Below, one piece after another: positions 1 through 40,546 of a stretch of DNA of 40,546 nt (its first letter is position 1; each line of letters opens with the position of its first letter). Below the pieces are notes generated by a model. It was not told the origin of the DNA. It did not search any database and worked only from the letters and a program-made list of their open reading frames with translations. The stretch comes from Gammaproteobacteria bacterium (GTDB lineage: Bacteria > Pseudomonadota > Gammaproteobacteria > SZUA-152): the NCBI GenBank assembly GCA_011371455.1, contig DRQN01000076.1, positions 1 to 40,546 on the forward strand, read 5' to 3'. Both the position numbers and the translations under genes were made by a program.

Positions 1-97
1 CGTTGCCCAGGGTATTGCCATTGGCGTCGGTCTCGACAAGGGCGGTGAGCTGGCCGCCGGGGCTGTAGTCGTAGCGCAGGGTCTTGTGACGGGCCAT
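1..97 (-). CDS. Partial ORF with YD/RHS-repeat-like sequence, running off the left edge
   Basis: The reverse complement of 1-97 reads MARHKTLRYDYSPGGQLTALVETDANGNTLGN, matching YD-repeat spacing (YxY..GQLT....D.NG). Only 32 codons are visible and the start is uncertain. Confidence 0.5.
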   Translation of the reverse strand, partial: MARHKTLRYDYSPGGQLTALVETDANGNTLGN

Positions 98-115
98 GGC
101 AGACAAAGGAGGTTG

Positions 116-505
116 GTGATGTTGATATTGAAGCGGAATCAATGGAAGAAGGGGGTTGTGGGTGCGGTGGCCGGTGTGGTGATGTTGGGTGCCGGGGGGG
201 TGAGTGCTGGAGCGGTGTGGATTAGCGGGGTGAAGGTTGTTCAGACGCTCAGTGATGCGGGGGCTTATGGCGACTGCATGGCTCACATGAGCAAGCCGAT
301 CAGCGACTATATCAGCGGTTGTCCCGGTAATGGCTGGGTGACCTTCAGCTGTGACGGCACCTACAACAGCAAGGACGCCGGGCAGCGCAAGTTCGAATCG
401 GCGCAATTGGCCCTGGCGCTGGGCTACCGGGTCAGTCTCCTTGTGGATAACACCAAGAAACACAATGGGTATTGTTACGCGCGACGCATAGATATCTACA
501 AGTAG
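116..505 (+). CDS. Small secreted hypothetical protein with 4 Cys
   Basis: AGGAGG RBS at 107-112 before in-frame GTG116/ATG119. Basic N-terminus, hydrophobic stretch and VSA/AGA cleavage-like site. Mature part has four Cys and ends LALALGYRVSLLVD...CYARRIDIYK. Confidence 0.8.
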   Translation: MMLILKRNQWKKGVVGAVAGVVMLGAGGVSAGAVWISGVKVVQTLSDAGAYGDCMAHMSKPISDYISGCPGNGWVTFSCDGTYNSKDAGQRKFESAQLALALGYRVSLLVDNTKKHNGYCYARRIDIYK

Positions 506-725
506 CGGCCATGCTGGGTATCCATGCAAATTGCCTGGACGATAGCACAGCCTTTTGCGCCGTCTCTCTTCGTTATCCTGCCAGCATCCGGCCAGGACAC
601 TGAGGGTTGATCTCCGGCGTAATGCGCTTTGGTTGTTTGGTTCCGGCTTGTGCATCCTGCCGTTGTCTGCCGGGGTGCATGGGGTGTTTGGAGAAATGCC
701 GGCTTTTCAGGCTTGGGGACGGGAT

Positions 726-2816
726 ATGAAAAACGGAATGGAACGCCGGTTTTGCGGCCGTGAATCCGGGCGGGTCGCGCGGAGGGCGGCATTTTTATTG
801 ACGCTCACGGTACTCTGCCTGGGGTTGCCGGTCACTTCGGTGTTGGCCGCCGCCGTCGATACCGCCCGTGTGCAGGGCGTCGCCTGGCTGCTGCAGGCGC
901 AGAACCGGGATGGCAGCTGGGGTGTGGCGGCGGGTGAGGATGGCGCGACGGTCGCCACCACCGCCGAGGCCCTGGCGGCCCTGCGCCATGCCGGCGTCGG
1001 CCACGGGGTGGTCTATTCGCGCGGGCTTTCCTGGCTGGCCAATGCCCGCGCCGGCAGCGTCGATGCCCTGGCGCGCAAGCTCATTGCCCTGGAGGCGGCG
1101 GGCATGGATGCCGCGGCGGCCGGCCTGCCTGACGACCTGTTGGCGTTGCGCAATGCAGGAAAGGGCTGGGGCAGTTTCGGCGATTATCAGAGCGGGGCGC
1201 TGGATACGGCGCTGGCGCTGGAGGCGCTGCGTGTTTCCGGTATCGCTTACCCGGACTCGGGCACTTCACTGGACGTCCTTCGTGAGTTGCAATTGCCTGG
1301 TGACGCTGGCTGGACATTCGGCGCCAAGAGTTCGTCCTCGCCGGGATATATCTTTCCCACCAGTTTTGCCCTGGTGGCGCTCAGCCACTCTGCCGGCAGC
1401 GCGGCCAATATCCGCCGCGGCGTCAACTGGCTGCTGAGCCGGCAGCAGGCCGATGATTCTTTTCTCGATACGGACGGCATCGCCGCGGGGGCCGTTCAGC
1501 AAACGGCGCTGGCCTTGATCGCCCTGCAGGCCGCGGCGGCGGCCAATATCAGCGAGGCGCTGAATGCCGCAACCCGGATGGCGGCGGCGCGTGATTTCCT
1601 GGCGGCCCGACAGGCTGCCGATGGTGGCTGGAATGGCGATGCCCTGCAAACGGCGCTGGCCCTGCGCGCCTTGCCGGCGATGACGCTGCCGGACGGTGAC
1701 GGGGACGGCATTCCCGATGCGGCCGAGCCTTTGCTGGGCACCGATGCCGCCATTGCCGATGGCTGGCTGCTGGTTCAGGATGATCCCGATGGCCTGCGGG
1801 GTTCGTCGTTTGTACGGGAGGCGCTGGTCAATCGCAATTTTGCCTTTACGCCCACTGCCAGTGGTGGCCAGGCGCCGTATGCCTGGGGGCTGGCGGGCGG
1901 GCAGTTGCCGCCGGGTATCGGGCTCGATGCGGCGACGGGCCGCTTGAGTGGCAGGCCCGCCGTGGCGGGGGTCTTTGCGCTCAGTCTTGTCATTACCGAT
2001 GCGGCCGTGAACAGCGTGATCGTGCCGGGGCGGATCCGGGTGCTGGCGGTGAACGAGACCGGCGTGGATACGGATGGCGACGGCATGCCCAGCGTGTGGG
2101 AGTTGCAGCAGGGCTTTGATCCTGTCTCGGCGGGCGACGCCAGCGGGGATGCCGATGGCGATGGCCTGAGCAATCTGCGCGAATACCAGAACGGCACCGA
2201 TCCGCGTTCTTCTTCCGCGGACAGTGATGGCGACGGCATGCCTGACGGGTTTGAAATAGTGCACGGCCTGAATCGCCTCGACGCCGCCGATGCCGCTCTG
2301 GACAAGGACGGCGATGGTGTGGCCAATCTGGCGGAATACCAGCAAGGCCGGAACCCGAGTGTGAATGAGGCGGCGGTGTTTGCGGTGGTGTTGATGGGCG
2401 ATGGCATGGGCGACACGGATAACGATGGTCTGCCGGACAGCTTTGAAAACGCCCATGGCCTGGATTTGAACGTGGACGATGCCGATGGGGACGCCGATGG
2501 CGATGGCCTGAGCAATATCGATGAATACCGCCGCGGCACGCGCCCGGACAGGGCGGATACGGATGGCGATGGCCTGCCCGATGGCTTTGAGGCGCGTCAC
2601 GGGTTCAATCCCCACGATCCGGCCGATGCGGGGCGGGATGCCGATGGCGACGGTTTGAGCAATCTTCAGGAGTTGCAGTGGGGCAGTGATCCCCGCAAGA
2701 CGGACAGCGATGCCGATAACGTGGCGGATGGCGCCGAGGTGAGTGCAGGCAGGAATCCGGCGGTCAACGAGGCGGCGGTGATCCGGCTGCTCTCCGGCGA
2801 CAAGGTGAACCCATGA
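726..2816 (+). CDS. Secreted multidomain protein: prenyltransferase/squalene-cyclase-like QW repeats, putative Ig (He_PIG-like) domain and bacterial TSP3-like Ca-binding repeats
   Basis: Signal-like segment AAFLLTLTVLCLGLPVTSVLAAA. QW-type repeats (WLLQAQNRDGSW, WLLSRQQADDSF, FLAARQAADGGW). Ig motif ASGGQAPYAWGLAGGQLPPGIGLDAATGRLSGRP. Many DxDGDGxxD/N..E...G.DP repeats. Start is uncertain (ORF open from 555; ATG726 or ATG738 preferred). Confidence 0.8.
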   Translation: MKNGMERRFCGRESGRVARRAAFLLTLTVLCLGLPVTSVLAAAVDTARVQGVAWLLQAQNRDGSWGVAAGEDGATVATTAEALAALRHAGVGHGVVYSRGLSWLANARAGSVDALARKLIALEAAGMDAAAAGLPDDLLALRNAGKGWGSFGDYQSGALDTALALEALRVSGIAYPDSGTSLDVLRELQLPGDAGWTFGAKSSSSPGYIFPTSFALVALSHSAGSAANIRRGVNWLLSRQQADDSFLDTDGIAAGAVQQTALALIALQAAAAANISEALNAATRMAAARDFLAARQAADGGWNGDALQTALALRALPAMTLPDGDGDGIPDAAEPLLGTDAAIADGWLLVQDDPDGLRGSSFVREALVNRNFAFTPTASGGQAPYAWGLAGGQLPPGIGLDAATGRLSGRPAVAGVFALSLVITDAAVNSVIVPGRIRVLAVNETGVDTDGDGMPSVWELQQGFDPVSAGDASGDADGDGLSNLREYQNGTDPRSSSADSDGDGMPDGFEIVHGLNRLDAADAALDKDGDGVANLAEYQQGRNPSVNEAAVFAVVLMGDGMGDTDNDGLPDSFENAHGLDLNVDDADGDADGDGLSNIDEYRRGTRPDRADTDGDGLPDGFEARHGFNPHDPADAGRDADGDGLSNLQELQWGSDPRKTDSDADNVADGAEVSAGRNPAVNEAAVIRLLSGDKVNP

Positions 2817-3415
2817 ACAGAGTGCGACCAATTATTGCCGCCTTGTTTGTCGGCTGGGTGTCGGGGGCCGGGTCGTGGTATGTCATCACCAAGGCCCCGG
2901 ATGCTGCCGGGGAGCGGGGGCAGCATGATGCGCTGTCCGCCGGGCCGGATTCGCCCGCCGGTGAGGCCGGGGAGGAGCGGCTGGCCGTTTTTCCGCCGCC
3001 TGCCGAGACGGGGAATTCGCGCGATGTTTCCGTCCGGGCGGTCTTGCCACCGGTGGTCGATGACATGCCGGTGGACATGCCCATGCTGCCGGTGGCGGCC
3101 GGGAATCCGGCGGATGATGGCGTTGTGCAGGATACCGGTGAATTCATCGATGCCGATGATCCGGAGGCCTATGTTGCCTATTTGAATGCCCGCTCCGATG
3201 GCGACACGGTGCAGGATACCGGTGAATTTCTCGATGTCGGGAATCCATTGGCATACGTGGGCGATGACTCTTCGCCCCGGCTGCCCCAGGATACCGGTGA
3301 GTTCATCGATGTCGATGACCCGCAGGCCTATGCGGCCTATTGGGACAGGCAGAGCGATGGCGTGGTGCACGATACGGGAGAGTTCGTCGCGGTCGATGCC
3401 TGGCAGGCGCCGTAG
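2813..3415 (+). CDS. Acidic membrane-anchored or secreted hypothetical protein with four (Q/H)DTGEF repeats
   Basis: ATGA overlap with the upstream stop codon, N-terminal hydrophobic segment, and repeats VQDTGEFIDADDP, VQDTGEFLDVGNP, PQDTGEFIDVDDP, VHDTGEFVAVD. Confidence 0.75.
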   Translation: MNRVRPIIAALFVGWVSGAGSWYVITKAPDAAGERGQHDALSAGPDSPAGEAGEERLAVFPPPAETGNSRDVSVRAVLPPVVDDMPVDMPMLPVAAGNPADDGVVQDTGEFIDADDPEAYVAYLNARSDGDTVQDTGEFLDVGNPLAYVGDDSSPRLPQDTGEFIDVDDPQAYAAYWDRQSDGVVHDTGEFVAVDAWQAP

Positions 3416-3566
3416 GTTTCCGGGAGGCTCCTTGCAGGGGTGCGCTGCCTTCCATGATAGCCATAGCCCCGTAAATAGCCCCGTATCATTTTCACCCCCG
3501 GGGCAGGCCGCGCCCGCGATGAATGATGGCGCGACTGAAAGCCGCAGATGTTGTTCTCCTTTCCCC

Positions 3567-3594
3567 TTGATTTTCAAATATTCATCACTATTAT
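3567..3594 (+). promoter_or_regulatory. Candidate groESL promoter
   Basis: TTGATT-N16-TATTAT in an AT-rich tract abutting CIRCE. The CTTGA -35 is also compatible with sigma32. Confidence 0.5.
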
Positions 3595-3620
3595 TAGCGC
3601 TCACTCGATGCGAGTGCTAA
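3594..3620. promoter_or_regulatory. CIRCE operator (HrcA binding site)
   Basis: TTAGCGCTC-actcgatgc-GAGTGCTAA, one mismatch from TTAGCACTC-N9-GAGTGCTAA, upstream of groES. Confidence 0.92.
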
Positions 3621-3702
3621 TCGCATCCCCCTTTGGCGGGCCGGTGAGCGGCCCGTGGACAACTCTTTTGTAGTAACACCTGTAAATCTGAGGAGATAGT
3701 AA

Positions 3703-3993
3703 ATGAACATTCGTCCTTTGCATGATCGCGTGCTGGTTCGCCGCATGGAGGAGGAGACCACCACCGCGGGTGGTATCGTCCTGCCGGGCTCCGCCGCCGA
3801 GAAGCCCAACCAGGGCGAGGTGTTGGCCGTGGGCAATGGCAAGATCCTGGAAGATGGCAGTGTTCGCCCCATGGACGTGAAGGTTGGTGACAAGGTTCTG
3901 TTCGGTCAGTACGGCGGTACCCCTGTCAAGGTCGACGGCGAAGAGCTGCTGATGATGCGTGAAGAAGACATCCAGGCCGTTATCGAAGGCTGA
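3703..3993 (+). CDS. groES: Co-chaperonin GroES
   Basis: [14 protein letters not shown]...[15 protein letters not shown]; AGGAG RBS. Confidence 0.99.
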
Positions 3994-4034
3994 TCGCGCT
4001 CCCGCAACTGATTGATCTGTAATACATAATTTAG

Positions 4035-5705
<1,671 letters not shown>

Positions 5706-5743
5706 GCAGCCCTTTGCCCCGGCTGTGATCAGCCGAGTGTAAT

Positions 5744-5776
5744 AGACCCCGCCGGGTGACCGGCGGGGTCTTTTTG
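5744..5776 (+). terminator. Rho-independent terminator of groESL
   Basis: AGACCCCGCCGG-gtga-CCGGCGGGGTCT followed by a T tract. Confidence 0.9.
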
Positions 5777-5862
5777 TAGCGCCTGTCAAAACTGATCAAT
5801 CTCCGCTGTCGTGATAGCCTGATGGCCGGGCCGGAAAAACACATGACCAATGGAGGCGTGGA

Positions 5863-6300
5863 ATGGTTGCATACAAGAGGATTCTGGCGACCCTCGATCA
5901 GGGGCATGATGGTGAGCTGGTGTGCCAGCGGGCCGCCGAGCTGGCGGAAAGATATTCCGCCCAACTGCTATTGTTGCACGTGGTGGAGTATGTACCCATC
6001 GATCTCGGCAGCGAGCTGATGCTGCCGCAGCCGATGGAGATCGAGGAGTCTCTGGTGGCGCGGGCAAAGGATTATCTGGCCGACAAGGTGAAAGCGCTGC
6101 ATGGCATCGACGTCGCTTCGCACGTTGAAGTGGGGGTGACAAAGCTGGAGATCATCCGTTATGCGGATGACAACGATGTGGATCTGATCGTCATCGGTCG
6201 TCATAGCCGGCACGGCATCTTCAGATTGCTGGGCTCCACCGCCAATGCAATTTTGCACAGCGCACACTGTGATGTCCTGGCCGTGAACATCGCGGAGTAG
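5863..6300 (+). CDS. Universal stress protein (UspA family)
   Basis: YKRILATLD at the N-terminus; DLIVIGRHSRHG...LLGSTANAILHSAHCDVLAV. Confidence 0.95.
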   Translation: MVAYKRILATLDQGHDGELVCQRAAELAERYSAQLLLLHVVEYVPIDLGSELMLPQPMEIEESLVARAKDYLADKVKALHGIDVASHVEVGVTKLEIIRYADDNDVDLIVIGRHSRHGIFRLLGSTANAILHSAHCDVLAVNIAE

Positions 6301-6668
6301 CATCTGCTCCCGGGGGAGGCCTGCGGGCAATCCTGTGAGCACCTCCAGGGCTGCCCGGCGCAAGGTTGTCGAGTCTTTGGTCTGTCGTATAGAAATCGAC
6401 AATCGATTCTACTTGATTGCTACGATATCAACGGCTTGGTGCCTTTTCTCTTACCGGTGCATGGCCTCGTGCAAGAGGTGTCCGAAAGTGCCTATTTTTG
6501 CTGCGCAGTAGTACGGGGGACGGCCCGGCGCGGCCTGGACATTTCCGCAGGCCGCCCTTCTTCGCAGTAAAAAATGCTTTGAAATAAGGGGTTTGGGCGA
6601 ATCGGGCGGGCCTGTGGCCACTTGCTTTGGTGCCGGTCGATTAGTTGATCTTTTTTATCAAATATACG

Positions 6669-6698
6669 TTGACACTCGCATTCGGATTGTTCTAGCAT
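6669..6698 (+). promoter_or_regulatory. Candidate sigma70 promoter upstream of the act operon
   Basis: TTGACA-N18-TAGCAT in the AT-rich region between usp and actA. Confidence 0.5.
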
Positions 6699-7054
6699 CG
6701 GTAGCCATAGATATTATCGATATCTAGAAATACCAAGCCAATAAAAATAATCAAATACTAATATAGCTGGCGCTTCAATGTCGGTGCATGCCGGCGGGGG
6801 AGCGCGGTCAGACGACAACAATAACCATCCACGTCTGTCCGCTGAGTCTGGCCAAAAAATAATATTGAGTGAGAGGGGGTATGCCGCGTTAGCGGTCATC
6901 CCAAATATCGCGGCATTGCCCGCGAATCCTGAACATTTCCGAGTTGTACCTAATGGACGCTTTGTTGGTGTTTTTCCAGCAAGGTGGTGGCGTTTCTGTT
7001 TTCGGGTTTTTTCACCCGTGGGGCGGAAATAATCAATATGCACAGAGGGTTGAT

Positions 7055-7669
7055 ATGGCTGTGAATAAGCGAATTCCTGCTCGTAATCGCCGCGGACGCG
7101 TGGGGCTGGCCTGGGCGCTGGGCCTTGTTGCCTGTTTTTTACTGGTCGTGCCTGTGGCCATGGCCGCGAAATACGATGTGGTTGCGCCGGGTGGAAGTCA
7201 CGATGGCGAGGACGTAAAGCAGCCCATCGAGTTTCCGCACGACATTCATGTCAAGGATAACGATATCAACTGCATGTACTGCCACAGCTACGCCCGGCGC
7301 AGCAATGTGGCGGGCATCCCTCCAACCAGCAAGTGCATGGGCTGCCACAAGATGGTGGCGACGGACAAGCCGCGCATCAAGCAGCTGACCGAATATTGGG
7401 AAAACAAGGAATCACCGCCGTGGAAGAAGGTGAATGATTTGCCGGACTTCGTGTATTTCACCCATGAAATACATTTAAAGACGTTGTTGTTCGATCGTGA
7501 GATCCCGGTGGAAGACGTCAAAGAGGTCTGTGCCCTCTGTCACGGGGACGTGGAAAACATGACCGTGGCGAAGAAGGTCAAACCGCTGAACATGGGCTGG
7601 TGTGTCGGTTGTCACATCGAGAATAAAGAGCTGGGCGCGCCGGGCGATTGCTGGAAATGCCACAAGTAG
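7055..7669 (+). CDS. actA: Alternative complex III pentaheme cytochrome c ActA
   Basis: Five CxxCH motifs (CMYCH, CMGCH, CALCH, CVGCH, CWKCH), QPIEFPHDIH and LPDFVYFTHEIH. ATG7055 follows GAGGG. Confidence 0.9.
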   Translation: MAVNKRIPARNRRGRVGLAWALGLVACFLLVVPVAMAAKYDVVAPGGSHDGEDVKQPIEFPHDIHVKDNDINCMYCHSYARRSNVAGIPPTSKCMGCHKMVATDKPRIKQLTEYWENKESPPWKKVNDLPDFVYFTHEIHLKTLLFDREIPVEDVKEVCALCHGDVENMTVAKKVKPLNMGWCVGCHIENKELGAPGDCWKCHK

Positions 7670-7699
7670 CGGCCGCGGGTCGATAGAGTGAGTAAGCTT

Positions 7700-9913
7700 A
7701 TGTCTGTAAAAATGAACCGTAGAAGTTTCATGAAAATGATGGGCTGGGGTGGAGCCGGCACCCTGCTGGCGGGTTGCGACATGCCCAGCACGGTAACCCT
7801 GGAGGAGGGGCGGGAAGAAGTCATTTCCTATCTGTCGCCGGAGGAATATGTGATCCCCGGGGTTGGCGTCTGGTATGCCTCGACGTGCACCCAGTGTGCC
7901 GCCGGCTGCGGCATTCATGGCCGCGTGCGTGAAGGGCGCGTGCTGAAGCTGGAGGGCAACCCCGCCTCGCCGGTCAACAGGGGCAAGCTGTGCCTGATGG
8001 GGCAGGCCGGCGTGCAGAATCATTACAACCCCGATCGCGTCACCACGCCGTTGTTGCGCAGTGGTGGCAGCTTGTCGCCGGTGTCCTGGGAAAAGGCCGA
8101 ACAGGTGCTGGCCGAAAAGCTGGGTGGCGTGACGAGTGGCCGTTTTGCCTGGTTTACCGGCAGCATGAGTGGTCACCAGTTATCGTTGGTCTCCAGTCAT
8201 CTCGATGCCATGGGTTCGGACAAGCACTTCGTGCACGAAGTGGTCAACAACAGTGTCGCACAGGCGGTATATGCCGATATGTTTGGTGATGCGTCACCGC
8301 GCCTGCGTATCGACAAGGCAAGAATGGTGCTGTCGTTTGGCGCCGATTTCATGGGAACCAGTGAATCGCCGCTGCTTTATTCCGGCGACTACACCCGCTT
8401 CCGCACCGGCGACACCCGCGGCCTGCTGGTGCAGGTGGAGCCAAAGATGTCGCTGACCGGTGGCAGCGCGGATCTGTGGATGCCCATCAGGCCGGGCACC
8501 GAGGGCGTGCTGGCGTTGGGTATCGCCAACCTTCTGCTCAACAAACTGAAGATGAGCGACGCCGGCATCCCTGCGGATGTGCGCGCCATGATCAATGACT
8601 ACGACGTGACCTCGGTGGCGCGTATTACCGGCGTCGCGGGCCATCGCATCCAGCGCGTTGCCGCCCTGTTGCAGGAACGTTCGCCGAGCCTGGTGTTGGC
8701 GGGCGCGGCTGTCGAGGGACATACTCATGGTTATGCCTCGACTGCCGCGGTGATGATGATCAACCATATCCTTGGCAACGTTGGCAGGACCATCGAGCCT
8801 GGTGCCCGGATGCCCTTCCCGCAGCTGGCGGCGAAGCGTGGCGGCACGTCGGACCTCGTTGCCTTCGCCGAGGCCGCCAGGGGGCAACAGCTGGATGCAG
8901 TGATCTTTCACGCCAGTAACCCTGTCTATACCGCACCTGCCTCGCTGGGGCTCGAAGAGGGCCTGGCCAATATCGCCTTCAAGGTAGCCATAGCCCAATT
9001 CCCGGACGAGACCGCCATGGCGGCCGATCTGGTGCTGCCGGCAGCATCCTATCTGGAGGACTGGGGCACCCAGGCGCCGGCCTTCCTTGGTGGTGGGGCC
9101 GCGCTGCAGATGCAGCAGCCATTGATGGAAAAGCTGCATGCCGAGACACGGGGATTCGGTGACATCGTGCTGACCCTGCTCAAACAGCGTAGGGACGCCG
9201 GTTTCGAGGCGTTCGAGGACTACTATGGCTATTTGCGCAATGCCTTTGCCGCGCTACCGGCTTCCGTGAAGGACGGTACGGCCAGCGATGAGGCCTTCTG
9301 GAACGGCGCCTTGCAGACTGGCGTGGTGATGCTGCCTGTGGATGTCGCGCCCTTGAAATCCACGGTGGTCGCCTTCGATCCCCCCAGGGGTGGCAATGAC
9401 GCCGCCGATGGCCTGACCCTGATTCCCTCGCCGCGCATGGGCCTGTGGGATGGCCGTCACGCCAATCTGCCCTGGCTGCAGGAGGCGCCGGATCAGATCA
9501 GCAAGGTGGTATGGGACAGCTGGGCGGAGATTCACCCGGAAACCGCGCAGAAAAATGGCATCTCCCAGGGCGATCTAATCAGTGTTAGTTCCGCTCATGG
9601 CGAGATCAGGACGCGCGCTGTTCTGCTCAAGAGCATGCATCGCGATGCCGTGGCGGTGCCGCTGGGCCAGGGGCATGAAGCCTATGGCCGCTACGCGAAA
9701 GGCGTTGGCGTCAATCCGCTGAAGATCATCGATCCGGCCCGGGACGAAAAAACCGGAGAACTGGCCATGTACGCCACCCGGGTCAGCATCAAACGCATTG
9801 CCGGGCCGGAACAGTTTGGACTGGTCAAGGCAGGCGGCAGCGACACACAGGCCGGCCGCAGACTGGTAGTGACGGTGCCGGCTGAGCAGCTCAGACGTAC
9901 GGAGGGGGCGTAA
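7700..9913 (+). CDS. actB1: ACIII subunit B1, molybdopterin-oxidoreductase-like Tat lipoprotein
   Basis: Tat motif NRRSFMK, lipobox LLAGC, CTQCAAGC...KLC Fe-S motif, ADLVLPAASYLEDWG and DGRHANLPWLQEAPD. Alternative starts at 7688 and 7712. Confidence 0.88.
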   Translation: MSVKMNRRSFMKMMGWGGAGTLLAGCDMPSTVTLEEGREEVISYLSPEEYVIPGVGVWYASTCTQCAAGCGIHGRVREGRVLKLEGNPASPVNRGKLCLMGQAGVQNHYNPDRVTTPLLRSGGSLSPVSWEKAEQVLAEKLGGVTSGRFAWFTGSMSGHQLSLVSSHLDAMGSDKHFVHEVVNNSVAQAVYADMFGDASPRLRIDKARMVLSFGADFMGTSESPLLYSGDYTRFRTGDTRGLLVQVEPKMSLTGGSADLWMPIRPGTEGVLALGIANLLLNKLKMSDAGIPADVRAMINDYDVTSVARITGVAGHRIQRVAALLQERSPSLVLAGAAVEGHTHGYASTAAVMMINHILGNVGRTIEPGARMPFPQLAAKRGGTSDLVAFAEAARGQQLDAVIFHASNPVYTAPASLGLEEGLANIAFKVAIAQFPDETAMAADLVLPAASYLEDWGTQAPAFLGGGAALQMQQPLMEKLHAETRGFGDIVLTLLKQRRDAGFEAFEDYYGYLRNAFAALPASVKDGTASDEAFWNGALQTGVVMLPVDVAPLKSTVVAFDPPRGGNDAADGLTLIPSPRMGLWDGRHANLPWLQEAPDQISKVVWDSWAEIHPETAQKNGISQGDLISVSSAHGEIRTRAVLLKSMHRDAVAVPLGQGHEAYGRYAKGVGVNPLKIIDPARDEKTGELAMYATRVSIKRIAGPEQFGLVKAGGSDTQAGRRLVVTVPAEQLRRTEGA

Positions 9914-9915
9914 TC

Positions 9916-10767
9916 ATGTCACTTGACAATATCCTTAATCATTGGTCCGACTACCGCAAGGCTGCCGAGGACGGTGGCTTCTACGATCCCGAGGGCAATC
10001 ATCCCTACGAACATCGCTGGACCATGTCCATTGATCTGGATCTCTGTAACGGTTGCAACGCATGTTCCACCGCCTGCTATGCCGAGAACAATCTGGCCTT
10101 TGTCGGCAAGGAGCGTTTCGAGAAGGGCCATGCCATGAACTGGATGCGCATCGAACGTTACTGGGATGACCAGGAAAAGGATTACCCTGAAAGAGGCGCC
10201 AGCTTCCTGCCCATGATGTGCCAGCAGTGCGGTTCGGCCACCTGTGAGCCGGTGTGCCCGGTAGCGGCCACCTACCATACCCCGGACGGTCTCAATGCGC
10301 AGGTCTACAATCGCTGCATCGGTTCCCGTTACTGCTCCAACAACTGCCCGTACCGTGTGCGTTATTTCAATTTTTATTCCTATTACGACGATGCCTGGCC
10401 CGAGCCCATGCAGCAGCAGCTCAATCCGGACATTACGGTGCGTGATAAAGGCGTGATGGAAAAATGCACCTTCTGCGTGCAGCGCATTCGCAGCGCCAAG
10501 GAAAAAGCGAAGATGGAAAACCGTGAAGTGCGTGACGGTGATGTGGTGCCGGCCTGCGCCCAGGCCTGCCCCACCTCGGCCATCGTCTTCGGCGATACCC
10601 TGGATGAGAACAGCGCCATCAGCAAGCTGTGGAAGAAGCATCAGGTCAGGCGCAATGTGACGAAACAGCACAAGGAAAATCCGGAGCTGCGCGGTTACCG
10701 GATTTTCGAGGAACTCAACGTGGACCCCTCCGTGATGTATCTGGAGCGAGTGCGTGAAGAGGTCTAA
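9916..10767 (+). CDS. actB2: ACIII subunit B2, NrfC/PsrB-type iron-sulfur protein
   Basis: CNGCNACSTAC, CQQC...CEPVCP, CIGSRYCSNNCP (missing one Cys, 3Fe-4S type as in ActB) and KCTFC...PACAQACP. Confidence 0.92.
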   Translation: MSLDNILNHWSDYRKAAEDGGFYDPEGNHPYEHRWTMSIDLDLCNGCNACSTACYAENNLAFVGKERFEKGHAMNWMRIERYWDDQEKDYPERGASFLPMMCQQCGSATCEPVCPVAATYHTPDGLNAQVYNRCIGSRYCSNNCPYRVRYFNFYSYYDDAWPEPMQQQLNPDITVRDKGVMEKCTFCVQRIRSAKEKAKMENREVRDGDVVPACAQACPTSAIVFGDTLDENSAISKLWKKHQVRRNVTKQHKENPELRGYRIFEELNVDPSVMYLERVREEV

Positions 10768-10815
10768 CCACTCATCGAGTCGCGAATGTGACGCACAACG
10801 TATGGTGAAACGACA

Positions 10816-12225
10816 ATGATGGTGAATGAAAAAGACATCAACGAACAGATTGCCTGGGCGAAGATCAATACCGACGTCCTGCGCAGTATGGAGAATCCGC
10901 GCAAGAGTTACTGGGTGGCGGTGGCGGTGTGCCTGGCCATGGTCGCCACTGCAGTGCTGGCCGAGTACATCCAGTATACCGTTGGCATGGGGGTCGCCAA
11001 TCTGAATAACCCGCATATGTGGGATATGTACATTGCAACCTTCGTGTTCTGGATTGGCATGAGTCACTCCGGCACGCTGTTGTCGGCGATCCTGCATTTG
11101 CTGCACGCCGATTGGCGCAAACCGATTTATCGCTTCGCCGAGGCGATGACGACCTTCTCGCTGTTGACCGCCGGCCTGTTTCCCATTATCCACCTTGGGC
11201 GCGTATGGAACATGTACTGGGTACTGCCCTATGTCAGTGACCGTGGCATCTGGCCCAATTTCCGTTCGCCGCTGGTGTGGGATGCCTTCGCCATCACTAC
11301 TTATCTTTCTGCCTCCATGCTGTTTCTCTTCATCGGCATGATTCCGGATCTGGCCATTTGCCGCGACAATACCACCGGCTGGCGCAAGAAACTGTACACG
11401 GCGCTGTCGCTGGGCTGGGAAGGCAATGACCGCCAGTGGCGCAATTTCCGCAAGGTCTATCTGTTGATGGCCTGCTTCCTGATTCCGCTGGCGGTATCGG
11501 TGCATTCCATCGTCTCGGCTGACTTTGCCATGTCCATCATGCCGGGCTGGCACATCACCAGCTTCCCGCCCTATTTCGTGGCAGGCGCCTTGTACTCGGG
11601 CTGCGCAGCGATCATCACGCTATTCATCATGCTGCGTTATTTTTTCCGTTTTGAGGAATACATGACCTTGCCGATCATGGAGAAGACCGCCAAGCTGACC
11701 TTTGCCATCGCCATGGTGTGGACCTACCTGAACCTGATCGAATTCGCCTCGGTGTGGTACGGACATGACATGTATAACAAGGAATTGCTGATCGCCAAGG
11801 CCACTGGGCCCTACGCCCCGATCTTCTGGGGTATGCTGTTTTGCGGCTCGGTAGTGCCTTTTGCCCTCGCGTTTCGCAAGTTGCGCCGGCATATGCCGAC
11901 CATGTTCGTGGTCTCCATTTTACTCAACGTGGGCATGTTCTTTGAACGCTGGATGATCGTTGCCCCGACCCTGTCGTTGTCGCACGAGCCGTGGCAGTGG
12001 GACGTGATGTGGGGCAGCATTGTCGAGTGGGCGCTGGTGTTCGGCAGCTTCGGCTGGTTCGGTCTGTTGTTTCTGGTGTTTGTCAAGGTGTTTCCGTCGG
12101 TCTCCATGTACGAAGTCAAGGAAATGGTCTTCCATCGCAACATGACCGCCGGTGAGCGGGATGTGCTGCGCATGACCGACCATGCCAAGCCTGTCAAACA
12201 AACCCCCGGCGTGGAGGGCGCATAA
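10816..12225 (+). CDS. actC: ACIII quinol-oxidising membrane subunit ActC (NrfD/PsrC family)
   Basis: FVFWIGMSHSGTLLSAIL, RFAEAMT, HLGRVW, WPNFRSPLVWD, SVHSIVS and multiple TM helices. Confidence 0.93.
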   Translation: MMVNEKDINEQIAWAKINTDVLRSMENPRKSYWVAVAVCLAMVATAVLAEYIQYTVGMGVANLNNPHMWDMYIATFVFWIGMSHSGTLLSAILHLLHADWRKPIYRFAEAMTTFSLLTAGLFPIIHLGRVWNMYWVLPYVSDRGIWPNFRSPLVWDAFAITTYLSASMLFLFIGMIPDLAICRDNTTGWRKKLYTALSLGWEGNDRQWRNFRKVYLLMACFLIPLAVSVHSIVSADFAMSIMPGWHITSFPPYFVAGALYSGCAAIITLFIMLRYFFRFEEYMTLPIMEKTAKLTFAIAMVWTYLNLIEFASVWYGHDMYNKELLIAKATGPYAPIFWGMLFCGSVVPFALAFRKLRRHMPTMFVVSILLNVGMFFERWMIVAPTLSLSHEPWQWDVMWGSIVEWALVFGSFGWFGLLFLVFVKVFPSVSMYEVKEMVFHRNMTAGERDVLRMTDHAKPVKQTPGVEGA

Positions 12226-12753
12226 ATGAGTAAACGACGCATACTTGCCTTGTTTGGTGATTTCGCCGAGGCCCATGACGCGATTGCCGATATTCGTCGC
12301 AATGAGGTGCCTGGCGTGACGGTGGATGACATCACCATGAAATCGCCCATCGAGCATCCCGAGGTGGAAGAAGTGCTGGGCGATCGCCCGGTACACATCC
12401 AGAAATTCACCCTGTTGGGCGCCGTTTTTGGCCTGGTGTTCGGCTTCCTGTTTCTCGCCAGCGCCCAGGCCACCTTCCTGGTGCAGCCGCAGGGTGGCAA
12501 GGCGGTGATTCCGTTGCCGGCGAACTTCGTGCTGGTGTACGAAATGATCATCTTCTTTGCCGTCTGGATGACCTTTTTGTCATTCCTGTTTCTGTCCGGG
12601 TTGTTCAAGAAGCGCAGCCGCCTCTACAGTGAAAAGGTCAGCCTTGACCAGGTCGGCCTGATGCTGGAAATCGACGAAGACATTGCCGAGCCGCTGCGGG
12701 ATCTGTTCAAGAAGCACAAGGTGCTGGAGATTCGAGAAGAGGTCATGCAATGA
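12226..12753 (+). CDS. actD: ACIII subunit ActD (DUF3341-like)
   Basis: Two TM helices, GGKAVIPLPANFVLVYEMIIF and position between actC and actE. Confidence 0.85.
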   Translation: MSKRRILALFGDFAEAHDAIADIRRNEVPGVTVDDITMKSPIEHPEVEEVLGDRPVHIQKFTLLGAVFGLVFGFLFLASAQATFLVQPQGGKAVIPLPANFVLVYEMIIFFAVWMTFLSFLFLSGLFKKRSRLYSEKVSLDQVGLMLEIDEDIAEPLRDLFKKHKVLEIREEVMQ

Positions 12754-13286
12754 GAAAAACCAGTGTAGTCGTTGCCGCCCTGATGGTGCCGAGTGTCGTC
12801 ATGGCCTGGCCGTGGTCGACGGATATGATGAATCAGCCCAGCATCAAGCCGCAGGAGGGCGTGATGACGCCCTTCCCGAGCCGCTCGGTGCCTGTGACGG
12901 GTGTTCCCACCCAGGCGGCGAATCGTGAAGAGACGCGCGACATGATCAATCCGGTTGCCGCTTCCGCGGCATCTATCCAGCAGGGGCGTAACCTGTACCA
13001 GATCTATTGCTCGGTCTGTCATGGCCGGGTGGGCAAGGCGGATTCGCCGATCAGTTCCAAGGTTGGCGCCATCGATCTGACCGATGCCTATGTGCAGAAT
13101 GACCTTTCCGAAGGTTGGCTGTGGGGGACGATCACCTTTGGCAGTTATGTGATGCCATCCTATGGCGTGGTGACCGAGCAGGGCGGTTCCAACGACCTGT
13201 CGGTCGAAGAGCGCTGGCACGTGGTCAACTATATCAGGCACGCATTGGTGGACGACGCAGCGGCCGCTGCTGTCGCTGCCAAGTAA
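12750..13286 (+). CDS. actE: ACIII monoheme cytochrome c ActE
   Basis: DMMNQPSIKPQE, a single CSVCH, MPSYG and ERWHVVNYIR. Confidence 0.88.
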   Translation: MRKTSVVVAALMVPSVVMAWPWSTDMMNQPSIKPQEGVMTPFPSRSVPVTGVPTQAANREETRDMINPVAASAASIQQGRNLYQIYCSVCHGRVGKADSPISSKVGAIDLTDAYVQNDLSEGWLWGTITFGSYVMPSYGVVTEQGGSNDLSVEERWHVVNYIRHALVDDAAAAAVAAK

Positions 13287-13328
13287 CGCGCGGAACCAAC
13301 AGCCGGATAACGATAGGGGTAACGGTTC

Positions 13329-14363
13329 ATGGAAAATTTCGGAAGCTGGTCTGTATTGACCACCAATTTTTTGGTTGTTCTTTATTTGGCATTGGCGGGC
13401 GTGACTTTTGCCTCCATCCTTCATCTGGCTAACGGTAAGTGGCGCTTCCAGGTGCGCTACTATGCGGTGTCACTGGCGGCGCTGTTCCCGCTGGCCTTTG
13501 TGTTATTGCTGGTGCTGCTGGGTGGTGGAGAACACACTTTCCCCTGGCTGGCCCAGGCCCATGACGATGGTGTCCACCTGGGCGGATGGCTGGATTACCC
13601 GTTCCTGGTGGTGCGCGAGATCCTCGGCTTTGTCGTCGTCGCCGTGTTGTTCGGCCTGTTCATCAAGTATCAGCATCTGACATCCGTTAGTGACGACCCG
13701 GCAGTGCATCGCCGCTTTCGCAATATCGCTCTGCTGATTCCTTTTGCCTATGTACTGTATGGCACCATGGTGGCCTGGGATTTCGAGATGACCCTGTTGC
13801 CCGGCTGGCACAGTGCAAGCTTTGGTGTCTACCAGTTTGTCAGCATGTTCCAGGGCTTTCTCGCCTTCTTCGTCTTGATGCTGATCGTGCTCAAGCGGTC
13901 CGGCAAGCTGACCAGCGACTACAAACCTTTTGTATTCAACTACATGGCTCAGCTGATCCTGGCTTTCACCATCCTGTGGGCGTATTTCTATTTCACCCAG
14001 TATCTGATCATGTGGTACGGCCGCCTGCCGGAGGAGATGGATCGTTTCGACAATATGATGTTCTACGGGCTGGCGCCCATCTGGTGGCTGTTCCTGGTGT
14101 TAAAGGCCTTCATACCTTTCCTCACCCTCGCTACCTGGACGCCGAACCGGCATAATCCGGCGGTGATCGGTTTTGTTGCGGTGTGCATCATTGTCGGTAC
14201 CTGGCTGGAGCGCTACACCTGGATCGCCGGCTCGGTTTCGCCCGAGTATTACCATATTCCCATGAGCTCGATTTTCGATATCGTGGTGACCCTGGTGATC
14301 TTCGCGGTGGGTTGGTTCTCGGTGAAGAAGGCGCTCAACCACTATGGATTGACGCGTGCCTGA
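13329..14363 (+). CDS. actF: ACIII membrane subunit ActF
   Basis: Polytopic NrfD-like protein with WDFEMTLLPGWHSASFG and LWAYFYFTQYLIMWYGRLPEE. Confidence 0.87.
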   Translation: MENFGSWSVLTTNFLVVLYLALAGVTFASILHLANGKWRFQVRYYAVSLAALFPLAFVLLLVLLGGGEHTFPWLAQAHDDGVHLGGWLDYPFLVVREILGFVVVAVLFGLFIKYQHLTSVSDDPAVHRRFRNIALLIPFAYVLYGTMVAWDFEMTLLPGWHSASFGVYQFVSMFQGFLAFFVLMLIVLKRSGKLTSDYKPFVFNYMAQLILAFTILWAYFYFTQYLIMWYGRLPEEMDRFDNMMFYGLAPIWWLFLVLKAFIPFLTLATWTPNRHNPAVIGFVAVCIIVGTWLERYTWIAGSVSPEYYHIPMSSIFDIVVTLVIFAVGWFSVKKALNHYGLTRA

Positions 14364-14382
14364 GATGGCGTAACTGGCAATT

Positions 14383-14428
14383 GCACGCACAAAAAAGCCC
14401 CCTTTTCAGGGGGCTTTTTTGTGCGTGC
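14383..14428. terminator. Bidirectional Rho-independent terminator after the act operon
   Basis: Perfect 21-bp arms: GCACGCACAAAAAAGCCCCCT-tttc-AGGGGGCTTTTTTGTGCGTGC. Confidence 0.92.
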
Positions 14429-14617
14429 GCATTCAGCTTTCGCTCAGGTTTGTGTCAGTAGGATGCAAAATGCGTAGTTCTGCGCCATGATTAGCTTATA
14501 ATAATATTAATGTTTGCTATGCGAAATCCCGAGCATTTTGTTATGCTCCGGTGCCACCCGGTTATTTTTGGGCTAACATGTCGCGCGAATATACCCTGTT
14601 ACCAAGAAGAGGTAGAG

Positions 14618-15214
14618 ATGAGTTCGGATGAAATCGACTACGGTCGGCGTCGCATGCTTGTGGCTGCGACGACGGCCATGGGGGGAGTCGGTGCAGCTTA
14701 TGTTGCTACTCCATTTATTCTTTCCATGCATCCTTCGGCCAAGGCCCAGGCTGCCGGCGCGCCTGTCGAGGTGGATGTCAGCAAGCTCGAGCCCGGCCAG
14801 CTACTGACCGTGGAGTGGCGCGGAAAACCCGTGTGGATTCTGCGCCGCGATGAGGAGATGCTGAGAAACATGAAGAGTCTGGAGCCGCTTTTGCGTGATC
14901 CGCATTCGGACGAACTGACTCAGCAGCCGGCCTATGCGAAGAATGAATACCGCTCCATCAACCCCGAGTACATGGTGATGATCGGTATTTGTACGCATCT
15001 GGGGTGTGCGCCGACTTTCCGTCCCGAAGTGGCCCCTGAAGACCTTGGCCCGGACTGGAAAGGCGGCTTTTTCTGCCCCTGTCACGGTTCGAGTTATGAC
15101 CTTGCCGGCCGCGTCTACGCGGGTATGCCGGCGCCGACGAACCTTGTTGTCCCCCCTTACCACTTCACTCTGAGCACCCGTTTGGTGATCGGTGTCGATC
15201 CGGAGGCCGCGTAA
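14618..15214 (+). CDS. petA: Cytochrome bc1 Rieske iron-sulfur subunit
   Basis: Tat-like GRRRML, CTHLGC and CPCHGS; AGAGG RBS before ATG14618. Confidence 0.98.
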   Translation: MSSDEIDYGRRRMLVAATTAMGGVGAAYVATPFILSMHPSAKAQAAGAPVEVDVSKLEPGQLLTVEWRGKPVWILRRDEEMLRNMKSLEPLLRDPHSDELTQQPAYAKNEYRSINPEYMVMIGICTHLGCAPTFRPEVAPEDLGPDWKGGFFCPCHGSSYDLAGRVYAGMPAPTNLVVPPYHFTLSTRLVIGVDPEAA

Positions 15215-16452
15215 TGTCCAAGCGTTTATCAGACCGCATGTTGTCCCTGCGCGACTGGGTGGATGCCCGCTTCCCCCTGATGCATTTGTGGGAAGATCAT
15301 CTGACCAAGTACTATGCGCCGAAAAACCTCAATTTCTGGTACTACTTTGGCTCTCTGGCCATTCTGGTACTGGTCATTCAGGTCGTTACCGGCATCTTCC
15401 TGACCATGAACTACAAGCCCACCGCGGAGACGGCCTTTGCCTCCGTGGAATACATCATGCGCGATGTGAACTGGGGCTGGCTGATTCGTTACCTGCATTC
15501 CACCGGCGCCTCGTTCTTCTTCATCGTTGTTTACCTGCACATGTTCCGCAGCCTGCTGTATGGCTCTTACCGGGGGCCGCGTGAATTGTTGTGGGTGATC
15601 GGCATGGCCCTGTTCGTGGTGCTCATGGCCGAGGCCTTCATGGGCTATCTGTTGCCCTGGGGGCAGATGTCCTTCTGGGGTGCGCAGGTCATTATTTCCC
15701 TGTTTGGCGCCATTCCCTACATCGGTGAAGACCTGGCGCTGTGGATTCGCGGTGACTACGTGGTCGCCGACGCGACCCTCAACCGCTTTTTCGCCTTCCA
15801 TGTGATTGCCGCGCCGCTGGTGCTGATCGGCCTGGTGGTGCTGCACATCGTTGCCCTTCATTCGGTGGGTTCCAATAATCCCGACGGTATCGAGATCAAG
15901 GAGAAGAAGGGTCCCGACGGGGTGCCGCTGGACGGTATTCCCTTCCACCCTTACTACACCGTCAAGGACATGGTGGGTGTGGCCGGTTTCCTCATCGTCT
16001 TTGCGGCGGTGGTGTTTTACGCCCCGGAAATGGGCGGTTTCTTCCTTGAGAAGGACAATTTCACGCCGGCGGATCCGCTGAAGACCCCCGAGCACATCGC
16101 CCCGGTCTGGTATTTCACGCCTTTCTACGCGATTTTGCGCGCGGTGCCGGACAAGTTCATCGGCGTACTCGCCATGGGCGCGGCCATTTTCGTGTTGTTC
16201 TTGCTGCCCTGGCTGGATCGCAGTCCGGTGAAGTCCATTCGTCAGCGTGGCACGCTTTTCAAGGTGATCCTGGCCATCTTCGTGGTGAGCTTCATCAGTC
16301 TGGCCTATCTGGGCACTGTGCCCGCAACGCCGATCGCGACGCTGTTCTCGCGCATCTTTACCGTGTTGTACTTTGCCTTTTTCCTGCTCATGCCGTTTTA
16401 TTCCCGGTGGGATAAGACCAAGCCGGCTCCAGAGAGGGTGACATTCAAGTGA
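15214..16452 (+). CDS. petB: Cytochrome b
   Basis: YIMRDVNWGWLIRYLHSTGAS, LPWGQMSFWGA and the PVWY Qo motif. Confidence 0.99.
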   Translation: MSKRLSDRMLSLRDWVDARFPLMHLWEDHLTKYYAPKNLNFWYYFGSLAILVLVIQVVTGIFLTMNYKPTAETAFASVEYIMRDVNWGWLIRYLHSTGASFFFIVVYLHMFRSLLYGSYRGPRELLWVIGMALFVVLMAEAFMGYLLPWGQMSFWGAQVIISLFGAIPYIGEDLALWIRGDYVVADATLNRFFAFHVIAAPLVLIGLVVLHIVALHSVGSNNPDGIEIKEKKGPDGVPLDGIPFHPYYTVKDMVGVAGFLIVFAAVVFYAPEMGGFFLEKDNFTPADPLKTPEHIAPVWYFTPFYAILRAVPDKFIGVLAMGAAIFVLFLLPWLDRSPVKSIRQRGTLFKVILAIFVVSFISLAYLGTVPATPIATLFSRIFTVLYFAFFLLMPFYSRWDKTKPAPERVTFK

Positions 16453-17192
16453 GATATCTAATTTTTGTTATTGCATTATTGGGGTTGCCGCAGGCGGGGC
16501 TTGCGGCCGGTGGTAGCAATGTGCCGCTCGACAAGGTGGATATCGACCTCAAGGACCGGGAATCACTGCGCAACGGCGCCAAGCTGTTCGTGGACTATTG
16601 CCTGAACTGCCATGCCGCGGCGCTGATGCGCTACAGCCGTATCGGCCAGGATCTCGGTATGACGGATGAGGAGGTGACCACCGAGCTGCTGACGGCCGGT
16701 GGCAAGATCGGCGATACCATGACCATCGTGATGCAGCCGAAGGAAGCCGCCGAATGGTTCGGTACCGCACCGCCGGATCTGTCCGTGCTGGCGCGCGTGC
16801 GTGGTGCGGATTGGCTCTATACCTATCTGCGCGGCTTTTATCGTGATGATTCACGCCCCTGGGGCGTGAATAACTCGGTATTCAAGGACGTGGCCATGCC
16901 GCATGCGCTGTGGGAATTGCAGGGCCTGCAGGAGGCCAAGTTTGAGACACATGTCGATGCCGATGGTCATGAACGCGAGACCATTACCGGCTTCACGCTG
17001 GTCGAGCCGGGCTCCATGACCCCCGAGGCCTATGATGCCGCCATGCGTGATTTGGTGAATTTCATGGTCTATCTCAGCGAACCCAGCAAGTTGCAGCGCC
17101 TGGAGCTGGGCAAGTGGGTACTGGCGTTCCTGTTCGTGTTCTTCATTCTGGCCTATATGCTGAAGAAGGAATTCTGGAAAGATATTCGCTGA
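16449..17192 (+). CDS. petC: Cytochrome c1
   Basis: Signal peptide, CLNCH, PPDLS, AMPHAL and a C-terminal TM ending KKEFWKDIR. Confidence 0.97.
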   Translation: MRYLIFVIALLGLPQAGLAAGGSNVPLDKVDIDLKDRESLRNGAKLFVDYCLNCHAAALMRYSRIGQDLGMTDEEVTTELLTAGGKIGDTMTIVMQPKEAAEWFGTAPPDLSVLARVRGADWLYTYLRGFYRDDSRPWGVNNSVFKDVAMPHALWELQGLQEAKFETHVDADGHERETITGFTLVEPGSMTPEAYDAAMRDLVNFMVYLSEPSKLQRLELGKWVLAFLFVFFILAYMLKKEFWKDIR

Positions 17193-17205
17193 TTCAGCCA
17201 TCTTG

Positions 17206-17245
17206 ACTCACCGGCCCCTTCGCGGGCCGGTGAGTGCTTTCTTTG
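17206..17245 (+). terminator. Probable terminator after petC
   Basis: ACTCACCGGCCC-cttcgc-GGGCCGGTGAGT followed by gctttcttt. Confidence 0.7.
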
Positions 17246-17433
17246 GTTGCCGGCTTCCGGCCGGTATCTCCTTTCTTTTCAATGTGTTATGCCTGTTTCC
17301 GTAAGATTTCCCGGATTTCGGGTATAATTCCCCCTTCCATTTGGTTGATTGTTTCCAGTGCCTGGGCGCATGGCCTTTACTTCTGGTTATGCGGCGAGGC
17401 GGGTGTAATGTGCAGTGCAGGGAGAAAACAGTA

Positions 17434-18060
17434 ATGGCAGTTGTGGCCAATAGAAAATCGGTGATGTCACTTTTTACCGGCGCATCGGATGTTCACAGTC
17501 ATCGCGTGCGCATCGTGCTCGCGGAAAAGGGTATCAACTTCGATTCGGTCGATGTCGATTCTGCCAGCCCCCCCGAGGATCTCATGGAGCTGAATCCCTA
17601 CGGCACCGTGCCTACCCTGGTCGACCGCGACCTGGTGTTGTACGACTCGCAGGTGATCATGGAATACCTGGACGAACGTTTCCCGCACCCGCCCTTGATG
17701 CCGGTCGACCCGGTGTCCCGCGCCCAGAGCCGCATGACCCTGCGCCGCATCCAGCGCGACTGGGACAGCCTGCTGGACAAGGTTGTCGGCAGCGGCAAGG
17801 AGCGAACCAAGGCCGTCAAGGAATTGCGGGAGAGCATGACCGTGGTCGCCCCCATCTTCGAGCAAAAACCCTATTTCCTCAGCGATGAGCTGTCGTTGCT
17901 GGACTGCGCGGTGGCGCCGATCCTGTGGCGCCTGCCCGAGTACGGCATCGAGCTGCCGCCGGCCGCCAAGCCGATGCTGGACTATGCTCAGCGCCTGTTC
18001 GAGATGGAATCCTTCCAGGCCAGCCTGAGCGAAAGCGAGCGGGAAATCCGCGAAGGCTGA
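17434..18060 (+). CDS. sspA: Stringent starvation protein A (GST fold)
   Basis: [40 protein letters not shown] and [16 protein letters not shown]. Confidence 0.97.
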
Positions 18061-18086
18061 GCCGGCATTTCTACGGGTATATCTCT

Positions 18087-18497
18087 ATGTCGGAAATGAC
18101 ATCCAGCAGGCCCTATCTCCTGCGCGCCATCTATGAATGGATCGTCGACAACGGTCTGACGCCCTACCTGCTGGTCAATGCCGACTATCCGGATGTGCAG
18201 ATTCCCGTCGAGCACGTCAACAATGGCAAGATCATTCTCAACGTGGCGCCGGAGGCGGTGCAGTCGCTCGACCTGGGAGCCACGGACGTGAGCTTCAATG
18301 CCCGCTTTGGCGGCCGGCCGATGAATCTGTTCTTTCCCGTGGCCGCCGTGCTGGCCATCTATGCGCGCGAAAACGGTCGCGGCATGGTCTTCAGTGACAG
18401 CGACGATAACCCTCCGCCCAGCCCGCCGGAACCGCCGAAGGGTGGCAAGGCCGAAAAGGCCAAGCCCGCCCAGCCGACCCTGCGGGTGGTGAAGTAG
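18087..18497 (+). CDS. sspB: ClpXP adaptor SspB
   Basis: [19 protein letters not shown] and a C-terminal ClpX-binding PTLRVVK. Confidence 0.97.
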
Positions 18498-18511
18498 GGC
18501 AGGCCGGCGGC

Positions 18512-19006
18512 GTGATCGAAGTCGTCCGGGCCGATATCACCTGCCTGGCGGTCGATGCCATCGTCAACGCCGCCAACGAGGCCCTGCTGGGTGGCGGCGG
18601 TGTCGATGGTGCCATCCATCGGGCGGCGGGGCCGGAGTTGCTGGCCGCCTGTCGGTCCCTGGGTGGTTGCCCCACCGGCGAGGCGCGGATAACCCCCGGC
18701 TTTCGTCTGCCGGCCCGCTGGGTGATCCATACCGTCGGCCCCGTGTGGCATGGCGGCACCCGCCATGAGGCCGAGCGGCTCGCCGCCTGTTACCGAAACA
18801 GTTTCGAGCTGGCCCTGCCGCACGGGCTGCGCAGCATCGCCTTCCCCGCCATCAGCACCGGGGTCTATGGCTATCCCAAGCACGAGGCGGCAGCCATCGC
18901 TACGGCTGCGATGCGTGAGTACGCACCACGTTTTGCGCGCATTATCGCCTGTTGTCATAGCGCGGAAGACCTACGGATCTATCGTGAATTGCTGGCCGCC
19001 GATTGA
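18512..19006 (+). CDS. Macrodomain protein (YmdB-like O-acetyl-ADP-ribose deacetylase / ADP-ribosylhydrolase)
   Basis: DIT...[27 protein letters not shown] and [14 protein letters not shown]. Confidence 0.95.
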
Positions 19007-19587
19007 GATGGCGCTTTGCGCGCGGGCAACAGCAGCGCCAACAATCCACCCAGGGCGCCGTAGAGATGTGCATCCACGATCACCGTGCCACCGGCGCCGG
19101 CCTCCGAGCCGGGCAGCGGTCCCGCCAGCTGTTCCCAGCCCAGCTTGAAGGCCAGCGCACCCAGCAGCAGCCAGGCACTGCGATGGCCGGTGCGGATATC
19201 GGCGATGGCACCGGCCACCAGCAGGCCGTGCAGAACGCCGGACAGGCCCACATACCAGCTCAGCTGGGGATTGAAGATCAGTAATGCCAGGCCCGTTATC
19301 AGGGCGTCGGCGAACAGCAGGATCAGCCAGCTGCGCGTCGACAGGGCGGGGCCGACCAGTAGCCAGATCAGCCACAGCCCGGCCAGATTCATCAGCAGGT
19401 GGGAGGGGCCGAGGTGCAGGAGGTGGGCGCTGAGCAGGCGCCACCACTGGCCGTCCTGAATAGCGGTGCGGTCGTAGCGCAGGGCCTCCTGCGCGGCATC
19501 GCCGAACAGGCCCAGGCCAATGATGAGCGCCGACAGGATCAGCGGGATCTGCAATCGATGCAACCAGTGTCGGCAGGGTGATGTCAT
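18979..19587 (-). CDS. Rhombosortase (rhomboid protease, GlyGly-CTERM-processing subfamily)
   Basis: [23 protein letters not shown]...HLLMN, catalytic [10 protein letters not shown] and DAHLYG. Confidence 0.88.
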
Positions 19588-19646
19588 ACTTGTCGTTGGA
19601 TAGGCGGTGGGCCGCGAAACCTGATCGAGTCCGAAGCCTGGACTTT

Positions 19647-19913
19647 AGGGGGCGTTCTCAATGAATAATACCGTACTGCCGGGCCTCTGTTTTTGTCCAG
19701 CAAGGCAGAACGAGCGCGGTGTGGTTGTTCCACATAAGCGAGTGATAACGCCGCTGGGCGAAAACAGAGGCCCGGCCCTCCGGGTTGCGCCTGAAAAAGC
19801 GCCATGCTGCGTTGTTCGTCGTTCATTTACAACAAGCAAACATCTCTCCTCACGCCTTGCCTGGCGCTTTTTCAGGCACAACAGTACGGTCTTGTTCATT
19901 GAGAACGCCCCCT
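19647..19913. mobile_element. MITE-like non-autonomous element (~267 bp) with 32-bp terminal inverted repeats and two internal hairpins
   Basis: AGGGGGCGTTCTCAATGAATAATACCGTACTG (19647-19678) matches its inverse at 19882-19913 at 30/32. Internal 16-bp IRs: GCCGGGCCTCTGTTTT/AAAACAGAGGCCCGGC and GCCTGAAAAAGCGCCA/TGGCGCTTTTTCAGGC. Confidence 0.8.
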
Positions 19914-19965
19914 GGAACATTTGTTATCATTGATCGATCGAATCATGCCGAACTGGAGTCTACAC

Positions 19966-20418
19966 GTGAACCCGAACAGTAAACGCAACCCACAGCCAGC
20001 GCGCCGCCAGCGCGGCTTCACCCTCATCGAGGTGATGGTGGTGGTGGTCATTCTCGGCATCCTCGCCGCCATTGTCGTGCCGCGCGTCATGGATCGCCCG
20101 GATGCCGCGCGCACCACCAAGGCCAAGCAGGATATCCGTGCCATCGAGAGTTCGCTGAATCTCTACAAGCTGGACAACTTCGTCTATCCCACCACCGACC
20201 AGGGCCTGGAGGCGCTGGTCAGCAAGCCCGAGGGTTCACCCGAGCCGCGCAACTGGAAGCCCTACATGGACCGCCTGCCCAAGGATCCCTGGGGCAATGA
20301 CTACCAGTACCTGTCGCCGGGTGTGCAGGGCGATGTGGATATTTTTTCCCTCGGCGCCGACGGCCAGCCGGGCGGCGAGGGCGTGAATGCCGATATCGGC
20401 AACTGGGATCTGCAGTAA
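19966..20418 (+). CDS. gspG: T2SS major pseudopilin GspG
   Basis: RG|FTLIEVMVVVVILGILAAIVVP, YPTTDQGLEALV and LPKDPWG; GGAG RBS before GTG19966. Confidence 0.97.
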   Translation: MNPNSKRNPQPARRQRGFTLIEVMVVVVILGILAAIVVPRVMDRPDAARTTKAKQDIRAIESSLNLYKLDNFVYPTTDQGLEALVSKPEGSPEPRNWKPYMDRLPKDPWGNDYQYLSPGVQGDVDIFSLGADGQPGGEGVNADIGNWDLQ

Positions 20419-20467
20419 GCGGCAGCGCCACGCGCCCGTTTCCCGATCCCGTGCCGGCCGGTTCACC

Positions 20468-21040
20468 GTGCCCACCACCACTCGCCTGACGCCGCGCCCG
20501 CAGCCGTTCACCGGCCCGCCTTCCCGCGGGCCGTTTGTCGCCTGTCGTGGGTTTACCCTGCTGGAACTGCTGGTGGTGATTCTCATCATCGGCATCATCA
20601 TCGGCTTCGCCAGTCTCTCCGTGGGCCAGCACGCCAGCCGTACCCTGCAGGACGAGGCCAGGCGCATTCACAGCCTGCTGCGCCTGGCCGCGGACGAGTC
20701 GGTATTGCAGGGCCGTGAGCTGGCCATGCAGTTCAGCCCCGAGGGTTATCGTTTCATGACCCTCGACGATGCCAACTGGGTGCCCGTGGAGGGGGATCGT
20801 CTGCTCCGCGAGCGGGAATTCCCCGCTGAGCTGAGCCTGGATCTGAGCCTGGAAGGCGTGGACGTGGATCTGCTCGACACGGAAAATCCGCCGCGTATCT
20901 TTATTCTCTCCAGCGCCGAAATGACCCCCTTCGAACTCATTCTCGGCAACGATGAGGGCGAGACCTATACCTTGCAGGGCGACTTTACCGGCAAGCTGAC
21001 GCTGGCGCGAACCGGGGAGGCCGACGATGACGACTGGTAA
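20468..21040 (+). CDS. gspH: T2SS minor pseudopilin GspH
   Basis: RG|FTLLELLVVILIIGII and IFILSSAEMTPFEL. Start is uncertain (GTG20468 chosen). Confidence 0.9.
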   Translation: MPTTTRLTPRPQPFTGPPSRGPFVACRGFTLLELLVVILIIGIIIGFASLSVGQHASRTLQDEARRIHSLLRLAADESVLQGRELAMQFSPEGYRFMTLDDANWVPVEGDRLLREREFPAELSLDLSLEGVDVDLLDTENPPRIFILSSAEMTPFELILGNDEGETYTLQGDFTGKLTLARTGEADDDDW

Positions 21041-21401
21041 CCGCCAGCGCGGCTTCACCCTGCTGGAGGTCATCGTCGCCCTGGCAGTGATCGCCTTCGC
21101 CCTGTCGGCGGCGGTCAGCGCCGTGTCCGGCAACACGCGCAACGCCGCCGGCCTGCAGCAGCGCACCTACGCCCACTGGGTGGCCATGAACCAGATGGCC
21201 GAGCTGCGCGCCAGCCGCCAGTGGCCGAGCACGCGCACCACCCGCGGCAGCAGCCTGATGGCGCGCCACGAGTGGTACTGGTCGATGCAGGTCTCCACCA
21301 CTCCGGACAAGAACGTGCGGCGGGTGGATATCACCGTGCGCGTCGAGGAAGACGACGAGTCGCCGCTGGTGACCCTGACCGGCTTCGTGGGGCGGCAATG
21401 A
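21027..21401 (+). CDS. gspI: T2SS minor pseudopilin GspI
   Basis: RG|FTLLEVIVALAVIA, AHWVAMNQMAEL and gene order. Confidence 0.94.
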   Translation: MTTGNRQRGFTLLEVIVALAVIAFALSAAVSAVSGNTRNAAGLQQRTYAHWVAMNQMAELRASRQWPSTRTTRGSSLMARHEWYWSMQVSTTPDKNVRRVDITVRVEEDDESPLVTLTGFVGRQ

Positions 21402-22012
21402 ACGGACACGGGCCACAGCGCGGATTCACCCTGCTGGAGCTGCTGGTGGCGCTGTCCATCTTCGCCCTGCTGGCGGCCATGGCCTACGGTGGGCTGAACA
21501 CGGTGATGCGTTCGCAGCAGGCCACCACCCAGCAGGCCGAGCGCCTGGCGCAGTTACAGAAGACCTTTTTCTGGCTGCAGCGCGACATCACCCAGGCCGT
21601 CGACCGCCCCGTGCGGGGTGAGTTCGGTGATCCACAGCCGGCCATGGTGGGGCTGACCCTGGGCGAGCGCCGCCTCGAACTGACCCGCAACGGCTGGCGC
21701 AACCCCGTCGGCCGCCAGCGCAGCAACCTGCAGCGCGTGGCCTGGGGGTTGCGTGACGACAAGCTGGTGCGCCTGTACTGGAACGTGCTGGACCGCGCCC
21801 AGGACAGCAAGCCGCTGGAAACCGAGATGCTGGACGATGTAGAGAAATTGGAATTGCGCTTTCTCGACGACAAGCAGAAGTGGCACGACGTCTGGCCCGC
21901 CCTCAATCGCGGCGTGGCGGTCAGTATCAGCCTGCCGCTGGCGGTGGAAGTGACCGTGGAGACCGGCCGTGAGGGCCGCATCCGCCGTGTCTTCGAGGTG
22001 GCTGGCGGATGA
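21398..22012 (+). CDS. gspJ: T2SS minor pseudopilin GspJ
   Basis: RG|FTLLELLVALSIFA, TRNGWRNP...RSNLQRV and LPLAVEV; ATGA overlap with gspI. Confidence 0.95.
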   Translation: MNGHGPQRGFTLLELLVALSIFALLAAMAYGGLNTVMRSQQATTQQAERLAQLQKTFFWLQRDITQAVDRPVRGEFGDPQPAMVGLTLGERRLELTRNGWRNPVGRQRSNLQRVAWGLRDDKLVRLYWNVLDRAQDSKPLETEMLDDVEKLELRFLDDKQKWHDVWPALNRGVAVSISLPLAVEVTVETGREGRIRRVFEVAGG

Positions 22013-22974
22013 TGGGTGGCAGGCGCGGACAGGCCGGCGTGGCGTTGATCACCGCGCTGCTGATCACCGCCCTGGTGACCGTGGCGGCGGTGGCCATGGC
22101 CAGCCGCCAGCAGCTGGATATCCGCCGCACCGGCAACCTGATGGAGGTTGACCAGGCCTGGCAGTATGCCCTCGGCGTCGAGGCCTGGGCGCGCCAGATA
22201 CTGGCCGCGGATGACGCTTCGCGCGATACCCTGGACTACCTGAAAGACCCCTGGGCGGCCCCGGTGCCGTCCCTGCCGGTGGAGGGTGGTTCGGTGCAGG
22301 GCTCGGTGGAAGACCTGCAGGGGCGCTTCAATCTCAACAACCTGCTCAAGGGCGATGGCCAGCCCGACCCGGTGCAGGAGCGGATCCTGCAGAACCTGTT
22401 CGACCGGGTGGCGCTCACCGATGCCAAGCTGAACCTGGGTCCCTATCTGGTCGATGCGCTGGTGGACTGGCAGGATGCAGGGCCCGATGTCTACCGCAAT
22501 GGCGCCGAGGATGGCGAGTACCTGGGCCTGGCGCCACCCTATCGCGCCGCCAACCGGCCGATGGCCAGTCCCAGCGAGCTGCTGACCGTGGCGGGTTTTT
22601 CCGCCCGCGCGGTGGCCAAACTGACGCCGCTGGTAGCGACCCTGCCGGCCGCGTCCGGGCCGCTCAAGCTCAATATCAATACGGCGCCGGAGGTGGTGCT
22701 GATGAGTCTGGATGCAAAGCTGACGCCATCGATGGCGCAGCAGATCGAGGCCTATCGGAAAAAGACCCCCTTCGACTCGGCGGCGGATTTTGTCCAATAC
22801 CTCAAGCGTGAGTTCGATGTCACCGTGGACCCGAACCTGGTGGATGTGAAGAGCGAGTATTTTCTCGTCAATGCACTCGCCAGCATCGGTCGTGGCAATG
22901 TACAGTTATACAGTTTGCTCAAACGCAGCAACAACGAGATCACCACCCTTCAGCGCAGCATTGGAGTCTATTAG
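22009..22974 (+). CDS. gspK: T2SS minor pseudopilin GspK
   Basis: QAG|VALITALLI, DLQGRFNLNNL, GAED..Y and LNINTA. Confidence 0.95.
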   Translation: MMGGRRGQAGVALITALLITALVTVAAVAMASRQQLDIRRTGNLMEVDQAWQYALGVEAWARQILAADDASRDTLDYLKDPWAAPVPSLPVEGGSVQGSVEDLQGRFNLNNLLKGDGQPDPVQERILQNLFDRVALTDAKLNLGPYLVDALVDWQDAGPDVYRNGAEDGEYLGLAPPYRAANRPMASPSELLTVAGFSARAVAKLTPLVATLPAASGPLKLNINTAPEVVLMSLDAKLTPSMAQQIEAYRKKTPFDSAADFVQYLKREFDVTVDPNLVDVKSEYFLVNALASIGRGNVQLYSLLKRSNNEITTLQRSIGVY

Positions 22975-24248
22975 TGCGTAAACAACTGTTTCTGCAACTG
23001 CCGGCGGACGGCCCCAGCGAGGCCGGAGACTGGTGCTGGGTGGTGCGTGACGACGAGCGCCCCGGCGGCAGCCTGTTTCGCGGGCCTCTCGCCGACAGTG
23101 TGAAACAGGCCATCGGGGCGCGCGTGGTGGTGCTGGTGCCGGGGGTGGACGTCCTGCTGGCCAGCGCCGAACTGCCGGGGCTGAACCGCCAGCGCCTGGC
23201 GCGCGCGGTGCCCTTTGCGCTGGAGGAGCAGCTGGCCAGCGACGTGGAAGATCTGCACTTCGCCCTCGGCCAGCGCGACGACCACGGCCGCATCCACAAT
23301 GCGGTGGTGGCGCGCGAAAAGATCGCCGCCTGGCTGGAGCAGCTGCGCGCCGCCGGCCTGCAGGCGGACGTGATGCTTTCCGAGGTGCTGGCGGTGCCGC
23401 GCGAGGCCGCCAACGACGCCGGCCGGCACTGGTCGCTGCTGATCGACGGCGCGCGCTGCCTGCTGCGCAGCGACAGCCAGCAGGGGCTGGCGCTGGATCT
23501 GGACAATCTCGCCGTGGTGCTGCGGGCGGCGCTGGACGAGGCGGGCGACGGCCTGCCGGCCCGCCTCGACGTCAAGGTTTGCGGCGACGGCGGCTTCGCC
23601 GGCAGCGATCACTACCGGCAACTGGACGAGATCTGTACCGCGGCGGGCATCGAGCTGGTGCTGCAGCCCCAGGACGACGACGGCGCCCTGCTGCTGGCGC
23701 GGGGTTTTGATGAAAAGTCGGCCATCAACCTGCTGCAGGGCGACTACAGCCGCCGTGGGCAACTGGAAAAGCTGCTGCGCCCGTGGCGTCCGGCGGCGCT
23801 GCTGCTGGGCCTGTGGCTGGTGATTCAACTGGGTGCCATGGGGCTGGAATACCAGCGCCTGGCCGCGCAAAATGAAGCGATGCGTGAACAGATCACTGCC
23901 CTCTACCGCGAGGCCTTCCCGCAGGCGCGCAAGGTGGTCAATCCGCGCGTGCAGATGGAGCGCGGCCTGGCCAGGCTGCGCGGCAGTGGCGGCCAGACGG
24001 ACCTGCTCGGCTTCATCGCCGAGGCCGGCCCCATCCTCAAGGCCACCCCGGGACTGAAATTGCGCAGCCTGCGCTACAAGGAAAACCGCCTCGACATCGA
24101 CCTGGAGATCGGCACCCTGCAGGCCCTCGACAAGCTCAAGCAGCGCCTCGGTGACGAGGCCGGACTGGCGGTGGAGATCGTTTCCGCCTCCTCGCGTGAC
24201 GGCAAGGTGGAAAGCCGCATCGCCCTGCAGAGCGGAGGTGAGGCATGA
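22974..24248 (+). CDS. gspL: T2SS inner-membrane platform protein GspL
   Basis: AVPFALEEQLASDVEDLHFA, INLLQGDY, a single TM and VVNPRVQM. Confidence 0.93.
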   Translation: MRKQLFLQLPADGPSEAGDWCWVVRDDERPGGSLFRGPLADSVKQAIGARVVVLVPGVDVLLASAELPGLNRQRLARAVPFALEEQLASDVEDLHFALGQRDDHGRIHNAVVAREKIAAWLEQLRAAGLQADVMLSEVLAVPREAANDAGRHWSLLIDGARCLLRSDSQQGLALDLDNLAVVLRAALDEAGDGLPARLDVKVCGDGGFAGSDHYRQLDEICTAAGIELVLQPQDDDGALLLARGFDEKSAINLLQGDYSRRGQLEKLLRPWRPAALLLGLWLVIQLGAMGLEYQRLAAQNEAMREQITALYREAFPQARKVVNPRVQMERGLARLRGSGGQTDLLGFIAEAGPILKATPGLKLRSLRYKENRLDIDLEIGTLQALDKLKQRLGDEAGLAVEIVSASSRDGKVESRIALQSGGEA

Positions 24249-24739
24249 AGGCCTGGTTCGAAAGCCTCGAGCCGCGCGAGCGGCGCATGCTGATCGTCGG
24301 TGCGGCGCTGCTCGGCGTGATGCTGTTTTATGTGCTGGTGTGGGAGCCGCTGGAACACGGCGTCGACACCCTGCGCAAGAGCAACGCCGAACAACAGGCC
24401 CAGTTGCAGTGGATGCAGCGGGCCGTGGCCGAGGCCAAGCAACTGCGCGGCGCCAGCGGCCGACCGGCGCAGCTGGCCAAGGGTCAGTCACTGCTGGCGG
24501 CCATCGACCGCGCCGCGCGCAGCAATCAGCTCGGCGATGCCCTCAAACGGGTACAGCCCGATGGCAGCGGGCGTGCCCGGGTGTGGCTGGAAAATGCCAG
24601 CTTTGACCGCCTGGTGCGCTGGATCGACGGCCTGCAACGCCAGCAGGGCGTGCGCGTGGTGAGCAGCGTGTTCGAGGCGCGGGAAGAAAAGGGCCGCGTC
24701 GACGCGCGGCTGGTGTTCGAGAGTGGTGGCGGGGCATGA
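24245..24739 (+). CDS. gspM: T2SS protein GspM
   Basis: WFESLEPRERRML, a TM helix and gene order. Confidence 0.92.
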   Translation: MKAWFESLEPRERRMLIVGAALLGVMLFYVLVWEPLEHGVDTLRKSNAEQQAQLQWMQRAVAEAKQLRGASGRPAQLAKGQSLLAAIDRAARSNQLGDALKRVQPDGSGRARVWLENASFDRLVRWIDGLQRQQGVRVVSSVFEAREEKGRVDARLVFESGGGA

Positions 24740-25527
24740 GGCTGGGATTCAACTGGCGCTACGTGCTCATCGGCCTGCTGGCCTATATTGCCTTCCTGTT
24801 GGTGCAATTCCCTGCCGACCGCGCCTATGCCTGGTGGAAGGCCGGCCCCGGTGCGCAACAGCCGGTGGTGCTCACCGGCCTCTCCGGCACGGTATGGCAG
24901 GGCCGGGCGCAGCGCGCACTGATCGATGGCCAGCGCCTGGATGGCCTGGCGTGGCACCTCAAGCCGTGGACCGTGTTGCTCGGCAAGCTGGCGCTGGATT
25001 ACGAAGTCCGTCTCAATGACGGCTTCATGCGTGGCGCCGTGGCGGCCGACCCGCAGGGCGCGGTCACCTTCGAGACGCTGGAGGCCAAGCTGCCCCTGGC
25101 GCAGCTGTCGCTGCCGGCGATCGCCACCCTGCGGCCCGGCGGGGTGGTCAACCTCAACCTGCGCGAGGTGGACTGGAACGGCGAGGCCCTGCTTTCCGCG
25201 CAGGGCCGTGTGGTGTGGAGCAATGCCGGCATCAGCCTGTTGCAGCCCTTGCAGTTCGGCGATCTGGCGTTGACCCTGGAGACCCGTGACGATGGCGTGG
25301 TGGGTGAACTCAGCGACGCCGGCGGTCCCCTGCAGGCCGAGGGCCTGCTCACCCTCAAGCCGGATGGCAGTTACCAGTTCACCGGCAGCTTCGCCGCCCG
25401 CGAAGGCGCGCGATCCCCCCTCGGCCAGGCCCTGAGCGCCCTGGGCCGCCCCGGCGTGGATGGCAAGATCCAGGTCAGCCGTTCCGGACAGCTGGCGGAT
25501 CTGGGACTGGTGACTGCCCGACGCTAG
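24736..25527 (+). CDS. gspN: T2SS protein GspN
   Basis: N-terminal TM ending FPA, GLSGTVWQG and gene order. Confidence 0.9.
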   Translation: MRLGFNWRYVLIGLLAYIAFLLVQFPADRAYAWWKAGPGAQQPVVLTGLSGTVWQGRAQRALIDGQRLDGLAWHLKPWTVLLGKLALDYEVRLNDGFMRGAVAADPQGAVTFETLEAKLPLAQLSLPAIATLRPGGVVNLNLREVDWNGEALLSAQGRVVWSNAGISLLQPLQFGDLALTLETRDDGVVGELSDAGGPLQAEGLLTLKPDGSYQFTGSFAAREGARSPLGQALSALGRPGVDGKIQVSRSGQLADLGLVTARR

Positions 25528-25611
25528 CAGGCTCAGGTTCGCGGCCCATTCGCGTAAATGCTAATATTCCCGCCGGATTTCCCCCTTTCGTTACTGTTTA
25601 CTGGAGTTTGC

Positions 25612-26868
<1,257 letters not shown>

Positions 26869-27003
26869 ATTTGATATGGTTTTTCTCCTTCGCGCAGCGT
26901 CACCCAGGGCGAACCTTGGTGGCGTTGCGCGGTCTCATCTCTTAAGCAAAAAAGCAGACCCCGTCATGCGCAGGGGCCGCTTCATCGACTAAACTCAAAA
27001 CGT

Positions 27004-27333
27004 ATGGCTAAGGAAGACGATACCCTTGACGGGGGGCATGACGACGGCCTGGCGGTAGAAGAGGCCCGGCCGCGGTTGAAGAAACCGCCCATGTACAAGG
27101 TGATGCTCCTGAACGACGATTTCACGCCCATGGAGTTCGTCGTCCATGTGCTCGAACGTTTTTTCCGCATGGACCGCGCCAGGGCCACCCGCGTGATGCT
27201 CAATGTGCATACGCAGGGCAAGGGGCTGTGTGGCGTGTTCGTGCGCGAGATCGCCGAGACCAAGGTGGCGCAGGTCAACGACTATGCGCGCAGCAACGAC
27301 CACCCCCTGCTGTGTTCGATGGAAGTGGCCTGA
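27004..27333 (+). CDS. clpS: ClpAP adaptor ClpS
   Basis: [26 protein letters not shown] and HPLLCSME. Confidence 0.98.
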
Positions 27334-27397
27334 GATATGCAAGCGGATTGCCTGTAGACAGTGCAAGTCCACGACCACGACTGCAAAGAGGTGAACC

Positions 27398-29671
27398 ATG
27401 TTAAGCCACGAGCTGGAAGTCAGTCTCAACCTCGCTTTCAAGGAAGCGCGGGAGCAGCGGCACGAATTCATGACCGTCGAGCACCTGTTGCTCGCCCTGA
27501 TCGACAACCCCGCCGGCAGCAGTGCGCTGAGGGCCTGTGGCGCCAATCTTGAAACGCTGCGCGACGAACTCGTCGAATTTTTGGCGGAAAACACGCCCCT
27601 GTTGCCCGAGGGCGACGAGCGTGAGATCCAGCCCACGCTGGGTTTCCAGCGTGTGCTGCAGCGTGCCGTATTTCAGGTGCAGTCCTCCGGCAACAAGGAG
27701 GTCACCGGCGCCAACGTGCTGGTGGCCATGTTCAGCGAGCAGGAGTCCCAGGCGGTGTATCTCCTCGGCCGGCAGAATATCGCCCGTCTCGATGTGGTGA
27801 ACTACATCGCCCACGGCATTTCCAAGATCGAAGACGGCGAGTCCGACGCCCTGCCGCCCTCGCAGGACGAGGAGCAGGAAGGCGAGGGCAGCCCCAAGAG
27901 CGCCCTGGAGACCTACGCCAGCAACCTCAACCAACTGGCCATGCAGGGCAAGATAGACCCGCTCATCGGCCGCAAGGCGGAGATCGAGCGCACCTTGCAG
28001 GTGTTGTGCCGCCGGCGCAAGAACAACCCGTTGTTCGTCGGCGAGGCGGGAGTCGGCAAGACCGCCCTGGCCGAAGGTCTGGCGAAGCAGATCGTCGACG
28101 GCGAGGTGCCGGAGATCCTCGCCGGCAGCACCCTCTATTCCCTGGATCTGGGTGCGCTGCTGGCGGGCACCAAGTATCGTGGCGACTTCGAGAAACGCCT
28201 CAAGGCGGTGCTGGCGCAGCTGAACAAGGAAAAGGGCGCGATTCTTTTCATCGACGAGATCCACACCATCATCGGTGCCGGCGCGGCCTCGGGCGGCGCC
28301 ATGGACGCCTCCAATCTGATCAAGCCGGTACTGGCCTCGGGCGAGCTGAAATGCATCGGTTCGACGACGTACCAGGAATATCGCGGCATTTTCGAGAAGG
28401 ATCGTGCCCTGGCGCGGCGCTTCCAGAAGATCGACCTGCCCGAGCCGACGCTGGAGGAGACGGTGCAGATCCTCACCGGACTCAAGTCCCGCTTCGAGGA
28501 ACACCACGCGGTACGTTTCACCAAGCAGGCCCTGCGCACCGCCGCCGAGCTGGCCGAGCGCTATATCAGCGAACGCCACCTGCCGGACAAGGCCATCGAC
28601 GTCATCGACGAGGCCGGCGCCGTGCAGCGGCTGGCCGCGCCCTCCAGGCGCAAGAAGACCATCGGCGTGAAGGACATCGAGGCGGTGGTGGCGAAGATGG
28701 CGCGCATCCCGCCCAAACAGGTCAGCGTCTCCGACAAGGAGGGCCTGCGCAATCTGGACCGCAACCTCAAGCTGGTAGTGTATGGGCAGGACGAGGCCAT
28801 TGGCACCCTGGCCTCGGCCATCAAGATGGCGCGCGCCGGGCTGGGCAATGAAGACCGGCCCATGGGCTCGTTCCTGTTCTCCGGCCCCACCGGCGTGGGC
28901 AAGACCGAGGTCACGCGCCAGCTGGCCAAGATCATGGGCATCGAGTTGATCCGCTTCGACATGTCCGAATACATGGAGCGGCACACCGTGTCACGATTGA
29001 TCGGCGCACCGCCCGGCTATGTCGGTTTCGACCAGGGCGGCCTGCTCACCGAGGAGATCAACAAGCATCCGCATGCGGTGGTGTTGCTGGACGAGATCGA
29101 AAAGGCCCACCCGGACGTGTTCAACCTGCTGCTGCAGGTGATGGACCACGGCACCCTCACCGACACCAACGGCCGCAAGGCGGACTTCCGCAACGTGATC
29201 CTGGTGATGACCACCAACGCCGGCGCGGAAACCATGAGCCGCCGTTCCATCGGCTTCACCGAGCAGGATCACAGCACGGACGGCATGGAGGTCATCAAGC
29301 GCACCTTCACGCCCGAGTTCCGCAACCGCCTGGATGCCATCATCCAGTTCCAGCCGCTGGACAGCGCCACCATCGGCCACGTGGTGGACAAATTCCTCTA
29401 CGACCTGGAGACCCAGCTGGAGGAAAAGAAGGTGGTGCTGCACGTGGACGAGTCGGCGCGCGCATGGCTGGCCGAGCACGGCTACGACGAGAAGATGGGC
29501 GCCCGGCCCATGGCGCGGGTGATCAAGGACCGCATCAAGAAACCGCTGGCCGAGGAGCTGCTGTTTGGCCGTCTGGCCGAGGGCGGCAAGGTCACCATCA
29601 GCGAGGAGGATGGCGAACTGGTGTTCGATATCGCCTCCAGCGAAGAGACGGTGGCGGCGGAGGTGCTGTAG
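27398..29671 (+). CDS. clpA: ATP-dependent Clp protease ATP-binding subunit ClpA
   Basis: [14 protein letters not shown] and two Walker A motifs ([16 protein letters not shown]). Confidence 0.99.
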
Positions 29672-29716
29672 GCATCGAGCCTTGCAAGGCCGCGTCGGTT
29701 GCGGCGCCTGAAACAC

Positions 29717-29742
29717 AAACGCCCGGCATGTCCGGGCGTTTT
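29717..29742. terminator. Bidirectional terminator between clpA and infA
   Basis: AAACGCCCGG-catgt-CCGGGCGTTTT. Confidence 0.75.
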
Positions 29743-29776
29743 GCTGTGTGGCGCCTGCCTTGCCGCTGTGGGGTAC

Positions 29777-29995
29777 TCAGCGGGCGCGGAAGGTGATGCG
29801 GCCCTTGCTCAGGTCGTAGGGCGTCAGCTGCACGGTGACCTTGTCGCCGGTGAGGATGCGGATGTAGTGCTTGCGCATCTTGCCGGAGATATGCGCGGTC
29901 ACGATGTGGCCGTTTTCCAGTTCCACCCGGAACATGGTGTTGGGCAGGGTCTCGATGACCGTGCCTTCCATTTCGATGCTTTCTTCTTTTGCCAT
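29777..29995 (-). CDS. infA: Translation initiation factor IF-1
   Basis: [30 protein letters not shown]...[14 protein letters not shown]. Confidence 0.99.
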
Positions 29996-30101
29996 TGCTT
30001 GATTTGAACCAGTTTGCTGTCGTGGGCGGGGAGGGCCAAGCCTGCTGACGCGCCGCGCCGGGATGAAATTCAGGGCGGCATGATGCCTGAAAACGCGCCA
30101 A

Positions 30102-30220
30102 TAAGGAACCTCTGATTAGCTCCATGATTGGCTCTTGGGTGAAAAAGAGCAGGGTTCAAAACGCCCGAATTCAAGGCCGAACCGCCCCGGGTGGAGAGCC
30201 ATTGGCGTGATTTCCATCAG
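30102..30220. repeat. Possible truncated MITE/repeat remnant
   Basis: TAAGGAACCTCTGATT (reads LIRGSL on the minus strand) resembles, from recall, the end of a common proteobacterial intergenic element. No matching opposite end was seen and the right boundary is approximate. Confidence 0.4.
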
Positions 30221-30478
30221 CGGGTGATGGCGGTTTGCAGGGCAGGGCCCAGGCCGGTGATGCAAGCCGGGCTCGTCGTGGGAACCTTTTGCGGGGAGAA
30301 GGCGTTATGGATGGGCGAATACCAGCTAATCTCCAGGCGTGAATACGCATGGGCATTTTTGTTAAGGCAGCTTTAAGGAGGGCTTGAGACAGTTTGTGCT
30401 CCGGCCACTGGCGCGAGGCCCATGCGCCAGCGGCTGGACGGGCGGAGGGGGTTCTTTCCCTCCGTCCGGTCAACGATT

Positions 30479-30715
30479 TCAGGCGCAGATGGCGTGCTTC
30501 CAGGGAGTCTGCAGCCAGCCCACGGTGGGATGGGTGGCATCCTGGGAAATCAGCAGCTCCATGCCCAGCAGCTCTGTCACGGCATTGAAGTCGTTGGGGT
30601 TTTCCAGCTGCTGTTTCAGGCATTCGAGATGCGCGTAGTTCATGCGCAGCGTATTTGGGCTATAGCCGTGTTCCTTCTCGAATGCCTGGCAGACGTTGTA
30701 GATAAAACTCAACAT
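30479..30715 (-). CDS. Small hypothetical protein (78 aa)
   Basis: ATG start, protein-like composition (MLSFIYNVCQAFEKEHGYSPNTLRMN...HPTVGW) and otherwise free intergenic space. Confidence 0.7.
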   Translation of the reverse strand: MLSFIYNVCQAFEKEHGYSPNTLRMNYAHLECLKQQLENPNDFNAVTELLGMELLISQDATHPTVGWLQTPWKHAICA

Positions 30716-30904
30716 TGGATCGCCCCTGTGCTCAGGGGGCTGTACCGCACGCCCCGGATGAATTGGATTGCTCTTACCCGGTATATCGTCCGATTGGCGC
30801 GGGGCAATAGGGTGAACAATAGGGTGAAGATGTAACAGGGAAGGATTTGCTGGCTGTCTCTCGTGGTATTCGGTGCCGGGTGTGTTTCTGCGCCTGATCG
30901 TTAG

Positions 30905-31081
30905 CCTGAATCCGTGGGTTCAGGGCGGATCGATGAGTTGCGTAATCGCCGTCATGAACCCACGGATTTAGGTGTCAGGAAAAGTGTTGATTTGAGGGTT
31001 CGGTATTTTTTCACACCGGCCTTGTCGAGGGGGTTGTGAATATACGCGCCCCGAATTTTTACCTGAACCCACGGATTCAGG
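30905..31081. promoter_or_regulatory. Three copies of a 20-bp palindromic motif upstream of pgaA
   Basis: CCTGAATCCGTGGGTTCAGG (30905-30924), its exact reverse complement CCTGAACCCACGGATTCAGG (31062-31081), and a degenerate copy TGAACCCACGGATTTAGG (30955-30972). Confidence 0.7.
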
Positions 31082-31108
31082 TTTTACGCATGGAATGACG
31101 TTCATCTT

Positions 31109-33559
31109 GTGAAAACTGTGAGAACCAATAAATTTATTTTCTCCACTCCACGTTTGGCGCTGGCACTGATGGCAGGCGTAGGGTTGCCCACGGCGCCGCC
31201 GGTTATTGCCGCGCCCGTTGTGAATCCTGCTGCGGAGCACCGCGCGGCGGTAGACCAGGCACGCCAGGGGGAATTCGCGACGGCGCTGAGGCGCCTGGCG
31301 GCTCTGCTCGAGGCCTATCCTGAAAACAAGGCATTCCGCCACGACTACATCAGTGTCCTCGCCTGGGCCGGTCGTGACGATGAGGTATTGCAGCAGTCGT
31401 CACGGCTCGATTTCGCCCGCATGCCTGTCTATGTGCTCGAGGCCATTGGCAAGTCGGCGCGTAATCGTCAGCGGCCGGCGCTGGCGGTCAAGGCCTATGA
31501 GGCCGCCTTGCAGCGCGATCCGCGCAACCGCCAGGCCGGCCTTGGCCTGGCCATGAGTCTGGCCGAGGCCAGGCGGCCCGCCGAGGCCGATGCGCAGATG
31601 GCGAGCCTGCTGCGCGCCGCGCCCCGCTCGGTGGAATTGCTGGAGGCGCTGGCCTATGTGAAGGAGGTCGACCGCGACTATGCCGGCGCCCTCGCTGCCT
31701 ATGACCGCCTGCTGCGCATTGCACCCAGGCACCGTGGCGCGCGGCGCGGCCGCATCCTTTCCCTGCTGCGCCTTGGTGTGCCCCATGAGGCCATCCGCCT
31801 GGCGCGTCGTGACGCCGACGTCTTCAGCATCGAGGACTGGCAGCGTATGACGGGAGACATGGCGGCGCGGGAGATTCGCTGGGGGCAGCTGCCCAGCCTG
31901 AACCCCGCCGATCGCTATCGCGACACGGATCGCGCCATCGAACGCCTGCAGGCCCAGTACCGCGAGATGGCGGACAAGGATGGCCCCGCCGCACGGCGCA
32001 ATCGCTTCGACCTGATCGCCGCCTATCGCAACCGCCGCCTGATGAAGGCGGCGGTAGACCTGTTCGAGCAACTACAGGCGCAGGGCGTGGCGACCTTCCC
32101 TCCCTATGTGCTGGCGGTTGCCGGTGATGCCTACCTTTCGTTACGCCAGCCGCAGCGGGCGGTGGCCCTGCTGGAGCAGTCGCTGGACAGATATGCCGAC
32201 GATCTGGACGCCCGGTATTCGCTGTTCTACGCCTATCAGGAGGCGGGGCAGTACGAGAAAGCGCTTGCACACATCGACCGTCTGGTGGCCTCGCTGCCGC
32301 AGTGGCTATGGCGGCCCGGCAGTCAGGAGCGCGAACCCAACATCGACAGACTGTATGCGCAGACCGTCGCCGCCATGGCGCGCGCCTATGTCGACCGGCT
32401 CGACGAGGCCCAACGCAGGCTGCAAGGCCAGCTTGCGCGCATGCCCGCCAGTACCGATGTGAGGGCCAGCCTGGGCAGTGTCTATTTATGGCGAGGCTGG
32501 CCGCGCCGAGCGCAGGCGGAGTACCGCGCGGTGCTGACGCTGGAGCCGGAGAACCTCGGTGCGCGTGTCGGCATGGTCAGTGTGCTGGCGGCGCGCGGCG
32601 ACTATGCCGCGGCCGATGCCGCGCTGGCGCCGCTGCAGGCCATCTACGGGGACGATACTCATGTGCGCAATCTGGCTCGTGATGCCGAGGTGCGCAAGAT
32701 GCGCGAAGTCTGGATGGAAGCCAGTGGCGGCTCCAGCAGCAACATCTACCAGGGCAGCAGTAACCTGTCCTTCAGCGCCTTTTATTACGACGAACCATGG
32801 AACCCCGGGCTGCGTCCCTTCGTTTACCTGAAACGGGCAGAGGCCGATTTTCAAGAACAGGCAGTGGGCCGCAATCGCTTTGCCGCCGGCGTGGATTATC
32901 GCCTGCGCGACATGCGGCTGCGCGGCAGCGTCAGCGACGGTGATGGCTCCATGGGTATTGCCGTGCAGGGCGAATGGATGCCCACGGATCGCTGGCGCGG
33001 CTATCTGTCGTTGCAGAGCTACAGTGAACAGACCCCCTTGCGCGCCGATTTGACGGGGGTCGAGGCCTGGTCCCTGGAGGCCGGCACGGAATACCGTTTT
33101 CATGAAAGCCGCAGTCTCGGCCTGTCGCTGCAAAGCATGAGTTTCGATGACGACAATCAGCGCAATACGTTTTCCGCCTTTGCCCGCCAGCGGCTGGTGA
33201 ACGGGCCGCGCTACAAGCTGAAGGGGCAGCTGTATCTCTACCACCAGACCAACACCATCGAAGGCACGGCCTATTTCAATCCGTCGCGGCAGGATTCCCT
33301 CGAACTGAGTCTCGACAACGAGTGGTTGACCTACCAGCACTATGAAAAGTCCATGCGCCAGCGGCTGGTGATCGGTGCCGGGCCGAGCAAGCAACAGGGA
33401 TTCGACAGCCAGTTGGCCTGGTCGCTGGGCTATGAGCATCACTGGAGTTTCAGCCGCCAGCTGAGTGTGAGTTACGGCATCAGCCGTTCCCGCCCGGTCT
33501 ATGACGGGGTGCAGGAACACACCACGCGCGGCTTCGTGAATTTGTATGCAAGGTTCTGA
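31109..33559 (+). CDS. pgaA: PNAG export porin PgaA (TPR repeats plus beta-barrel)
   Basis: Signal peptide, DYISVLAWAG, TPR region, RGWPRRA, YFNP, RPVYDG and C-terminal aromatic ARF. Confidence 0.93.
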   Translation: MKTVRTNKFIFSTPRLALALMAGVGLPTAPPVIAAPVVNPAAEHRAAVDQARQGEFATALRRLAALLEAYPENKAFRHDYISVLAWAGRDDEVLQQSSRLDFARMPVYVLEAIGKSARNRQRPALAVKAYEAALQRDPRNRQAGLGLAMSLAEARRPAEADAQMASLLRAAPRSVELLEALAYVKEVDRDYAGALAAYDRLLRIAPRHRGARRGRILSLLRLGVPHEAIRLARRDADVFSIEDWQRMTGDMAAREIRWGQLPSLNPADRYRDTDRAIERLQAQYREMADKDGPAARRNRFDLIAAYRNRRLMKAAVDLFEQLQAQGVATFPPYVLAVAGDAYLSLRQPQRAVALLEQSLDRYADDLDARYSLFYAYQEAGQYEKALAHIDRLVASLPQWLWRPGSQEREPNIDRLYAQTVAAMARAYVDRLDEAQRRLQGQLARMPASTDVRASLGSVYLWRGWPRRAQAEYRAVLTLEPENLGARVGMVSVLAARGDYAAADAALAPLQAIYGDDTHVRNLARDAEVRKMREVWMEASGGSSSNIYQGSSNLSFSAFYYDEPWNPGLRPFVYLKRAEADFQEQAVGRNRFAAGVDYRLRDMRLRGSVSDGDGSMGIAVQGEWMPTDRWRGYLSLQSYSEQTPLRADLTGVEAWSLEAGTEYRFHESRSLGLSLQSMSFDDDNQRNTFSAFARQRLVNGPRYKLKGQLYLYHQTNTIEGTAYFNPSRQDSLELSLDNEWLTYQHYEKSMRQRLVIGAGPSKQQGFDSQLAWSLGYEHHWSFSRQLSVSYGISRSRPVYDGVQEHTTRGFVNLYARF

Positions 33560-33561
33560 TC

Positions 33562-35544
33562 ATGACGATTAACTTGAAAAGGATAACCCCATGGTCGCCG
33601 GCGCGGATGCTGCGACGCCTGGGACTGGCGGTGCTGTTGCTCGCGCTTGCCATGCCGGCCAGCGCCGAACTGCTGGTGCTGTCCTACCACGAGGCGAGCC
33701 ATGCGGTGGGCCGCGACAAGGGTTTCAAGGCCATGATGCTGGATACCACGGAACTGGCGGCGCAGTTCTCCTGGCTCAAGGAGCACGGCTATGTGGCCGT
33801 GGACGTGGACGACCTGCTGGCGGCGCAGAAGGGTGAGCGCCCGTTGCCGGAAAAAGCCGTGTTGCTGAGCTTCGACGATGGCTACGCGGGCATGTACGAA
33901 CAGGTCTACCCGTTACTGCGTGCCTTCGATTATCGCGCCGTGCTGGCGGTGGTGGGGAAGTGGCAGGAGACGCCGGCCAACGAGCCGGTGATGTACGGTA
34001 CTGAACCGGTATCCCGCGATTATTTCCTCAGTTGGCAGCAGATCCGCGAAATGGTGGCGTCCGGGTATGTGGAAGTCGCCTCGCACAGCTACGACCTGCA
34101 CCGCGGGGTGCTGGCCAACCCGCAGGGCAACACCCTGCCGGCGGCGGTGAGCATGATCTACGACGCCAGGACGGGGCAGTACGAAAGCGAGGCGGAGTAT
34201 CGCGCGCGCATTCGCCGTGATTTGAAACGCAACGCCGACCTCATCGCGCGCCGTACCGGGCAGCGGCCACGCGTCATGGTCTGGCCCTATGGTGCCTATA
34301 ACCGCGTCACCATCGAGATCGCGCGTGAGCTGGGCATGCCCGTCACCATGAGCCTGGAAGATGACAAGGTGAACATCAACGACCTCGGCCGCGTGGGGCG
34401 CCTGCTGATTGGGCATGGTACGACGCTGACGGACTTTGTCTGGCAGGTGAACAACCATATCAAGCCGCGCATAAAGCCGCAGCGTGTCGTGCATCTGGAT
34501 CTCGATTATGTCTACGACCCCGACCCCAAACAGCAGGAAGTGAACCTGGGCAAGCTGCTGGACCGGGTCAAGGCGCTGGGTGTCAACACCGTCTACCTGC
34601 AGGCCTATGCCGATCCCGACGGCGATGGCAATGCCGATGCCCTGTACTTCCCCAACCGCCACCTGCCCATGCGCGCCGACCTGTTCAACCGTGTTTCCTG
34701 GCAGTTGCGCACCCGCGTCGGTGTACAGGTCTATGCCTGGCTGCCGGTGCTGGCCTATGACCTGCCCGTGGACCACCCGCTGGCCAAGGCCCGGGTGGTC
34801 GCCTCGCCGGCGCGCAAGCCCGGCACGGAAGACTATCGGCGGCTGTCACCTTTCAATCCGCAGGCCCTGCGTTTTGTCGGCGATATTTACGAAGACCTGG
34901 CCAGGCTGGCGCCGCTCGACGGCCTGATTTTTCACGACGACGCCTATTTGAGTGACCATGAGGATGCCAGCGAGTGGGCATTGAAAGTCTACCGGGATAA
35001 CTGGAAATTGCCGGCAGATATTGGCGCTATTCGGGCCGATGCGCAGCTGTTCGAACGCTGGACCCGGCGCAAGACCAAGGCCCTGGCGCAGTGGACCGAT
35101 GCCCTCGCCGAGCGCGCACGCCGGTATCGGCCGGATCTCAAGACCGCGCGCAATATGTATGCCACGGTCATCATGAATCCGCGCGCCGAGGCGTGGCTTG
35201 CCCAGTCCCTGGACGTATTTCTCGAGCACTACGACTATGTGGCGCTAATGGCCATGCCCTACATGGAGCAGGCCAGGGACCCGCAGGCCTGGCTGGCGTC
35301 GCTGGTGGCGCGCGTGGCGGCGACGCCGGGCGCCCTCGACAAGACGGTGTTCGAGCTGCAAAGCGTGGACTGGCGCAAGCAGGCGCCTGTCGATGGTGCC
35401 GTGCTGGCCGATCAGATGCAGCTGCTGTTGCACAAGGGCGTACTTAACTTTGGCTACTACCCGGATGATTTCATTCAGGGGCGGCCATCGCTCGATGCAG
35501 TGAGAGCCGTTATCTCCCTGGCCCCTATCCCGAAGGAGAACTGA
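33562..35544 (+). CDS. pgaB: PNAG N-deacetylase/glycoside hydrolase PgaB
   Basis: LSYH, LLSFDDGY, ASHSYDLH, VWPYG, HLDLDYVYDPD, YFPNRHLPMRADLF and GYYPDDF. Confidence 0.96.
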   Translation: MTINLKRITPWSPARMLRRLGLAVLLLALAMPASAELLVLSYHEASHAVGRDKGFKAMMLDTTELAAQFSWLKEHGYVAVDVDDLLAAQKGERPLPEKAVLLSFDDGYAGMYEQVYPLLRAFDYRAVLAVVGKWQETPANEPVMYGTEPVSRDYFLSWQQIREMVASGYVEVASHSYDLHRGVLANPQGNTLPAAVSMIYDARTGQYESEAEYRARIRRDLKRNADLIARRTGQRPRVMVWPYGAYNRVTIEIARELGMPVTMSLEDDKVNINDLGRVGRLLIGHGTTLTDFVWQVNNHIKPRIKPQRVVHLDLDYVYDPDPKQQEVNLGKLLDRVKALGVNTVYLQAYADPDGDGNADALYFPNRHLPMRADLFNRVSWQLRTRVGVQVYAWLPVLAYDLPVDHPLAKARVVASPARKPGTEDYRRLSPFNPQALRFVGDIYEDLARLAPLDGLIFHDDAYLSDHEDASEWALKVYRDNWKLPADIGAIRADAQLFERWTRRKTKALAQWTDALAERARRYRPDLKTARNMYATVIMNPRAEAWLAQSLDVFLEHYDYVALMAMPYMEQARDPQAWLASLVARVAATPGALDKTVFELQSVDWRKQAPVDGAVLADQMQLLLHKGVLNFGYYPDDFIQGRPSLDAVRAVISLAPIPKEN

Positions 35545-35546
35545 TC

Positions 35547-36809
35547 ATGGACAGTTGGTTTTCGACCTATCTGAATTGGGCGCTGGTCTTTGCCTATGCC
35601 TATCCGCTGTTCATGGCCTATGTGTGGATGGTGGGTGGCCTGCAGTATTTCTTCAAATGGGAGCGTGGCCAGTCCACGGGCGCCGATGCGCTCAAGCTGC
35701 CGGACTTTCCCCCGGTGAGCATCCTCGTGCCCTGCCACAACGAGGGGGACAATCTGCGTGAAACCATCGCCGCCCTGGACAGGCAGAATTATCCCGATTT
35801 CGAGATCGTCGCCATCAATGACGGCAGCAGCGACAACACGGCAGAACTGCTGGACGAACTGGGTAGGCACTATTCCCGTTTGCGGGTGGTGCATCTGGCG
35901 GAGAACCAGGGCAAGGCCATGGCCTTGCGCATGGGCGCAATGGCATCGCGCAATGAATTCCTGATTTGCGTCGACGGTGATGCCTTGCTGGATGCCGATG
36001 CCACGGCCTGGATCATCAAACATTTCGTCGGCAGCTGCCGTGTGGGTGCGGTGACCGGAAACCCCCGTGTGCGCACCCGTTCCACCCTGCTGGGCAAGAT
36101 CCAGGTGGGTGAATTTTCCTCCATTATCGGCCTGATCAAGCGGGCGCAGCGCATCTACGGCCGCGTATTCACCATTTCCGGTGTGGTGGCCGGGTTCCGC
36201 AAGTCGGCCCTGCTGGAAGTGGGTTACTGGAGCACGGACGCCATCACCGAAGACATCGATGTAAGCTGGAAGCTGCACCTGGCCGGCTGGGATATCCGCT
36301 TCGAGCCCAATGCCCTGTGTTGGATCCTGATGCCAGAGACCCTCAAGGGGTTGTGGAGCCAGCGCCTGCGCTGGGCCCGGGGCGGGGTGGAAGTCTTTAC
36401 CCGCTACCTGCCGAAGATCCTGCATTTTCGCCAGCGGCGCCTGTGGTTGCTGTTTGCGGAATACCTGGTCAGCGTGCTGTGGGCCTATACGATCCTCTTC
36501 CTGATCTTGCTGTGGCCGGTGATGCAGCTCATCCCGCAGATGGAGGGTACGACCACCTTTTCCGTTCTGCCGGGCTCGGCCGGCCTGTTGCTGGGGCTGA
36601 CATGCCTGGTTCAGTTCGCGGTGAGTTTCTACATCGACGGACGCTATGAAAAAGGCTTGGGGAGGCTGTATTACTGGATGATCTGGTATCCCCTGGTGTA
36701 TTGGTTGATCAACCTGTTGACCCTGGTGGTAGCGGTGCCCAAGGTACTGTTGCGGCCGCGCGGCAAGCGCGCCACCTGGGTCAGTCCTGACCGAGGAGTA
36801 CGTCCATGA
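35547..36809 (+). CDS. pgaC: PNAG synthase PgaC (GT2)
   Basis: PCHNE, INDGSSD, CVDGD, ITEDID and QRLRW. Confidence 0.97.
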   Translation: MDSWFSTYLNWALVFAYAYPLFMAYVWMVGGLQYFFKWERGQSTGADALKLPDFPPVSILVPCHNEGDNLRETIAALDRQNYPDFEIVAINDGSSDNTAELLDELGRHYSRLRVVHLAENQGKAMALRMGAMASRNEFLICVDGDALLDADATAWIIKHFVGSCRVGAVTGNPRVRTRSTLLGKIQVGEFSSIIGLIKRAQRIYGRVFTISGVVAGFRKSALLEVGYWSTDAITEDIDVSWKLHLAGWDIRFEPNALCWILMPETLKGLWSQRLRWARGGVEVFTRYLPKILHFRQRRLWLLFAEYLVSVLWAYTILFLILLWPVMQLIPQMEGTTTFSVLPGSAGLLLGLTCLVQFAVSFYIDGRYEKGLGRLYYWMIWYPLVYWLINLLTLVVAVPKVLLRPRGKRATWVSPDRGVRP

Positions 36810-37336
36810 ATAACAAGAGCCCGCTGATTATCGAAAGTCCGCAGCGCCAGGGAGGCGTGCGCAGGGTTGTCCAGGGAACGCTGACCCTGGGGCTGTGGTT
36901 GTTATGGCTTTACCTGATGCTGCCGGTATTCGAACCACTGCTGGCGCTGGCTGGCATCGACCTGTCGGCCATGGGGATGGCGGCGAAGGTGGTCGATGTC
37001 GGGATATTCGTCCTGGTGCTGGCGCTGGTTGGCGCGGTGATGCTGGGGTTCTGGCTGTGGGCCCGCTACAACACCCTGCTGCATCGTTTTCGCCGCGCGG
37101 GCAAGGAAGAGTGCGCCAGTGTTGGCCGCGATGAACTGGCGGACTCGTTCGGCATCTGCCCCCTGGCGCTGACCGATTGGCATGGTTCCGGGCAACTGGT
37201 GATCCGGCTCACCGAGCAGGGCGGCATTTGCTCCGTCAAGGCAGGGGAGCTGAAGGTCTATCACTTTGCGCAGGAGGCCCCGGCGAATGAGCCGCTGCTG
37301 CAGGATGATGCGCTGGCTGTTTCAAGGGCTAGCTAG
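36806..37336 (+). CDS. pgaD: PNAG synthase accessory subunit PgaD
   Basis: PLII at the N-terminus, two TM helices, WARYN motif and ATGA overlap with pgaC. Confidence 0.88.
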   Translation: MNNKSPLIIESPQRQGGVRRVVQGTLTLGLWLLWLYLMLPVFEPLLALAGIDLSAMGMAAKVVDVGIFVLVLALVGAVMLGFWLWARYNTLLHRFRRAGKEECASVGRDELADSFGICPLALTDWHGSGQLVIRLTEQGGICSVKAGELKVYHFAQEAPANEPLLQDDALAVSRAS

Positions 37337-37400
37337 GGGGCGTTCTCAATTGGACAACTAACAGTTCGGTAGGGTGGGCACGTTTTATGTGGCCACGCGG
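37334..37400. repeat. Solo copy of the MITE terminus plus a GTAG-type REP-like palindrome
   Basis: TAGGGGGCGTTCTCAAT (37334-37350) is identical to 19646-19662. It is followed by GTAGGGTGGGCAC-gttttat-GTGGCCAC from 37369. Confidence 0.7.
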
Positions 37401-37433
37401 TATTGCTAACGTTCCCCCACTCTCTTGAAGGTT

Positions 37434-38177
37434 CTATTCATGGTTAGGCAGCACCGCGCCGCGCTCGAAACGCCGCCACTGCCCTTCATGCAACAGTTCC
37501 AGCGGGCGGTATTCCTGCTTGTAGCGCATCTTCGGGCTGGCGGCGATCCAGTAGCCCAGATACAGGGCGTCCAGCCCCCGCCGCTGCGCCTCGCCGATGG
37601 CCCACAGCACGCTGTGGCGCCCCGGGCTGTGCGCGCTCAGCCCGGGTTCGAAAAAGGTATACACCGCCGACAGGCCCTGGCCCAGCACGTCCAGCACGCT
37701 CACCGCCATCAGCCGCCCTTGCAGGCGGAATTCCACGACCAGGGTCTCTGACCAGGGGCTGCTGAGAAACTCCAGATAACGTTCCGGATCCGGGTCGTCC
37801 ATGCCGCTGCCGGGGTGGCGGCTGGCCATGTAGCGGCGGTAGAGGGCAAAGTGCTCCTCGTCGAAGGCGACCGACCGCAGCGTGGCCTGCACGGCCCGGT
37901 TGGCCTTCAGGGTGCGGCGCTGGGCGCGGCTGGGCTGGAAGGCGCTCACCGGGATGCGCATCGGCAGGCAGGCCTGGCAGTGCGGGCAGCGCGGCCGGTA
38001 GATGTGGCTGCCGCTGCGGCGAAAACCGAAGTCCGCCAGGCGGCTGTAGATGGCCATGTCCATGGGGGCGCCGGGGTCCGTGAACAGGTTCACCGTGTCA
38101 CGCCCCGGCAGGTAGCTGCAGGGATGGGGGCGGCTGGCGAAGAAGGTCAGTTGGTTCTGCGGGGGCTTGGCGGTCAT
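37434..38177 (-). CDS. bpt: Bpt/ATE-like aminoacyl-tRNA-protein transferase (Asp/Glu-specific leucyltransferase family)
   Basis: HPCSYLPG, GFRRSG..IYRPRC..C.AC, GLSAVYTFFEP and YLGYWI....KMRYK. ATG38177 is just downstream of aat. Confidence 0.93.
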   Translation of the reverse strand: MTAKPPQNQLTFFASRPHPCSYLPGRDTVNLFTDPGAPMDMAIYSRLADFGFRRSGSHIYRPRCPHCQACLPMRIPVSAFQPSRAQRRTLKANRAVQATLRSVAFDEEHFALYRRYMASRHPGSGMDDPDPERYLEFLSSPWSETLVVEFRLQGRLMAVSVLDVLGQGLSAVYTFFEPGLSAHSPGRHSVLWAIGEAQRRGLDALYLGYWIAASPKMRYKQEYRPLELLHEGQWRRFERGAVLPNHE

Positions 38178-38182
38178 GGGGC

Positions 38183-38902
38183 TCAGGGTTCGGGGCGGAA
38201 GGTGGTCCAGCGGCCGCTGCGGCCGGCCTGGGGGCACCAATGGTCCAGCAGTTGGCGGAAGTGTTCGCGGTCGATGTTCTCGGCGCCCAGGCTTTCCAGG
38301 TGCGCCGAATGCACCTGGCAGTCCACCAGCCCGTAGCCCCATTGTTCGAGCTGCCGCACCAGCTGCACGAAGGCCACCTTGGAGGCGTCGCGGGTGCGGC
38401 TGAACATGGATTCGCCGAAGAACACCCGGCCGATGCCGATGCCGTAGAGGCCACCGACCAGTTCATCATCGAGCCAGCATTCCACGCAATGGGCGTGGCC
38501 CAGTTCAAACAGGTGCCGGTAGGCTTGCTGCATTTCCTCGGTGATCCAGGTGCCGCCTTCGCCGTTGCCGCGAGGCGCGCTGCAGGCTTCGATGACGGCC
38601 TTGAAGGCGCTGTCGGCGCTCAGCCGGAAGCGCTGCTGGCGCAGGGTCTTGCGCAGGCTGCGGGAGACATGCAGCTTGCGGGGAAACAGTACCATGCGTG
38701 GGTTGGGCGACCACCAGAGGATTGGCTGGCCATGGTTGTACCAGGGAAAGATGCCTTGCCGGTAGGCGGCCAGCAGGCGCTGCGGACGGAGATCGCCACC
38801 CACCGCCAACAGACCGTCCGGCTCGTCCAGCGCCAGGGAGATATCGGGGAAGGCGTGATTCGCATCCTGCGGATCGATCCAGAAGGGGGCTAGCCCACGC
38901 AT
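38183..38902 (-). CDS. aat: Leucyl/phenylalanyl-tRNA-protein transferase
   Basis: GLLAVGGDL...[33 protein letters not shown] and DASKVA. Confidence 0.97.
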
Positions 38903-39101
38903 GTATTCGCCCTCGCGTCGTCGGCCTTGAAGAGTAGGATGTCCACCAAGCGCTTCCATGCAAGTCTGCATGGTGCGGGTTTCGCACTACAGAGTTCGGA
39001 AATATCGTCGATAATGGTGCTGTGCAGCTGCATGACTGTGCACTCTACACGATTGATTCATATTGAGAACCGTGCTTCCGGGATAGGGGGGTTGGAGAAA
39101 G

Positions 39102-39779
39102 ATGTCTGAGCTGGCACTGGATATTGGCGATATCCTGCAATTGCAATTTCTTGGCGACGACAGCGAGGCGCGCTATTACGTCAAGGTCATCGGTTATCTG
39201 GAGGAGCGCAGCCTGCTGGTTACGGCGCCTCAGTCGAACGGTAAGCTGTTGCGGGTGCGTGATGGCCAGCCGTTGGCGGCGCGCATGATGGCCGGCACGG
39301 ATCTGGTGGGCTTTACCGTCTCGGTGCTGCGCAGTTGCGCCGTGCCCTATCCCTATCTGCACCTGAGTTATCCCAAGGATCTGCAGAGCGTCACCGTGCG
39401 CAAATCGTTGCGTGTCGCCCTGGACATGGGCGCCACGGTGCGGCCCTGCGATATCGGCAGCGAGGACATCGCCCCCGAGGTGGAAGCGCACGAAGTGGTG
39501 ATTCGTGACATGAGCACCACCGGTGCCCTGCTGGTGGCCGATGCGCCGCTGGCGGACACCGGCGACAGCCTGACGGTTTCGGTGAATATCGAAGTCGCGG
39601 AAATGGTCGAGAATCTGAACTTTGCCGTGGTGGTGCGCAACATCAAGGTCGAACCGGCGCAGGAAAGGGGACGGCCCAGCCAGTTTCTGCACGGTGTCGA
39701 ATTCCAGTTCGCCGACCGCCGCGAGTCGGTGCTGTTGCATGCCTTCGTCTATGAACAGATCGTGCGTAACCACGATTAG
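39102..39779 (+). CDS. PilZ-domain c-di-GMP receptor, YcgR/flagellar-brake-like
   Basis: N-terminal PilZN-like region (VIGY...SLLVTAP), RKSLR (RxxxR) and DMSTTG (DxSxxG); GGAG RBS. Confidence 0.9.
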   Translation: MSELALDIGDILQLQFLGDDSEARYYVKVIGYLEERSLLVTAPQSNGKLLRVRDGQPLAARMMAGTDLVGFTVSVLRSCAVPYPYLHLSYPKDLQSVTVRKSLRVALDMGATVRPCDIGSEDIAPEVEAHEVVIRDMSTTGALLVADAPLADTGDSLTVSVNIEVAEMVENLNFAVVVRNIKVEPAQERGRPSQFLHGVEFQFADRRESVLLHAFVYEQIVRNHD

Positions 39780-39808
39780 CCGCCGATGGCCGGGTTCCAG
39801 GAGGTTCG

Positions 39809-39998
39809 ACGCAAAGGCGCCAGGACGCAAAGAATTCTTGAATGTGGAATTCCAGTATTTTTGGTGGAGCGCAGCGTAGGCCCGGAGCCCAGAAGCTCAC
39901 CCAGCGCCTCCCGGGTTCCCGCATGCGTTGCAATACGGGAAAACTCCCTTGTTTCCATTTTCCACCTTTGCGTTCTTTGCGTCCTGGCGCCTTTGCGT
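39809..39998. repeat. 26-bp perfect inverted repeat pair enclosing ~138 bp (REPIN/MITE-like)
   Basis: ACGCAAAGGCGCCAGGACGCAAAGAA (39809-39834) and its exact reverse complement at 39973-39998. Confidence 0.8.
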
Positions 39999-40065
39999 TG
40001 AAAAAGATACTCCAGATCAGGCTGCGCAAAAAAGTCGCCGCCCGGTCCGGGCCCGACGGCGTCGT

Positions 40066-40546
<481 letters not shown>

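Follow-up and report, generated by a model that had tools for sequence, protein, structure and literature searches.

Tandem act and petABC gene sets in an uncultured marine gammaproteobacterium: likely insertion of alternative complex III beside the native cytochrome bc1

Organisation of the locus

The stretch of DNA analysed here (the window; 40,546 nucleotides) belongs to a 74%-complete assembly of 240 contigs, whose host is an uncultured marine bacterium and apparently a sulfur oxidiser. Ten reading frames, all open and all on the forward strand, follow one another in the order actA-B1-B2-C-D-E-F and petABC (Table 1). This order, proposed by an initial annotation of the sequence, is borne out by the reading frames, their motifs, and matches to profiles and structures, as is the spacing of 254 bp between the actF stop (14363) and the petA ATG (14618). 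The cluster is preceded by groEL and a usp gene and followed by sspA, a gene in the position of sspB, a rhombosortase gene and type II secretion genes. No oxidase gene flanks it, again in agreement with the first reading; a cbb3 oxidase is encoded in the genome, with ccoN on another contig.

Both gene sets are intact and under purifying selection, dN/dS lying between 0.02 and 0.10 for all ten genes when compared with three congeners. GC3 is similar in act and pet, and the GC content of the region (54-63%) is slightly under the 63.5% of the genome.

Table 1. Genes and non-coding features of the act-pet region
Feature	Position	Strand	Remarks
usp gene	5863..6300	+	Usp-family matches; upstream neighbour in this lineage
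Likely act promoter region	6645..6726	+	putative function
Inverted repeat TTGAT-N7-ATCAA	6645-6661		in likely act promoter region
Promoter-like site TTGACA-18-TAGCAT	6669-6698		in likely act promoter region
7-5-7 palindrome	6708-6726		in likely act promoter region
actA	7055..7669	+	pentaheme cytochrome c; 5 CxxCH; E ~1e-27 against ACIII chain A of 8K9E, 6F0K, 6LOD
actB1	7700..9913	+	molybdopterin-oxidoreductase-fold subunit; twin-arginine signal; lipobox-like LAGC; CX2CX3CX27C iron-sulfur motif
actB2	9916..10767	+	iron-sulfur subunit; E 7e-74 against 6F0K chain B, cluster motifs aligned
actC	10816..12225	+	NrfD-like quinone-binding membrane subunit; E 3e-102 against 6F0K chain C
actD	12226..12753	+	PF11821 ActD, 89.8 bits (cut-off 25.7)
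actE	12750..13286	+	monoheme cytochrome c; 1 CxxCH; best PDB match 6F0K chain E, E 1.6e-7
actF	13329..14363	+	ActC paralogue, 344 aa; E 1.8e-11 against ActC; position 3' of actE
Terminator-like hairpin	14382..14429	.	perfect 22-bp stem; bidirectional intrinsic, scored on both strands
petA	14618..15214	+	Rieske protein; TIGR01416 238 bits (cut-off 97.4); motifs CTHLGC, CPCHGS
petB	15214..16452	+	cytochrome b; PF00033 and PF00032 over cut-off; native gammaproteobacterial type with PVWY Qo motif (tree and motif)
petC	16449..17192	+	cytochrome c1; PF02167 over cut-off; 1 CxxCH
sspA	17434..18060	+	downstream marker of native pet slot; NF007016 296.7 bits, below cut-off 314

Subunits of the two complexes

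The pet genes encode Rieske protein, cytochrome b and cytochrome c1 in the petABC order of cytochrome bc1, and the Qo motif PVWY is typical of beta- and gammaproteobacteria (PMC4122944). ActA, ActB1, ActB2, ActC and ActE each match the corresponding chain of solved alternative complex III (ACIII) structures, and the six conserved subunits ActA-F, as defined for Rhodothermus marinus (PMC5928083), are all present in the one cluster, ActF having no match in Pfam or NCBIfam profile searches. The heme complement is that of ACIII, with a pentaheme ActA and a monoheme ActE (CxxCH counts, PDB matches). In ActB2, the cysteine pattern predicted from sequence to hold one 3Fe-4S and three 4Fe-4S clusters aligns with 6F0K chain B. 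The quinol site of ActC (H126, D156 and D236, equivalent to R. marinus His139, Asp169 and Asp253) is invariant in 105 of 105 aligned rows. Among 23 quinol-site and proton-path positions checked, with Ser180 left out, 21 are identical, including these three as well as E377 and R378; the exceptions are Tyr323 and Glu338 -> Asn.

ActB departs from the canonical form, a single polypeptide with no cofactor motif in its B1 part: it is encoded by two ORFs, and B1 keeps the four FS0 cysteines (90 of 90 close B1 rows). The split actB, the CX2CX3CX27C motif and the gene order are those of the actAB1B2CDEF variant (Kato et al. 2015). The cluster might instead be a molybdoenzyme, in which ActB1 would carry Mo-bisPGD and act on a periplasmic substrate of its own; a proposal to this effect has been made for the homologue in Mariprofundus (PMC3179512). 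In favour of this, B1 is a Tat protein in its own right, ArrA is its best match in both sequence and fold, and an acidic residue three positions before the ligand position is invariant in the alignment (E/D in 90/90). However, the Mo-ligand Cys of ArrA aligns with Asn183 (Asn in 76/90 close B1 rows by alignment), the same acid is found in the ActB of solved ACIIIs, the B1 of R. marinus lacks any prosthetic group (PMC5928083), and all other ACIII subunits are present, so that we regard this explanation as very improbable. The predicted model of ActB1 (pLDDT 81.8, pTM 0.84) matches ArrA, ActB and PsrA; it confirms the fold and is neutral as to whether Mo or FS0 is bound.

Intergenic elements

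The strong terminator that had been noted between actF and petA is confirmed by the stability of the hairpin (-41.3 kcal/mol, z = -10.2, with 0 of 200 shuffles as good) and by its terminator score on the two strands. In sliding windows the hairpin energy is -35 to -42 in four act-bearing congeners, as against -19 to -22 in three from which act is deleted. Across tandem loci the act-pet gap varies from ~250 to 990 bp. Given the terminator and the variable gaps, act and pet appear to be independent and would be transcribed separately. "Operon in tandem" is the right wording and a single shared operon the wrong one, and the idea that adjacency reflects functional pairing is not supported.

The promoter scan alone performs at chance level (6 sites found, 6.1 expected). 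The two promoter hexamers 5' of actA are conserved in all six aligned congeners, including two without act, and the left arm of the palindrome is deleted in those two. No conserved box of the FNR consensus was found 5' of act or pet in 30 loci.

Host metabolism and quinones

RuBisCO is encoded in 31 of 32 genomes of the order, soxB exceeds its cut-off in 5/5 genomes, and dsrA is found in 4/5. Judged by gene content, the host group consists of CBB autotrophs that oxidise sulfur, and together with the cbb3 oxidase this upholds the earlier suggestion of a chemolithoautotroph. Matches to an N-terminal motif of Cyc2, a weak test, numbered zero in the 74%-complete genome of the window. The quinone appears to be ubiquinone: ubiA is over cut-off in five of five genomes, while the menaquinone genes menB and mqnC were found in none of the five. 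Oxidase bd was not found in 24 of the 32 order genomes, among them all those of the window's genus, which would create a need for a forward-running complex III. An rquA-like gene occurs in 17/32 order genomes (2 over cut-off).

Conservation of the tandem and reciprocal losses

In 21 of the 25 order genomes with both complexes, act and pet lie in tandem on one contig; in the other four, the contigs break at the junction. Outside the order the tandem is seen in 2 of 38 ACIII-bearing genomes of the class. The arrangement is inherited and is not an accident of assembly. Neither of the two genomic findings that the initial annotation had said would count against its interpretation was made in this synteny survey and gene search, since the adjacency recurs in other assemblies and lithotrophy genes are present. 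The incomplete, 240-contig genome and the slightly lower GC content of the region might raise the suspicion of recent transfer, or of an error in assembly or binning, but this is practically refuted by the conserved layout inside and outside the order, the co-divergence of Act and Pet and their similar GC3.

Three congeners (G001, G002 and G005; 90-98% complete) have lost act by deletion. In each, the region upstream of act is fused to that upstream of petA, and in two of them the old actA start codon persists at the scar. All three retain RuBisCO and an 11-heme cytochrome, with bc1 as their only complex III of the two, and G002 also retains soxB, dsrA and nuoD. The converse is seen in G019, where petABC has been deleted in place and the regions following actF and petC are precisely joined; this genome is 81% complete and might hold bc1 elsewhere. 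In G023 act has moved to another place. G006, G016 and G023 were considered as further losses of pet and rejected; there sspA is either absent or truncated where the contig stops, and the three are treated as assembly gaps. The lineage offers natural knock-outs on a common background: 21 genomes have both complexes on one contig, 3 congeners have only bc1, and 1 genome has only ACIII at the locus.

Two candidate partners of ACIII were also rejected. Rhodoquinone is a poor candidate for its substrate, as the rquA-like gene occurs in all three act-deleted genomes and was not found in two tandem genomes that are 99-100% complete. The 11-heme cytochrome is not an obligatory partner, having full-length matches in act-deleted genomes too. 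Loss of ACIII tracks loss of neither gene, and no dedicated donor or quinone emerges from this comparison.

Origin of the tandem

In ten further genomes of the class that were examined and have petB of the native type, sspA always follows petC, and in nine of them degS-like and/or nif3 genes precede petABC (ORF inspection; HMM-confirmed for one locus). Of the 79 close-type ACIII loci that extend far enough to tell, 42 carry nif3/degS less than 1 kb 5' of actA; in four more close-type loci act is inverted between sspA and degS. The usp gene, 5' of act in 17 loci, stands where nif3/degS sits in other lineages. In an ActC tree of 105 rows, a single clade of 44 rows (SH-aLRT 99) takes in all 19 tandem loci and every one of the 11 actF-sspA loci, and a six-subunit Act tree of 83 rows agrees. 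Over 18 tandem loci, Act and Pet distances are correlated (rho 0.89, 0/999 permutations). Gene order and trees indicate that ACIII entered the native degS-nif3-petABC-sspA slot once, although the order degS-nif3-act-pet-sspA is pieced together from overlapping layouts and stands complete on no single contig. Thus, act and pet are likely neighbours because ACIII was inserted once, long ago, just 5' of petABC-sspAB, in a lineage that kept both.

Elsewhere in the class, 30 of the 38 ACIII-bearing genomes outside the order also carry petB. Nine of ten non-order genomes with an actF-sspA junction have a divergent petB at another site, and both counts speak for a lasting demand for the two complexes. 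Only divergent petB is found in 32/49 genomes, most lineages without native pet holding a second bc1, of PEWY type, at a different site. ACIII of this type occurs without any cytochrome b in eight genomes of the class, which are 90-100% complete. Five of these were checked; a heme-copper oxidase is present in all five and bd absent in four, which fits ACIII running forward there.

Proposed division of labour between ACIII and bc1

The initial annotation had proposed two complexes with divided roles, in forward and reverse electron flow. Both sets are intact and conserved, in keeping with that proposal, but a strict division does not stand: three congeners without act and one relative without pet mean that it is not required. 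The explanation we prefer, and to which as a whole we give an even chance, is of an inserted ACIII and a native bc1 with biased roles and mutual cover. The likeliest mechanism, judged from transcriptomes of other organisms, would be a biased split over one shared ubiquinone pool. bc1 would mostly run forward, probably oxidising ubiquinol from sulfur and hydrogen oxidation and passing electrons through cytochrome c to cbb3 oxidase. ACIII would mostly reduce quinone, probably with electrons from periplasmic cytochromes destined for complex I and CO2 fixation. The split would be a bias and not a requirement; either complex could be lost because each would cover for the other. In Sideroxydans ES-1 grown on Fe(II), ACIII rises with complex I and RuBisCO (PMC8788666), and Tenderia transcripts group ACIII together with complex I, and bc1 together with cbb3 (PMC5371394). 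Transcript evidence on the direction of split-ActB ACIII in lithotrophs conflicts, as in Zetaproteobacteria with both complexes bc1 is expressed at 1.5-18.6 times the level of ACIII and is the preferred candidate for reverse flow (PMC7029218).

A possible, if rather doubtful, alternative is that ACIII and bc1 alike run forward as quinol:cytochrome c oxidoreductases, each serving under its own oxygen or redox conditions; the tandem would then be a long-lived intermediate of in-place replacement with losses either way. The ACIIIs of known structure oxidise quinol, and none of the quinol-site residues is missing here; the reciprocal deletions are clean, the ACIII-only genomes pair a heme-copper oxidase with no bd, and Gallionella ES-2 lacks bc1, with ACIII as the proposed substitute (PMC3770913). 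Pure redundancy, however, would not predict the second, PEWY-type bc1 in most lineages without native pet, and the ES-1 and Tenderia transcripts link ACIII with complex I and with CO2 fixation. We consider it unlikely, too, that the locus preserves the start of a class-wide in-place takeover from bc1, with ACIII a ubiquinone-dependent quinone reductase in series with bc1 and the strictly conserved fifth iron-sulfur cluster, in ActB1, a live second electron port. Electrons would then pass from periplasmic cytochromes through ACIII to ubiquinone, and from ubiquinol through bc1 to cbb3; vent sulfur oxidisers would gain a further coupling step, one not known from any ACIII characterised so far.

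The opposite assignment, with a reverse-running bc1 that supplies quinol for NADH and a forward-running ACIII that feeds cbb3 oxidase, is improbable. Reverse bc1 is established in Acidithiobacillus (cited in PMC4643136) as well as favoured for Zetaproteobacteria, and any reverse flow in act-less congeners must use bc1; but the window's bc1 is of the ordinary native PVWY type, act has no linked oxidase gene, and the data from ES-1 and Tenderia indicate the reverse. Less probable still is the strong form of the initial proposal, with strictly divided, essential roles and adjacency kept by selection. Its appeal lies in the prevalence of the tandem within the order, purifying selection on both sets and the autotrophic host. 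Against it stand the three act-less congeners with RuBisCO and the 11-heme cytochrome, one of them (G002) keeping soxB, dsrA and nuoD, the loss of pet in G019, the displaced act of G023 and the rarity of the tandem outside the order. Returning to biased roles with mutual cover, the forward/reverse idea as such is already in print for Tenderiales (10.1101/2022.05.06.490989) and for iron oxidisers (PMC8788666, PMC4643136).

Comparison with known systems

The solved ACIIIs, from R. marinus (6F0K), Flavobacterium johnsoniae (6BTM), Roseiflexus castenholzii (6LOD) and Chloroflexus aurantiacus (8K9E), share with the present cluster subunits A-F, pentaheme ActA, monoheme ActE, the B2 motifs, the quinol site and most proton-path residues. 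The Chloroflexus enzyme reportedly takes menaquinol as substrate, and the others use menaquinol. The present cluster differs from them in its split ActB with FS0 cysteines, in having no actG and no linked oxidase, and in a host group without detected menaquinone genes (five genomes searched).

Closer in layout is the actAB1B2CDEF cluster of Ferriphaselus, Sideroxydans, Gallionella and Mariprofundus, which has the same seven-gene order, split actB and CX2CX3CX27C, usually with bc1 in the same genome, as here (Kato et al. 2015, PMC4643136). ActC is 66-68% identical to that of zetaproteobacterial loci, four of which have a different bc1 2.5-3.4 kb 3' of act with other genes between. In contrast to these iron-oxidiser clusters, act here adjoins native petABC-sspAB, and the host looks like a sulfur oxidiser in which the weak Cyc2 motif test gave no match. 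Since the hosts look like sulfur oxidisers, act genes are not a safe marker of iron oxidation.

Tenderiales, like the present lineage, are CBB autotrophs that have ACIII and bc1 alongside cbb3 oxidases and multiheme cytochromes (10.1101/2022.05.06.490989, PMC5371394). ActC is 74-78% identical to that of Tenderia-titled loci, in the same wider ACIII clade. Those loci have no pet beside act, and the genomes checked carry a divergent PEWY bc1 elsewhere, whereas the window has a native PVWY bc1 in the slot; the bc1 of Tenderiales belongs to a divergent clade, unlike the window's native type.

Co-occurrence of ACIII and bc1, the split ActB and the forward/reverse idea are thus already published, and full-text searches of the openly available literature found no description of the act-petABC-sspAB tandem or its reciprocal deletions. 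The locus is a useful evolutionary snapshot and not a new system: it shows how a respiratory complex can be displaced, at its own place on the chromosome, by one to which it is unrelated, with deletion scars that can be read.

Qrc of Desulfovibrio, a cytochrome c3:menaquinone oxidoreductase (PMC8076601), resembles the cluster in its split architecture and in the quinone-reducing direction suggested here for ACIII. The best NCBIfam matches of ActA, ActB1 and ActB2 are QrcA, QrcB and QrcC, but at scores below cut-off (81.7/180, 293.5/440 and 227.3/400, respectively), as are all QrcABCD equivalog scores; ActC is of the ACIII type, and ActD, ActE and ActF are present. Acidithiobacillus ferrooxidans likewise has two complexes III in one lithotroph, for which opposite directions, reverse and forward, are proposed (cited in PMC4643136, PMC5566968); there both are bc1 complexes, whereas here they are two unrelated enzymes, either of which can be deleted.

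Gene content and integrity of the two complexes

The act-pet tandem is real and conserved, and history explains most of it. In the window sequence all ten act and pet ORFs are open and lie in the order described by the initial annotation, whose terminator, 254-bp gap between the actF stop and the petA start, and absence of an attached oxidase were likewise borne out. ActD, the Rieske protein, cytochrome b and cytochrome c1 score above the cut-offs of Pfam and NCBIfam profiles, and ActA, B1, B2, C and E match chains of solved alternative complex III (ACIII) structures. No oxidase gene adjoins act-pet, ccoN being located on a different contig of the window's own genome (G000, 74% complete), which contains one act set, one petBC and an orphan second Rieske gene.

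Both complexes appear functional from their sequences. Comparison with three loci from congeners gives dN/dS values of 0.02-0.10 across the seven act genes, and the three pet genes fall at 0.02-0.08. In ActC, 21 of the 23 quinol-site and proton-path residues examined are identical to those of R. marinus (residues as named in PMC5928083, in part), and the quinol triad is unchanged in 105 of 105 alignment rows. The four FS0 cysteines of ActB1 are invariant in all 90 close rows and missing from the six most distant ones; 76 of the 90 have Asn at the site that aligns with the molybdenum ligand in ArrA. The cluster corresponds to the actAB1B2CDEF variant of Kato et al. (PMC4643136, in part), and PetB carries the Qo motif PVWY, the usual type in beta- and gammaproteobacteria.

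Features of the window and of loci fetched for comparison
Source	Positions	Feature
Window	555-2816	750-aa protein: squalene-cyclase-like region, Ig domain and TSP3 repeats; near groEL in G001 too
Window	6645-6661	TTGAT-N7-ATCAA repeat
Window	6708-6726	7-5-7 palindrome
Window		Hairpin between actF and petA: perfect 22-bp stem, A and T runs on flanks, called on both strands, -41.3 kcal/mol, z -10.2
Window	14618	petA start
Window	18979-25527	Rhombosortase gene, divergent from type II secretion genes (given jointly with 31109-37336)
Window	31109-37336	pgaABC(D) biofilm polysaccharide operon
G000, contig C146 (L231)	1688-2416	Orphan Rieske gene: 68% identity to PetA, TIGR01416 above cut-off; no petB/petC alongside, 3' of copper P-type ATPase, adjoins small cytochrome c
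G000, contig C210 (L209)	197-2782	11-CxxCH cytochrome, 862 aa
G010 (L155)	12854-13258	Putative hemerythrin-like ORF, 135 aa, opposite strand, between actF and petA (ORF reading)
Order genome (L229)	3161-3766	rquA-like methyltransferase (example)

Conservation and co-inheritance of the tandem

Among 32 genomes of the same order, ActC was found in 27, PetB in 28 and both in 25. In 21 of these 25 act and pet follow in the same order on a single contig, including one (G015) whose coordinates put actF and petA further apart, at about 2.5 kb; in the remaining four, contigs end on both sides of the act-pet junction. A class survey scored 400 genomes, 42 of which exceeded the ActD cut-off, 38 of them outside the order; 30 of the 38 also have petB, with the tandem in only two. 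The synteny survey proposed by the initial annotation thus shows that the adjacency is not unique to this assembly. Distances for Act are correlated with those for Pet over 18 tandem loci (rho 0.89, 0 of 999 permutations), which shows co-inheritance, not co-function.

Other arrangements were also seen. One order genome (G017; L152, L153, L154) has three complexes III: ACIII, native bc1 and PEWY-type bc1. At L147 (G023, contig C10) act lies outside the slot, between putative mfd-like and murJ-like genes by ORF reading. Four zetaproteobacterial loci (L106, L107, L109, L110) have a divergent PVWY-type petABC 2.5-3.4 kb past actF. Small Fe-S and membrane genes occupy the interval, and these loci form a separate ACIII-bc1 neighbourhood.

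Reciprocal deletions

Either complex can be dispensed with, act having been lost in congeners and pet in G019, and the value of the locus is as a natural knock-out series. ActC is missing from G001, G002 and G005 (90-98% complete), which retain RuBisCO and the 11-heme cytochrome; in the first two, usp is followed directly by petABC-sspA. In all three the spacer fuses sequence from upstream of act to sequence from upstream of petA, and two of them retain the actA start codon. Since these genomes cluster together in the PetB tree, the deletion was probably a single event. Their terminator folds at -19 to -22 kcal/mol, versus -35 to -42 in four congeners that retain act, a decay expected if, as we infer, pet is now read through from the old act promoter. 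In G019 (81% complete) actF and sspA lie 375 bp apart, with a spacer that joins the post-actF region to what follows petC in sibling loci. The genome gave no cytochrome b, nor did eight class genomes (90-100% complete) that have window-type ACIII.

The palindrome just 3' of the act -10-like site has lost its left arm in the two aligned act-deleted genomes, suggesting an act-specific operator; the repeat 5' of the -35-like site is largely retained.

Probable origin at the native pet slot

In ten other class genomes fetched with native-type petB, sspA is always 3' of petC, and inspection places degS-like and/or nif3 genes 5' of pet in nine. Upstream neighbours could be read at 79 close-type ACIII loci, 15 others offering too little sequence there and 11 rows, distant or zetaproteobacterial, being excluded. 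Of the 79, 42 have nif3/degS <1 kb before actA; in four (L079, L188, L193, L197) act is inverted and flanked by sspA and degS; usp is upstream in 17 and a different neighbour in 16. Locus L179 reads degS-nif3-act-sspA, and the full five-part order (degS-nif3-act-pet-sspA) is absent from every single contig examined. In the ActC phylogeny, also proposed by the initial annotation, one 44-row clade (SH-aLRT 99) contains all 19 tandem and all 11 actF-sspA loci; it is recovered by a six-subunit FastTree analysis (83 rows) too. On the simplest reading, act would have inserted once between nif3 and petA, native pet then being lost repeatedly. Taken alone, this historical account seems to us highly probable.

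The 49 genomes with such ACIII loci have native-type petB in six cases and only divergent petB in 32, with none found in 11. Divergent copies show about 47-60% identity, and the majority form a separate PEWY clade (29 rows), which fits the unusual c1 remarked for Tenderiales (10.1101/2022.05.06.490989, in part). No cytochrome b was found in three genomes (98-100% complete) of one inverted-act family.

Metabolic setting

The nearest titled relatives are marine gammaproteobacterial MAGs, mostly from vents; such vent MAGs are described as sulfur oxidisers with sox/rdsr/sqr, plus CBB and cbb3 (PMC9174799, in part). Of the lithotrophy genes that the initial annotation proposed to seek, those for CO2 fixation and sulfur oxidation are present in the order: 31 of 32 genomes have RuBisCO, with G000 carrying two copies, and in five genomes searched soxB exceeds its cut-off in all and dsrA in four. 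The exception, G000 (74% complete), holds soxA, soxY and dsrJ/P-like genes, and is also the one genome of the five where nuoD was not found. bd oxidase occurs in 8 of 32 order genomes and in none of the window's genus. Because ubiA is above cut-off in all five genomes searched, and menB and mqnC in none of them, window-type ACIII probably works with ubiquinone.

The 11-CxxCH cytochrome is common across the order; near-full-length relatives of L209 occur in most genomes, often in two or three copies. An rquA-like gene, scoring just below the curated cut-off, occurs in 17 of the order's 32 genomes, a hint that these gammaproteobacteria have rhodoquinone.

Possible division of labour

The published literature, in the parts available, already contains ACIII and bc1 co-occurrence, split ActB with the FS0 motif, and the forward/reverse hypothesis. 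Full-text literature, subscription papers and supplements aside, yielded no description of act in tandem with petABC-sspAB or of ACIII occupying the pet slot, and nothing on the reciprocal deletions. The tandem noted by the initial annotation stands, and its forward/reverse interpretation is a published hypothesis neither proved nor required by the locus.

The sequences show two intact complexes separated by a terminator, together with genes for ubiquinone, a cbb3 oxidase, sulfur oxidation and the CBB cycle. From established bioenergetics, quinone-level electron donors of a sulfur oxidiser would require a forward complex III, and cytochrome c-level donors (Sox) would require uphill flow to NAD+. 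In ordinary sulfur oxidisers bc1 performs both, and act-deleted congeners would have to use it in both directions. Where both complexes are present, the strongest evidence from other organisms, Sideroxydans ES-1 and Tenderia, places the split-ActB ACIII on the quinone-reducing side.

On Fe(II), ACIII of ES-1 goes up sharply together with complex I and RuBisCO (PMC8788666, in part), and in Tenderia ACIII clusters with complex I, and bc1 with cbb3 (PMC5371394, in part). Both ties to complex I speak against the main rival, in which the two complexes would be redundant in the forward direction and used under different conditions. That explanation, which we consider unlikely, draws on ACIII-only genomes: four of five checked have a heme-copper oxidase and lack bd, suggesting that ACIII can run forward there, unless all donors enter at the cytochrome level. 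Also counting against a quinone-reducing role, bc1 expression exceeds that of ACIII in Zetaproteobacteria (PMC7029218, in part). A biased, non-obligatory split, with ACIII toward quinone reduction, is the explanation we favour here, and we give it an even chance.
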